Of a stretch of DNA of 18,937 nucleotides, positions 1 through 18,937 are shown in pieces (within the stretch, counting starts at the first letter, position 1; the number at the start of each line of letters is the position of its first letter). The translations under genes were made by a program, and so were the position numbers. The notes beneath the pieces are model-generated. The model worked only from the letters and a program-made list of their open reading frames with translations, was not told the DNA's origin and made no database searches. Source of the stretch: a virus (Duplodnaviria; Heunggongvirae; Uroviricota; Caudoviricetes); IMG/VR virus record IMGVR_UViG_2547132278_000005, positions 1 through 18,937 of that record; one strand, 5' to 3'.

Positions 1-293
1 TTGCGCACGTATTCGGTGAACGCACTATGGCGACGCTGGGGCGTCTTATGAGCCTGCTGTCACCCTTTGACGTGGTGATATGGATGACGGATGGCTGGCC
101 GCTGTATGAATCCCGCCTGAAGGGAAAGCTGCACGTAATCAGCAAGCGATATACGCAGCGAATTGAGCGGCATAACCTGAATCTGAGGCAGCACCTGGCA
201 CGGCTGGGACGGAAGTCGCTGTCGTTCTCAAAATCGGTGGAGCTGCATGACAAAGTCATCGGGCATTATCTGAACATAAAACACTATCAATAA
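1..293 (+). CDS. insB: IS1 transposase InsB, C-terminal part (5' end outside window)
   Basis: ORF 27-293 extended in frame to the window start; recognised IS1 InsB sequence; stop TAA at 291-293. Confidence 0.9.
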
Positions 294-308
294 GTTGGAG
301 TCATTACC
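286..308 (+). repeat. IS1 right terminal inverted repeat (23 bp)
   Basis: ATCAATAAGTTGGAGTCATTACC is the reverse complement of the IS1 terminal GGTAATGACTCCAACTTATTGAT. Confidence 0.85.
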
Positions 309-851
309 CGGGACACCGATCAGATTACCCACCAGTAAGGCCTGATAATTGATTAAAGTCCCGAGGTTAAAAGGCATGACACCGACCAGATTTTCTCTGC
401 TCGCCAGTAATCCTACAAATGCAGCAAACTGGAAAAGTATCAGAAACAGCGTTGCAGGAAACACAATCTGCCAGAATATACGCTGGGAAATTAAACGGGT
501 ATCACCATGTGAAACGTTGTTACGCCGGGGAGTAAAGACCCTGTAACCGCCCCAACAGAGAATGATAATGATAATAAAATTAGCCGTTAATGAGAGCGTT
601 TCGTAAAAACCCAGCTCTGCATATTTGCGGACAAAAATCCCTAAGGTGATCCCTGGCAATGCCGCCCAGCTGAAAAACATCATCATGCTGATCATCAGTG
701 CCAAAGGCAGATAAAAGAGAAAAACCTCACCGGAAGAAATATGCGCGAAAGTATTAATGTGGGCGAAAATGGGCAAGATTAAAGAAGGTAGGAACAGCGG
801 AAGCCCCCACCATTTATCACGTATTTTTATATAAGTTGCATTCAGTTTCAT
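309..851 (-). pseudogene. Polytopic inner-membrane protein gene truncated at its 3' end by the IS1 insertion (about 181 native codons remain)
   Basis: ORF 228-851 (minus) encodes about six hydrophobic helices; the reading frame runs into IS1 at 308/309 and the last ~26 residues are read from IS1 DNA. Identity of the protein not recognised. Confidence 0.6.
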
Positions 852-1202
852 AGATGCTCAGCAGAATCCCCCACATCCTGAAGGAGGTGTATTCAGACAG
901 GCATCCCACCTGACTTCGAATGATGATTATTCATCACTATAGAGAGCATTGATTCTAAGTGTCATATGAAAGTTCCAATTGATATATATCAAACAAAATA
1001 ACCCTGATTAATGAATTATTACGTTTATCATGTTAATTCATCATTATTACATCATCATTGTAAATAATTAAATTAACTTCCATAACATTAAAATATGTAT
1101 CCACTGACGCTTTTTTACATAACGAAGAATTGACCATTTTGTCCTGTTGTGCCTTAATGTAAGTACCGTCCACAGCGTGGGACATACTTCAAGGAACCTT
1201 TT

Positions 1203-1394
1203 GTGAGTCAGGCAACCAGTATGCGAAAACGACACCGATTTAACAGTCGCATGACCCGTATCGTACTGCTCATCAGCTTTATCTTCTTCTTTGGCCGTTT
1301 TATCTACTCGTCCGTCGGTGCCTGGCAGCACCATCAGAGCAAAAAAGAAGCTCAGCAATCCACACTCTCCGTCGAATCACCGGTACAACGTTAG
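1203..1394 (+). CDS. Hypothetical small single-TM protein (63 aa) in AT-rich spacer; speculative
   Basis: GTG start with AAGGA 7 nt upstream; basic N-terminus followed by one hydrophobic helix (IVLLISFIFFFGRFIY). No homology recognised; an antisense ORF overlaps it. Confidence 0.25.
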   Translation: MSQATSMRKRHRFNSRMTRIVLLISFIFFFGRFIYSSVGAWQHHQSKKEAQQSTLSVESPVQR

Positions 1395-1707
1395 CGGTTA
1401 CCTTCTCCACTTTCACAGAACATAACGGCACTTCGCTGTCGGATGCTTTTGCTGTTTGGGATTATCAAAGCGGCAGATATTCTTTCATCTTAAATTTTAC
1501 GTCTTTATCCTGACTGATGTTTATCCTGTTTGGCTGCGAAATAAATATAAAATTAATATATATGTTGTAATGATATATTTTTATAAATTATTCCCTGCGT
1601 GAATTTTAATAAATTTAATCTATCCCTTTATACGCAATACATTTACTTTCCTCTTTTGATGATCTTAAATGTCTTATTTTTCGTAATGTGTATAACAAGG
1701 AATAGTG

Positions 1708-2223
1708 ATGAAATTTAAAAAATGTCTTCTGCCTGTGGCAATGTTAGCGTCATTCACTCTGGCAGGATGCCAGTCAAATGCTGACGATCATGCTGCCGAT
1801 GTTTATCAAACCGATCAACTGAATACCAAACAAGAAACTAAAACCGTTAATATTATTTCCATTCTTCCCGCAAAAGTTGCCGTAGACAACTCCCAAAATA
1901 AACGGAACGCACAAGCCTTCGGCGCGCTTATTGGCGCAGTCGCTGGCGGTGTTATCGGCCACAACGTCGGGTCTGGCAGCAATTCCGGAACGACGGCAGG
2001 TGCAGTTGGCGGCGGAGCTGTAGGCGCGGCAGCGGGTTCTATGGTGAATGATAAAACCTTAGTGGAAGGTGTTTCTTTAACCTATAAGGAAGGCACCAAA
2101 GTGTATACCTCTACCCAGGTGGGTAAAGAGTGCCAGTTTACGACAGGTTTAGCCGTTGTTATTACCACGACGTATAACGAAACGCGTATTCAGCCAAATA
2201 CCAAATGTCCTGAAAAGAGCTAA
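1708..2223 (+). CDS. Outer-membrane lipoprotein with glycine-zipper region (YcfJ/SlyB/Pcp-like)
   Basis: Signal peptide with lipobox LAGC; Gly/Ala-rich stretch GALIGAVAGGVIGHNVGSGSNSGTTAGAVGGGAVGAAAG resembling YcfJ-type glycine zippers; ATG at 1708 with AAGGA SD (the ORF track starts at the GTG at 1705). Confidence 0.8.
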   Translation: MKFKKCLLPVAMLASFTLAGCQSNADDHAADVYQTDQLNTKQETKTVNIISILPAKVAVDNSQNKRNAQAFGALIGAVAGGVIGHNVGSGSNSGTTAGAVGGGAVGAAAGSMVNDKTLVEGVSLTYKEGTKVYTSTQVGKECQFTTGLAVVITTTYNETRIQPNTKCPEKS

Positions 2224-2238
2224 TAATCAGGAGGAGTC

Positions 2239-2778
2239 ATGAAGAAAGTTTTTCTTTGCGCCATCTTAGCCTCCTTAAGCTATCCGGCTATCGCCTCATC
2301 ATTGCAGGATCAACTCTCTGCTGTCGCAGAAGCGGAACAGCAAGGTAAAAATGAAGAGCAAAGGCAGCATGACGAATGGGTCGCGGAGCGCAACAGGGAA
2401 ATCCAGCAAGAGAAGCAACGTCGCGCAAATGCCCAGGCCGCCGCTAACAAAAGAGCGGCAACGGCAGCGGCAAATAAGAAAGCTCGTCAGGATAAACTGG
2501 ACGCCGAAGCCACTGCGGACAAAAAACGCGATCAAAGTTATGAAGATGAGCTACGCAGCTTAGAGATTCAGAAACAAAAACTGGCGCTGGCGAAAGAAGA
2601 AGCCCGCGTTAAGCGCGAAAACGAATTTATCGATCAGGAACTGAAGCACAAAGCTGCGCAAACCGATGTGGTGCAATCTGAAGCTGACGCCAACAGAAAT
2701 ATGACTGAAGGCGGTCGCGATCTGATGAAAAGCGTGGGCAAAGCAGAAGAGAACAAATCGGAAAGCTGGTTTAATTAA
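2239..2778 (+). CDS. Secreted/periplasmic charged coiled-coil protein
   Basis: Strong SD GGAGGAG; N-terminal signal peptide (MKKVFLCAILASLSYPAIA); remainder highly charged and Ala/Lys/Glu/Gln-rich, predicted helical. Confidence 0.75.
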   Translation: MKKVFLCAILASLSYPAIASSLQDQLSAVAEAEQQGKNEEQRQHDEWVAERNREIQQEKQRRANAQAAANKRAATAAANKKARQDKLDAEATADKKRDQSYEDELRSLEIQKQKLALAKEEARVKRENEFIDQELKHKAAQTDVVQSEADANRNMTEGGRDLMKSVGKAEENKSESWFN

Positions 2779-2816
2779 TCGATGTTAGTAACTTCAAGCC
2801 TATGATTCTTGAAGAT

Positions 2817-2849
2817 AAAAAACCCTCTGTAGTAACAGAGGGTTTTGTT
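2817..2849. terminator. Bidirectional rho-independent terminator between convergent genes
   Basis: AAAAA-CCCTCTG-tagtaa-CAGAGGG-TTTTGTT: 7-bp GC-rich stem flanked by an A-run and a T-run, lying between the 2239-2778 gene (+) and Rz (-). Confidence 0.7.
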
Positions 2850-2995
2850 CATTCATAGTGCAGGGTCAAATCATTCCCACTCAATTATTTACGGACACCA
2901 TAACCAATTGAGTAATAACATTTTTCCAAAGATGAATTTTTCCCATACCGTTTTATATACCGTCACCGGAAATCAGTACCATGAAAAATGCCATG

Positions 2996-3478
2996 CTATC
3001 TGGTCAGGGTGTCGTACTGTTTTTCGCAGACTCTTCCGGCTTCGGCTGCCCGGTCAGCATACTCTGCCAGTTGTCTGTTTCTCTCGAGAGATTTGCTGAG
3101 CACGTCGGCAAGCAAAACTCCGGTGTCTGCGGCTGACGACCCAGCGCCGACAATGGCGTTATAGTGCCTGAGCTGCTCACGGATGGCAACGAGCTGTTGC
3201 TGCAACCGGCCAGCGCGAGCGGCAGCATCAAGAGCATCATTGCGCGCCTGGTCGATCCTCTGCTGCGATTCACGTTCATTGATCGCTTTCTCCTGTTCGT
3301 AGTGCTGACGAACTCTCTCATCTTCAGTTTTGCGGTCTTCTTTCGCCTGAGCATACCCGGCGTCGTACTGACGACTGCCGTGCACATTCCAGGCTACAAC
3401 TCCTGATATGACCAGAACAGCAAGCATCGCCATGATAACCAACTGTTTTCTGTATGCTTTTACGAATGCCCAGATCAT
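2996..3478 (-). CDS. Rz-like i-spanin (inner-membrane spanin subunit)
   Basis: N-terminal TM helix, charged coiled-coil periplasmic domain; start overlaps the endolysin stop (ATGA); last gene of the lysis cassette. Confidence 0.8.
3004..3240 (-). CDS. Rz1-like o-spanin lipoprotein embedded in the +1 frame of Rz
   Basis: Internal ATG of ORF 3004-3387 gives [17 protein letters not shown]... with lipobox LAGC and a Pro/Ser-rich mature part, fully inside Rz. Exact start (3240 vs 3237) uncertain. Confidence 0.6.
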   Translation of the reverse strand: MMLLMLPLALAGCSNSSLPSVSSSGTITPLSALGRQPQTPEFCLPTCSANLSRETDNWQSMLTGQPKPEESAKNSTTP

Positions 3479-4104
3479 ACCGTCAGTACCTTACTGGCAG
3501 TGATGTACCGCGCGCGCCGGTCGTCGATGCCGTTCCTGCCACCATTGATAATCATAGTTACACGTACAATATCTCCGGTATACTTCATGCAGCCTTTGCA
3601 GGAGAAGAACCAGGCCGCGCTACGAGCCGCGTATTCGTCCAGTGCCAGCAGTTCAGGATTCTCCAGCAGGTCAACTTTCAGACCGTTTCCACAGTCACGA
3701 TAGTTATTCAAGCCGGTAATCTGGATAAGCCCGCGCCCACGGTAATTCCAGCCATCGCCGGGAGCATTGTTACCCATGCGTTTGCTGTATACCAGATTTG
3801 CGATCGCGCGCTGGCGCTCAAGTGGCAATGGTGGTTCACCAGCACGGCGCCCTAGTGCATTAGCCTGTTCCTGGGTGAGGCGTCCAGTCCTGACAAAGCT
3901 CGCCAGTCCGGTAACGCTGTAGTTGAAATTCTCCTGCAACCTAGTGAAGCCCCCAGACTCATGCCCGACTTGAGCAATAAACATTGCCTGATCTTCTGCT
4001 TTGCTGATACCAAACTCTTTCATCGCAGAAGTTATATGCGAGAACCAGCGAGCGGCCAGCACCTCGCTAATACCAGCAGCTCGCTGGAATTGCTTAATCT
4101 CCAT
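3475..4104 (-). CDS. Endolysin, glycoside hydrolase family 19 (chitinase-like lysozyme)
   Basis: GH19 motifs: [12 protein letters not shown] (catalytic Glu, compare plant chitinase AQTSHETTGG), second Glu in LQENFNY, and [15 protein letters not shown] (compare GRGPIQLSWNYNY); SD GAGG; overlaps flanking genes. Confidence 0.9.
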
Positions 4105-4402
4105 GTTTAGACCTCGTTATTTTGAAAATCTGAACGACGTTACCGCGCGTTTTAATAACCGCAGCAAGCATGACAGCGTTGATAATGACCTCTGATAAAT
4201 CCACAGCCATTGGCGTGCGTAACCAGATTGCATAAACGACACGAACTGGAATACTGGCCGCAGCAACAATCAGGAAATAAGCAAGCCACCCTCCCCATCT
4301 TCGGTGTTGAGATCCGTTACGCCGGAATGTGACAACGCGAATTGCTATACCAGTACAAATGACTGCATTAGTGATAAGCAAAAAAAACTCATGCGTTACC
4401 AT
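4094..4402 (-). CDS. Holin/antiholin-like small membrane protein (3 predicted TM helices)
   Basis: 102 aa, three hydrophobic segments, basic C-terminus; SD GGGGAG; overlaps the upstream membrane gene and the endolysin start, so sits immediately before the endolysin. Confidence 0.6.
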
Positions 4403-4793
4403 CGTCTTTTCTCCCCGGAATTAACTCGCGTGGATTATCTGAACGGTGATAGAGCCATATGCCAATACGCACAGCCACAATTGCTGAAACAAATGCACCA
4501 ACAGAAAAGGCCACTCCGCCTTCAAAAGAATCCTGTGTAATCGTTGGAATTAAGCTGGCTACTCCTATTAGGATTGACGAAGTTGGTTTGTAGAAGAGCA
4601 ATCCACAAAGGAAACTAAGCATGGACAAAAGAACTCTGCGACGAACTGGATACTCTACGGCAGAGGTAATGAAAATTACCGCCCCAGATAAAGAACCTAA
4701 TGCAACCTCTGGTGGCACACCTGCAATAAAAGCAATCAGGCCACCAACGCCAATTGATTGATTTAATTGGTAATTTGTAAATACACCAGACAT
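4389..4793 (-). CDS. Holin-like membrane protein (4 predicted TM helices)
   Basis: Four hydrophobic helices and a charged C-terminus ([19 protein letters not shown]); ATG at 4793 preceded by GGTGG (the ORF track starts at the GTG at 4802, which has no SD). Confidence 0.55.
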   Translation of the reverse strand: MSGVFTNYQLNQSIGVGGLIAFIAGVPPEVALGSLSGAVIFITSAVEYPVRRRVLLSMLSFLCGLLFYKPTSSILIGVASLIPTITQDSFEGGVAFSVGAFVSAIVAVRIGIWLYHRSDNPRELIPGRKDDGNA

Positions 4794-4850
4794 TTCAACC
4801 ACCCGTTAACATACATAAAAACCTCGTTAATCAAAAATAGAAACACATAA

Positions 4851-4886
4851 ATTAATAAAACCACCCGTTATGCGGGTGGTTTTATT
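4851..4886. terminator. Rho-independent terminator after the tailspike gene (functional on minus strand, possibly bidirectional)
   Basis: AAAA-CCACCCG-ttatg-CGGGTGG-TTTTATTT; on the minus strand the stem is followed by TTTTATTAAT. Confidence 0.7.
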
Positions 4887-4901
4887 TCATCCACTTACTT
4901 C

Positions 4902-7400
4902 TTATATGGCTACCATGGCTGTAGAGCCAGAGCCATAGGCACTTGATTCTAACTCGAGAGTGTAATATCCATTCTTAGTACCACCATCAACTCCTGACCA
5001 ATCAAATGATAATGAAATCCAGTAACCACTTTCACTAGGATCTTGCACAAGATTGTCACCCATACCCCTTATACGCCTAATAGGTTGATTAGGGCCGACA
5101 GAATCAACTTCATATATATCTGTCATATTTCGTCCTATCTGTCTGGCTGTGATAACAGGCCAAGAGCCACTATAATTTAATATAGTAACAAGGAATTGAG
5201 TGTCATTGTTTATCTTGGAAAGTATAGCTTCAATATACCCATTACCATGCGTTCCTCCTTTTGAGTTTATGCGTAGCTTTGCTATCCCAGTGTCAAACAT
5301 ATTTAGTCTGTTATCAAACGTTCTTGGATGCAGATCAGCTGGAAGAGGCAATCGAATAGAAGATAAAGTATATGGGGATGGTGTATCTTCTGGATTACCT
5401 ATGATCATATTTGGTAATCTTACTACAATTGATTCTCTAACCCCTTTTTGAATACCAGTTACCGGTTGGGATAAATGAACATGGACTGGGCGTATAGTAA
5501 TCCCCTGAATACTTGCATATCCTGTTGTTGTACCATTAAGATTATTAAATATAGCTATAGTTTTCCACCCTCTCCCCACTAAATTAGCAGCTCGTTTGGG
5601 AATTGTATCAAGTTTATGATTATGTCTATTTCTTAAAAAACGACCTGTTGATTGCTGAGCATATAAATTATGCCATAAGCTAGAACGTTGTGTTGAATAT
5701 GGATATATATCAACTGCTCCGGCATACCATCCATCAGTGACAATTGATATCTGATTATCATCCCAATAACCAATTACATCTACCTCAGCAGCCTCAGCAT
5801 CAAGATAAAAACTAAATGTTGCCATTGCTGCTGTATTAATGGGAAAGCCACCAAGAATACCTTGTAAAGTTGAAGCTCTTTGATTATAAACATTCACTAA
5901 GTTTGAATATACATCATAAAATCCGACTTGATCAGATTGTTTTCCAGGCCATGTATGCACTTCAGATGATATTGGTCTGTTACCCTGAAGTAACCCTCCA
6001 CCCAAAAGCATGGATACCATTGCCTCTCCTAAAATAGCATATCCTTTACTATTAAAGTGAACAGGGTCGCTTTGAATAGAACCATACTGTCTATTATAAG
6101 CAATTTCATGGGCAGGAAAATAAGCACATCCATAAACTGATGCAAGATTTCTTATTGACTCTCCCCACATTTGCCAAAGAGGATCCCCTTCCCCATTACC
6201 ACCGCTGGCAGGACTACAAAGTACAACCCCCATCCCCCAGTCAATAAGCTTACGAATAAATAACTCCATATTTTTCATATATGTATCGTAAGTCTGGCTA
6301 TCAGTATTAGCGGAGTCGTTAATTGCATACATTAAAAATGCTATATCGCAATTTGGATTAGACTGCCAATCAGGTTCATTATAAGCACGGTACGCTGTAT
6401 AACCTGATTTTGCTCGAACAGTTATTGTTACCGGGCAGCCAGACAATATTGGAAGTGCGTTCTTTATAGCCTTTGGATATGTCATTGTTGCATGGCGATA
6501 ATTATCACCAACGCAAACATCATCATCTTCTGGAGCGATAGTATCGGATGTATTAACATCATATCCAGCCGTTATTGAGTCCCCCTGACACAATATTTTT
6601 ATCCCTATTTTTTTTCGTAACTTATAATGAGCTAACGTAAGGTTTCTGATATTTTTTGAACGGTATTCTGCACTATCAAGAGATATCAACCACTCTTGAA
6701 TATTACGATTATCCGATGTATTAATAATGCTGGCACCTGTTGGCTTTGCCAACTCAATAAGTACATCAGATGCTGAACCAGATTCAGGAAGGACCATTAT
6801 CGGATTTCCAGAGTCATCCATAGCAACAATCTTATTCTTACGCTGCTCAATTCCCGGCAAAGCTGGTATAGGTTCAGGGGTTCGTAGCGTTCTGATCTGG
6901 TTTGTTTCAGAAACTCCATCAACATAATTTTTAGTCGCCGCATCTTGAGCGCGTGACGGTTCACGAAGATTGCGAATGTAGTTTCCCTGTGCATCATAAT
7001 AGTTAGCCACAAACGACGGCTTGCGTAACGCCAGGCTAAACCAGCTACGAACCTGCTGAATCAACATCGTTATTTTATCAAAAGCATTCTCATGCACTTC
7101 TGCAAAAAACTTTCCCTGATTACGCAGATCCATTTCCTGAGTAACAGGAAGCTCACGAGCTATAGATATCTGATGACCTCTAGCCAACGCCTCCGACAGA
7201 ACAACACTGCCGCCGTTGTACCCTCCAGCCCCGGTAACTGTGTAATCAGTATCAAGGGTCAGCACACTGACATTCTCGTTCAGGTCAACAACCTGCACCA
7301 CCAGATCCGATTTATTGAAAATCCTAAAGGTGTAAGGAAATGATGTCGTAACGCCGTTACCTGTGTATTCGTTGTGGTCAACTTCGGTTGAGACCGTCAT
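4902..7400 (-). CDS. Tailspike / receptor-binding protein with T7 gp17-like N-terminal anchor and central SGNH (GDSL) esterase domain
   Basis: 832 aa; N-terminus (YTGNGVTTSFPYTF...LVVQVVD...VLTLDTDYTV) resembles the conserved podovirus tail-fibre anchor; SGNH blocks GDS at 6576-6584 (ILCQGDSITAGYD) and DPVH (catalytic Asp/His) in SDPVHFNSKGY; SD GGAGA. Confidence 0.85.
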   Translation of the reverse strand: MTVSTEVDHNEYTGNGVTTSFPYTFRIFNKSDLVVQVVDLNENVSVLTLDTDYTVTGAGGYNGGSVVLSEALARGHQISIARELPVTQEMDLRNQGKFFAEVHENAFDKITMLIQQVRSWFSLALRKPSFVANYYDAQGNYIRNLREPSRAQDAATKNYVDGVSETNQIRTLRTPEPIPALPGIEQRKNKIVAMDDSGNPIMVLPESGSASDVLIELAKPTGASIINTSDNRNIQEWLISLDSAEYRSKNIRNLTLAHYKLRKKIGIKILCQGDSITAGYDVNTSDTIAPEDDDVCVGDNYRHATMTYPKAIKNALPILSGCPVTITVRAKSGYTAYRAYNEPDWQSNPNCDIAFLMYAINDSANTDSQTYDTYMKNMELFIRKLIDWGMGVVLCSPASGGNGEGDPLWQMWGESIRNLASVYGCAYFPAHEIAYNRQYGSIQSDPVHFNSKGYAILGEAMVSMLLGGGLLQGNRPISSEVHTWPGKQSDQVGFYDVYSNLVNVYNQRASTLQGILGGFPINTAAMATFSFYLDAEAAEVDVIGYWDDNQISIVTDGWYAGAVDIYPYSTQRSSLWHNLYAQQSTGRFLRNRHNHKLDTIPKRAANLVGRGWKTIAIFNNLNGTTTGYASIQGITIRPVHVHLSQPVTGIQKGVRESIVVRLPNMIIGNPEDTPSPYTLSSIRLPLPADLHPRTFDNRLNMFDTGIAKLRINSKGGTHGNGYIEAILSKINNDTQFLVTILNYSGSWPVITARQIGRNMTDIYEVDSVGPNQPIRRIRGMGDNLVQDPSESGYWISLSFDWSGVDGGTKNGYYTLELESSAYGSGSTAMVAI

Positions 7401-7503
7401 GTTAAATCTCCAGATAGTCGCAGCACCCGTTGCGCCGCATATCCGGTTATTCTATTACCTTAAAAACCACATATGGATAGATAACCCATAAATACGAATA
7501 GAT

Positions 7504-7520
7504 ATTACCTTTCGGGTAAT
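7504..7520. promoter_or_regulatory. Operator-like palindrome ATTACC-tttcg-GGTAAT (copy 1 of 4)
   Basis: Perfect 6-bp inverted arms with 5-bp spacer in the divergent region between the tailspike and the LexA-box gene; the same arms recur at 8624, 8717 and 9725. Confidence 0.5.
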
Positions 7521-7556
7521 TTGCAAAACGTGCTGGATAGCAAACAAATTATTTGC

Positions 7557-7576
7557 TACTGTATAAATATACAGTT
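7557..7576 (+). promoter_or_regulatory. LexA (SOS) box
   Basis: TACTGTATAAATATACAGTT against consensus TACTGTATATATATACAGTA (CTGT-N8-ACAG, 18/20), ending 20 bp upstream of the ATG at 7596. Confidence 0.75.
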
Positions 7577-7595
7577 ATTGCATGGAGAAGATAAG

Positions 7596-7853
7596 ATGCA
7601 GCAGTATCACTATCCACTGGAAGACGGATTTACCGAAAGGATTCACACGCCGGGAGGCGTCAGATCACTAGTGGAGGGATCGCACTTGATGAAATTACTC
7701 CGGGATCTCGATAAGGATGGATTTAATGTCGATGGCCCACTTGCCGAACTGACTGCACTGATTAACTACGTCACCAGCTCACAGATGTCTATGCGGGATC
7801 TGCAAACACATCTCGACTATTGTGCCGAACAATTACGAAAACAAACCCGGTAA
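7596..7853 (+). CDS. Small SOS-regulated protein (85 aa), paralog of the C-terminal domain of the AntA-like antirepressor; putative antirepressor module
   Basis: ATG with SD GGAGAAG directly downstream of the LexA box; aligns with residues ~130-210 of the 9004-9660 protein (shared GxxSL.E.S.LM.LL..L..DG..V.G..AELT...Y......RD.QTH..Y). The ORF track starts upstream at 7521, but that extension overlaps the promoter/LexA box. Confidence 0.65.
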   Translation: MQQYHYPLEDGFTERIHTPGGVRSLVEGSHLMKLLRDLDKDGFNVDGPLAELTALINYVTSSQMSMRDLQTHLDYCAEQLRKQTR

Positions 7854-7860
7854 ATTTAAA

Positions 7861-7876
7861 GGCCGCAAGAGCGGCC
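7861..7876. terminator. GC hairpin (GGCCGC-aaga-GCGGCC) between convergent genes, putative bidirectional terminator
   Basis: Perfect 6-bp GC stem flanked by AT-rich sequence on both sides; overlaps the stop of the minus-strand 7876-8604 gene. Confidence 0.5.
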
Positions 7877-8604
7877 TATCGTTTCGCTTTGTGCTCGTCC
7901 CAGCACGTTTTGCACCATGCCATTAAGCCATCCGCATTTTGATTATTAGGGTAAAAGCTTGTTCGTTTTCTGCGGACATTACAAATTGGGCACCACTTCA
8001 TATGGCGTGTATTCTTTGGGCCATCGAGACACCTTGCACACCACTTAGTCAATCCATCTGGATTTTTTGACGATTTCCTGAATTTTTCATATGGTAGGTT
8101 TATTCTGCATCGCAAGCACTGCTTGCTACCACTTGAAACTCTGTTAGCTGATTCTTCTTTTGGCGGCGATACAGAAGGTATTCTTGCTGGCTCTGATACT
8201 GCCTGAGGTGCTTTTTTAGATGACTGAGACGATATGTCATCACCAGGGAATCTTCCATGATATGCCGGACGCGTTGACACTCCAGGTGGAAGCTCAGCTG
8301 TAAACGGCTTTGGCTGAATCAGTTGCCTCTCTTTTGCTAACTCCTGCTGTTTATAATATGTCTGGATTACCGCACTATCATAAGCAGGAGGTGCGGAAAT
8401 ATTAGGCGCATTACCTCCAGTTTTTTGAAACTGAGTAGAGGTGTGTTCTATCACCTGTGTACGATTAATCGTTATCTCCCCATCTTCGGTCTTTATCGTT
8501 TTGTTATGATTAACGACCGTACGATCAGAGATCTTAGTCTTGTTCTGGTTGATAACGTAAATAATCACCGCAACCACACCAACAACTATCCAGAAAACTT
8601 CCAT
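7876..8604 (-). CDS. Membrane-anchored protein with two tandem C-x2-C-x20-C-x2-C zinc-ribbon repeats
   Basis: N-terminal TM helix (FWIVVGVVAVIIYVI), Pro/Ser-rich linker, then CLRCRINLPYEKFRKSSKNPDGLTKWCARC and CPICNVRRKRTSFYPNNQNADGLMAWCKTC (shared N.DGL..WC..C); SD GAGGA. Confidence 0.75.
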   Translation of the reverse strand: MEVFWIVVGVVAVIIYVINQNKTKISDRTVVNHNKTIKTEDGEITINRTQVIEHTSTQFQKTGGNAPNISAPPAYDSAVIQTYYKQQELAKERQLIQPKPFTAELPPGVSTRPAYHGRFPGDDISSQSSKKAPQAVSEPARIPSVSPPKEESANRVSSGSKQCLRCRINLPYEKFRKSSKNPDGLTKWCARCLDGPKNTRHMKWCPICNVRRKRTSFYPNNQNADGLMAWCKTCWDEHKAKR

Positions 8605-8623
8605 TGCTTTTCCTCACAATAAC

Positions 8624-8640
8624 ATTACCTTAAAGGTAAT
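8624..8640. promoter_or_regulatory. Operator-like palindrome ATTACC-ttaaa-GGTAAT (copy 2 of 4)
   Basis: Perfect palindrome about 20 bp upstream of the start codon of the 7876-8604 gene, abutting its SD. Confidence 0.5.
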
Positions 8641-8716
8641 ATCTTGCTTTCAGGTGATCAAGCGTTAAACGCAATCAACCAAATACGGTTGATTTTAATA
8701 TTTCTTCGCGTTTATC

Positions 8717-8733
8717 ATTACCTTTGCGGTAAA
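8717..8733. promoter_or_regulatory. Operator-like palindrome ATTACC-tttgc-GGTAAa (copy 3 of 4)
   Basis: Same arms and spacing as the other copies; lies at the head of the structured leader upstream of the AntA-like gene. Confidence 0.5.
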
Positions 8734-8767
8734 TTTACATTGCACTCCTCTTGTGCCATAGTAATCG

Positions 8768-8845
8768 GGCACTGGCAAAATCCAGTGCCGGGATTGGTCT
8801 CCCGGATTACTAAGTGGCGCATACCACGCCAGACGTGGTTTTTTT
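8768..8845 (+). other. Structured non-coding leader: two GC hairpins followed by a terminator-like hairpin with T-run (possible attenuator or small RNA)
   Basis: GGCACTGG-caaaat-CCAGTGCC (8768-8789); CCGGGA-ttggtc-TCCCGG (8788-8805); CCACG-ccaga-CGTGG-TTTTTTT (8824-8845). No credible ORF or RBS in this stretch. Confidence 0.3.
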
Positions 8846-9003
8846 ATGCGTATAGCACAGTCATGCCAGAATTATGGTGGGCTGAATGGGGGTCCGAAAG
8901 GACGCCGGTACCACTTAGGCCGGTAAGACCAACTCCGTTCAGTTCACCACCATCTGATTGGTCTCAGCGGTGGTGATGTAATTCGCTAAGTGGAGACGCC
9001 ATC

Positions 9004-9660
9004 ATGAACGCTCAACTCATCCCCGTATTCAACGGCACTATATCTAACGAAACAGCCCTACTTTGTAATGCCCGCGATCTGCACGCTTTTTTAGGTGTTA
9101 AAAAGGTGTTTGCAGCATGGATTACAAATCGCATATCAGAATACGAATTCATTGAAAATCAAGACTATATTTTGCTTTCCAATTTGGGAAAGCAAACATC
9201 TGGTAGAGGCGGCCACAACCGCAAAGAGTACCACCTCACCCTTGATACAGCCAAAGAGCTGGCGATGGTCGAGCGTAACGAAAAAGGTCGCCAGGTGCGA
9301 CGCTACTTCATTGAATGCGAGAAACGTTTAAGACAACAAGAAACAAAAGTGGAGAAGGTCTTGTCAGGCTTCATGCCCGCCATTATGGAGGCGATCAAGC
9401 TGGAAGACAAAAAAGAATACAGCGCCCCACTGAAGCCCGGCTACCGTAGCCTGATTCATTCGCCGTCTGGTGTTCTCGGCCTGACGGAGAACTCACTGCT
9501 GATGAATTTGCTGAACCAGTTACAGGAAGACGGGCACGACGTATCGGGCGCGGCGGCGGAACTGACCACCATGTTCTGCTACATCGTCGGTGTGAGCAAA
9601 TGCCTGCGTGATATCCAGACCCACGCGGAGTACATCAACGACAAGGCAGGGTTCTTCTGA
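9004..9660 (+). CDS. AntA-family phage antirepressor-like protein (N-terminal AntA domain plus C-terminal domain shared with the 7596-7853 protein)
   Basis: N-terminus LIPVFNG...[33 protein letters not shown]...[14 protein letters not shown]...[11 protein letters not shown] matches the AntA/AntB antirepressor family pattern; SD GGAG. Confidence 0.8.
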
Positions 9661-9724
9661 CAGAACGGCGGCACAGGGATGTGCCTTTAAATAATTCTGT
9701 ACGATTGCAGGTGAATAGCTTACT

Positions 9725-9741
9725 ATTACCTCAAGGGTAAG
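9725..9741. promoter_or_regulatory. Operator-like palindrome ATTACC-tcaag-GGTAAg (copy 4 of 4)
   Basis: Same arms and spacing; about 60 bp upstream of the 9800 start codon and downstream of a weak hairpin terminator (9670-9696). Confidence 0.5.
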
Positions 9742-9799
9742 AAAGCATTTTTAATCTTCCCTTCAAAACGCGTCCTGTAGCCAAACATGGGAGGACGAA

Positions 9800-10432
9800 A
9801 TGAGAACAAATACAACAAGAAAAGCGATGCCATACATTATCCCAGAAGCAGATTTCGATAGAAAACTGAACATGTCTGAGAAGAACACTAGTCACACCGA
9901 AAGCTACTTAGCGAAAGGTGTGGTTGATTTCGTTCTTCCGGGATTCACAACACCTTATGGTTATCGCCTTGTAAAATCTTGTAATGGCGATCATTACAGA
10001 ATGATTACTACCAGCGATACTCCAGAAACGGTGTATGCGGTTAAGTTAATCTTTCGGGAAGATATCGTCGAAGCCAAAAGAACATGTACGCAGATCATGG
10101 TATGGCGTACGCCTAATGTTATTCATGACCGTGCTGTTCATGGTTTGCCTCAGATTTTTTTTCAGTTCTTCCTAGAGCAATATGCGATCGTTGTATCTGA
10201 TGAGCAACAAACAATCGATGGGAGAAGATTCTGGGAAAGAATGATTTCTTGGGCTATAAACACCCCGGGATATAATGTATACGTTTCAGATGGCTCTGAA
10301 GAAGATAGACCTCTTAGCTTCATGACATCATGGGATGATTTCTATAGCCAGTGGGCTGATTTCTGTTGGGGCAGTGATAAAGATGTGCATACCCACAGAC
10401 TACTGGTTATAAGCAAAGATAAACTGCATTAA
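9800..10432 (+). CDS. Hypothetical protein (210 aa), unassigned accessory-island gene
   Basis: Strong SD GGGAGGA; soluble, Trp/Asp-rich, no recognised motif; followed immediately by a strong terminator. Confidence 0.75.
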   Translation: MRTNTTRKAMPYIIPEADFDRKLNMSEKNTSHTESYLAKGVVDFVLPGFTTPYGYRLVKSCNGDHYRMITTSDTPETVYAVKLIFREDIVEAKRTCTQIMVWRTPNVIHDRAVHGLPQIFFQFFLEQYAIVVSDEQQTIDGRRFWERMISWAINTPGYNVYVSDGSEEDRPLSFMTSWDDFYSQWADFCWGSDKDVHTHRLLVISKDKLH

Positions 10433-10437
10433 TAGAA

Positions 10438-10458
10438 GCCCGCGCCGCGGGCTTTTTT
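10438..10458 (+). terminator. Rho-independent terminator
   Basis: GCCCG-cgccg-CGGGC followed by TTTTTT, 6 bp after the stop codon at 10430-10432. Confidence 0.8.
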
Positions 10459-10495
10459 GTGTCTGCGGATTCCCGCCCGGGCGGCGGTGGCATTC

Positions 10496-10522
10496 GTTAA
10501 AAACAAGGCCGCGAAAGCGGCC
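10496..10522 (-). terminator. Rho-independent terminator for the minus-strand membrane-protein gene
   Basis: On the minus strand GGCCGC-tttc-GCGGCC is followed by TTGTTTTTAA; lies just downstream of the stop at 10532. Confidence 0.6.
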
Positions 10523-10531
10523 TGTGACATG

Positions 10532-10828
10532 TCACGCTCTTTTTCTGAATGATAGCCATTCGAAAAATGATGACATTCCACCGCAGACAATAGCAAATAT
10601 GATCCCACCAAAGAAGAGAAGGCCAGCCTGCCACCACTCCCACCGCCATACATCCACAGCGCCAACCATACCAACAATCGCTCCAACAAATGGAATATAG
10701 CTCACGATGAAAGCAATGGGGGCTGCAATTATCCAGTGCAATCCCCACCATGATTCAAGCCCAGCCATAATTGCTGCCAACTGAAAAAGACCAACGACGA
10801 TATAAACAATGAATCCTATAGCTTGCAT
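10532..10828 (-). CDS. Small polytopic membrane protein (98 aa), candidate superinfection-exclusion-type protein
   Basis: SD AGGTGA; 3-4 hydrophobic helices, Trp-rich loop (VWRWEWWQAG); sits directly after the ejection-protein genes, the position sieA occupies in P22. Confidence 0.7.
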   Translation of the reverse strand: MQAIGFIVYIVVGLFQLAAIMAGLESWWGLHWIIAAPIAFIVSYIPFVGAIVGMVGAVDVWRWEWWQAGLLFFGGIIFAIVCGGMSSFFEWLSFRKRA

Positions 10829-10840
10829 GTAGTCACCTAT

Positions 10841-10993
10841 TTACCCAGTAAAAATCAGAGGCCTCCCCTCAATAAGGCTTGCAACAAGAACTATTCCCTG
10901 CACAACAAAGATGAACCAGCAAATAGCTTGAGTCTGAGGGTTAAGAAAATATTTGTAGCGGTCAATAAATAACAACCCACCAGAAATTATCAC
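10841..10993 (-). CDS. Possible small hydrophobic peptide (50 aa, GTG start); speculative
   Basis: Hand-translated minus-strand ORF (V/M)IISGGLLFIDRYKYFLNPQTQAICWFIFVVQGIVLVASLIEGRPLIFTG; no clear SD. Confidence 0.2.
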   Translation of the reverse strand: MIISGGLLFIDRYKYFLNPQTQAICWFIFVVQGIVLVASLIEGRPLIFTG

Positions 10994-11023
10994 ACTCAAA
11001 ATAATTAAAAACACAACACTTCC

Positions 11024-13498
11024 TTATTGCGGAGTGACATCCTGAGGTCGCCACCAGTATGTCTGGTTAAACTCTTTCTTCGAACGTTGCTCCATTTTAC
11101 GCAAATAGCCTGGTGAAAAATACTCCTGCATCTGGTTAAAGATCATATGATCGAGAGCCGCCTTTAAGTACCAGAGATTCGCACCTGGCATCAAACCTTT
11201 CCCCAGCTTCACCAGATCACCACCAGTCTGCTCACTCTTCCCTTCCACAGCATTTAACGGTATGCCCTGAGCAATCTTCACTACGTCATCAACCAGACCA
11301 GCTACCGGGCCAAGCATCGACGCCAGCGCGCCGCTTCCGTACCTAGTGTGATCTGACAATAAAAAGTCACCGTAAAGGCCAAGACCACCACCTTTCAGTA
11401 GAGCACCAAGCCAAAATTTAGCAGCATCTTCTCCTGTCATCTCGCGAGGATTACGACCAGACGCAAGGTCGTTAAGTTGCTGCGACAAAGCGCCAAGAAT
11501 GGTCGTACTGGCAATAAACGTCGCAATATATGCCGCACGCCCACCAGCAGACGGCATACCCATAGCGCGTGACCAGTGACGCATAACCACCGAGATAGGG
11601 AACGATTTAAACAGGAAAACACTTCTCGTTAATTCACCTTTCCATGTTCCACGCTGAATACCAGAACCGGTTATCAGTTGCTCACGTGCTCCCGGTGTAA
11701 TAACAGCCATATCAACTTCTTCAGTTACGGCACCGAGCAGTTTACGCATTGCCTCAAATTTCACGCGTTCAGGCTCACCAAGATGTTTAACTGCTGAATC
11801 AGGGATACGCATAATGCTTTCCGGTGTCAGCATCGTATTATTGCCGTTCCCCCAGTCCTCCTGTTGCGCCAGCTTCCATACGCTCCAGTCTGTGTCAGTA
11901 ATCCCTTTGCTTTTCAGGATACGAAAATCAGAATCATCGAGGCTACGAAGGTCTGGTGTCCGTGACACTACTTCTCCCAGGCTTCCCATCATGGTTACGC
12001 CATAGGCGCGCTTGTGCGCATCTGACCATGCTGTAAGCCCACTGGCACGCATTACCGCCGTTGCCGCCCAACGAGACACAGACGGCCCCATATTATCCAT
12101 CGCCCAGCGGTTAACGCTGCCAAGTAGAGATTCCATCGCCAGGCCAGCGCGGCGCGCCCGCGCAAGCTCAGTACGGTTCGTTGGGTCCATAGCTTCAAGC
12201 TGGTTGCGAAATAACTGGTTCATTGGAAGGTTGGTAACCTTCGCAGACAGATACATGGTTCCAAGATCAGAGAACGATGACAGCAACGCGGATCCGAGTC
12301 TGCTGGCAACCAGCCAGTTGCGGATATTGTCAGACCATCGCGCGATGTGCGGATTCGCTACAGGCTGTGTTTTTCCGGAAATAAAGTTGTACAAGTTCTC
12401 TGTTTTGTTCGCCAGACGCTCGACGCTACCGGTTTTACTCGGGTTAGCTGTTGCCGTTTCTGCCTTAACCTGATCAAGAAGGGAGCGGAAAACATGATCG
12501 GGGTTTGGACCATATGTTTCCACCAGAGCAATATCTTTACTGATACCTTCCAGGTGACCGACCATGATTTCCCATAGAGAGCGATCACCATAAAGTTGTT
12601 GATATTGGAGATAGGAATCTGCATCTTTGAAATGTATCTGTCGTGATGCATTACCACGGTTAGCACGTGCGCCGGAAATTCGCATTCCGGTATCAGTAAG
12701 CTTATTCAGCCCACCAGTAGCGATCGTGTTATAAGCCTCTCCAAGAAATGCAGACAACTCGGCATCGTTCATCAGTTGTCCATCGGCTCGGGTATAATAT
12801 TTGCGATCCAGCTTACCTATAACATCGCCAACCCACTTATCCTTTGATACCGCCCCAACCTTTTCCATAGAATGATGTTGAGGGATCCCCCAGTTTTCGA
12901 GATAGCCAATGTCCCCACCAGCATCATTAAACCGGCGGCGCAGCAGCTCTGTAACTTCTCTCCACGCCTTAGCACCTTTTCTTGCTTTAGCATTGCCAGT
13001 ATTTTGCCCCCGCATTTCATATACCAGGTCACGTACGCCCGCTTCATCTTCAAACAGACCAAAAAAGCGAGGATCAACTGCTTCGAATGCCTCCTGCAAT
13101 TGACTCAATGCATAATCACGGGTGGCTTTTGTTCTGGATTCAACAGAGAGGAAATTAGATTTACCGTCTGCATTAAAAGCTATAGTACGGTTAAGAGCGC
13201 CAAGTTTCCCATCAGCCCCTTGATAGCTATTGATAAATTTATCCAATCTCTGACGCGCGGCTATAGTGAGAGCCACACGACGTTTCTTTAATGCCGCTTC
13301 TCGCTGTAATTCTTCAGATGCCAATTGTGCTGCTCGATATAGCCGCTCTGATTCGGAAAGTTGTCTCCACGACATCGGGTCATCACGAGCAATGGAGCGC
13401 ATATTTCGATAAATGCGGTCTTCAATGTTCTGTATTTCTCGCGCCGTTAACGTGCGCTGCGCCGCCTGCTGGACCGCTTGTATACATTCCTGTCTCAT
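11024..13498 (-). CDS. Large virion internal/ejection-type protein (824 aa), last gene of the structural operon
   Basis: Long intact ORF with SD GAGG, 5 nt after the upstream gene stop; size, composition and position are typical of podovirus internal/DNA-ejection proteins. Family not recognised. Confidence 0.8.
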   Translation of the reverse strand: MRQECIQAVQQAAQRTLTAREIQNIEDRIYRNMRSIARDDPMSWRQLSESERLYRAAQLASEELQREAALKKRRVALTIAARQRLDKFINSYQGADGKLGALNRTIAFNADGKSNFLSVESRTKATRDYALSQLQEAFEAVDPRFFGLFEDEAGVRDLVYEMRGQNTGNAKARKGAKAWREVTELLRRRFNDAGGDIGYLENWGIPQHHSMEKVGAVSKDKWVGDVIGKLDRKYYTRADGQLMNDAELSAFLGEAYNTIATGGLNKLTDTGMRISGARANRGNASRQIHFKDADSYLQYQQLYGDRSLWEIMVGHLEGISKDIALVETYGPNPDHVFRSLLDQVKAETATANPSKTGSVERLANKTENLYNFISGKTQPVANPHIARWSDNIRNWLVASRLGSALLSSFSDLGTMYLSAKVTNLPMNQLFRNQLEAMDPTNRTELARARRAGLAMESLLGSVNRWAMDNMGPSVSRWAATAVMRASGLTAWSDAHKRAYGVTMMGSLGEVVSRTPDLRSLDDSDFRILKSKGITDTDWSVWKLAQQEDWGNGNNTMLTPESIMRIPDSAVKHLGEPERVKFEAMRKLLGAVTEEVDMAVITPGAREQLITGSGIQRGTWKGELTRSVFLFKSFPISVVMRHWSRAMGMPSAGGRAAYIATFIASTTILGALSQQLNDLASGRNPREMTGEDAAKFWLGALLKGGGLGLYGDFLLSDHTRYGSGALASMLGPVAGLVDDVVKIAQGIPLNAVEGKSEQTGGDLVKLGKGLMPGANLWYLKAALDHMIFNQMQEYFSPGYLRKMEQRSKKEFNQTYWWRPQDVTPQ

Positions 13499-13503
13499 TT
13501 AAT

Positions 13504-15306
13504 TTAACCTCTCAAGAAACACGCCACAGCGACATCAAACAGGCTGGAATCCTGTATTGCCTGCTCACTTTCCCTGTTCGCTTCATCCAGTACTTCACGC
13601 GCGCTGCGCGATTGTGGATTACCATCATCATCCAGCACGGTGATTATCATGTCCGGATATTCAAGCAGCGAGTCTTCAGCTATACGCAGATCAATATCTC
13701 CTGCCGGATCTGCCATCATTTTTTGTTCTGTCTGTTGCAATATCTTACCGGGCTCAAAAGGAGCTACTTCGTCTGGCGTCCTGACCTCTGCTGTTTTATA
13801 GAATGAAACAGCCTGAGCATTAAGTTCACTTTCTGCCTGCTGTCTCCGAGCCAGTTCTGCTCGAGCTTCAAAAAACTGACCGCCAGGCTCATGCGGTGCC
13901 AACGCGTTACGGGAAAATTCCAGGCGTTCTTGTGCCTGCCGGATTCGTTGGTCAATATCCCGAAGTCTGGCCTGTTTATCTGATCGAGCACGAGACAAAG
14001 CTTTACCGCTACCGGTTGGCTCTTCTGCAAGAATTTGTGCGCGCTGTTCAGTGAGATTTTCAATAATTCGTTGGCTATTAGCGATTTCAGACTGGTAAAC
14101 CTGTCTATCGCCACGAGGCAAAAGCTGCGCAGCCTGTTCTTCAAGCAACCGATTTTCGATAGCGCGCGCCGTTACTCCATCATCTACAGATGACAGAGCC
14201 TCATTAACTGCCTGAGACAGCAGATTCTTGCGCCCAGGAATTTCACTGAAAGATGCAGACTCAACAATGCTGGCTACGTCTACAGGTCTCCCCTGGCTAA
14301 CATCAGACATGGTTTTTCGCAGAGCCTGAATGTGCGAATTACGCGAAAGCACGTTGATCGGCACGCCGGGAGCAATATCAATTTCAGCATGATGAGCGGC
14401 ATTCGCCGCCAGTGCAGCATCGACATCAACTGGTGAAAAATTTGGTGCGCTTGTAGACTCGCCGCGAGAGTTAATAAATCTGCCGACACCACCAAACGCC
14501 ACCCCAAGAACAGCATCAATAGCAATTGCCTGTCGATCCAACACATCATACTGGTTAGCCATTTCGCTATAGCCACCATCACGAAGCGTTTTTGCAGTAA
14601 GCCCACGCTGTGCCATACCGAACGCAATATTTGTACCTGCGGCATAGGCAATATCTGGCGTTGCACGTACTGCTGTTGCTGCGGCGCGTCGCACTGAACT
14701 TTCACCCGTCCGCGCAAGCTGAGCCGCCACACCTTCCGCCAGCGCACCACCAGCACGTAACCCGAGGCTCATAGGGATCAGTGTTCCGGCACCAGCAGTA
14801 ATACCCTGCACTAATCCCGCTTCCTGCGCCGTCCTGAAATCAACACCCTGTGCTGTCAGCCGTTCAAACTCAGAAAAACCCTGTAGAGAAGTTACCGCCG
14901 CAGCACCTCCGACCGGACCACCGAGTGTTGTACCGACAACAGCCTGCCCGCCCATATCGAACAACCCATAAAGAACCTGCCCGGCGGTTCCGGTTGTCGC
15001 GGCATCAGGCGTCAGCCGCTTAACCTGCTGCTCTGCTAGTTTTCTCTGCTCGGCAATGTATGAAACTGAAGTGTCATTGAGCGAGGTGTTTTCGTTAACA
15101 AACTGAGCAATCGGGGATACGATTTTATCCATCCCTGCCCATAGCAACTGATCTGGCTTTGCCACCAGCCCGGAGTACAAACCAGACAATGCCGCTCCTA
15201 CAGCATTGTCGAAAAAACCAACATCGCTGTTAAAGCCCGCTGGATTTGATGCTGCTTCGTCAAGCTGCTGATTCTGGTTTACTGGATTAAGGCCAAAGTA
15301 ACTCAT
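13504..15306 (-). CDS. Virion internal/ejection-type protein (600 aa), Ala/Gly-rich
   Basis: ATGA start/stop overlap with the upstream gene at 15303-15306; Ala/Gly-rich low-complexity N-terminal half. Confidence 0.8.
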   Translation of the reverse strand: MSYFGLNPVNQNQQLDEAASNPAGFNSDVGFFDNAVGAALSGLYSGLVAKPDQLLWAGMDKIVSPIAQFVNENTSLNDTSVSYIAEQRKLAEQQVKRLTPDAATTGTAGQVLYGLFDMGGQAVVGTTLGGPVGGAAAVTSLQGFSEFERLTAQGVDFRTAQEAGLVQGITAGAGTLIPMSLGLRAGGALAEGVAAQLARTGESSVRRAAATAVRATPDIAYAAGTNIAFGMAQRGLTAKTLRDGGYSEMANQYDVLDRQAIAIDAVLGVAFGGVGRFINSRGESTSAPNFSPVDVDAALAANAAHHAEIDIAPGVPINVLSRNSHIQALRKTMSDVSQGRPVDVASIVESASFSEIPGRKNLLSQAVNEALSSVDDGVTARAIENRLLEEQAAQLLPRGDRQVYQSEIANSQRIIENLTEQRAQILAEEPTGSGKALSRARSDKQARLRDIDQRIRQAQERLEFSRNALAPHEPGGQFFEARAELARRQQAESELNAQAVSFYKTAEVRTPDEVAPFEPGKILQQTEQKMMADPAGDIDLRIAEDSLLEYPDMIITVLDDDGNPQSRSAREVLDEANRESEQAIQDSSLFDVAVACFLRG

Positions 15307-17255
15307 TGCGGAATATCTCCGGAGAATCTCTGACGCTTCTGAGTCAGATCAAGAACAACGGGAGAACCATCATCTTTCAGCAGATAACCAGTACCAAGTT
15401 TCACCAGGTACTGACTATCGCCGTAACTTTGCAAACCATACTGACCAGGCGGTGTTTTTATCCCTGTGCCAACAACTTGTTCATTCCAAACCTGATTAAC
15501 CTGCTTATCGAATTGCTCTGCAGACATTCCCCACGGCAAAAGAACATTCCCCATTCCGTTATAGTCATGCACGCCACCTGTAGCTACGTTAACAGCCTGT
15601 TTCCAGATATCATTGTCAATTTCGCCTGATACCACGCCTTTTTTCGCCATCACACCAGCGTAATAGTCCTTTGCGATCTCGTATGCCATTGATGCCCCCT
15701 GAGCATCACCAGCAAATGCATCCTTCACCATGTCAGAAAACTCAAGGCGAAGATCAGCATCTTTAGGCATCGGAATACCTTTCGCGTCATCAGTACCCTT
15801 ACGAGCCGCCGCACCAGCAAGAATTGTCTGCGCTGCGGTTTCAGGAGACACGGAAACATCAGGATTAAACCAGTTTTTTTCTGCCAAAATACCACCAGGC
15901 TTATCCATCAGTATCCCGGCAACGGCAGCAGATGGAGCGTTGGCACTGATCTGCTGTAGTGCTGACATATACACCTGCCCACCACCAGTGCTCTGCCTGA
16001 TGGTATCGAGATATGCTGCCTGTTGGGAAACTGGAGCATCACGAAAGAAAACACCGATCTGATTGGCCTCGTCTTTGGAAAAGAACGTCAGTGGAGTGCC
16101 ATATGACTTAGCAAGGTCACTGACCTGAGCGGCACGCAAGGCAACGCTCTGTCCAAAGTTATCCTTATTGCTCATGTCGATAGGCTTTGCCTGTCCGGAG
16201 GCAAGAGAGAACTGCACAGGATCCGACTGCCGCTGCTTTATCACCTGATTTGCAGCCGAAACAACGTTGTCATAAAGAGCTGCGCGTGCCGCATACCCCT
16301 CCCCTGTCTCACCAGTATCCGGGCGTAATTGCTCAACATATGCTGTAATGCTGCTTGTCGGCATGTTGCGGAAAGAGCCTATATACTGTCCGGCGATTTG
16401 CGTATTTCTGAACTCGGTATATCGCAGGTTTCCTTCTCTTACTCCATAAGCTGCAATAAAATCAGCCTCACCAGGTGGGTTAGGAAATTCAACGCCACGC
16501 ATATACGCAGCTGTCGCATCGCGAACCTGGCTGTCAATCATCGTTTTATATTCAGCCTGCTGCTGCCGACGCAGTTGATCCGCCTGTCGCATAAAACTTG
16601 CCTGCGCCTCAGGAGATGCCGCATCGAATGCTGCATTACCGGTATAGCGTTTGGTGTTGGTTGGAATTGTTGATAAACCAAGTGCTGCACTGACACCAGC
16701 AGTTAACTGCTGATCACTGTATGGCTGGCTACCGTTCTCATGATGGATAATGGCTGCACAAAGCGCCTTCAGGGTATCAGGATTAGATGCATCGAGAGGC
16801 TCATCAGCAGAAACGCCAAGTTGTTCGCACACTGCTTTGATATACGACATAGTGTCATTTTTATCAGTAGGCGGTGCCCAGCGATTAATTATCTCGCTGA
16901 CGGTATCAATACCCTGCCTCTGATACGACATCAGGTTTCGCCCTAATGCACGAATCCCGTGTTCAGGTGTTTCGAATTTAGCAAATCGACCATCATCACC
17001 GGTCTGGCCTACCCACGGATTAGTTTTGCTGTATTCGAGATTTCCTGGGTTATTGTTGCGTATGCCACGGGCACGCTCGGAAGAGTCACTATCTGCTACA
17101 GCACGGCGAGCTCCAGCAGCAGTATCACTTAACTCGCCATTACTTTGGATGAATGCGGTCGCATTGTTTGCCGACCACTGGGACAATGCGGCATCAGCAA
17201 CCTTCTCTTTAAACTCGACTTTCTTGGCCTGGGATTTGCTCGTCGCTCCAGCCAT
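15303..17255 (-). CDS. Virion internal protein with conserved N-terminal motif (RGIRNNNPGNLEYSK...ETPEHGIRALGRNL); possible virion-associated cell-wall enzyme
   Basis: Start placed at the ATG at 17255 (GAGGA 14 nt upstream, 47-nt overlap with the upstream gene); the ORF track's 17351 start would overlap by 142 nt and has no SD. Enzymatic assignment is unverified. Confidence 0.7.
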   Translation of the reverse strand: MAGATSKSQAKKVEFKEKVADAALSQWSANNATAFIQSNGELSDTAAGARRAVADSDSSERARGIRNNNPGNLEYSKTNPWVGQTGDDGRFAKFETPEHGIRALGRNLMSYQRQGIDTVSEIINRWAPPTDKNDTMSYIKAVCEQLGVSADEPLDASNPDTLKALCAAIIHHENGSQPYSDQQLTAGVSAALGLSTIPTNTKRYTGNAAFDAASPEAQASFMRQADQLRRQQQAEYKTMIDSQVRDATAAYMRGVEFPNPPGEADFIAAYGVREGNLRYTEFRNTQIAGQYIGSFRNMPTSSITAYVEQLRPDTGETGEGYAARAALYDNVVSAANQVIKQRQSDPVQFSLASGQAKPIDMSNKDNFGQSVALRAAQVSDLAKSYGTPLTFFSKDEANQIGVFFRDAPVSQQAAYLDTIRQSTGGGQVYMSALQQISANAPSAAVAGILMDKPGGILAEKNWFNPDVSVSPETAAQTILAGAAARKGTDDAKGIPMPKDADLRLEFSDMVKDAFAGDAQGASMAYEIAKDYYAGVMAKKGVVSGEIDNDIWKQAVNVATGGVHDYNGMGNVLLPWGMSAEQFDKQVNQVWNEQVVGTGIKTPPGQYGLQSYGDSQYLVKLGTGYLLKDDGSPVVLDLTQKRQRFSGDIPQ

Positions 17256-17817
17256 GCGCAATGCCGTAATCCTCAATTTGCTGGAAAGTTTGCTTATTAG
17301 CCAATACGTATGCGGCGTTGTCGCCATACAATGCTGCGGCATTTTTACCATTGTTCAGCAGCGTAGCCTGAAACTGGCCTTCTTCGTAGGCGTTTATTTG
17401 CCCTATCTCGTGCCGCCCGGCCTGCGTAGTGAACTGAATGCGCTGCTGCTGCGCCTGCTGCATGAAAGTATTACGAGCCTGTTCATCCGGCAGCGACATA
17501 GCCAGTTGTTCGACCTGAGCATCAAACTGCTGCGTATACTCATGGCCTTTTCCAATAGCATTTTTCCCTTTCAGGTTAAGCAACCCTGTTTCAGGGTTAT
17601 TCAGCAGATCGCTGCTTATCTGACTGAGGTTAAGAGATGCCTCCTGAGCCAGAGCGATATTGGCACGCTGTTTTGCCTGACCAAAAACATCAATAGTCTC
17701 TGCCCCTGCCCGAACAAAAGCATCACCAATACCTGGCTGAGAAAACGTCTGCAAGACTGCTGACTGAACTCCACGGCTCTCAACCTGACGTCCGGATACT
17801 GTTGGTACGACTGGCAT
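17209..17817 (-). CDS. Virion structural protein (202 aa)
   Basis: ATG at 17815-17817 with SD GGAGGA and a TAATG overlap with the upstream gene stop; the ORF track's 17892 start lies inside the upstream gene. Confidence 0.7.
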   Translation of the reverse strand: MPVVPTVSGRQVESRGVQSAVLQTFSQPGIGDAFVRAGAETIDVFGQAKQRANIALAQEASLNLSQISSDLLNNPETGLLNLKGKNAIGKGHEYTQQFDAQVEQLAMSLPDEQARNTFMQQAQQQRIQFTTQAGRHEIGQINAYEEGQFQATLLNNGKNAAALYGDNAAYVLANKQTFQQIEDYGIAHGWSDEQIPGQESRV

Positions 17818-18362
17818 TATAATCCTCCGGGTAATCTGGTTCCTGCTGCTGCCCCGATTGGCGCAGGAGTGCTTTGAGTAAACGGACTCCACGTCCCACC
17901 AAACATCTGGTACGCACCGTATGCCTTCAGAGGCGCAGTGAGCAATGTTGTTGCTGCTCCCACATTCCCCTGTTTACGGGCTGAACTGGCTTCTGCTTTA
18001 TAGTTGGCAGCCTGAACCTGATAACCGTAAGCCTCGCGTTGCGCGTTATTCACCGTCGTCAGCGAATCAAGAGCGCCAAACTGGGCAGTGTCGCCAAATA
18101 TATCCAGCGCGTTACCTGTAGATAAATCAGCGCCGGTAGCCCCCATTGTCGCCGCTTGTGTACCAAGCCGCTGTCGGGTCTCTCTGCGCCGTTGCTCAGC
18201 TTCAGCGTTACCTCTGTTTATTGCATCATTTGCCTGAGCAGTGGCTATATCTGCGTTCGCTTCTGCAACCTTCGAGGCATACTTTCCCTGTTGGTACTGG
18301 GTGTATGCCTGAATGCCACTCATGGCGAGCATTGCGCCACCAGCAATAACCGGATCGCACAT
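17817..18362 (-). CDS. Virion structural protein (181 aa), Ala/Gln-rich
   Basis: SD GGAGAG; TAATG overlap with the upstream ORF stop at 18362-18364. Confidence 0.7.
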   Translation of the reverse strand: MCDPVIAGGAMLAMSGIQAYTQYQQGKYASKVAEANADIATAQANDAINRGNAEAEQRRRETRQRLGTQAATMGATGADLSTGNALDIFGDTAQFGALDSLTTVNNAQREAYGYQVQAANYKAEASSARKQGNVGAATTLLTAPLKAYGAYQMFGGTWSPFTQSTPAPIGAAAGTRLPGGL

Positions 18363-18679
18363 TATTTTCTCTCCATGTGAAATCTGTGGAAATTAAGACC
18401 AAGAGCACCATAAGGCGCGGCTTCTTCAAGCCTGAATCCAAGCCAGTGCAGCCATGCTTTGGCAACATGGTTTCGCTCGTCGACATAGTTTTCCAGGCGC
18501 GGATAAACTGCCAGCATCTGCTGCAATACAGGGCGGCAGTGGCGAAGAAATGTCTTCTGATATTTTTCGATACGGCTGGTTCCGACCAGCCAGGGCGTAC
18601 CATTGCCACCGATCATTGACGCCGGAGATACGCCAAACATGGTTACCAGTTCTCCGTTCGCGAACCCTGACCAGGCCAT
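18362..18679 (-). CDS. Phage protein, possibly a 3' remnant of a gene truncated at its 5' end by the IS21-family insertion
   Basis: The frame is open to 18733 but has no convincing RBS (ATG at 18677-18679 without SD; the ORF track's TTG at 18724 lies next to the IS end). Confidence 0.45.
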   Translation of the reverse strand: MAWSGFANGELVTMFGVSPASMIGGNGTPWLVGTSRIEKYQKTFLRHCRPVLQQMLAVYPRLENYVDERNHVAKAWLHWLGFRLEEAAPYGALGLNFHRFHMERK

Positions 18680-18690
18680 AGTCGCAGTGC

Positions 18691-18937
<247 letters not shown>

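Follow-up and report, generated by a model that had tools for sequence, protein, structure and literature searches.

The solved tailspikes of three virulent Shigella phages, B2 gp48, Moo19 gp82 and SFP21A gp09, share a common plan in which a neck, an SGNH esterase and beta domains follow one another behind an attachment part of Schitoviridae or T7-like type. Preparations of Moo19 gp82 and of the B2 tailspike have hydrolytic activity on 4-nitrophenyl acetate, and an S. flexneri gtr- oacD double mutant resists infection by both B2 and Moo19 (PMC11654681). A literature search found no publication on the SFP21A structure (PDB 9lna). Phage G7C gp63.1 (PDB 4QNL) is also an SGNH esterase tailspike and deacetylates O-antigen. 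The uetakeviruses epsilon15 and phiV10 carry beta-helix enzymes as the bodies of their tailspikes (gp20 and gp25, respectively). In epsilon15 gp20, an endorhamnosidase, an SGNH 'petal' has been added at the C-terminus (bioRxiv 10.64898/2026.07.31.742079), and this preprint was the only literature found on an SGNH domain in Uetakevirus.

The tailspike gene described here belongs to a prophage of the ETEC strain TW10722 (O115:H5), and the window (the whole stretch of DNA analysed, 18,937 nucleotides) corresponds to AELB01000040.1. Judged by homology, its product is a phiV10/epsilon15-like (Uetakevirus) prophage tailspike that joins a conserved anchor to a widely exchanged SGNH esterase receptor module (Table 1). 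The tail fibre genes of phiV10 and phiv142-3 are syntenic with it, and the genomic position equals that in phiV10 and epsilon15, with a divergent 85-aa gene upstream and a holin/endolysin/Rz cassette downstream. Although the body here is an SGNH esterase module rather than a beta-helix enzyme, the architecture is of known type and the protein itself is already in RefSeq, where an exact-sequence match (WP_000218904.1) is named 'SGNH/GDSL hydrolase family protein'. The tailspike is a genuine yet fairly ordinary case of phages exchanging host-recognition parts. Among 5,426 complete E. coli genomes searched with the full gene, no locus gave at least 80% query cover, the listed matches being to the anchor only, and none of the deposited phage genomes has both halves in one gene.

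Table 1. Features of the tailspike locus, in window coordinates
Feature	Position	Strand	Basis
Tailspike gene, 832 aa	4902..7400	(-)	ORF list and translation
Proximal phage-binding domain, codons 1-143	6972..7400	(-)	GC3 change point; epsilon15/phiV10/SPN1S identity; Dpo31
Distal phage-binding domain, codons 144-217	6750..6971	(-)	blastn end points; sliding identity; PDB match
Recombination junction, codons 210-225, peptide ASDVLIELAKPTGASI	6726..6773	(-)	blastn ends, alignments, sliding identity
Module start, codons 216-264, with long helix 234-263	6609..6755	(-)	AF2 secondary structure; 9d84/9lna/9d80 alignments
SGNH (GDSL) esterase domain (predicted), codons 265-470	5991..6608	(-)	Pfam; invariant residues; Foldseek; motif coordinates
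All-beta distal domains, codons 471-832	4905..5990	(-)	AF2 model; per-segment identities; GC3
Terminator-like hairpin, 14 pairs, then AT-rich T-containing tail	4854..4886	(-)	16 nt past the tailspike stop codon
Segment without nucleotide homology to phiV10 or phiv142-3	4728..6747	(-)	blastn of the window against both phages

The prophage is integrated beside yfgI, and its uetakevirus backbone matches phiv142-3 and phiV10 at 95-98% identity, with 98% in the virion genes. An IS100 end at 18677 abuts or interrupts the p16 homologue, the opposite end of the contig has an IS1 fragment, and a frameshift appears in the p18 homologue. The TW10722 copy may therefore be defective, in which case TW10722 might make no use of the spike. 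Taken further, the IS elements and the apparent frameshift would fit a functionless relic in a decaying prophage, or an SGNH domain kept for binding alone, but this is a very improbable account of the gene. The ORF is intact with every catalytic residue conserved, identical 832-aa copies are present in several independent samples, the cluster around the spike at 90% identity has 60 members and extends to other E. coli and E. albertii isolates, and contig ends at IS copies are commonplace. The p18 frameshift may itself be an assembly error, because another sample with an identical spike has an uninterrupted copy of the homologue (837 aa).

The mosaic homology and the coordinates of its junction are direct observations. 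Anchor-type homology ends at codon 218, where nucleotide homology to phiV10 also ceases, and esterase-module homology begins at codon 216, so that the two overlap at the junction (window about 6750); G222, at the junction, is invariant in 54 of 54 aligned proteins. The sequence-only reading had placed the junction near residue 150, which is too early; codons 141-143, where phiv142-3 homology ends and GC3 shifts, form a second mosaic boundary. The segment that lacks nucleotide homology to phiV10 and phiv142-3 runs from the esterase module through the terminator into the holin-like gene, of which it takes in the initial ~22 codons; the phiV10 counterpart of the segment measures 3.2 kb and holds a beta-helix tail-fibre body and, by the phiV10 annotation, the oac O-acetyltransferase gene. 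A cassette exchange would have brought in the module, with one breakpoint at the conserved ...SGSAxDVxxELAxxxGA... junction and the other within the opening codons of the holin-like gene that follows, and would have displaced a cassette of the phiV10 kind (beta-helix body plus oac).

The anchor is firmly assigned, on its sequence, to the phage-binding domains of the epsilon15 gp20 / phiV10 gp25 type. Residues 1-239/266 are 73-79% identical to the N-termini of the epsilon15, phiV10 and SPN1S tailspikes, the surrounding virion gene cluster is uetakeviral, and the similarity stops at residue about 218-240; past residue about 240, epsilon15 gp20 has no detectable sequence similarity to the TW10722 spike. 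The proximal part (codons 1-143) has backbone-like GC3 (0.49), and the anchor matches the N-terminus of Dpo31 (PDB 8ck1; E 4e-26). The distal part (codons 144-217) already has AT-rich third positions, shows 75-93% nucleotide identity with phiV10 and no homology to phiv142-3, and is overlapped by PDB matches 9m4c/9m4d at residues 135-218. AF2 models the N-terminal 220 residues as a monomer with low confidence (pLDDT 40-70). An initial description of this region as a T7 gp17-like conserved anchor was right about the conservation, but the T7 label is weak: Pfam Phage_T7_tail (PF03906) scores 16.7 bits (E 0.0061) against a gathering score of 25.2, hhalign gives E 0.03 at 29% identity over a colinear stretch (12-160 to 11-154), and T7 gp17 is absent from the phmmer PDB matches at E<=10. 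Membership in the T7 gp17 family was rejected on these sub-threshold results, although a remote relationship, to which the resemblance of codons 1-143 to the gp17 N-terminus points, is plausible.

Residues 216-832 form a module whose putative catalytic triad is S275-D445-H448, with G333 and N361 as predicted oxyanion residues. Pfam Lipase_GDSL_2 (PF13472) matches residues 273-456 (E 1.2e-11; 45.9 bits against a gathering score of 32.9). Block I is GDSIT at residues 273-277, with GDS (273-275) at window 6576-6584 and S275 as nucleophile; block II is S332-G333, block III N361-D362 (AIND), and block V DPVH (D445-P-V-H448) at window 6057-6068. These include the block I GDS, block II Gly, GxND Asn and DxxH of the SGNH/GDSL superfamily, and the early placement of SGNH blocks within ~265-465 proved accurate. 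G273, D274, S275, S332, G333, N361, D362, D445 and H448 show no variation across an alignment of 22 homologues that takes in the biochemically tested Moo19 gp82 and B2 gp48. The AF2 monomer model has pLDDT mostly 85-97 over residues 240-832, with 89-97 from residue 240 in the module start and mostly above 85 across the alpha/beta/alpha, flavodoxin-like fold of residues 265-470, which Foldseek matches to TesA, 1yzf, 4rw0 and others (TM 0.7-0.8, normalised by target). Helix 234-263 is interpreted, in the model, as a trimer neck.

The nearest characterised relatives of the module are, by sequence comparison, B2 gp48, Moo19 gp82 and SFP21A gp09 rather than G7C gp63.1. Searched against PDB with phmmer, the spike matches 9d84 (B2 gp48; E 8e-109, residues 212-819), 9lna (SFP21A gp09; E 1e-101) and 9d80/81 (Moo19 gp82; E 2e-101), matches that jointly span residues 212-827 at 33-37% identity and begin at residues 212-216 in the 9d84, 9lna and 9d80 alignments. 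Foldseek recovers the same class over neck, SGNH and distal beta domains (E 2e-62 to 5e-55; 9d84 at E 2e-62, 9d81 at TM 0.87 and 9lna at TM 0.88, both normalised by target), followed by 4qnl and TesA-type folds. The predicted structure thus contains the esterase fold that the sequence-only reading had anticipated, together with the whole B2/Moo19/SFP21A tailspike body, and by the solved homologues the spike is presumably homotrimeric (PMC11654681). The order of parts and the SGNH residues are as in the three Shigella phages, but the attachment part here is of epsilon15/phiV10 type and the TW10722 element is a temperate prophage.

The comparison with G7C gp63.1, which that reading had drawn, stands as remote kinship of the SGNH domains. 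The hhalign match (94.5%, E 8e-8) covers the SGNH domain alone (260-458 to 260-487), Foldseek gives E 3e-14 at 11% identity with a whole-chain TM of 0.37-0.38, and the remainder of the spike has no detectable homology to the regions of gp63.1 beyond its SGNH domain. Because BLASTP finds no significant similarity between the two proteins, the spike is not filed in the gp63.1 family.

The distal beta domains (codons 471-832) are the least conserved part of the spike, with 24-32% identity to phage homologues where the SGNH domain has about 50%, and are presumed to be the receptor-specificity region. Since they are only 24-32% identical to those of B2, Moo19 and SFP21A, the receptor probably differs and substrate specificity is not transferable from these phages. 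A hidden glycanase in residues 471-832 was considered and rejected, with no Pfam match there and Foldseek matches solely to esterase tailspikes.

The same class of module occurs on at least four anchor types besides that of the uetakeviruses. Copies on Tail_spike_N anchors (P0002-P0004), from Lelliottia and other prophages, share homology from codon 216-217 at 76-82% amino acid and 69-75% nucleotide identity, and the TW10722 module is closer to these than to the SGNH spikes of uetakevirus type (P0005-P0021; phrog_8460). The latter, from Citrobacter, Salmonella, E. fergusonii and E. coli prophages, have an equal two-part architecture and synteny, with 45-52% identity overall, about 50% in the SGNH domain and 25-38% in the distal domains. 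Further members sit on P22 head-binding anchors (P0034, P0037 and P0038), on T7-like gp17 fibres (SH3, Dev2 and SFP21A) and on Schitoviridae spikes. Together with the mosaic homology, this distribution bears out the proposal that a conserved anchor received its enzymatic receptor module by recombination.

Composition along the gene is not uniform, and anchor DNA is more GC-rich than the downstream part, as had been judged by eye: GC is 0.467 and GC3 0.48 in codons 1-150, against 0.382 and 0.238 in codons 241-832, with the lowest GC3 (0.22) in codons 471-832. The best GC3 change point falls after codon 143 (0.49 to 0.25), at window 6971, so the boundary first estimated at ~6950 was accurate. 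A GC3 likelihood ratio this large was reached in 0 of 2000 codon permutations; GC1+2 is flat (0.46 vs 0.46; observed value reached in 1884 of 2000 permutations), and the observed change is therefore confined to synonymous sites. Blocks of 60 codons show a ramp (0.53, 0.42, 0.37, 0.33, 0.23) without a step, although blocks of this size could blur a step at the exact junction.

What the shift records is a separate matter, because the ramp is common to six of six uetakevirus tailspike genes checked and so marks the locus rather than this one event. We lean towards a locus-wide trait that uetakevirus tailspike genes have in common, arising from repeated exchange at breakpoints scattered over the anchor, from weak codon selection acting on receptor modules, or from both. 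The same ramp (0.52-0.57 to 0.2-0.4) occurs in phiV10 and phiv142-3, which have unrelated C-terminal modules, and in three other SGNH-type uetakevirus prophages; the fall begins at codon about 60-143, well ahead of the junction at 216-218. The closest module relatives have GC3 of 0.36 and 0.46, above the 0.24 of the TW10722 copy, and the module adopts the composition of the genome that carries it (SH3 0.51, B2 0.24). A locus-wide trait is compatible with recombination, which the mosaic homology shows independently. Of the compositional break once proposed as a footprint of acquisition, then, the synonymous shift is real but a single sharp step marking the recombination point was rejected, and the ramp lends background support to the view that this locus is prone to recombination.

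Next to the spike, Pfam and PHROGs scans of the adjacent ORFs revealed neither an O-acetyltransferase nor any other conversion gene, whereas oac adjoins the spike in phiV10. The gene is likewise missing at the phiV10-equivalent position in four of four SGNH-type uetakevirus prophages examined, and none of the uetakevirus-type SGNH spikes P0005-P0021 is accompanied by oac; like phiV10, PAS61 and TL-2011b have an O-acetyltransferase in the matched region. In the Lelliottia prophage with the closest module copy, the spike is paired with a stand-alone GDSL protein and with an acetyltransferase of the Acyl_transf_3-SGNH type, so in some genomes this spike is indeed accompanied by genes that add and remove acetyl groups. 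It is a tentative and rather doubtful suggestion that the uetakevirus locus holds either a glycanase spike with oac or an esterase spike without it, the latter as a counter-move over O-acetylation. If true, the esterase cassette would let a phage use or strip acetyl groups set by hosts or rival prophages against adsorption, and lysogens with this cassette would need a means of superinfection exclusion other than acetylation.

The module probably targets an O-acetylated surface polysaccharide, to judge from its class. In the O115 polysaccharide, Rha and GalA bear multiple populations of O-acetyl groups (PMC9912281), and such heavy O-acetylation fits the predicted substrate; the host's own O115 O-antigen is the most likely one, a link that is circumstantial given that the spike's cluster also occurs in other E. 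coli and in E. albertii isolates. In the proposed mechanism, residues 1-218 would be the phage-binding arm, specific to the lineage, by which the spike is fitted into the tail, while residues 216-832 would form a self-contained receptor module of neck helix, SGNH esterase and distal beta-sandwich domains. This module would bind the O-acetylated polysaccharide and strip its acetyl groups without cutting the chain, allowing a reversible, enzyme-driven adsorption. We infer the esterase activity, trimer state and substrate identity, as well as the direction and timing of the exchange, from the observed homology, catalytic-residue conservation and fold; the explanation as a whole (a prophage spike with an exchanged deacetylating module and a likely O115 substrate) is probably right.

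Host type is often a poor predictor of RBP specificity, according to a study of Klebsiella prophages in which SGNH RBPs of temperate phages were linked to capsule types and esterase activity was confirmed for two of them (PMC13123978). The predicted esterase might by extension act on capsule (K antigen) or another acetylated exopolysaccharide instead of O-antigen, and the distal domains, at 24-32% identity, are too divergent for specificity to be carried over from the O-antigen-dependent Shigella phages. Such a substrate is nonetheless unlikely: the characterised class members B2 and Moo19 and the remote G7C gp63.1 all act in an O-antigen context, the relatives epsilon15 and phiV10 are O-antigen-specific phages with O-antigen conversion genes, and the O115 O-antigen of the host is itself heavily acetylated.

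TW10722 is a human-challenge ETEC strain. Given that its O115 antigen is acetylated, an O-antigen esterase encoded by the prophage could, speculatively, affect antigen heterogeneity in vaccine and challenge studies. The locus also provides a cleanly mapped natural exchange of a receptor module, with a junction defined to within a few codons and a module documented on five virion anchors, and the exchange at this junction is a design template for host-range engineering of epsilon15/phiV10-type phages. The spike, from a temperate E. coli phage, would also add to the mounting signs that deacetylation, beside depolymerisation, is a common means of adsorption.

The tailspike is split in two by homology. 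In tblastn searches of phage genomes, residues 1-239/266 are 71-79% identical to the tailspikes of epsilon15, phiV10, SPN1S and their relatives. Residues 216-832 share ~35% identity with the tail fibres of SH3, Dev2 and SFP21A, T7-like phages of Citrobacter, Cronobacter and Shigella, and with the Schitoviridae spikes of Moo19 and B2. These searches found both halves in one gene in no deposited phage. At the nucleotide level the two types of homology abut: phiV10 homology stops at codon 218 (window 6748), and homology to the closest module copies, P0002 (75% nucleotide, 82% amino acid identity) and the Lelliottia prophage protein P0004 (69%, 76%), starts at codon 216-217. The junction peptide is ASDVLIELAKPTGASI, and G222 in the junction region is invariant (54/54 aligned proteins). 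This mosaic homology supports the earlier proposal of recombination onto a conserved anchor, but the boundary, drawn there at residue ~150, belongs at codons 216-218.

Homology to phiV10 picks up again at 4727, within the opening codons of the holin-like gene, and the phiV10 counterpart of the replaced segment is 3.2 kb, comprising a beta-helix body and the oac O-acetyltransferase gene. The non-homologous segment takes in the first ~22 codons (4728-4802) of this gene (Phage_holin_8, 4389..4793/4802), placing the downstream breakpoint inside coding sequence.

Features of the tailspike locus and its surroundings
Feature	Coordinates	Strand	Remarks
Chromosome part	1-2868		IS1 fragment, pdeF fragment, yfgG, yfgH, yfgI
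phiV10/epsilon15-like (Uetakevirus) prophage	from 2869 onward		
Replaced segment versus phiV10	4728-6747		no homology to phiV10 or phiv142-3
Terminator-like hairpin	4854-4886		downstream of tailspike stop codon
Tailspike ORF	4902..7400	minus	832 residues; ORF list and translation

Composition also changes along the gene. GC content and GC at third codon positions (GC3) are 0.467 and 0.48 over codons 1-150, and 0.382 and 0.238 over codons 241-832. A likelihood change-point scan sets a GC3 break after codon 143 (window 6971; 0.49 vs 0.25), its likelihood ratio matched by 0 of 2000 codon permutations. GC at first and second positions is flat, so the signal is purely synonymous and reflects DNA history or codon usage, without a contribution from amino-acid content. 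The contrast between a GC-rich anchor and an AT-rich remainder, noted in the sequence-only reading, is thus genuine, but fails as a footprint of acquisition. GC3 per 60-codon block forms a ramp (0.53, 0.42, 0.37, 0.33, 0.23), and the ramp recurs in three further SGNH-type uetakevirus prophage spikes and, despite C-terminal bodies unrelated to that of this spike, in the phiV10 and phiv142-3 tail-fibre genes. The esterase module adopts the composition of each carrier genome, with a GC3 of 0.51 in Citrobacter phage SH3, 0.46 in the Lelliottia prophage and 0.24 in Shigella phage B2. The shift is a property of the locus, not of this module's acquisition. Homology to phiv142-3 stops at codon 141, coinciding with the GC3 change point, so the anchor holds at least two exchange points.

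In protein databases, the widely shuffled SGNH body occurs on Pfam Tail_spike_N anchors (P0002-P0004 and many more), on P22 head-binding anchors (P0034, P0037, P0038) and, at 45-52% overall identity, on epsilon15-type anchors (P0005-P0021; Citrobacter, Salmonella, E. fergusonii and E. coli). PHROG 8460 spans residues 5-757. The T7 gp17-like character once ascribed to the anchor finds a colinear alignment, but a weak one (hhalign E 0.03, 29% identity), and the T7 tail-fibre N-terminal domain (residues 11-161) scores 16.7 bits, under the Pfam threshold of 25.2; the T7 link is unproven. The anchor is best classed as an epsilon15 gp20/phiV10 gp25 phage-binding domain.

Pfam places a GDSL/SGNH domain (PF13472) at residues 273-456 (E 1.2e-11; 45.9 bits vs a gathering score of 32.9), and GDSIT (273-277) and DPVH (445-448) lie where the sequence-only reading had put them. 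In phmmer searches, residues 212-827 match PDB entries 9d84 (B2 gp48, E 8e-109), 9lna (E 1e-101) and 9d80/81 (Moo19 gp82, E 2e-101). An AlphaFold2 monomer model from a 54-sequence alignment has a mean pLDDT of 80.6, with most of residues 240-832 at 85-97; the N-terminal arm comes out poorly defined, as a flexible trimeric arm would. Foldseek confirms the anticipated SGNH esterase fold, matching 9d84 (E 2e-62), 9d81 (TM 0.87 normalised by target) and 9lna (SFP21A gp09, TM 0.88), then G7C gp63.1 (4qnl; E 3e-14, TM 0.38, 11% identity) and generic SGNH enzymes, e.g. TesA. G7C gp63.1, the comparison first offered, was rejected as a sequence homologue at BLASTP level; profile comparison joins the SGNH domains only (94.5%, E 8e-8, 260-458 to 260-487), a remote link, and among characterised proteins those of B2, Moo19 and SFP21A are closest. 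Residues G273, D274, S275, S332, G333, N361, D362, D445 and H448 are invariant across 22 sequences including B2 gp48 and Moo19 gp82. Identity to phage homologues drops from ~50% in the SGNH domain to 24-32% in the distal beta domains, which fits a distal specificity region. The original interpretation is essentially right once junction, nearest relatives, T7 link and composition are corrected. The identical RefSeq protein, WP_000218904.1, is named just 'SGNH/GDSL hydrolase family protein', and its cluster has 60 members in E. coli and E. albertii. The tailspike is an uncharacterised esterase-tailspike member; anchor kind, spike kind and modular exchange are all already known.

The window corresponds to AELB01000040.1, a contig from ETEC strain TW10722 (O115:H5). 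Prophage virion genes are 98% identical to phiv142-3 and phiV10, lysis genes 88-92%, and the spike anchor with the gene upstream of it 85-88% (window 2869-18690), so that the spike-proximal region as a whole has had a history unlike that of the structural module. As in phiV10, the tailspike gene is flanked by a divergent 85-aa gene and a holin/endolysin/Rz cassette.

Near the left end (window 1-851), part of an IS1 transposase (3-293) adjoins a pdeF MASE1-domain fragment (228-851); the contig start thus lies in an IS1 copy, apparently truncating pdeF. Homology to phiV10 ends at 18690, within a p16-like internal virion protein gene, and the last 260 bases (18677-18937) match IS100 (IS21 family, istA region) at 98%; either IS100 interrupts the prophage or the contig merely ends in an IS copy. 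The homologue of phiV10 p18 (837 aa) appears at 15303-17892 as two overlapping ORFs, 15303..17351 (682 aa) and 17209..17892, but is intact at 837 aa in another sample with an identical tailspike (L013), so the split may be an assembly error instead of decay. Two moron-like segments are insertions relative to phiV10 and phiv142-3. That at 7854-8711 holds a minus-strand ORF (7876..8604, 242 aa) matching phrog_6762 over its full length, its C-terminus giving zinc-finger-like matches to PHROGs of the endonuclease VII, Lar-like and HNH kinds; the other (9741-10461, GC 0.41) holds a plus-strand ORF (9800..10432, 210 aa) matching phrog_1349.

Four uetakevirus prophages with SGNH-type spikes were examined: that of the window, E. 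coli P0010, C. freundii P0005 and E. fergusonii P0015. None has oac between spike and lysis cassette, unlike phiV10, where it occupies this position; PAS61 and TL-2011b likewise have an O-acetyltransferase in their matched regions. Though far too few to conclude from, these cases suggest a swap of spike type together with acetyl-conversion genes as a single cassette. In the Lelliottia prophage with the closest module copy, acetyl-adding and acetyl-removing genes adjoin: a 227-aa GDSL protein and a 631-aa Acyl_transf_3-SGNH O-acetyltransferase (GC 0.34) are encoded directly downstream, on the strand opposite to the spike (L003 10262-12837). A second prophage encodes a 237-aa GDSL protein at the equivalent position (L005 5222-5935).

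Hydrolysis of 4-nitrophenyl acetate has been shown for purified Moo19 gp82 and for the B2 gp48/gp49 complex, and neither phage can infect an S. flexneri mutant without the gtr locus and oacD, a GlcNAc O-acetyltransferase gene (PMC11654681). The C-terminal SGNH 'petal' of epsilon15 gp20 deacetylates galactose (bioRxiv 10.64898/2026.07.31.742079), but no sequence similarity between it and this tailspike was detected beyond residue ~240. In the proposed mechanism, whose sequence and fold elements come from the comparisons made here and whose activity, trimer state and substrate we infer, the N-terminal 218 residues would anchor the spike on the tail, the module would bind acetylated surface polysaccharide, and an S275/D445/H448 triad, with G333 and N361 as oxyanion hole, would take off O-acetyl groups. 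A prophage's receptor-binding protein need not fit the current host, whose type was often a poor predictor of specificity in a study of Klebsiella prophages (PMC13123978). The O115 O-polysaccharide is described, as cited in a later paper, as several populations O-acetylated on rhamnose and galacturonic acid (Fontana et al. 2013 via PMC9912281), circumstantial support for the host's own acetylated surface polysaccharide as the substrate that this spike may deacetylate.

Follow-up and report, generated by a model that had tools for sequence, protein, structure and literature searches.

The window, the whole 18,937-nucleotide (18.9-kb) stretch of DNA analysed, consists of host flanking sequence together with one arm of a prophage of the epsilon15/phiV10 type (Uetakevirus). 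The region is 90-97% identical to phiV10, TL-2011b, phiv142-3 and others, and its gene order agrees with that of phiV10 and of the AREA_486 prophage of E. coli at the guaA/yfgI site. The best match in an E. coli genome collection has 96.7% identity and covers 85% of the query. The tailspike gene (4902..7400, minus strand) is followed on the same strand by the lysis cassette (4802 down to 2996). On its other side, a LexA box, CTGTATAAATATACAG (7559..7574), which is conserved in an alignment of seven phages (A1), precedes the ant gene; ant of SPC32H is reportedly under LexA control. The product of ant (7596..7853, plus strand) is an 85-aa small antirepressor of phrog_450 that matches chain E of PDB 5D50, 'Anti-repressor protein', over residues 2-84 (E 1.4e-46). 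The next gene (7876..8604, minus strand; phrog_6762) encodes a 242-aa protein with, judging from its translation, a hydrophobic N-terminus, and with a C-terminus carrying Cys-rich zinc-ribbon-like repeats. Facing the other way are an isrK-type Hfq-binding sRNA with its terminator (8769..8845, plus strand; Rfam RF01394, scoring 67.7 bits where the gathering score is 50), a C4-type antisense RNA (8870..8954, plus strand; RF01695, scoring 61.2 bits where the gathering score is 45) and a second antirepressor gene (9004..9660, plus strand; Pfam AntA, E 4e-26; phrog_377 and phrog_450). The second antirepressor has its AntA domain at the N-terminus and shows homology to the small Ant over its last ~80 aa, with 43% identity over 74 aa. 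Next comes a gene for a 210-aa protein of phrog_1349 (9800..10432, plus strand).

Set among these genes are perfect copies of the palindrome TTACC-N5-GGTAA, starting at 7505, 8625, 8718 and 9726, and this motif ranks first in a de novo count of all palindromes with 5-nt arms in the window. Exact matches to the longer form ATTACC-N5-GGTAA, at 7504-7519, 8624-8639, 8717-8732 and 9725-9740 of the 18.9 kb, compare with 0.01 expected by chance from 200 dinucleotide shuffles, a rate of roughly 0.5 chance sites per Mb, so that the four perfect palindromes described in a first-pass annotation are recovered. The same annotation had placed them in intergenic or promoter-proximal positions and, by eye, had seen the motif nowhere else in the 19 kb; all four full sites do lie between the ORFs of the window, and a scan of the 18.9 kb allowing up to two mismatches gave no one-mismatch copy outside them. 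The first two sites also match on the opposite strand and are therefore full 6+6 palindromes, ATTACC...GGTAAT, while the right arm ends in GGTAAA at the third and GGTAAG at the fourth. A further half-site noted earlier is present as ATTACC at 7454-7459, with the right arm absent. The IS1 end at 291-308, GGTAATGACTCC..., begins with GGTAAT and has only this in common with the motif; a relation to IS1 was rejected, in agreement with the earlier view that this end is unrelated.

The sites are closely associated with the starts of transcription units. O1 (7504..7520, ATTACCTTTCGGGTAAT) occupies the tailspike-ant spacer and is the putative upstream operator for the promoter region that serves the tailspike and lysis genes. 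It stands out as a conserved block in alignment A1 and is orthologous to positions 19895-19911 of epsilon15, annotated 'protein_bind: repressor' in GenBank AY150271.2. The candidate tailspike promoter (7449..7477), which reads ...ATATGTGGTTTTTAAGGTAATAGAAT on the minus strand, combines TCCATA (7477-7472), 17 nt and TAGAAT (7454-7449) and spans the half-site. At this promoter GGTAATAGAAT is invariant in 7/7 phages of alignment A1, and the virtual centre of the half-site is 50 bp from the centre of O1 in the window, phiV10 and SPC32H; the tailspike and lysis genes are presumed to form a unit controlled from here. O2 (8624..8640, ATTACCTTAAAGGTAAT) is directly upstream of the leftward 242-aa gene, 20 bp from its start codon; TL-2011b (34478) and the AREA_486 prophage have an identical site. 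At a distance of 93 bp from O2, O3 (8717..8733, ATTACCTTTGCGGTAAA) is located at two candidate promoters of the isrK-C4-antA unit. One comprises TTGATT (8689), 18 nt and TATCAT (8713-8718), where the final T of the -10 element is the first T of TTACC, a geometry that matches the early-left promoter (PL) of phiV10 and SPC32H; the other has its -35 element (TTTACA, 8734) adjoining O3 and its predicted start at ~8769, the first base of the isrK model. Placed at the -35 of the isrK promoter and centred near -44, O3 is in a position also compatible with activation. O4 (9725..9741, ATTACCTCAAGGGTAAG) is upstream of the 210-aa gene and has orthologous sites in TL-2011b (33333) and AREA_486. A promoter scan of the window gave no convincing sigma-70 promoter for the 242-aa gene at O2 or the 210-aa gene at O4.

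The motif is by no means restricted to this region of the phage. TTACC-N5-GGTAA is the commonest palindrome in each of the five complete Uetakevirus genomes counted, with 8-10 copies per genome (phiV10, 8; TL-2011b, 10; SPC32H, 10; Tyrion, 9; BUCT711, 9), and epsilon15 carries 11. The consensus of 50 sites is A-TTACC-wwWww-GGTAA-T, which the four window sites fit. The operator consensus in the epsilon15 genome description is said to be ATTACCWDWWNGGTAAT, and full-text searches of the literature did not find the motif string. In the relatives, the interval separating rep from the cro-like gene contains several copies: one with a single mismatch is inside the -35/-10 spacer of the rightward promoter, and perfect ones are on the side of the rep promoter. 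For both the early-left promoter and that of the DUF1064 gene, one copy overlaps the -10 element and a second is exactly 62 bp upstream in every genome. The motif is also found ahead of the terminase, portal and tailspike operons, and at several promoters its distance from the -35/-10 elements is constant to the base pair. The early-right operon ends with a conserved 'transcriptional regulator' (phiV10 gp55, epsilon15 gp49). The epsilon15 record (GenBank AY150271.2) lists seven 'protein_bind: repressor' sites, all of them ATTACC-N5-GGTAAT, so that the Rep-operator nature of such sites is already known.

The near-identical AREA_486 prophage has the same four sites and seven more, and an enrichment scan of the kind suggested in the first-pass annotation, when run on this prophage and its flanks, gave 11 perfect copies in the 40.8-kb prophage versus none in 51.2 kb of flanking chromosome. 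Conservation of the motif in phages of Escherichia, Salmonella, Enterobacter and Klebsiella likewise indicates that it tracks the phage, not the host. The description of the palindromes as confined to an accessory island thus holds within the window but not in complete relatives, where the motif is phage-wide; the confinement arises because the prophage's early and immunity regions are absent from the window. The corollary of an island-specific regulon has to be abandoned, as sites are also found at the rep/cro, early-left, replication-distal, terminase and portal promoters.

Taken together, sequence comparisons indicate, with a probability of roughly 0.9, that these palindromes serve as operators for Rep, the protein that acts as master repressor of lysogeny in epsilon15/phiV10-like podophages. 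Behind this assignment stand the identity of the motif, its phage-wide promoter-proximal distribution, its presence between rep and cro, the homology of Rep and Ant, and the prior annotation. The phiV10 repressor gp40 matches SPC32H Rep (PDB 5D50_A, E 4e-42), a member of a crystallised family (PDB 5D50/5D4Z), and is 100% identical to the repressor of the AREA_486 prophage. Two papers describe Rep as a protein that binds to palindromic DNA in tetrameric form (PMC9638917; PMC9986798), the former citing work on the SPC32H homologue, and according to the former one tetramer is enough for repression; the regulator had earlier been taken to be a dimer, which does not agree with this account of a tetramer on DNA (PMC9638917). 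In the related phage ZX5, overexpression of an identical repressor cut endolysin and holin transcripts by at least 99.9% (PMC9782041). Within the genus, the motif and the N-terminal domain of Rep are both conserved throughout, which makes a covariation check uninformative, and distant HTH homologues were therefore compared instead. Two unrelated phages that have only a Rep-like N-terminal HTH in common carry the same half-site flanking their repressor genes, with four copies of TACC-N4-GGTA around that of Pseudomonas PseuP_224 and four copies of TACC-N5-GGTA around that of Psychrobacter pOW20-A; Mcat9 and H-19B have degenerate or variant half-sites only.

The first-pass annotation proposed operators for one DNA-binding protein, to be sought elsewhere in the prophage and exerting common control over several transcription units. 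The comparisons support a single sequence-specific protein, encoded elsewhere in the prophage, and shared control of several units. In relatives, rep is in the immunity region and no protein of the Arc/Mnt type is needed; a search of ORFs and of Pfam and PHROG families found no Arc/Mnt-type or other small regulator ORF between 7400 and 10900. The statement that the regulator is not obviously encoded is correct insofar as rep is expected to lie outside the window, but the family has been crystallised and its antirepressor Ant is encoded beside O1. The idea that the operator is part of a mobile ant cassette was also considered and rejected: a homologous cassette in an Stx2 phage does not have the site, which places the operator in the circuit of the resident phage.

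The main user of the sites could be another phage regulator, either the cro-like protein encoded opposite rep or the phiV10 gp55/epsilon15 gp49 protein, in which case they would serve the lytic-phase switch or late activation. Cro-type proteins usually have operators in common with the repressor, sites are found ahead of late operons (terminase, portal, tailspike), and the position of O3 would suit an activator of the isrK promoter. We nevertheless consider this improbable, as the placement of motif copies at the early promoters and between rep and cro is the classic one for a repressor, the epsilon15 sites are annotated as repressor-binding, and phages that have a Rep-type HTH but none of these other regulators carry the same half-site at their repressor genes. 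Wiring of the accessory genes into a host regulon by a transcription factor that recognises ACC...GGT palindromes, such as an MqsA-like or GntR-like protein, is less probable still. It would accord with the absence of a recognisable regulator from the window in the earlier reading, and O2 contains ACCT-N3-AGGT, which resembles the MqsA palindrome. This sequence fits only one of the four sites, however, and the host flank of the AREA_486 prophage has 0 perfect copies in 51 kb compared to 11 in the prophage, while the motif is distributed with the phage across four host genera; an MqsA-type host site was rejected on these grounds.

Equally remote is the view that the palindromes are non-regulatory repeats, either recombination sequences at module boundaries or weak RNA hairpins. 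Every accessory cassette is bounded by a copy, the cassettes vary between relatives, and the arms could pair as a 6-bp stem. The stems are A/T-rich, however, with no T-run after them, and none of the sites was picked up by the terminator scan, so that a terminator or hairpin was rejected. The base-pair-exact spacing to -35/-10 elements at several promoters would likewise be needless for recombination sites; if the repeats take part in mosaic exchange at all, this would be a side effect.

If the sites are Rep operators, Rep would be made from the immunity region of the prophage, outside the window, and its paired N-terminal HTH domains would read the two TTACC half-sites across the A/T-rich 5-bp centre; the active protein, as described in the literature, would be a tetramer with two DNA-reading pairs. 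In the lysogen, Rep is expected to be bound at operators overlapping or directly next to the core promoters of virtually all phage units, silencing the tailspike and lysis genes via O1 and the conserved half-site at the -10 element, the 242-aa gene via O2, the isrK-C4-antA cassette via O3 and the 210-aa gene via O4, with the exact promoter overlap being presumed at O2 and O4. These sites may be shared between Rep and the cro-like protein. Upon DNA damage, LexA would leave its box ahead of ant, and Ant would then strip Rep from the DNA, resulting in joint derepression of all four window units.

The paired sites, 62 and 93 bp apart, are at roughly helical-phase distances, recalling the cooperative operator pairs and DNA looping of lambda CI and 186 CI, which suggests cooperative binding or looping, and a single Rep tetramer may bridge such pairs (93 bp for O2-O3, 62 bp elsewhere). 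The second antirepressor, being under predicted Rep control, may have a positive-feedback role. A tentative extension of this scheme, possible although we would not favour it, is that the E. coli branch has extended the Rep regulon to acquired cassettes by giving them their own operators, including a positive-feedback commitment loop through the antirepressor and an O2-O3 bridge. The Rep-repressed AntA-Ant fusion, with a C-terminus homologous to the Rep-binding Ant, would then be guarded by the isrK and C4 RNAs; LexA cleavage would lead to Ant production and removal of Rep, whereupon the AntA-Ant fusion would be made and keep Rep off. O2 and O3, separated by 93 bp or about nine helical turns, could be bridged by one Rep tetramer so that both divergent promoters are shut together.

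The closest known systems are those of epsilon15 and SPC32H, where the Rep operators have the same 17-bp sequence, ATTACC-N5-GGTAAT, and are likewise found between ant and the tailspike gene as well as at early, late and immunity promoters. The Rep-Ant switch of SPC32H has a repressor of the same family and the same LexA-boxed small antirepressor, although the E. coli and Salmonella Rep proteins are only ~42% identical overall, with the N-terminal domain best conserved. The lineage of the window differs in having three extra operators before accessory cassettes that those two phages lack, namely isrK-C4-AntA and the phrog_6762 and phrog_1349 genes.

The C1 repressor of P1 also acts through many dispersed operators, and the P1 immI region is composed of Op51, the c4 antisense RNA, icd and ant, a C4-type antisense RNA being the kind that occurs there. 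As in P1, one master repressor appears to use genome-wide operators instead of only OL/OR, and an operator-controlled promoter is predicted to drive a C4-type RNA (8870-8954) and then an antirepressor gene (9004). The operator of C1, a protein with no relationship to Rep, is asymmetric and 17 bp long, whereas the window operator is the symmetric TTACC-N5-GGTAA and the repressor family is of the SPC32H Rep type; the relation is an analogy of regulatory logic, not membership. The palindromic operators over core promoters also recall lambda CI, 186 CI and P22 immI, which have other proteins and other sequences; unlike P22 immI, the window has no Arc/Mnt ribbon-helix-helix genes beside ant. TL-2011b has a separate Arc-Ant module elsewhere in its genome. 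The isrK-orf45-anrP module of Gifsy-1 of Salmonella (Hershko-Shalev et al. 2016, as summarised in PMC7380047) similarly has the isrK sRNA upstream of an antirepressor gene, but the window module adds a C4 RNA and lies behind a Uetakevirus Rep operator.

The palindromes are thus best regarded as standard operators of a repressor with a known structure and a known antirepressor, and not as a novel island regulon. For the annotation of such prophages, TTACC-N5-GGTAA can serve to mark Rep-controlled promoters. Accessory genes that follow O2, O3 and O4 are predicted to be off in the lysogen and on at induction, and this predicted silence argues against their being lysogenic-conversion genes. A second antirepressor that is itself controlled by Rep, as its position behind O3 suggests, would be a small addition to the published Rep-Ant switch.

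The first 2850 or so bases of the window are E. coli chromosome (yfgG/yfgH/yfgI, plus an IS1 end at 291-308 that is unrelated to the palindrome, as the first-pass annotation held), and the remainder covers one arm of a Uetakevirus podophage of the epsilon15/phiV10 type, integrated at the same guaA attachment site as phiV10 and epsilon15. The arm runs from the lysis genes through the tailspike gene (4902-7400, minus strand) and a short accessory region (7400-10900) to the minus-strand virion genes. Exact copies of ATTACC-N5-GGTAA, the operators O1-O4, lie at 7504-7519, 8624-8639, 8717-8732 and 9725-9740, all four between ORFs, and a lone ATTACC is present at 7454, in agreement with the earlier description of four intergenic palindromes and a half-site. 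O1 and O2 are full ATTACC...GGTAAT palindromes, while O3 ends in GGTAAA and O4 in GGTAAG. Dinucleotide shuffles of the window give 0.01 matches by chance, a mismatch scan found no one-mismatch copies elsewhere in the window, and when all palindromes with arms of 5 nt and spacers of 0-9 nt were counted blind, this one came first. The hexamer ATTACC/GGTAAT is itself enriched across the window (27 seen, 8.5 expected); the four palindromes and the half-site together account for only nine of these, and an example from outside them is the everted pair at 4665-4680, within the first lysis-cassette ORF.

The view that the operators are limited to the accessory island does not survive comparison with related phages, as the motif is phage-wide. 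The palindrome occurs 8 times in phiV10 and 10 times in TL-2011b, and the blind count places it first in both as well as in SPC32H (10 copies), Enterobacter phage Tyrion (9) and Klebsiella phage BUCT711 (9). In the near-identical E. coli AREA_486 prophage, the window's four sites are present base for base among 11 perfect copies in 40.8 kb, whereas 51.2 kb of chromosomal flank contain no copy. The consensus from 50 sites is A-TTACC-wwWww-GGTAA-T, with A or T as the central base in 98%. Overall identity between the E. coli phage repressors and those of the Salmonella/Klebsiella phages is just 42-45%, yet the palindrome ranks first in both groups.

For the question of who binds these sites, the decisive item is the epsilon15 GenBank record (AY150271.2), in which all seven features annotated "protein_bind: repressor; lysogeny" are ATTACC-N5-GGTAAT, the one at 19895-19911, in the spacer between gp19 (ant) and the tailspike gene, aligning with O1. 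The phiV10 protein gp40 matches the SPC32H lysogeny repressor Rep (PDB 5D50_A, E 4e-42) and is 100% identical to the AREA_486 repressor. In phage ZX5, endolysin and holin transcripts fell by 99.9% or more when the identical repressor was overexpressed (PMC9782041). According to secondary literature, Rep binds palindromic sites in DNA as a tetramer, which tetrameric Ant disassembles (PMC9638917; PMC9986798). Independent support for the link between binding domain and motif comes from Pseudomonas phage PseuP_224 and Psychrobacter phage pOW20-A, two unrelated phages that have in common only a Rep-like N-terminal HTH; in their repressor regions (L008 5923-6835 and L010 2380-3325), the repressor genes are flanked by four copies each of TACC-N4-GGTA and TACC-N5-GGTA, respectively. 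The CI protein of H-19B (region L011 2379-2491) carries a more distant Rep-like HTH, and the repressors of all three are surrounded by TACC-N4/5-GGTA or TTACC/TTATC-N5-GATAA variants, a sign of a broader HTH subfamily with a common half-site.

The placement of the copies in the relatives is that expected for immunity-repressor operators. Copies lie between rep and a divergent cro-like gene, whose product may share the operators; here the rightward promoter has a one-mismatch copy between its -35 and -10, and the copies towards the rep promoter are perfect. The early-left promoter and the one after the replication genes keep a constant register, down to the base pair (TTGAYW as -35, 22 nt, then TTACC, with the last T of the -10 as the first T of the operator); both have a second operator, exactly 62 bp upstream in all genomes apart from a single 63-bp case. 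Further copies precede the terminase, portal and tailspike operons. The terminase operator of phiV10 (87-101) falls inside the annotated small-terminase CDS (terS, L001 41-715) and lies upstream of the annotated start in TL-2011b, SPC32H and epsilon15; the phiV10 start codon was probably called too early. A conserved element, cATATGTGGTTwwwww (window 7449-7480, minus strand; phiV10 3305-3335 and 35115-35146), is followed by GGTAAT at the tailspike and portal-operon promoters and by a full operator at the promoter of the DUF1064 gene. It may serve as an extended -10 (TGTGg) or as a site for a late activator. Before the lysis cassette, near 4850, there is a similar ATGTGTTT.

In the tailspike/ant spacer, a seven-phage alignment shows three conserved blocks: the LexA box, the operator and an invariant GGTAATAGAAT. 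As the latter includes the best -10 candidate of the tailspike promoter (TCCATA, 17 nt, TAGAAT at 7454-7449), the half-site is the likely -10-overlapping partner of O1 (7504-7520), which lies 50 bp upstream, centre to centre; together they appear to mirror the 62-bp operator pairs found elsewhere. A perfect LexA box (7559-7574) precedes an 85-aa ORF (7596-7853) that matches the antirepressor chain of PDB 5D50, SPC32H Ant (E 1.4e-46). Since the likely start of ant lies about 60 bp downstream of the O1 centre, ant is probably controlled mainly by LexA. The LexA box and ant are bracketed by a perfect 15-bp inverted repeat, TGCAAAACGTGCTGG (7522-7536) and CCAGCACGTTTTGCA (7900-7914), whose left arm begins directly after O1 and whose right arm is within the 3′ end of the coding sequence of a leftward 242-aa gene. 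The pair recurs in AREA_486 (L006 20223 and 20601), has a roughly estimated chance expectation of about 0.003, and may represent a former recombination junction or a segment able to invert.

O3 (8717-8733) has the -10/operator register of the early-left promoter (TTGATT, 18 nt, TATCAT) and adjoins the -35 of a second candidate promoter (TTTACA, 17 nt, TG-CATAGT), with a predicted start at about 8769, the first base of the isrK model. O2 (8624-8640) precedes the 242-aa gene, 20 bp from its start codon, and is separated from O3 by 93 bp, and O4 (9725-9741) lies 59 bp upstream of a 210-aa gene; a promoter search gave no convincing sigma-70 promoters for these two genes, and we infer the mode of repression at O2 and O4. 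The 62- and 93-bp spacings amount to roughly 6 and 9 turns of the helix and would fit one Rep tetramer, with two DNA-reading pairs, bridging two sites.

Downstream of O3, the leader of an AntA-type antirepressor gene (9004-9660) holds two RNAs in tandem that match Rfam models, the isrK sRNA (8769-8845) and a C4 antisense RNA (8870-8954). The C-terminal ~80 aa of the antirepressor are 43% identical to the small Ant, and both match phrog_450, so that two antirepressors appear to carry one Rep-binding module under different controls. The same Ant-domain fusion occurs in AREA_486 with a Bro-N N-terminus, and phiV10 gp23 is a truncated version. The operator site is absent from the homologous ant cassette of an Stx2 phage, so the operator belongs to the circuit of the resident phage rather than to the cassette. 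In Stx2 phage WGPS6, the homologous ant is preceded instead by an sRNA-Xcc1-type RNA and has an apparently unregulated TTGACA/TATATT promoter.

The window's sites agree with the epsilon15/SPC32H Rep system in sequence, placement, phage type and partner antirepressor; as judged from sequence, they are members of that system rather than mere lookalikes, and the operator finding is thus already known. On induction, LexA cleavage would allow Ant to be made, Ant would take Rep off the DNA, and all Rep-controlled units would be derepressed. In phage P1, one repressor also acts at operators scattered round the genome, one of them before a c4-RNA/antirepressor operon; the likeness is in this logic, whereas the proteins and the operator type differ. 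A modest novelty lies in the additional operators that precede accessory cassettes in the E. coli lineage. One of these cassettes encodes a second antirepressor, whose Ant-like C-terminus suggests a Rep-controlled feedback step.

Follow-up and report, generated by a model that had tools for sequence, protein, structure and literature searches.

The 3,623 bp at positions 7401-11023 that break up the minus-strand late genes of this prophage most probably (probability about 0.8) form the secondary immunity and accessory region of a Uetakevirus, in which two antirepressor circuits share a common effector domain and respond to different signals. The regulatory core of the island is of already-known kinds: an SOS antirepressor and a second antirepressor under a P1-type c4/IsrK antisense RNA. 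The stretch of DNA analysed (the window, 18,937 nt) derives from an E. coli Uetakevirus prophage of the epsilon15/phiV10-like type, with phiv142-3, TL-2011b and phiV10 as its nearest relatives at the DNA level, and the position of the rep gene is outside this window. The borders of the island are exact, being set on one side by the tailspike ORF (832 aa, 4902-7400, minus strand) and on the other by the ORF of an 824-aa virion protein (11024-13498, minus strand). Between them lie six ORFs in mixed orientation, all six with a good Shine-Dalgarno sequence, four strong terminators, one LexA box and four copies of a 17-bp palindrome, which agrees with the original prediction of a late operon interrupted by about 3.6 kb of mixed-orientation genes with their own terminators and operators.

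The small ant gene (7596-7853, plus strand) encodes an 85-aa protein of phrog_450 that is 86.7 % identical to the product of the SPC32H gene annotated 'ant' and matches PDB 5D50 chain E, 'Anti-repressor protein', with an E value of 1.4e-46. It is the ortholog of the characterised, LexA-controlled Ant of SPC32H (epsilon15 gp19 / phiV10p24). The LexA (SOS) box TACTGTATAAATATACAGTT (7557-7576, plus strand) is located 20 nt 5' of the start codon and has two mismatches to the 20-mer consensus, a match not reached in any of 200 shuffles. CTGT-N8-ACAG occurs nowhere else in the window, and the box is kept in SPC32H, phiV10 and TL-2011b as well as here, i.e. in four phages. The small gene had been predicted to be an SOS-regulated paralog of AntA, and the second part of this description was also borne out, with 43 % identity to AntA residues 137-210 (E = 6e-17). 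In SPC32H, as summarised in PMC7380047 and PMC9638917, LexA controls Ant, which binds Rep, the repressor of the prophage, and detaches it from its operators. By analogy with this 87 % identical protein, LexA bound at the box would hold the 85-aa ant gene off, loss of LexA after DNA damage would allow Ant to be produced, and Ant would then bind Rep and strip it from its operators.

The large antirepressor AntA (218 aa, 9004-9660, plus strand) was correctly recognized as AntA-like from the sequence, as it matches PF08346 (E = 4e-26) and phrog_377, 'anti-repressor Ant'. An AntA/AntB domain forms the N-terminus, and the C-terminal domain shows homology to SPC32H Ant, with AntA residues 137-213 matching PDB 5D50 chain E (E = 4.6e-14). 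The C-terminal domain presumably binds repressors of the Rep type, which we infer to be the target of AntA. Overexpression of a large Bro-N antirepressor, encoded in the same slot of vB_EcoP_ZX5, brought the prophage titre down from 10^9 to 10^6 (PMC9782041).

Two RNAs that were absent from the original prediction precede antA on the plus strand. An IsrK-like leader RNA (8769-8845) scores 67.7 bits with Rfam isrK RF01394 (gathering score 50, E = 7e-13) and 39.9 bits, under the gathering score of 46.7, with RF03163 c4-a1b1. A c4-type antisense RNA (8870-8954) scores 61.2 bits with Rfam C4 RF01695 (gathering score 45, E = 6e-10). In the minimum free energy fold (z = -5.3 for 8745-9010) two c4 segments are unpaired, a' (CCACUUAG, 8911-8918) in a hairpin loop and b' (AGACCAA, 8926-8932) in a single-stranded junction. 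They are perfectly complementary, over 8 nt (a) and 7 nt (b), to an upstream target set inside the IsrK-like RNA, b1 (UUGGUCU, 8794-8800) and a1 (CUAAGUGG, 8810-8817), and to a downstream set before antA, b2 (UUGGUCU, 8958-8964) and a2 (CUAAGUGG, 8986-8993). The a2 site overlaps the antA Shine-Dalgarno sequence (GGAG, 8991-8994) and ends 11 nt before the ATG, a geometry alike in all ten slot loci examined (E. coli, Enterobacter, Serratia), each of which carries the isrK and C4 pair 5' of a large antirepressor. Over these loci six a-types and three b-types occur, each changing in concert at all three positions. Such three-way compensatory changes, with an antirepressor under a c4 antisense RNA, are likewise found in the immI regions of P1 and P7. 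The related loci have no leader ORF resembling icd or orf45 in common, and the circuit thus differs in detail from those of P1 and Gifsy-1; a 37-codon ORF at 8864-8976 has lost its ATG in phiV10 and AREA_486.

A promoter for IsrK, c4 and antA is predicted on the plus strand at TTTACA (-35, 8734-8739) and CATAGT (8757-8762), beside a palindrome resembling a Rep operator. The transcript would either stop at the strong terminator within the IsrK-like RNA (8823-8839, then a U-run) or continue via c4 into antA. Through its two exposed segments c4 would pair with b2 and a2, and with a2 covering the ribosome-binding site the translation of AntA would be blocked, as happens to icd/ant under c4 in phages P1 and P7 (PMC8201110). 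The identical b1 and a1 sites in the short IsrK-like RNA may titrate c4, or they may remodel the leader as in Gifsy-1 (PMC4825925), and either action would release AntA. The models for P1 and Gifsy-1 assign opposite-sounding roles to the upstream element, a decoy in the former and an activator in the latter. The a and b sequences would set the immunity specificity; relatives have other matched sets.

The palindrome ATTACC-N5-GGTAAT is present in four island copies with no or one mismatch (at 7504, 8624, 8717 and 9725) and, at up to two mismatches, seven times in the window compared to 0.65 expected. The copy at 7504-7520 (ATTACCTTTCGGGTAAT) is a perfect match in the divergent control region of tailspike and small ant, and is kept in SPC32H, phiV10 and TL-2011b. 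That at 8624-8640 (ATTACCTTAAAGGTAAT), kept in TL-2011b, AREA_486 and 45E, lies 20 bp 5' of the start of the 242-aa gene, and that at 8717-8733 (ATTACCTTTGCGGTAAA), also kept in relatives, abuts the -35 element of the predicted IsrK/c4/antA promoter. The copy at 9725-9741 (ATTACCTCAAGGGTAAG) is 5' of the cargo position, where the cargo differs between relatives: AREA_486 has orf210 behind this site, and TL-2011b and 45E have a toxin module of the YafO type. The phiv142-3 and SPC32H genomes contain 10-12 copies each (0.05 expected), which mark the start of each transcription unit and include the rep-cro intergenic region, with two neighbouring sites separating rep from the early gene that diverges from it. 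We infer from this distribution that the palindrome is the Rep operator, and that the four island copies are putative Rep operators; its ligand could be some other regulator.

Terminator-like sites were in excess (13 compared to 3.5 ± 2.1 in shuffles), and promoter predictions were at chance level (8 found, 6.8 expected). The GC-rich hairpin AGGCCGCTCTTGCGGCCT (7860-7877), a minus-strand terminator in the scan, lies where small ant and the 242-aa gene converge and may serve small ant too. The 210-aa gene ends at an intrinsic terminator with a 10-bp stem followed by a T-run (10434-10456, plus strand), and another (10506-10523, minus strand) ends the transcript through the 824-aa, 57-aa and 98-aa genes. 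A 12-codon remnant of another gene lies between these two terminators, at 10462-10497, and shows that deletions have occurred in the island.

Three proteins of the island are encoded by exchangeable accessory genes: a membrane protein with a zinc finger (242 aa), a GNAT-like protein (210 aa) and a further membrane protein (98 aa). The 242-aa protein (7876-8604, minus strand; phrog_6762) consists of an N-terminal transmembrane helix, its one predicted hydrophobic segment, a variable linker and a C-terminal tandem zinc finger of two CxxC...WCxxC units with invariant cysteines. In the AF2 model residues 160-242 have pLDDT > 90, the fold comes closest to that of the tandem zinc finger of Stc1 (2LUY, E = 5e-3), and the Pfam Stc1 match is below threshold. 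Prophages of Serratia and Enterobacter carry the gene in this slot as well. The 210-aa protein (9800-10432, plus strand; phrog_1349) belongs to a large unannotated family with a weakly GNAT-like fold. The 98-aa protein (10532-10828, minus strand; phrog_3075), with three to four predicted hydrophobic segments, is found in some relatives only. The 57-aa ORF (10841-11014, minus strand), with two predicted transmembrane segments, is directly 3' of the 824-aa gene. It is the positional counterpart of SPC32H_019, to which it does not align, and of phiV10p21, and has a 40 % identical counterpart in Serratia loci. No relatives of the membrane ORFs were detected beyond a few Uetakevirus-type records. 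Membrane proteins had been proposed in the sieA-equivalent position; their membrane character is supported by the predicted segments, and the equivalence to sieA is positional only; none of the island proteins showed homology to SieA of P22 or to another exclusion protein with a name.

Comparison with related prophages, which had been suggested as a check, showed the slot to be a variable hotspot for secondary-immunity and accessory genes, from 0.66 kb in SPC32H to 5.9 kb in TL-2011b, with differing gene sets. As the TL-2011b slot carries a genuine P22-type arc/ant/sar module, the positional analogy to P22 immI is apt; mnt, arc, sar and P22-type Ant were not found in the window. The expectation of a content unlike described immI regions did not hold, since the small gene is the SPC32H Ant ortholog and antA is under IsrK/c4 RNA of the P1/P7 and Gifsy-1 type.

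It is possible, if less probable, that AntA does not induce its own prophage and is aimed at repressors encoded by other prophages in the host or by related phages that superinfect it, with the c4 types mainly serving phage competition. Action in trans is known for P22 Ant and for the antirepressors of Gifsy phages, and trans-acting antirepressors are documented in Salmonella (PMC7380047; see also PMC3121763). Because the effector domains share only 43 % identity, the targets of AntA and small Ant may differ. Relatives have up to three proteins in the slot with the same C-terminal and varied N-terminal domains, and multiple mix-and-match c4 specificities would fit heteroimmunity. However, the effector domain is homologous to a protein shown to bind Uetakevirus Rep, and the overexpressed equivalent antirepressor cut the lysogeny of its own phage (PMC9782041); action in trans and the two-circuit reading are in any case not mutually exclusive. 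That the RNA elements and antA are decaying, functionless relics is very improbable. The Rfam scores are lower here (61-68 bits) than in phiV10 and TL-2011b (76-78 bits), and the gene remnant attests to deletions in the island, but both RNAs exceed their gathering scores, c4 is perfectly complementary to each of the four target sites, the terminator and the antA ORF are intact, and the module is 99.5-100 % identical in strain 45E and in phiv142-3, an isolated, viable phage. The co-variation across genera further indicates purifying selection on the pairing.

We consider it unlikely that the island serves mainly for superinfection exclusion or for defence against phages, maybe as a new system, with the membrane, zinc-finger and 210-aa proteins acting on incoming phages. 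Three accessory genes are without assigned function, a YafO-type toxin module replaces the 210-aa gene in relatives, and the 210-aa gene recurs at other accessory-gene sites beside antirepressor modules. A membrane-tethered zinc-finger protein could work where DNA enters, and GNATs, which the 210-aa protein weakly resembles in fold, include tRNA-acetylating toxins. However, none of the six island proteins matches a PADLOC defence model, which leaves the proposed novel defence system without positive evidence, and the two antirepressor circuits account fully for the regulatory core. Sites resembling Rep operators stand before the 242-aa and the 210-aa gene, which suggests that both are repressed in the lysogen, contrary to the needs of a prophage-encoded defence gene, and the 57-aa ORF is constant in its position within the late operon. 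Still less plausible, and hardly tenable, is that the island consists of conserved genes for virion structure or assembly, despite their place within the late region and the orientation of the 57-aa and 98-aa ORFs with the late operon, 5' of its terminator. This is contradicted by the variation of the slot: the whole island is in no E. coli complete genome (best coverage 84 %), and the viable SPC32H has only ant and one small membrane ORF of 46 aa there. The left flank of the prophage is the E. coli core region pdeF-yfgG-yfgH-yfgI, and the prophage adjoins yfgI; in relatives, attB is reported to lie at the 3' end of guaA (PMC9782041).

The island is sharply bounded, since the tailspike ORF (832 aa, 4902-7400, minus strand) on its left and the ORF for an 824-aa virion protein (11024-13498, minus strand) on its right enclose exactly 7401-11023. 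At the DNA level the island is closest to three Escherichia phages (phiv142-3, TL-2011b and phiV10), all of them Uetakevirus or epsilon15-like podoviruses. Six ORFs lie within the island, each with a good ribosome-binding site: an 85-aa ORF, the small ant gene (7596-7853, plus strand), a 242-aa ORF (7876-8604, minus), the 218-aa antA (9004-9660, plus), a 210-aa ORF (9800-10432, plus) and two ORFs of 98 aa (10532-10828, minus) and 57 aa (10841-11014, minus). Terminator-like hairpins were enriched, 13 compared to 3.5 ± 2.1 in shuffled sequences, and the terminator scan placed strong ones at 7860-7877, 8823-8839, 10434-10456 and 10506-10523. Together with a predicted LexA box and four palindromes, these features confirm the original prediction of a mixed-orientation island with its own terminators and operators. 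The number of sites in the promoter scan was not above chance, and the promoter assignments are therefore tentative. The content had been thought to differ from that of described immI regions. Its regulatory part is, however, of two described kinds, namely the LexA-Ant switch of phage SPC32H and an IsrK/c4-antirepressor module of the P1/Gifsy-1 type. The apparently novel island is thereby resolved to known circuitry which can be tested, and what may still be novel lies with the accessory genes and the design with two inputs.

The 85-aa protein shows 86.7 % identity over 83 aa to the product of the gene annotated 'ant' in Salmonella phage SPC32H, and it matches chain E ('Anti-repressor protein') of PDB entry 5D50, the Rep-Ant structure, with E = 1.4e-46. 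The gene is positioned as in SPC32H, divergent from the tailspike gene and between that gene and the 824-aa virion gene. The predicted LexA box, TACTGTATAAATATACAGTT, is found at 7557-7576, 20 nt ahead of the small ant ATG (0 of 200 shuffles with a match), and the box and the palindrome upstream of it are kept in the window, SPC32H, phiV10 and TL-2011b. Antirepression in SPC32H was reportedly attributed by Kim and Ryu in 2013 to a LexA-controlled Ant acting on a non-cleavable Rep, the primary repressor; the rep gene of the present prophage is located beyond the window. In two further sources, SPC32H Ant is described as being produced after LexA self-cleavage, as inactivating the repressor through protein-protein contact, and as a tetramer which binds two Rep dimers (PMC7380047; PMC9638917). 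Judged by sequence, the small Ant is an SPC32H-type antirepressor under predicted LexA control. The original prediction of a small paralog with SOS regulation, to which the predicted LexA box points, was right, but the protein is not novel and is in fact the characterised member of the pair. The likeness to SPC32H extends over protein, slot, orientation and control elements, whereas a second antirepressor, c4/IsrK RNAs and accessory genes are all missing from the SPC32H slot.

The approximately 400-bp gap ahead of antA, which was overlooked in the original prediction, carries an IsrK-family RNA at 8769-8845 (Rfam RF01394, 67.7 bits, gathering score 50) and a C4 antisense RNA at 8870-8954 (RF01695, 61.2 bits, gathering score 45, full-length match 1-87). 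The IsrK-like RNA has its own terminator (8823-8839), and the c4-a1b1 target model gave a match slightly under its threshold. No tRNA or tmRNA was found in the gap. The IsrK/c4 region folds well below shuffled controls (z = -5.3), and the c4 hairpin loop a' and junction b' are unpaired in the MFE fold. Loop a', CCACUUAG at 8911-8918, is the perfect complement of CUAAGUGG at 8810-8817, in the IsrK-like RNA, and at 8986-8993, while junction b', AGACCAA at 8926-8932, is the perfect complement of UUGGUCU at 8794-8800 and 8958-8964. The downstream CUAAGUGG (a2) overlaps the antA Shine-Dalgarno sequence (GGAG, 8991-8994) and ends 11 nt before the ATG. When a conserved leader ORF of the icd or orf45 kind was sought, only an ORF at 8864-8976 was obtained, which has no clear Shine-Dalgarno sequence and whose ATG is absent in phiV10 and in E. 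coli AREA_486. This 37-codon plus-strand ORF (MPELWW...) overlaps the c4 RNA at the position of Gifsy-1 orf45 and is probably non-coding. As there is no conserved leader ORF of this kind, c4 most likely blocks antA translation directly, via the Shine-Dalgarno sequence of antA itself.

Ten slot loci from E. coli, Enterobacter and Serratia were used to assess covariation. An isrK and C4 pair precedes the large antirepressor gene in all ten, and the pair is absent from SPC32H. The loop element has six forms (CUAAGUGG, CUAAAAGG, CUACAAAGG, GUCACAG(G), CUAAACGG and UCACU(C/U)AUGA) and the junction element three (UUGGUCU, UUGGCGU and UUGAGAC), which are freely combined among the loci. The code of the window pairs CUAAGUGG with UUGGUCU, and that of the phiV10 type pairs CUAAAAGG with UUGGCGU. 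In 10 of 10 loci a change in the c4 segment goes with matching changes at its upstream and downstream sites, and the downstream loop target falls on the ribosome-binding site or start codon in every case, with a2 ending 9-12 nt before the ATG in nine loci and overlapping it in one. These three-way matched changes provide strong comparative evidence that the c4 pairing is functional and that the codes would serve as immunity specificities of the kind that distinguishes P1 from P7. The AREA_486 locus (L016 in our comparison, 4369-4602) is chimeric, as it combines the loop code of the window, CUAAGUGG, with the phiV10-type junction code UUGGCGU, and all three copies of each code are matched. This implies recombination or coordinated change inside an RNA module of about 200 bp.

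The AntA-like antirepressor of the original prediction was borne out by an N-terminal AntA/AntB domain in the 218-aa protein (PF08346, E = 4e-26). Its last 80 residues show homology to SPC32H Ant (E = 4.6e-14 against 5D50), and its C-terminal part is 43 % identical to the small Ant of the window. In relatives the same C-terminal domain is joined to Bro-N, pRha or P22-type N-terminal domains, and for vB_EcoP_ZX5 an overexpressed Bro-N antirepressor cut the prophage titre thousand-fold (PMC9782041). We infer that LexA and the IsrK/c4 RNA pair serve as two inputs to one kind of Rep-binding effector domain. A two-input induction switch may then respond to SOS through LexA and to an RNA-set threshold through IsrK/c4, and the interchangeable a and b codes could define immunity groups across enterobacterial Uetakevirus-like prophages. 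In E. coli, Enterobacter and Serratia, relatives of epsilon15 join two systems, the SOS-antirepressor switch of SPC32H and an antisense-RNA immunity module of the P1 type, the latter in several matched specificity codes. This has a bearing on prophage induction in pathogenic E. coli, phiV10 and TL-2011b infecting O157 and O103, and on competition between related prophages.

The palindrome ATTACC-N5-GGTAAT occurs in 10 copies in the whole genome of phiv142-3 and 12 in that of SPC32H, compared to 0.05 expected, and in both it stands at the start of nearly every transcription unit. The marked units are those of terminase, head, tailspike/ant, lysis and replication and those on both sides of rep, with two palindromes side by side in the gap from rep to the divergent early gene and a further two to three just past rep. 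Four copies, each with at most one mismatch, are present in the island: in the tailspike-ant gap, 20 bp upstream of the 242-aa gene, at the predicted IsrK promoter and ahead of the cargo position. The copy at 8717-8733 abuts the predicted -35 of the IsrK promoter, and the same motif is found in the rep-cro region of relatives. On the simplest reading the palindrome is the Rep operator. If so, the dispersed Rep operators would be reminiscent of those of the P1 C1 repressor.

Citron and Schuster are said to have described in 1990 the P1/P7 immI region as a C1-controlled promoter followed by the c4 antisense RNA, icd and ant. It is known that in this operon the antisense RNA c4, with C1 and Icd, governs antirepressor synthesis (PMC8201110). 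The module in the window shares with immI a c4-family RNA (RF01695) on the same transcript as its target, two exposed c4 segments with complementarity to upstream a1/b1 and downstream a2/b2, a downstream target set over the ribosome-binding site ahead of the antirepressor gene, and specificity alleles differing through matched changes. A repressor-operator-like site at the promoter and putative operators scattered genome-wide are further points in common. The window differs in that it has no icd-like ORF, a2 overlapping instead the Shine-Dalgarno sequence of the antirepressor gene itself, and in that its antirepressor combines an AntA domain with a C-terminus like that of SPC32H Ant. P1 and P7 are plasmid prophages, whereas the element here is an integrated podovirus. 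The Gifsy-1 isrK-orf45-anrP locus of Salmonella (Hershko-Shalev et al. 2016, PMC4825925) resembles the module in its IsrK-family RNA (RF01394) with its own terminator, in the read-through to a downstream stable RNA and antirepressor gene, and in the short RNA complementary to the downstream RNA. However, the window has no conserved equivalent of orf45, so activation by translational coupling cannot work as in Gifsy-1, and the toxicity of the AntQ antiterminator that ensues in Gifsy-1 has no counterpart in the window.

The immI region of P22 (sieA, mnt, arc, ant and sar RNA) lies between genes 16 and 9. The island is similarly placed, between internal or ejection-type virion genes and the tailspike, and similarly has an antirepressor under predicted antisense-RNA control, but it lacks homologs of Arc, Mnt and SieA, an Ant N-domain of the P22_AR type and sar RNA. 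A P22-type immI in the window was rejected: the search of the window for sar RNA gave no match at E ≤ 1, no island protein is an Arc homolog, and only the shared C-terminal domain of P22-type Ant matches, the Pfam domain being AntA and not P22_AR. The analogy with immI is sound and the feature real. TL-2011b has a true arc/ant/sar module in the same slot. In this phage (locus L002, 5368-5553 and 7472-8656) both antisense-RNA immunity types are adjacent, IsrK/c4 with a Bro-N antirepressor and P22-type arc/ant/sar, and its P22-type Ant shares, at the C-terminus, 83 % identity with AntA residues 117-218. Of the two membrane proteins in the position of sieA, neither is a SieA homolog, the 98-aa protein matching just 7 phage records, all of the Uetakevirus type, and the 57-aa protein having no family match. 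The 98-aa protein is present in some relatives only. The 57-aa ORF is the positional counterpart of a small membrane ORF which is invariably 3' of the 824-aa gene, and it had no detectable homology to SPC32H_019, with which it could not be aligned.

The slot is 0.66 kb in SPC32H, where it holds only small ant and a 46-aa membrane ORF, approximately 1.7 kb in phiV10, 2.9 kb in phiv142-3, 3.6 kb with six ORFs in the window, approximately 4.1 kb in AREA_486 and approximately 5.9 kb in TL-2011b. This comparison with relatives bears out the suggestion of a variable hotspot. A tblastn matrix showed that the modules are reshuffled between relatives. As both length and content of the slot differ and the modules are shuffled, the reading of these ORFs as conserved structural genes was rejected. 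The small ant, IsrK/c4, antA, 98-aa and 57-aa genes of phiv142-3 and the E. coli 45E prophage are 95-100 % identical to those of the window, as are the 242-aa gene of 45E, AREA_486 and TL-2011b (97-100 %) and the 210-aa gene of AREA_486 (100 %), but no single record has the exact combination, those of the immediate relatives (phiv142-3, 45E, AREA_486, TL-2011b and phiV10) included; phiV10 and TL-2011b differ also in their c4 specificity and Bro-N N-terminal domain. Among phage records, none includes 80 % of the island at a single location; among 5426 complete E. coli genomes, just one does (84 %), and parts of the island are present in 880. The exact mosaic is new, whereas near-identical modules are already in sequenced phages. 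Between the two terminators, at 10462-10497, 12 codons are left from the 3' end of a gene for a 53-aa 'transmembrane anchored protein'. The gene is intact in TL-2011b (gp43), 45E and AREA_486, and this remnant is a deletion scar.

The 210-aa protein has no sequence match in Pfam, NCBIfam, PADLOC or PDB. Its family consists of proteins of approximately 200 aa, with 63 close homologs and, in a profile search, 902 clusters at E ≤ 1e-3, all without annotation; ten remote relatives had no Pfam domain above threshold. Residues D134, T138, G141 and R143 are invariant and lie at the CoA-binding place of GNATs, and the loop that follows the fourth core strand has the sequence D-E-Q-Q-T-I-D-G-R-R. Neither a GNAT family sequence match nor a canonical Q/R-x-x-G-x-G/A CoA loop was found. 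Two remote relatives, P0168 and P0177, are fusions of 359 and 504 aa that are extended at the N-terminus, one of them with a sub-threshold SAD/SRA-like match (18 bits compared to a cut-off of 30.7). The gene occurs at three different accessory-gene sites: in this slot, in the tail module of Serratia siphoviral prophages next to arc/ant/sar, and past the lysis genes of the lambdoid phage LLS; 45E and TL-2011b have a YafO-type toxin module in its place. In siphoviral Serratia prophages (loci L007-L010, approximately 6001-8000) a gene of this family and P22-type ant/arc/sar are inserted together in the tail operon, between the genes for a DUF6246 protein and the tape measure, which is a second case of an immI-like insert within late genes. 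In the 242-aa protein a variable linker connects a transmembrane helix to two conserved zinc-binding units; the sole, weak match in the fold search was the Stc1 tandem zinc finger (E = 5e-3), and the gene is found again in this slot in Serratia and Enterobacter.

A novel defence system had been suggested for the island, but none of its six proteins matched a known defence model (0 families in PADLOC-DB v2 at E ≤ 0.1). With this result, and nothing meaningful in the NCBIfam search, a known defence system was rejected; none of the accessory proteins resembles SieA or any named exclusion protein. If the palindrome is a Rep operator, the accessory genes would be off in the lysogen, which argues against a classical prophage-encoded defence role. 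A joint reading is that at least one of the three accessory genes has a new function in phage-phage competition (exclusion or counter-defence), switched on with the antirepressor circuits via the putative Rep operators, and, separately, that the two antirepressors form a two-input switch with immunity-group codes. We regard this reading as a whole as unlikely, with a probability of roughly 0.2. The competition function may reside in the 210-aa GNAT-like protein, the membrane-tethered tandem zinc-finger protein or the 98-aa membrane protein. The 210-aa and membrane-tethered zinc-finger families travel with antirepressor modules and would be sensible choices for functional screening.

The E. coli core genes pdeF-yfgG-yfgH-yfgI, found in 5377 of 5426 complete genomes, occupy bases 1-2990, with a pdeF fragment (MASE1), yfgG, yfgH (glycine-zipper lipoprotein) and yfgI (DUF5384). 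The prophage boundary is directly right of yfgI, and with core genes up to this point the adjacent lysis cassette (2996-4802) marks the prophage end. This is consistent with the guaA 3' end being the integration site of relatives (PMC9782041). The tailspike contains a GDSL/SGNH esterase domain (residues ~270-460, PF13472, E = 1e-11), and its similarity to the tailspikes of relatives is confined to the N-terminal 160-270 residues, which suggests a receptor-deacetylating spike with a swapped C-terminal module.

Follow-up and report, generated by a model that had tools for sequence, protein, structure and literature searches.

Introduction

[quoted passage not shown] The published model for phage SPC32H holds, in outline, that ant is repressed by LexA until DNA damage relieves this repression, whereupon a tetramer of the antirepressor Ant breaks up the non-cleavable tetramer of the repressor Rep, and the Ant-Rep complex is available as PDB 5D50 (Kim and Ryu 2013, J Virol; Kim et al. 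2016, PNAS). A paper summarising the structural work of Kim et al. 2016 reports Ant as a tetramer and credits it alone with repressor inactivation. According to a 2025 preprint, the repressor is trapped by SPC32H Ant in a conformation that is not functional.

Antirepressor genes may also be wired to small RNAs. In Gifsy-1, read-through of the IsrK terminator gives an inactive mRNA, whose translation is turned on by the short form of IsrK acting in trans (PMC4825925). In the E. coli phage ZX5, which is related to the phage studied here and is inducible by mitomycin C, overexpression of a large antirepressor with a Bro-N domain reduced the prophage titre from 10^9 to 10^6 PFU/mL and lowered lysogeny; only this large Bro-N protein was treated as an antirepressor in that study (PMC9782041).

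Here, we analyze a prophage window in which a small gene for an 85-aa protein and a larger paralogue lie close together. We conclude with high confidence that the small gene represents ant of an epsilon15/phiV10-like (Uetakevirus) E. coli prophage, encoding an SOS-controlled antirepressor that probably acts according to the SPC32H model, and that the large paralogue is a second antirepressor.

Phage identity and gene content of the window

The window, by which we mean the whole stretch of 18,937 nt that was analyzed, is an epsilon15/phiV10-like podovirus prophage (Uetakevirus) of E. coli, and the records nearest to it are those of TL-2011b, phiv142-3, phiV10 and ZX5. The stretch from 7400 to 11000, which includes both antirepressor genes, is present entire in no complete E. 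coli genome of the collection searched; the best partial matches among these genomes cover 85% of it at 96.9% identity and 79% of it at 98.0% identity.

At one end of the window (1-2996), plus-strand ORFs are found where SPC32H has an integrase following the Rz-like gene, and no ORF of integrase size is present in this interval. It codes for a DNA-methyltransferase-like protein of 172 aa (1705-2223, phrog_1277) and a protein of 179 aa to which no function was assigned (2239-2778). Further along, the minus strand encodes a tail-fibre/tailspike protein of 832 aa (4902-7400) with a T7-tail-like N-terminus and a GDSL lipase/esterase domain at about residues 270-460, which suggests a deacetylating receptor-binding protein. 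This gene differs among related phages.

Inserted between the two antirepressor modules is a 242-aa ORF on the minus strand (7876-8604), convergent with ant and matching phrog_6762 (unknown function). Its product has a hydrophobic stretch at the N-terminus, and the C-terminus, which is rich in Cys, gives weak matches of the zinc-ribbon, endonuclease VII and Lar-like kinds. In the TL-2011b record, the corresponding region is labelled only as a misc_feature. A GC-rich hairpin between ant and this ORF (7860-7877) is a probable terminator, a terminator-like site being called there on the minus strand; the epsilon15 record gives a terminator stem-loop at the equivalent place after gp19.

A small gene orthologous to SPC32H ant

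The small gene lies on the plus strand at 7596-7853. When searched against PDB sequences with phmmer, its 85-aa product had a sole match, chain E of 5D50 ("Anti-repressor protein", 86 aa; E=1.4e-46), and the alignment runs end to end (query residues 2-84 against chain residues 3-85). It shares 86% identity with SPC32H Ant (85 vs 86 aa) and matches phrog_450 with E=7e-48, and the homologous DNA of SPC32H is annotated "ant: anti-repressor protein". A Pfam scan of the 85-aa protein (E<=0.01) gave a sub-threshold match to DUF724 only, and none to a described antirepressor family of the 186 Tum or P22 Ant/KilAC type.

The gene is preceded by the Shine-Dalgarno motif indicated in the initial annotation, which is read directly from the sequence as GGAG at 7584-7587, 8 nt 5' of the ATG at 7596, and is invariant in the nine phages that we compared. 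Between ant of the window and that of SPC32H we counted 57 nucleotide differences, 42 of which fall at codon position 3, and the codon changes are synonymous in 35 cases and nonsynonymous in 12. Since third-position and synonymous changes prevail, ant is a real coding gene constrained by purifying selection. Sister E. coli phages have ant DNA that is about 96-97% identical.

Gene order tells the same story. In SPC32H, ant occupies a slot between the tailspike gene and genes for a small membrane protein and an 824-aa protein, and the arrangement in the window is exactly alike. The slot is filled by gp19 in epsilon15 and by p24 in phiV10, again between the tailspike/tail-fibre gene and genes of the gp17/18 type. 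When the regions of these three phages are set against the ORF map of the window, ant is divergent from the tailspike/tail-fibre gene and faces the gp17/18-type genes throughout. Homology, synteny and the possession of a LexA box (see below) all agree, and on these sequence comparisons the small gene is an SPC32H-type ant.

Genetic and structural studies of SPC32H have already dealt with a small, LexA-gated antirepressor of precisely this family, and the system is therefore already known. The practical value of recognising the small ant is one of annotation. Nearly all of the copies from E. coli, Klebsiella, Citrobacter and Enterobacter go under the name "hypothetical protein", and PHROGs gives phrog_450 as of unknown function. 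The presence of the small ant would also explain the SOS inducibility of phiV10-type prophages, those of EHEC and APEC included.

A LexA box and a candidate promoter upstream of ant

A near-consensus LexA box had been proposed upstream of the small gene, and we could confirm it: the sequence TACTGTATAAATATACAGTT at 7557-7576 matches the 20-bp consensus TACTGTATATATATACAGTA at 18 of 20 positions. This predicted SOS box is the only site of the window within three mismatches of the consensus, and no such site occurs in 200 dinucleotide-preserving shuffles. It is likewise the only exact CTGT-N8-ACAG in the window; when one mismatch is allowed, this pattern gives nine sites, none of which lies between 7575 and 10382. 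The box stands 19 bases from the ATG of ant and 157 bases from the start of the tail-fibre gene. The spacing of 20 bp to the ATG given by the initial annotation was thus nearly right, the exact value being off by one, as the start codon begins at 7596 and not at 7597.

An alignment of the region between the tailspike gene and ant was made for nine phages of E. coli, Salmonella, Enterobacter and Klebsiella, and in it the box of the window falls on that of SPC32H. Seven of the nine keep both the CTGT and the ACAG arm, with a variable 8-bp spacer in between (ATAAATAT, ATATTTAT, GTATTTAT, ATGTTTAT, ATAAGCAT, ACATATAT). In the other two, both Klebsiella phages, the CTGT arm is replaced by ATGT.

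A standard scan for the sigma-70 consensus identified no promoter upstream of ant, and its output overall was at the level of shuffled sequence. A relaxed scan based on conservation gave a weak candidate on the plus strand at 7534-7562, with a -35 element TGGATA (7534-7539), a spacer of 17 bp and an extended -10 element TG-n-TACTGT (hexamer at 7557-7562), which scores 7/12 and is the only -35/-10 pair found at the same alignment columns in seven of the nine phages. The CTGGATA and T.TG.TA blocks that are invariant in the alignment may be accounted for by this candidate promoter, whose position we infer from sequence. The LexA box begins with the six bases of the candidate -10 hexamer, and LexA could therefore occlude both the -10 element and the start site.

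Upstream of the candidate promoter, at 7504-7520 and 37 bp from the LexA box, lies an exact copy of the palindrome ATTACC-N5-GGTAAT, whose half-sites are invariant in all nine phages and which resembles an operator of Rep (see next section). Together with the altered arm in the two Klebsiella phages, this conserved element might be taken to mean that the box is not used by LexA at all, and that ant is controlled mainly by the phage repressor through the palindrome or is transcribed out of the divergent tail-fibre region. We regard this as highly improbable, given the closeness of the box to the consensus and its absence elsewhere in the window and in the shuffles, the fixed arms around a variable spacer in seven of the nine phages, and the position of the box near ant rather than the tail-fibre start. 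Moreover, the ortholog is reported to be LexA-controlled in the review cited above (PMC7380047). LexA control of ant hence remains the favoured reading, to which the palindrome suggests a further layer of control, outside a simple LexA-only model.

The Rep repressor and its putative operators

A tblastn search of the window with SPC32H Rep gave nothing significant. In SPC32H, rep is located in the early region about 14 kb from ant, so that its absence from an 18.9-kb window centred on late genes is expected. A 210-aa ORF at 9800-10432 (phrog_1349) was considered as a candidate for Rep and discarded, as it is without any PDB relative. Rep is thus assumed from the sister phages to be the target of Ant in this prophage. 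The Rep of these sister E. coli phages is 42% identical to that of SPC32H, rising to 53% in residues 1-72, the NLVNRW stretch included, and we infer by analogy that the exact Ant-Rep binding mode of SPC32H may extend to the E. coli phages. The conservation between the E. coli and Salmonella lineages is asymmetric, Ant being far better conserved than its cognate Rep (86% vs 42%).

The ATTACC-N5-GGTAAT palindrome flanks rep in four copies in SPC32H and in three copies in phiV10 (with at most one mismatch), and the epsilon15 record annotates it as repressor-binding, both next to rep and upstream of gp19. The window has four palindromes with at most one mismatch (two exact and two with one mismatch), every one of them in the antirepressor region, and allowing two mismatches gives seven sites where 0.65 are expected. 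Besides the copy upstream of ant, a second exact one (8624-8640) is located upstream of the second antirepressor module and has an equivalent in TL-2011b. It is followed at a distance of 93 bp by a copy with one mismatch (8717-8733), which adjoins promoter-like hexamers, and the palindromes of TL-2011b show the same 93-bp spacing. The fourth copy (9725-9741, one mismatch) precedes the 210-aa ORF. On the evidence of these sites, Rep probably binds also in front of the genes of its own antagonists.

A second, larger antirepressor behind an RNA leader

The large antirepressor gene is located on the plus strand at 9004-9660 and encodes 218 aa. Its assignment to the AntA family, made in the initial annotation, is upheld by a Pfam match to AntA (PF08346) at residues 22-92 (E=4e-26), which is the only Pfam match of the protein, the C-terminal domain having none. 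This C-terminal, Ant-like domain (residues about 137-218, bases 9412-9657) is recognised by other means: it matches 5D50_E with E=4.6e-14 and phrog_450 with E=4e-36. The small protein had also been suspected to be a paralogue of the large one, and this is borne out by BLASTP, which aligns residues 2-75 of the 85-aa protein with residues 137-210 of the 218-aa protein without gaps (32/74 identities, 43%; E=6e-17). The C-terminal 82 residues of the large protein are identical to those of the TL-2011b and ZX5 antirepressors, whose N-terminal domain is Bro-N and not AntA.

In phiV10, a frameshift truncates the Ant-like C-terminal domain of the corresponding Bro-N protein (annotated "putative anti-immunity protein", 4727-5311), and ant is intact. 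This phage probably relies on the small Ant alone.

No LexA-like site was found near 8600-9004. The 400-bp leader of the large gene instead contains two RNA elements in tandem on the plus strand, each of which exceeds the gathering threshold of its Rfam family. The first is an IsrK-family sRNA (8769-8845; RF01394, 67.7 bits, threshold 50) and has an intrinsic terminator made up of a hairpin (8823-8839) and a run of T; the second is a C4-family antisense RNA element (8870-8954; RF01695, 61.2 bits, threshold 45). The IsrK/C4 pair likewise precedes the large antirepressor gene in four relatives (ZX5, TL-2011b, phiV10 and Tyrion), and is absent from the SPC32H locus, which has no large antirepressor gene. 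A mechanically called ORF of 110 aa (8644-8976) spans both RNAs and has no family match; it is probably not a gene. TL-2011b has at 8514-8581, a few kb beyond its antirepressor region, a stretch that matches the antisense RNA family of P22 sar with 44.8 bits (RF00262; gathering score 43), and no sar counterpart was reported in the window.

Since the LexA box is present only at the small gene and the IsrK/C4 leader only at the large one, the two antirepressors appear, as far as their upstream sequences indicate, to respond to different signals.

Distribution of the Ant-like domain

The Ant-like domain was found in 34 of 50,697 phage records. An SPC32H-type Rep is encoded in 36 records, and these include every one of the 34. 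Because the shared C-terminal domain is confined to Rep-bearing phages, it tracks the repressor family, as a repressor-binding module should. When 1.84 billion cluster representatives were searched exhaustively with a profile, only 62 clusters came up at E<=0.001, mostly stand-alone proteins of 80-95 aa, with some of 150-319 aa that carry the domain at the C-terminus; a word-indexed protein search gave close stand-alone homologues only, and the fused forms came from the exhaustive search. The N-terminal domains fused to the Ant-like domain are of the AntA, Bro-N, Phage_pRha and ORF6N kinds. The AntA N-terminal domain by itself is also found in Stx phages.

The domain occurs at 56 places in the 34 phage records, so that many of these phages must carry both a small and a large form. 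Such coexistence, the identity of the two proteins over their common domain and the tetramer reported for SPC32H Ant, which makes mixed oligomers conceivable, could all be accommodated if the small protein served to modulate the large AntA-type antirepressor or to act as its decoy, a role that the initial annotation had offered as an option. However, SPC32H and epsilon15 keep ant together with its LexA box and have no large paralogue, the large gene of phiV10 is broken within the shared domain next to an intact ant, and in the summary of the SPC32H work repressor inactivation is credited to Ant by itself. Because phages with ant alone exist, we reject a decoy function, which appears very improbable, in favour of a direct antirepressor role for the small protein.

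It is also conceivable that the two antirepressors have different targets, the small Ant acting on the resident Rep and the large protein on the repressors of other prophages. The limited identity of the two domains would allow for this, and trans-acting cross-talk of such a kind is documented for Gifsy and Fels-2, according to the accounts in PMC3121763 and PMC7380047. Yet the C-terminal domain of the large type is restricted to phages with an SPC32H-type Rep, and the ZX5 protein with an identical C-terminal domain affected the lysogeny of ZX5 itself on overexpression (PMC9782041). Separate targets therefore seem unlikely, and a common action of both proteins on Rep is preferred.

What these comparisons add to the published core is modest and comparative in nature: the apparent restriction of the domain to Rep-bearing phages, the four kinds of N-terminal domain, the presumed RNA gating of the second copy and the operator-like sites before both genes. 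As a tentative reading, the Ant fold might be a portable Rep-specific module used twice in one prophage, once alone under LexA for SOS signals and a second time behind IsrK/C4 for signals other than SOS, there joined to a KilA-N-type domain that can be swapped. With Rep operators before both genes, the repressor would hold down its own antagonists, and mixed oligomers could integrate the signals. The co-occurrence with Rep, the swapping of N-terminal domains and the placement of the operators are compatible with this reading and no proof of it.

A model for control of the prophage

The proposal that the small gene encodes an antirepressor which is induced by SOS and consists of nothing but the repressor-binding module is supported by orthology with 5D50, synteny with SPC32H, the conserved LexA box and the LexA control reported for the ortholog. 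In the lysogen, host LexA would sit on 7557-7576, overlapping the likely -10 element and start site, and keep ant off. Upon DNA damage, LexA would cleave itself and Ant would be made. By analogy with SPC32H, the Ant tetramer would then bind Rep and split the DNA-binding Rep tetramer into dimers, derepressing the lytic genes. Rep, a protein with two HTH motifs that is described as non-cleavable in this phage group, would be encoded outside the window. Both LexA binding and Ant-Rep binding are presumed for this phage. The product of 9004-9660 would act as a second antirepressor, in which the Rep-directed module that it shares with Ant forms the C-terminus behind an N-terminal domain that can be swapped; its gene lacks a LexA box and is wired to the IsrK/C4 leader.

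Comparison with known systems

The closest system is the Ant/Rep/LexA switch of SPC32H, with which the window shares an orthologous Ant in the same slot, the arms of the LexA box, the Shine-Dalgarno motif and the upstream ATTACC-N5-GGTAAT palindrome. The two differ in host (Salmonella vs E. coli here) and in the low identity of the Rep of the E. coli lineage, and the window has about 3 kb inserted downstream of ant, which contains the 242-aa ORF, the putatively RNA-gated second antirepressor and other ORFs.

The initial annotation had likened the small gene to Tum of coliphage 186 and to the antirepressors of Gifsy and Fels-2. The shared logic stands, as Tum of 186, Tum of Fels-2 and GfoA/GfhA of Gifsy are LexA-repressed small antirepressors that inactivate a repressor not cleaved by RecA, but these are functional analogues only, the true family being that of the characterised and crystallised SPC32H Ant. 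AntC of phage N15 is another LexA-repressed small antirepressor of the same logic. No sequence relationship of Ant to Tum, GfoA/GfhA or AntC was detected, Pfam giving nothing above threshold and 5D50 being the sole PDB relative.

For the region 8769-9660, and not for the LexA-controlled gene, the likeness is to isrK-orf45-anrP of Gifsy-1 and to C4-icd-ant of immI in P1/P7, in that an IsrK-family sRNA with its terminator, a C4-family element and a short ORF come in this order before the large antirepressor gene of the window. In P1 immI, it is the C4-ant arrangement that resembles the leader of the large antirepressor of the window. RNA-dependent control of the antirepressor at the level of translation or termination, for which the experimental demonstration is confined to Gifsy-1, may by analogy operate on 9004-9660. 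In contrast to Gifsy-1 and P1, the leader of the window is preceded by two Rep-operator-like palindromes. The short ORF annotated in ZX5 is not in a conserved frame with that of the window.

Finally, the immI region of P22 (mnt, arc, ant, sar) is an antirepressor module placed among late genes next to the tailspike. The window has its antirepressor module in the same kind of place, and the sar RNA match in TL-2011b adds to the resemblance. The two differ in regulation, with LexA and an sRNA leader here vs Mnt and Arc in P22, and in the antirepressor protein family, Pfam recognising AntA on the large protein only.

Follow-up and report, generated by a model that had tools for sequence, protein, structure and literature searches.

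A probable P1 immI-type antisense RNA module upstream of the antirepressor gene ant in a Uetakevirus-like prophage

Results

A structured and unannotated interval precedes ant

The window (the whole stretch of DNA analysed here, 18,937 nucleotides in length) is a Uetakevirus-like (epsilon15/phiV10) prophage adjoining yfgI. The module described below lies between its tail-fibre gene and its virion genes, in a slot that in phiV10 is annotated as 'putative anti-immunity protein', and it ends at the ATG of ant at position 9004 (Table 1). The initial annotation had placed this region upstream of an antirepressor gene, and the gene directly downstream is indeed a Pfam AntA match (E = 4e-26). The same product matches phrog_377, anti-repressor Ant (E = 2.7e-66), and has the RefSeq product name 'phage antirepressor Ant'; by annotation, therefore, Ant would act as an antirepressor. 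In the RefSeq copy, which is 100% identical, the interval upstream carries no annotation. A 399-bp query matched 479 of 5,426 complete E. coli genomes, with most of its length covered in 125, and among the 12 matched records listed, 11 had no feature annotated under the match.

An ORF of 110 amino acids is present at 8644-8976, in a region initially described as having no credible ORF. We also reject a coding function, given that neither Pfam nor PHROGs returned a match, that the ORF overlaps the promoter, the terminator and two structured RNAs, and that the indels among homologues are not multiples of three. A search for tRNA and tmRNA genes found none.

Folding against shuffled controls, a check that the initial annotation had itself proposed, gave -104.8 kcal/mol for positions 8760-9010 as RNA (z = -5.43), an energy that 0 of 200 shuffles equalled. 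The structural elements listed at the outset were all recovered: the two adjacent hairpins, and the terminator-like hairpin with its run of seven T residues, are the IsrK hairpins and terminator of Table 1, and the large stem-loop at 8944-8976 has arms at 8944-8951 and 8969-8976. Likewise, the 10-mer GATTGGTCTC occurs exactly at 8792-8801 and 8956-8965, both times in a predicted loop. Taken alone, this repeat is modestly unusual (3 matches with at most one mismatch against 0.96 expected, a number reached by 15 of 200 shuffles). A second exact repeat, CTAAGTGG, absent from the initial annotation, lies at 8810-8817 and 8986-8993; the two strands of the window hold 4 copies against 0.40 expected, which 0 of 200 shuffles matched. 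The reverse complements of both repeats, AGACCAA (8926-8932) and CCACTTAG (8911-8918), sit between the repeat copies. They fall within the largest structure of the interval, an 85-nt C4 RNA that had been overlooked.

Table 1. Features of the ant leader region, in order of position in the window
Feature	Position	Strand	Description
Candidate operator palindrome (putative)	8718-8732	.	TTACC-N5-GGTAA, beside the -35 of the IsrK promoter
Sigma-70-type promoter (predicted)	8734-8762	+	-35 TTTACA (8734-8739), 17-nt spacer, extended -10 TGcCATAGT (8754-8762)
IsrK small RNA (equivalent of the c4-a1b1 leader)	8769-8845	+	Rfam RF01394, full-length
IsrK hairpin 1	8769-8788	+	100% paired, 4/7 pairs compensatory (35-locus alignment)
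IsrK hairpin 2	8789-8804	+	92.6% paired (35-locus alignment)
a1 site UUGGUCU	8794-8800	+	Loop of IsrK hairpin 2; exact complement of 8926-8932
b1 site CUAAGUGG	8810-8817	+	IsrK linker 5' of the terminator; exact complement of 8911-8918
IsrK Rho-independent terminator	stem-loop 8823-8839, U-run 8840-8846	+
C4 antisense RNA	8870-8954	+	Rfam RF01695, full-length
b' segment CCACUUAG	8911-8918	+	Loop of C4 hairpin 2; mean P(unpaired) 0.85
a' segment AGACCAA	8926-8932	+	C4 internal loop; mean P(unpaired) 1.0
Hairpin presenting a2	8944-8976	+	a2 UUGGUCU (8958-8964) in the loop
b2 site CUAAGUGG	8986-8993	+	Overlaps the ant Shine-Dalgarno GGAG (8992-8995)
Antirepressor gene ant (218 aa)	9004-9660	+	Pfam AntA, 91.8 bits, E = 4e-26

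The interval encodes IsrK and C4 on the same strand

A covariance-model search, also proposed initially, was made by scanning the whole window against Rfam. Only two matches in the window exceeded their gathering scores, isrK and C4, both full-length and on the + strand. For isrK, whose gathering score is 50, the match reaches 67.7 bits over model positions 1-77 of 77; for C4, whose gathering score is 45, it reaches 61.2 bits over model positions 1-87 of 87. Together they account for the region, which supports its initial description as non-coding and RNA-based. At a relaxed threshold, the c4-a1b1 model (RF03163) also matches positions 8756-8808 (E = 1e-8), although its 39.9 bits fall short of the gathering score of 46.7.

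Upstream of isrK, the sequence predicts a sigma-70-type promoter with 9 of 12 consensus matches and with the TG present, and nearly all homologous loci have -35/-10-like hexamers equally far from IsrK position 1. This promoter and position 1 of the Rfam isrK model together imply a transcription start at about G8769. The palindromic pattern beside the -35, TTACC-N(4-7)-GGTAA, is present in 4 copies in the window (at 7505, 8625, 8718, and 9726) against 0.04 expected, and ~16 of 35 homologous loci retain its half-sites at the corresponding position. A transcript of ~80 nt running to the T-run at ~8845 had been predicted in the initial annotation, and this agrees, so far as can be judged from sequence, with the ~77-nt Rfam isrK match at 8769-8845. 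The promoter-like site lies at the right distance, and IsrK, which Rfam names an Hfq-binding RNA, would by analogy be made as a discrete Hfq-associated RNA of ~77 nt, with read-through into ant.

The strand on which these RNAs lie bears on another suggestion made at the outset, namely that the region is the counterpart of that encoding sar in P22. The sar RNA of P22 is a cis-antisense RNA, made from the strand opposite to its target, with which it overlaps. A sar-like RNA transcribed from the minus strand across the start of ant would fit the position of the locus, which resembles P22 immI in having an antirepressor gene amid late/structural genes (here with the tail-fibre gene on one side and virion structural genes on the other) and in post-transcriptional control by a small RNA. 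However, there was no minus-strand promoter-like site in 8500-9100 and no match to Rfam sar at E ≤ 1 in 8600-9100, the arc and mnt genes are absent, and the same-strand isrK and C4 account for the entire region. We therefore give almost no credence to an opposite-strand RNA of the sar type; the right analogue is the same-strand, trans-acting c4 of P1/P7.

C4 carries antisense copies of both repeats

In the C4 RNA of the window, a basal stem of 17 bp (8875-8891 with 8933-8949) closes off two hairpins (8892-8903 and 8904-8924), and C4 folded alone adopts this structure, at -41.2 kcal/mol. The conserved CACCACC is present at the 3' end of the basal stem, in invariant alignment columns. The a' and b' segments, which are unpaired in the C4 family model, exactly complement both copies of both repeats, over 7 nt and 8 nt, respectively. 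Energies calculated with RNAduplex for whole molecules do not discriminate, as those of C4 with IsrK and of C4 with the ant leader were matched by 77 and 20 of 300 shuffles, respectively. For that reason, the argument for pairing rests on the short, specific complementarities and on their co-variation.

The hairpin that presents a2 overlaps C4: the CACCACC strand closing the C4 basal stem on its 3' side also serves as the 5' arm (8944-8951) of the hairpin, and alignment columns 211-217 belong to both helices. As a consequence, the C4 stem and the a2 hairpin are mutually exclusive.

Target sites, antisense segments and stems co-vary across related loci

To collect related loci, we used a pattern made from the parts of IsrK outside the target sites, which yielded 120 viral contigs; after removal of chance matches, 75 distinct IsrK-bearing loci remained, the window included. 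A structural alignment was made of 35 loci. The covariation across homologues that the initial annotation had suggested examining was seen both in the pairing of the sites (75 loci) and in the stems (35-locus alignment). For the stems, 98.3% of the C4 basal stem is paired and 11 of its 17 pairs are compensatory, a degree of covariation matched by 0 of 500 shuffles, while controls in which the stem was slid gave 32-46% pairing. C4 hairpin 2 is 100% paired in the same alignment, and for the a2 hairpin pairing stands at 90.3%, 6 of its 9 pairs being compensatory. The columns of the IsrK terminator are misaligned, and pair counts there are uninformative.

The sites themselves follow the same three-way relation. 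Downstream of the 7-mer in the loop of hairpin 2, 71 of the 75 loci carry its exact reverse complement and then a second direct copy, which in 70 of these 71 lies 29-35 nt further downstream. Fifteen different 7-mers are used in this way, and when the motifs of other loci were substituted as a control, the relation was found in 13 of 4752 cases. For the b site, where at least 6 nt had to match exactly, 52 of 71 loci show the relation, using 35 motifs (control, 88 of 4902), and 44 a/b combinations occur among these 52 loci. One heterologous module, for example, has the a/b specificity UUGGCGU/CUAGUAGG. There is also a second class of loci, in which the spacer from IsrK to the antisense RNA is longer; these, too, consist of isrK and C4.

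These data speak to the idea, raised in the initial annotation, that the 10-mer repeated in two loops is the binding site of a regulatory protein. Both copies are displayed in hairpin loops, as such a site might be, and the Hfq-binding label that Rfam attaches to IsrK could be read in the same sense. However, the motif exists in 15 versions, and for every one of them the neighbouring C4 holds an exact antisense counterpart. A protein would have to co-vary with the motif, and the module is accompanied by no gene of that kind. In addition, pairing of a1 with a' is supported by mutants of Gifsy-1 (PMC4825925). A protein site is thus extremely unlikely, and the loop motif is instead the target of an antisense RNA encoded on the same strand 60-130 nt away, with which it co-varies.

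The position of b2 relative to the downstream gene is similarly constrained. An ATG follows b2 within 30 nt in 50 of 52 loci, and in all but one of these 50 the distance is 8-13 nt, the exception being 16 nt. Of these 50 loci, 49 have a b2 that continues into a Shine-Dalgarno-like motif, as it does in the window. The genes that follow are mosaic among the homologues and all of antirepressor type (AntA, Bro-N, Rha, ORF6N, and P22_AR_C).

The module has the layout of P1 immI

P1 and Gifsy-1 are the CHARACTERISED systems used for comparison. The immI region of P1/P7 reportedly encodes a c4 antisense RNA that has a1/b1 and a2/b2 as its targets and that controls icd-ant. In the GenBank record of P1, the promoters, a1, b1, c4, a2, b2, icd, and ant are annotated in the order of the window. 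Both loci have, on one strand, a promoter, a1, b1, a C4 RNA in which b' precedes a', a2, b2, and a start codon, with a sites of 7 nt, b sites of 8 nt, and an antirepressor as the regulated function. The spacing is also close, with 29 nt (P1) and 28 nt (here) from a2 to b2, and in each locus the start codon is 10 nt away from b2. Full-length Rfam C4 matches are found in both (61.2 bits here and 68.8 bits in P1), and the isrK model matches the a1/b1 leader of P1 as well (35 bits, E = 1e-5). The P1 leader likewise ends in a hairpin and a U-run, yet it scores those 35 bits as isrK, compared with 67.7 bits for the leader of the window.

There are, nevertheless, several differences. The phage studied here is a Uetakevirus-like podovirus prophage, whereas P1 is a plasmid prophage; Ant is of the AntA type and not P1 Ant1/2; and in place of a C1 operator, the promoter is accompanied by a different palindrome. 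P1 also has the icd ORF between the targets and ant, and translation of icd is needed for transcription of ant, by way of Rho-dependent polarity. No icd-like ORF was found here: only 10 nt separate b2 from the ATG, b2 lies directly on the Shine-Dalgarno of ant, and the ORF that starts at the C4 AUG has 3 codons. The icd gene is specific to P1/P7 and lies outside the Rfam definition of the family. Nonetheless, in a locus without such an ORF the route from pairing to silencing may differ from that in P1. Processing of C4, by RNase P, is said to be known for P1/P7 only.

Based on these likenesses and on the co-variation described above, we conclude that positions 8734-9003 very probably constitute an antisense immunity module of the P1 immI type, which controls ant in a Uetakevirus-like prophage.

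Gifsy-1 supports pairing of a1 with a'

In the Salmonella prophage Gifsy-1, the locus upstream of anrP contains, in tandem, matches to isrK (79.3 bits), c4-a1b1 (48.1 bits), and C4 (69.0 bits). It resembles the window in having isrK, C4, an a2 hairpin, and b2 on the Shine-Dalgarno of an antirepressor-like gene, in equal order and with equal spacing, and its IsrK is also 77 nt long with the same three hairpins. It differs in that Gifsy-1 is lambdoid and encodes another downstream protein family, that the adjacent antQ is missing here, and that its a site reads UUGGCGU rather than UUGGUCU.

Experiments on this close homologue have been reported by Hershko-Shalev et al. (2016; PMC4825925). IsrK supplied in trans raised translation of anrP 139-fold, and a stable downstream RNA, STnc1160, was found to be complementary to IsrK (PMC4825925). 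The compensatory pairs G28A/C162U and G31A/C159U (PMC4825925), counted from the 5' end of IsrK, map to a1 (UUGGCGU, positions 26-32) and to a' (ACGCCAA) of C4. Since the mutant pairs lie in these two segments, pairing of a1 with a' is directly supported in Gifsy-1.

The published model for Gifsy-1 is a different one, in which the short RNA activates an upstream 'orf45' that overlaps C4, and the antirepressor gene is then translated by coupling. Mutations in the start and stop codons of orf45 do lower the IsrK-dependent activation of anrP (PMC4825925). However, the start-codon mutations fall in the 5' strand of C4, such that the orf45 and C4 models are confounded, and the orf45 stretch of Gifsy-1 is itself a full-length Rfam C4 match. 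Its nucleotides are conserved and its amino acids are not (quoted in PMC12197685), as would be expected of an RNA gene. Moreover, whereas Gifsy-1 has a 45-codon ORF that runs through C4 to the anrP start, the ORF beginning at the conserved AUGGUGG of C4 has 3 codons in the window (stop at 8883-8885), and 16 of 35 homologues have its end >70 nt upstream of the ATG of the gene. We therefore rejected an orf45-like upstream ORF at this locus. Given that the frame stops after 3 codons here and early in those homologues, the orf45 step cannot apply to the window, and we judge it very unlikely that the published model describes how ant is controlled.

Attenuation as a possible supplement

A further comparison is with P4, in which, as here, a processed same-strand antisense RNA (CI RNA) lies between upstream and downstream copies of its target (seqA and seqC). 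The CI RNA of P4 works by premature termination of transcription. Here, in contrast, the downstream target covers the ribosome-binding site, and an effect on termination is predicted in a minority of homologues. The initial annotation had nonetheless offered an attenuator as one reading. In such a scheme C4 would pair with nascent b1 (and a1) and favour the IsrK terminator, thereby exerting negative feedback on read-through into c4 and ant.

In the window, the terminator helix has a predicted probability of 0.02 in the free RNA, since the 3' end of b1 is then taken up by an alternative hairpin, and of 0.97 once b1 is blocked. A mechanism of this kind was suggested by Hershko-Shalev et al. by analogy with CI/seqA of P4, IsrK being considered to resemble seqA as a structural homologue (PMC4825925), and C4 and c4-a1b1 share an Rfam clan. 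However, the energy gap in the window is only 2.9 kcal/mol and derives from equilibrium rather than co-transcriptional folding. When a1/b1 was blocked in 48 homologous loci, the probability of the terminator increased by >0.2 in only 6, and in most of the loci the terminator forms regardless. Constitutive STnc1160 also left the effect of IsrK undiminished in Gifsy-1 (PMC4825925). The attenuator thus has some support for the sequence of the window, but not for most homologues. We consider added attenuation of the P4 kind to be unlikely, and it would be a minor supplement to antisense control of the P1 immI type rather than a replacement for it.

Discussion

A model for the control of ant

The transcripts, the processing of C4, the repression of translation and the role of IsrK as a decoy are extrapolated here from experiments on P1 and Gifsy-1. 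In the model that we favour, control of the P1 immI type, transcription from the sigma-70 promoter at 8734-8762 would start near 8769. The majority of transcripts would end at the terminator (8823-8846), giving the ~77-nt IsrK with a1 and b1, and those that read through would contain C4 (8870-8954) followed by the ant leader with a2 and b2. C4 would be cut out of the longer transcript (by RNase P in P1), and its a' and b' segments would pair with a2 and b2 and block ribosome binding, such that Ant would not be made and lysogeny and immunity would be kept. In this manner, ant would be silent both in the lysogen and when it enters on a superinfecting phage of equal specificity. The a and b sequences would thus serve as a specificity code that differs between phages and underlies heteroimmunity, as between P1 and P7.

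IsrK, by way of a1 and b1, would compete for C4 both in cis, where it forms part of the read-through transcript, and in trans, in the form of the short RNA. At high levels of IsrK, repression of ant would be relieved, as it is for AnrP in Gifsy-1. It counts against the decoy step that the published Gifsy-1 model credits translational coupling of orf45 and anrP, and not titration of C4.

A broader reading can be put forward, tentatively and with somewhat more doubt than conviction. It holds that IsrK is an anti-antisense decoy, that the modules are three-RNA switches, that 'orf45'/STnc1160 of Gifsy-1 is C4, that the modules form a large orthogonal set of specificities (52 loci yield at least 44 a/b combinations), and that the competition between helices could couple maturation of C4 to accessibility of the target. 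If it is true, the literatures on IsrK and on C4, which have been kept apart even in a 2025 review, would merge.

Implications

The element is a typical, albeit unannotated, member of described families, and in that respect it is already known. APSE phage genomes already bear both annotations, with a' and b' marked (PMC7313666), and a description of the c4 and c4-a1b1 motifs dates from 2010 (PMC2864571). What is mildly new is that IsrK is explicitly equated with the a1/b1 leader, and C4 with 'orf45'/STnc1160, as well as the breadth of the specificity repertoire and the competing helices of the C4 stem and the a2 hairpin. The initial annotation, taken as a whole, had correctly anticipated a small RNA running to the T-run and control at the post-transcriptional level, but not the nature of the loop motif, nor the analogue to which the region is best compared.

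With these assignments, a stretch of ~400 bp that appears 'empty' can be labelled with isrK, C4, and the a2/b2 targets, which offers an explanation for the silencing of the neighbouring antirepressor gene. The Gifsy-1 mutants in a1 and a' suggest that the mechanism of IsrK be re-read as C4 control of the P1 type, which is a modest clarification and not a new kind of system. Finally, the specificity sequences would predict the cross-immunity of co-resident and incoming phages at a second layer of immunity.

Overlap of the C4 stem and the a2 hairpin

The 3′ strand of the basal stem of the C4 antisense RNA (8875-8891/8933-8949) overlaps the 5′ arm of the hairpin that carries a2, the second copy of the a target site, located before ant (8944-8951/8969-8976). 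The shared nucleotides, 8944-8949, fall within TCACCACC. Because the strands overlap here, the two helices are mutually exclusive, and compensatory changes were found in the C4 basal stem and in the a2 hairpin alike among the 35 aligned homologues. The overlap might couple display of a2 to the folding or processing of C4.

The Gifsy-1 locus

In the Gifsy-1 sequence (L122), the 'orf45'/STnc1160 region (34131-34316, minus strand) is a full-length match to the Rfam C4 family, at 69 bits. The compensatory mutants G28/C162 and G31/C159 described for Gifsy-1 (PMC4825925) map to a1, the target site in IsrK, and to a′, the complementary segment of C4. A 2025 review still gives IsrK and c4 as unrelated sRNAs.

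Palindromes and genes flanking the module

The palindrome TTACC-N5-GGTAA occurs four times in the window, compared with 0.04 copies expected by chance, and its half-sites at the IsrK promoter are kept in ~16 of the 35 homologues. The four copies look like an operator set for some repressor.

Positions of the palindromes, flanking genes and paired IsrK units
Feature	Position	Strand	Context or match
TTACC-N5-GGTAA copy 1	7505-7519		just upstream of ORF 7521-7853
TTACC-N5-GGTAA copy 2	8625-8639		just upstream of divergent gene 7876-8604
TTACC-N5-GGTAA copy 3	8718-8732		just upstream of the -35 of the IsrK promoter
TTACC-N5-GGTAA copy 4	9726-9740		just upstream of gene 9800-10432
110-aa ORF, TTG start	7521-7853	+	phrog_450 and phrog_15539
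Divergent 242-aa gene	7876-8604	-	phrog_6762 (family without functional label)
Two IsrK units, contig L076	2420-3830
Two IsrK units, contig L052	7099-9760

The phrog_450/phrog_15539 module of the 110-aa ORF, where RefSeq annotates a shorter hypothetical protein, is also present in the C-terminal part of Ant (residues 135-216); the ORF is possibly a remnant or second copy of an antirepressor C-terminal domain. C-terminal segments of the divergent gene product are similar to zinc-binding parts of the endonuclease VII, Lar, and HNH families. One copy of the b-site motif, CUAAGUGG, lies in the mRNA strand of this gene (8041-8048) and may well be due to chance.

Further to the left, the 832-aa tail-fibre protein (4902-7400) has a GDSL lipase/acylhydrolase domain, which suggests a polysaccharide-deacetylating tailspike. 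The host genes yfgG, yfgH, and yfgI occupy the left end of the window (1-2800), and the prophage boundary is therefore near 2.8-3.0 kb.

Distribution of the module

Of 5,426 complete E. coli genomes, 479 contain a match to the 399-bp module region, in up to three places per genome; in 125 genomes the match covers most of the region. Among the matches listed, 11 of 12 E. coli records carry no annotated feature there. In phage records the module is also mostly unannotated, or else it lies under a gene call that is spurious ('hypothetical protein' or 'Ash family protein').

In some viral contigs there are two IsrK units, ~1-2.6 kb apart; in one such contig, L076, the a-site sequences differ between the units (UUAGCCU vs UUGGAAC). 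Such an arrangement is consistent with double units that would act as stacked, orthogonal immunity modules.

Follow-up and report, generated by a model that had tools for sequence, protein, structure and literature searches.

An epsilon15 gp15-type ejection protein gene with a predicted Enc34-type peptidoglycan-hydrolase domain, split by one extra base in a draft prophage contig

The minus-strand ORF at positions 15303–17351 of the window (the whole analyzed stretch of 18,937 nt) is real but does not represent a separate gene: it makes up a single gene together with the overlapping ORF at 17209–17817. Taken together, 15303–17817 is very probably the Escherichia coli (phiV10-type, Uetakevirus) orthologue of gp15 of Salmonella phage epsilon15, split by one base. 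The overlap of the two ORFs, the two candidate ATG codons and the apparent N-terminal position of a conserved motif all arise because one extra C shifts the reading frame. The gene belongs to a prophage integrated in the genome of ETEC strain TW10722 and lies on contig AELB01000040.1 (AELB denotes this strain; PMC4309559). The protein is already catalogued: both this internal virion protein and its family of muralytic domain are known, and the underlying biology is ordinary for the group.

The genes and ORFs of the region are as follows.

11024..13498, minus strand: epsilon15 gp17 homologue, 824 aa, virion structural protein (PHROG 684 full length; synteny)
13504..15306, minus strand: epsilon15 gp16 homologue, 600 aa, downstream of the split gene (PHROG 1145 full length; synteny)
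15303..17351, minus strand: the reported ATG-initiated ORF, 682 aa; authentic protein only downstream of window position 17231
17209..17817, minus strand: ORF of the N-terminal fragment, 202 aa (translation; PHROG 992 positions 1–133; PHROG 1044 positions 1–201)
15303..17817, minus strand: complete orthologue of epsilon15 gp15 / phiV10 gp18, an internal virion / ejection protein; 2515 nt here, 2514 nt (837 aa) in all relatives
17231..17233, minus strand: CCC run (GGG on the plus strand) containing the extra base, from the alignment to phiV10 and phiv142-3
17817..18362, minus strand: T7 gp14-family internal virion protein, 181 aa, epsilon15 gp14 homologue, upstream of the split gene (Pfam PF24072, E 2.5e-7, above the gathering score; PHROG 418 'internal virion protein')

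One gene in two reading frames

The profile of PHROG 992 (764 positions) is covered by both ORFs in succession, the upstream one matching positions 1–133 and the 682-aa one positions 132–764, which means that the two ORFs are consecutive pieces of one gene. Deletion of one C yields a single 837-aa ORF. The restored sequence exactly matches the public protein WP_096847610.1; it is 98.1% identical to phiV10 gp18 (837/837 residues aligned, gap-free), 99.0% identical, without gaps, to the protein of the E. coli ML35 prophage, and 59% identical to epsilon15 gp15 over 815 residues. In phiV10, epsilon15, phiv142-3 and ML35 the gene is annotated as a single CDS. In databases the protein bears inconsistent names, being variously called 'head protein', 'putative lytic transglycosylase', 'structural protein P5' and 'endolysin'.

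The position of the gene agrees with this assignment, as it is situated between the gp14-family gene and the homologues of gp16 and gp17, and its end is overlapped by the gp16 homologue by 4 nt, likewise in phiV10. The adjacent gp13 homologue is disrupted by IS100 at window position 18690/18691.

In the upstream ORF, residues 1–195 are authentic gp15-like sequence, followed by seven out-of-frame residues, PGQESRV, and the stop codon at 17209–17211. The downstream frame becomes open right after a TGA at ca. 17354, and the ATG codons at 17351 and 17255 are out-of-frame codons inside the ancestral gene. The overlap with the upstream ORF is 47 nt for the start at 17255, as the first-pass annotation had stated, and 143 nt rather than the stated 142 nt for the start at 17351; both overlaps exist only in the broken frame, in which gene callers see a 202-aa ORF followed by an overlapping one of 650 or 682 aa.

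Distribution and origin of the extra base

The alignment with phiV10 and phiv142-3 contains a single gap, the extra C at window position 17233, which turns CC into CCC on the coding strand. The shorter run is found at each of 94 related loci; the extra C is absent from all of these and from all 338 records of complete E. coli genomes, the best of which is 99.7% identical, with this gap as the sole difference. The 22-mer with CCC has no exact matches in IMG/VR, GTDB representative genomes or JGI metagenomes, while the 21-mer with CC has 95 matches in IMG/VR. The 202-aa truncated product was found on this contig only.

The closest comparison is provided by NJYO01000067.1 (GCA_002458245.1), an independent assembly in which this prophage recurs, IS100 junction included. 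Over 13,465 alignment columns it shows no mismatches with the window and one gap, the extra C. This stretch includes 452 runs of three bases and 162 runs of at least four, and one run, the CCC, differs; none of the 59 runs of at least five bases does. The single uninterrupted reading frame broken in our contig is intact in NJYO01000067.1, and we regard this comparison as decisive for the absence of the extra base in the same prophage. GCA_002458245.1 may derive from a strain clonally related to TW10722 and not from that strain. A later TW10722 assembly is GCF_018884385.1 (PMC10761095). Among all the sequences compared, this 2010-era draft assembly is the only one with the extra base.

These data bear on the possibility that the overlapping ORFs are functional, either through a programmed +1 ribosomal frameshift or as two proteins, the second having an internal start at 17255 or 17351. 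Both frames are indeed open over 47–143 nt, and the ATG at 17255 is preceded, at a distance of 14 nt, by GAGGA. However, the two-frame layout is found in no relative, including phages and prophages that are 98–99% identical as well as the otherwise identical copy, and homology changes frame exactly at the inserted base. The downstream-frame residues encoded between 17351 and 17233 have no homologue, and the PHROG matches to the 682-aa ORF begin at residues 32–47 or later. By inspection, the site CAA-AUC-CCA-GGC gives the P-site tRNA no cognate +1 re-pairing under the established rules for +1 frameshift sites, a prfB-like context of a Shine–Dalgarno sequence plus a stop codon is absent from the site, and a three-base run is too short for transcriptional slippage. 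A functional overlap is thus effectively refuted, and programmed frameshifting was rejected as the layout was seen in 0 of 94 loci, in none of the 338 E. coli records and not in the sister contig. The first-pass annotation had left the choice between a true start and a programmed frameshift unsettled; the question dissolves into a one-base insertion seen only in this contig.

As to how the base arose, a homopolymer-length error of sequencing or consensus seems the most likely source, and we favor it with reasonable confidence. The type of the change is exactly as expected of homopolymer-sensitive sequencing, and the platform used for this assembly was presumably 454. A real frameshift mutation of very recent date in the TW10722 copy, which would make the gp15-like gene a true pseudogene, seems rather unlikely to us. 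In favor of such a mutation, IS100 interrupts the neighboring gp13 homologue, and hence the prophage is probably non-functional and its virion genes are free to decay. Further, the lack of any other difference from the sister assembly, long homopolymers included, means that our assembly is not generally error-prone here, and the affected homopolymer is short, with none of the 59 longer runs differing, while pyrosequencing errors are commoner in longer runs. Still, the gene is intact in the sister assembly, which agrees with ours in the IS100 junction and at all other bases over 13.4 kb; the mutation would have had to arise after the two copies diverged, although that divergence left not a single SNP. 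Nor has the extra C been found in any other sequence from the collections searched.

The case calls for caution. In an old draft contig, what is probably a miscall of one homopolymer has given rise to two 'genes', to an N-terminus that is false and to what looks like a recoding site; annotation or scans based on AELB01000040.1 would spread two truncated proteins instead of WP_096847610.1.

The predicted peptidoglycan-hydrolase domain

The conserved 46-aa motif occupies residues 95–140 of the 682-aa ORF (window positions 16932–17069) and begins at residue 250 of the restored protein. The first-pass annotation had placed it near the N-terminus of an Ala/Gln-rich protein. The motif is real, but in the true protein the domain around it is central (residues ca. 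245–381 of 837), and the 682-aa ORF, with 12.8% Ala and 7.0% Gln, is mildly rich in these residues. The features of the domain are listed below; the codons are those aligning with key residues of the endolysin of phage Enc34.

16674..17084, minus strand: predicted peptidoglycan-hydrolase domain of the Enc34 endolysin / PM2 P5 type (PHA02564), residues 245–381 of the restored protein
16737..16739, minus strand: codon of Glu360 (HHENGS), aligned with the catalytic Glu131 of Enc34; E116 of the 39-sequence alignment, nearly invariant
16842..16844, minus strand: codon of Tyr325 (MSYIKA), aligned with Enc34 Tyr95; Y81 of the alignment, invariant
16878..16880, minus strand: codon of Trp313 (NRWAPP), aligned with Enc34 Trp79; W69 of the alignment, nearly invariant, with A70 and P71 invariant

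The domain matches the catalytic domain of Enc34 (7q47_A) with a phmmer E-value of 1.8e-17 over 119 residues, and Gp29 (9vvp_L) with an E-value of 2.4e-38. It has the distinctive all-helical fold of 7q47, and in a Foldseek search 7q47 was its only match at E ≤ 0.001. In Enc34, Glu131 is catalytic, and Trp79 and Tyr95 also lie in the active groove; the Enc34 domain lyses permeabilized Gram-negative cells (PMC8943055). The columns of E360, W313 and Y325 are invariant or at least 90% conserved in 39 homologues. The same fold is present in PM2 P5 (bioRxiv 10.1101/2022.07.18.500477). Structural evidence firmly places the enzymatic domain in the Enc34-type family. These observations support the suggestion that the motif represents the core of a virion-associated cell-wall-degrading domain of this type, with the catalytic Glu and the Trp/Tyr pair intact; the first-pass proposal of such a domain holds up on the similarity to 7q47, the three conserved residues and the location in an ejection-protein operon.

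The same proposal had cited the T7 gp16 transglycosylase as an example, and that part does not hold. In the epsilon15 record AY150271.2, gp15 is labeled 'putative lytic transglycosylase' (from HHpred, 4anr), and the Enc34 fold distantly resembles both GH23 and GH73, being circularly permuted with a superimposable catalytic Glu (PMC8943055). Against a T7 gp16-like (GH23/SLT) lytic transglycosylase, neither ORF matched a Pfam family, SLT included, at E ≤ 0.1, or an NCBIfam family at E ≤ 0.01; the goose-type lysozyme/SLT fold was not recovered, with no GH23 structure among the fold matches listed; and Foldseek yielded nothing but 7q47 at the above threshold. Moreover, the sole data on bond specificity in this domain family point to an N-acetylglucosaminidase, as the PHA02564 domain of M4Lys frees GlcNAc from muropeptides (PMC7143992). 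We therefore consider a transglycosylase quite improbable.

Judging from these similarities, epsilon15/phiV10-type podoviruses may breach murein at entry using a virion-delivered GH73-like N-acetylglucosaminidase with the Enc34/PM2-P5 fold, carried by the gp15-position ejection protein, in place of the annotated lytic transglycosylase; we see the case for this as evenly balanced. If true, T7-like ejection operons would have two classes of muralytic domain for entry, this one being the second and differing in mechanism from the first.

Possible role at entry and comparison with known systems

In the ejection-protein operon the intact 837-aa protein takes the place that gp15 has in T7, directly after the gp14-family gene. 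Virions presumably carry it inside and, on infection, release it into the periplasm, where the hydrolase domain may open murein locally and so allow a trans-envelope DNA conduit to form. The bond cut is probably GlcNAc–MurNAc, by analogy with the homologous domain of M4Lys.

The phiV10 gp18 (YP_512272.1), WP_096847610.1 and epsilon15 gp15 (AAO06078.1) are the same gene in the same gp13-gp14-gp15-gp16-gp17 synteny. Unlike in these, the extra C gives two overlapping ORFs in our contig, and in our contig only.

The closest solved relative of the domain is Gp29 of PDB 9vvp (1295 aa, four chains), also a large phage protein, sharing the RGIRNNNPGN...HE(N/T)GS domain. In Gp29 the domain takes up the very N-terminal end (residues 3–146), and the rest of the protein has no detectable similarity to ours. 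In the endolysin of Hafnia phage Enc34 (PDB 7q47; PHA02564) and in M4Lys of Salmonella phage BSPM4, both of them small endolysins encoded in lysis cassettes, the domain is N-terminal and the C-terminal part is a transmembrane anchor. Here an 837-aa virion/ejection protein carries the domain in its middle, and the domain would act at entry, from the outside. For lysis the phage has another endolysin of its own, a GH19 protein, as annotated in the ML35 relative. P5 of corticovirus PM2, cited in phiV10's own annotation, has a domain of the same family but is small, belongs to a tailless phage that contains a membrane, and is outside any podovirus ejection operon. Many stand-alone homologues of ca. 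140 aa bear the name 'structural protein P5'.

The general logic is that of the N-terminal transglycosylase of T7 gp16 and of gp35-36 of K1E/K1-5/SP6, which have lysozyme activity: in all of these a muralytic domain is carried by an internal virion protein ejected into the periplasm. T7 gp16 represents a different enzyme family, as the domain described here has no SLT/GH23 match in sequence and none among the fold matches listed. Different podoviruses place muralytic domains on different ejection proteins, K1E/K1-5 on gp35 and T7 on gp16 (PMC8954989), and in K1E/SP6-type phages, likewise here, the domain is on the gp15-position protein (PMC8954989).

One gene behind two overlapping reading frames

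The ORF at 15303-17351 (minus strand, 682 aa) starts with ATG and carries the motif RGIRNNNPGNLEYSKTNPWVGQTGDDGRFAKFETPEHGIRALGRNL at residues 95-140 (window 16932-17069). It overlaps the 202-aa ORF upstream, which starts at 17817 (MPVVPTVSG) and has its stop codon at 17209-17211, by 47 nt with the ATG at 17255 and by 143 nt with the ATG at 17351. The first-pass annotation had described this overlap correctly, apart from being off by one nucleotide in the longer version. As a true feature of the gene, the overlap did not survive comparison with relatives: it results from one extra C in this assembly, and the relatives have a single CDS.

The two ORFs match successive parts of the same profiles: the upstream ORF covers positions 1-133 of PHROG profile 992 (764 positions) and 1-201 of profile 1044, and the 682-aa ORF covers 132-764 and 196-560, respectively. 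Megablast assigned the region to epsilon15/phiV10-like phages (genus Uetakevirus), with 2751 query bases against 2750 record bases in every full-length match. In phiV10, phiv142-3, epsilon15 and the prophage of E. coli ML35, the region holds a single CDS of 2514-2529 nt, flanked by the gp14 homologue and the gp16/gp17 homologues. A three-way alignment of the window, phiV10 and phiv142-3 has exactly one gap, at 17231-17233, where the window reads AAATCCCAGG and both phages read AAATCCAGG. With one C deleted, the region reads as a continuous 837-aa ORF, whose product (the restored protein) is 98.1% identical to phiV10 gp18 without gaps, 99.0% identical to the ML35 protein and 59% identical to epsilon15 gp15, and exactly matches WP_096847610.1, encoded on NJYO01000067.1 (GCA_002458245.1). 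Judging from these alignments, both ORFs belong to a single gene. The restored protein has the motif from residue 250 onwards, and thus not at its N-terminus; the earlier placement of the motif near the N-terminus holds for the 682-aa ORF only.

A programmed frameshift or an unresolved start, both raised earlier, can be set aside. The two-ORF arrangement is not conserved even in copies that are 98-100% identical, and the frame of homology switches at precisely the position of the extra base. At CAA-AUC-CCA-GGC, +1 re-pairing is not possible and there is no slippery site; transcriptional slippage would need a run longer than three bases. The downstream-frame residues encoded upstream of the shift matched nothing in a PHROG search.

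The surrounding prophage

Positions ~309-2980 of the window are non-phage E. coli chromosome, with 99% identity to the yfgG-yfgH-yfgI region of ML35.

Chromosomal genes matched to ML35
1705-2223, plus strand, yfgH
2239-2778, plus strand, yfgI

The prophage boundary lies near 2869-2980, with chromosome beyond it, and therefore the window holds an integrated phiV10-like prophage. The opposite contig end (18691-18937) is the left end of IS100, an IS21-family element whose istA begins at 18777 on the plus strand. The element interrupts the homologue of epsilon15 gp13, of which the 3' 329 nt are left (18362-18690), and because of this the prophage is probably defective irrespective of the gp15 frameshift. 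The phage/IS100 junction (18690/18691) was found in no record among the complete E. coli genomes searched and is present in NJYO01000067.1; it is a lineage-specific marker.

In the tailspike position, 4902-7400 (minus strand) encodes an 832-aa protein with GDSL/SGNH lipase-esterase Pfam matches (PF13472 and, weakly, PF00657), while ML35 has a GH28-related tailspike instead. This suggests an O-antigen-deacetylating tailspike and, since identity to relatives falls at this locus, a swapped receptor-binding module.

Origin of the extra base

The shorter run was found in 94 of 94 related loci. Among complete E. coli genomes, none of the 338 records matching a 301-nt probe was identical to it, and the best ones reached 99.7%, the gap being the sole difference. 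The 22-mer with CCC had no exact match in IMG/VR, GTDB (one genome per species) or JGI metagenomes, while the 21-mer with CC had 95 matches in IMG/VR. In a collection of 15 billion proteins, the truncated 202-aa and 650-aa products come from this one contig only.

The window is the whole of contig AELB01000040.1 (assembly GCA_000166555.2); AELB00000000 is the accession of the ETEC strain TW10722 (PMC4309559). The sister contig NJYO01000067.1, from the independent assembly GCA_002458245.1, carries the same prophage with the same IS100 junction in the gp13 homologue. Alignment of window positions 5303-18767 with this contig gave 13,465 columns, no mismatches and one gap, the extra C at 17233. 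This region contains 452 homopolymer runs of three bases and 162 of at least four, and only the CCC run differs between the contigs. Since they are identical save for the one gap, the insertion is, on this comparison, confined to one assembly of a single clone.

The extra C is most likely a homopolymer-length sequencing or consensus error, because a change from CC to CCC is the kind that such errors make, while a mutation would need to be younger than a split between the two copies that produced no SNP. A genuine mutation of very recent date in the TW10722 copy has a smaller though appreciable probability: selection on virion genes would be relaxed, as IS100 already disrupts the prophage, and a run growing from two to three bases is a relatively unlikely site for a pyrosequencing error. 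The 2010 draft of the contig was presumably sequenced by 454.

The assembly does not appear to be generally error-prone, as apparent indels relative to IS100 copies arose from the edges of the alignments and the end of the element is clean. Position 10839, upstream of a small ORF (10532-10828), differs in length by 1 nt from the ML35 prophage (A versus AA); we rejected it as a second assembly error, as 8 of 12 relatives share the version of the window, which indicates natural polymorphism. In practical terms, the error reading calls for a correction to AELB01000040.1, which most likely has one base too many at 17231-17233.

The predicted peptidoglycan-hydrolase domain and its position among ejection proteins

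When both ORFs and the neighbouring genes were scanned against Pfam and NCBIfam, the gene itself gave no match; the gp14-family neighbour alone matched Pfam. Residues ~245-381 of the restored protein, however, matched the catalytic domain of the Hafnia phage Enc34 endolysin (PDB 7q47, E 1.8e-17) and, more strongly, the N-terminus of the 1295-aa 'Gp29' (PDB 9vvp, E 2.4e-38). The first ~146 residues of the latter (chain L) are the closest solved relative. The entry is apparently a recent virion structure and may show how the domain sits inside the capsid; a literature search found no paper describing it. The domain has 2136 homologues at E ≤ 0.001, many of which stand alone at ~140 aa under the name 'structural protein P5', and its AlphaFold2 model, built from a 39-sequence alignment, is confident (pLDDT 92.4, pTM 0.87).

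The Enc34 domain has demonstrated muralytic activity, with Glu131 catalytic and Trp79 and Tyr95 important (PMC8943055). In the HMMER alignment these residues pair with the E of HHENGS, the W of NRWAPP and the Y of MSYIKA, respectively, and among the 39 homologues each of the three columns is either invariant or conserved to at least 90%.

Codons of the aligned residues in the restored protein
16737-16739, minus strand, E360 (Enc34 Glu131)
16878-16880, minus strand, W313 (Enc34 Trp79)
16842-16844, minus strand, Y325 (Enc34 Tyr95)

Muropeptide data on the homologous M4Lys domain point to an N-acetylglucosaminidase (PMC7143992), and PM2 P5 has the same fold (bioRxiv 10.1101/2022.07.18.500477). 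The virion-associated cell-wall-degrading domain proposed in the first-pass annotation was thus right in kind, being of the Enc34 type, but the analogy with T7 gp16 fails: sequence and fold tests support neither a GH23 transglycosylase of that type nor the corresponding note on epsilon15 gp15.

Naming of the gp15-like family is inconsistent across sources: 'head protein' in RefSeq phiV10/epsilon15 and PHROG 992, 'endolysin' in PHROG 873/1044, 'putative lytic transglycosylase' in the epsilon15 GenBank record, and also 'structural protein P5' and 'hypothetical protein'. The domain has no Pfam or NCBIfam model despite >2000 homologues. The protein itself is already known, having an exact database match after repair; much work exists on its phage group, and both a crystal structure and biochemical data are available for the domain family. 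The overlap was the sole unusual feature, and a non-biological one.

Neighbour of the restored gene
directly upstream, T7 gp14-family gene (Pfam PF24072)

Because it directly follows this gene, the restored gene falls at the gp15 position in an ejection operon of the T7 type. In epsilon15, ejected internal proteins build a tube across the envelope. The intact 837-aa protein would be packaged and then released into the periplasm on infection, where its central domain could cut peptidoglycan locally and make room for the DNA conduit; the flanking regions 1-240 and 400-837 would supply structural and assembly functions. PDB sequence searches found no solved relatives of these flanks and no matches for the gp16 and gp17 homologues.

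Muralytic domains shift between ejection proteins, residing in gp16 in T7 and in the gp15-position protein in K1E/K1-5 (PMC8954989; the epsilon15 gp11/12/13 assignment in its Table 1 conflicts with the epsilon15 record and was left out of the analysis). In the restored protein the predicted muralytic domain likewise lies on the gp15-position protein, as in K1E/K1-5 and unlike in T7.
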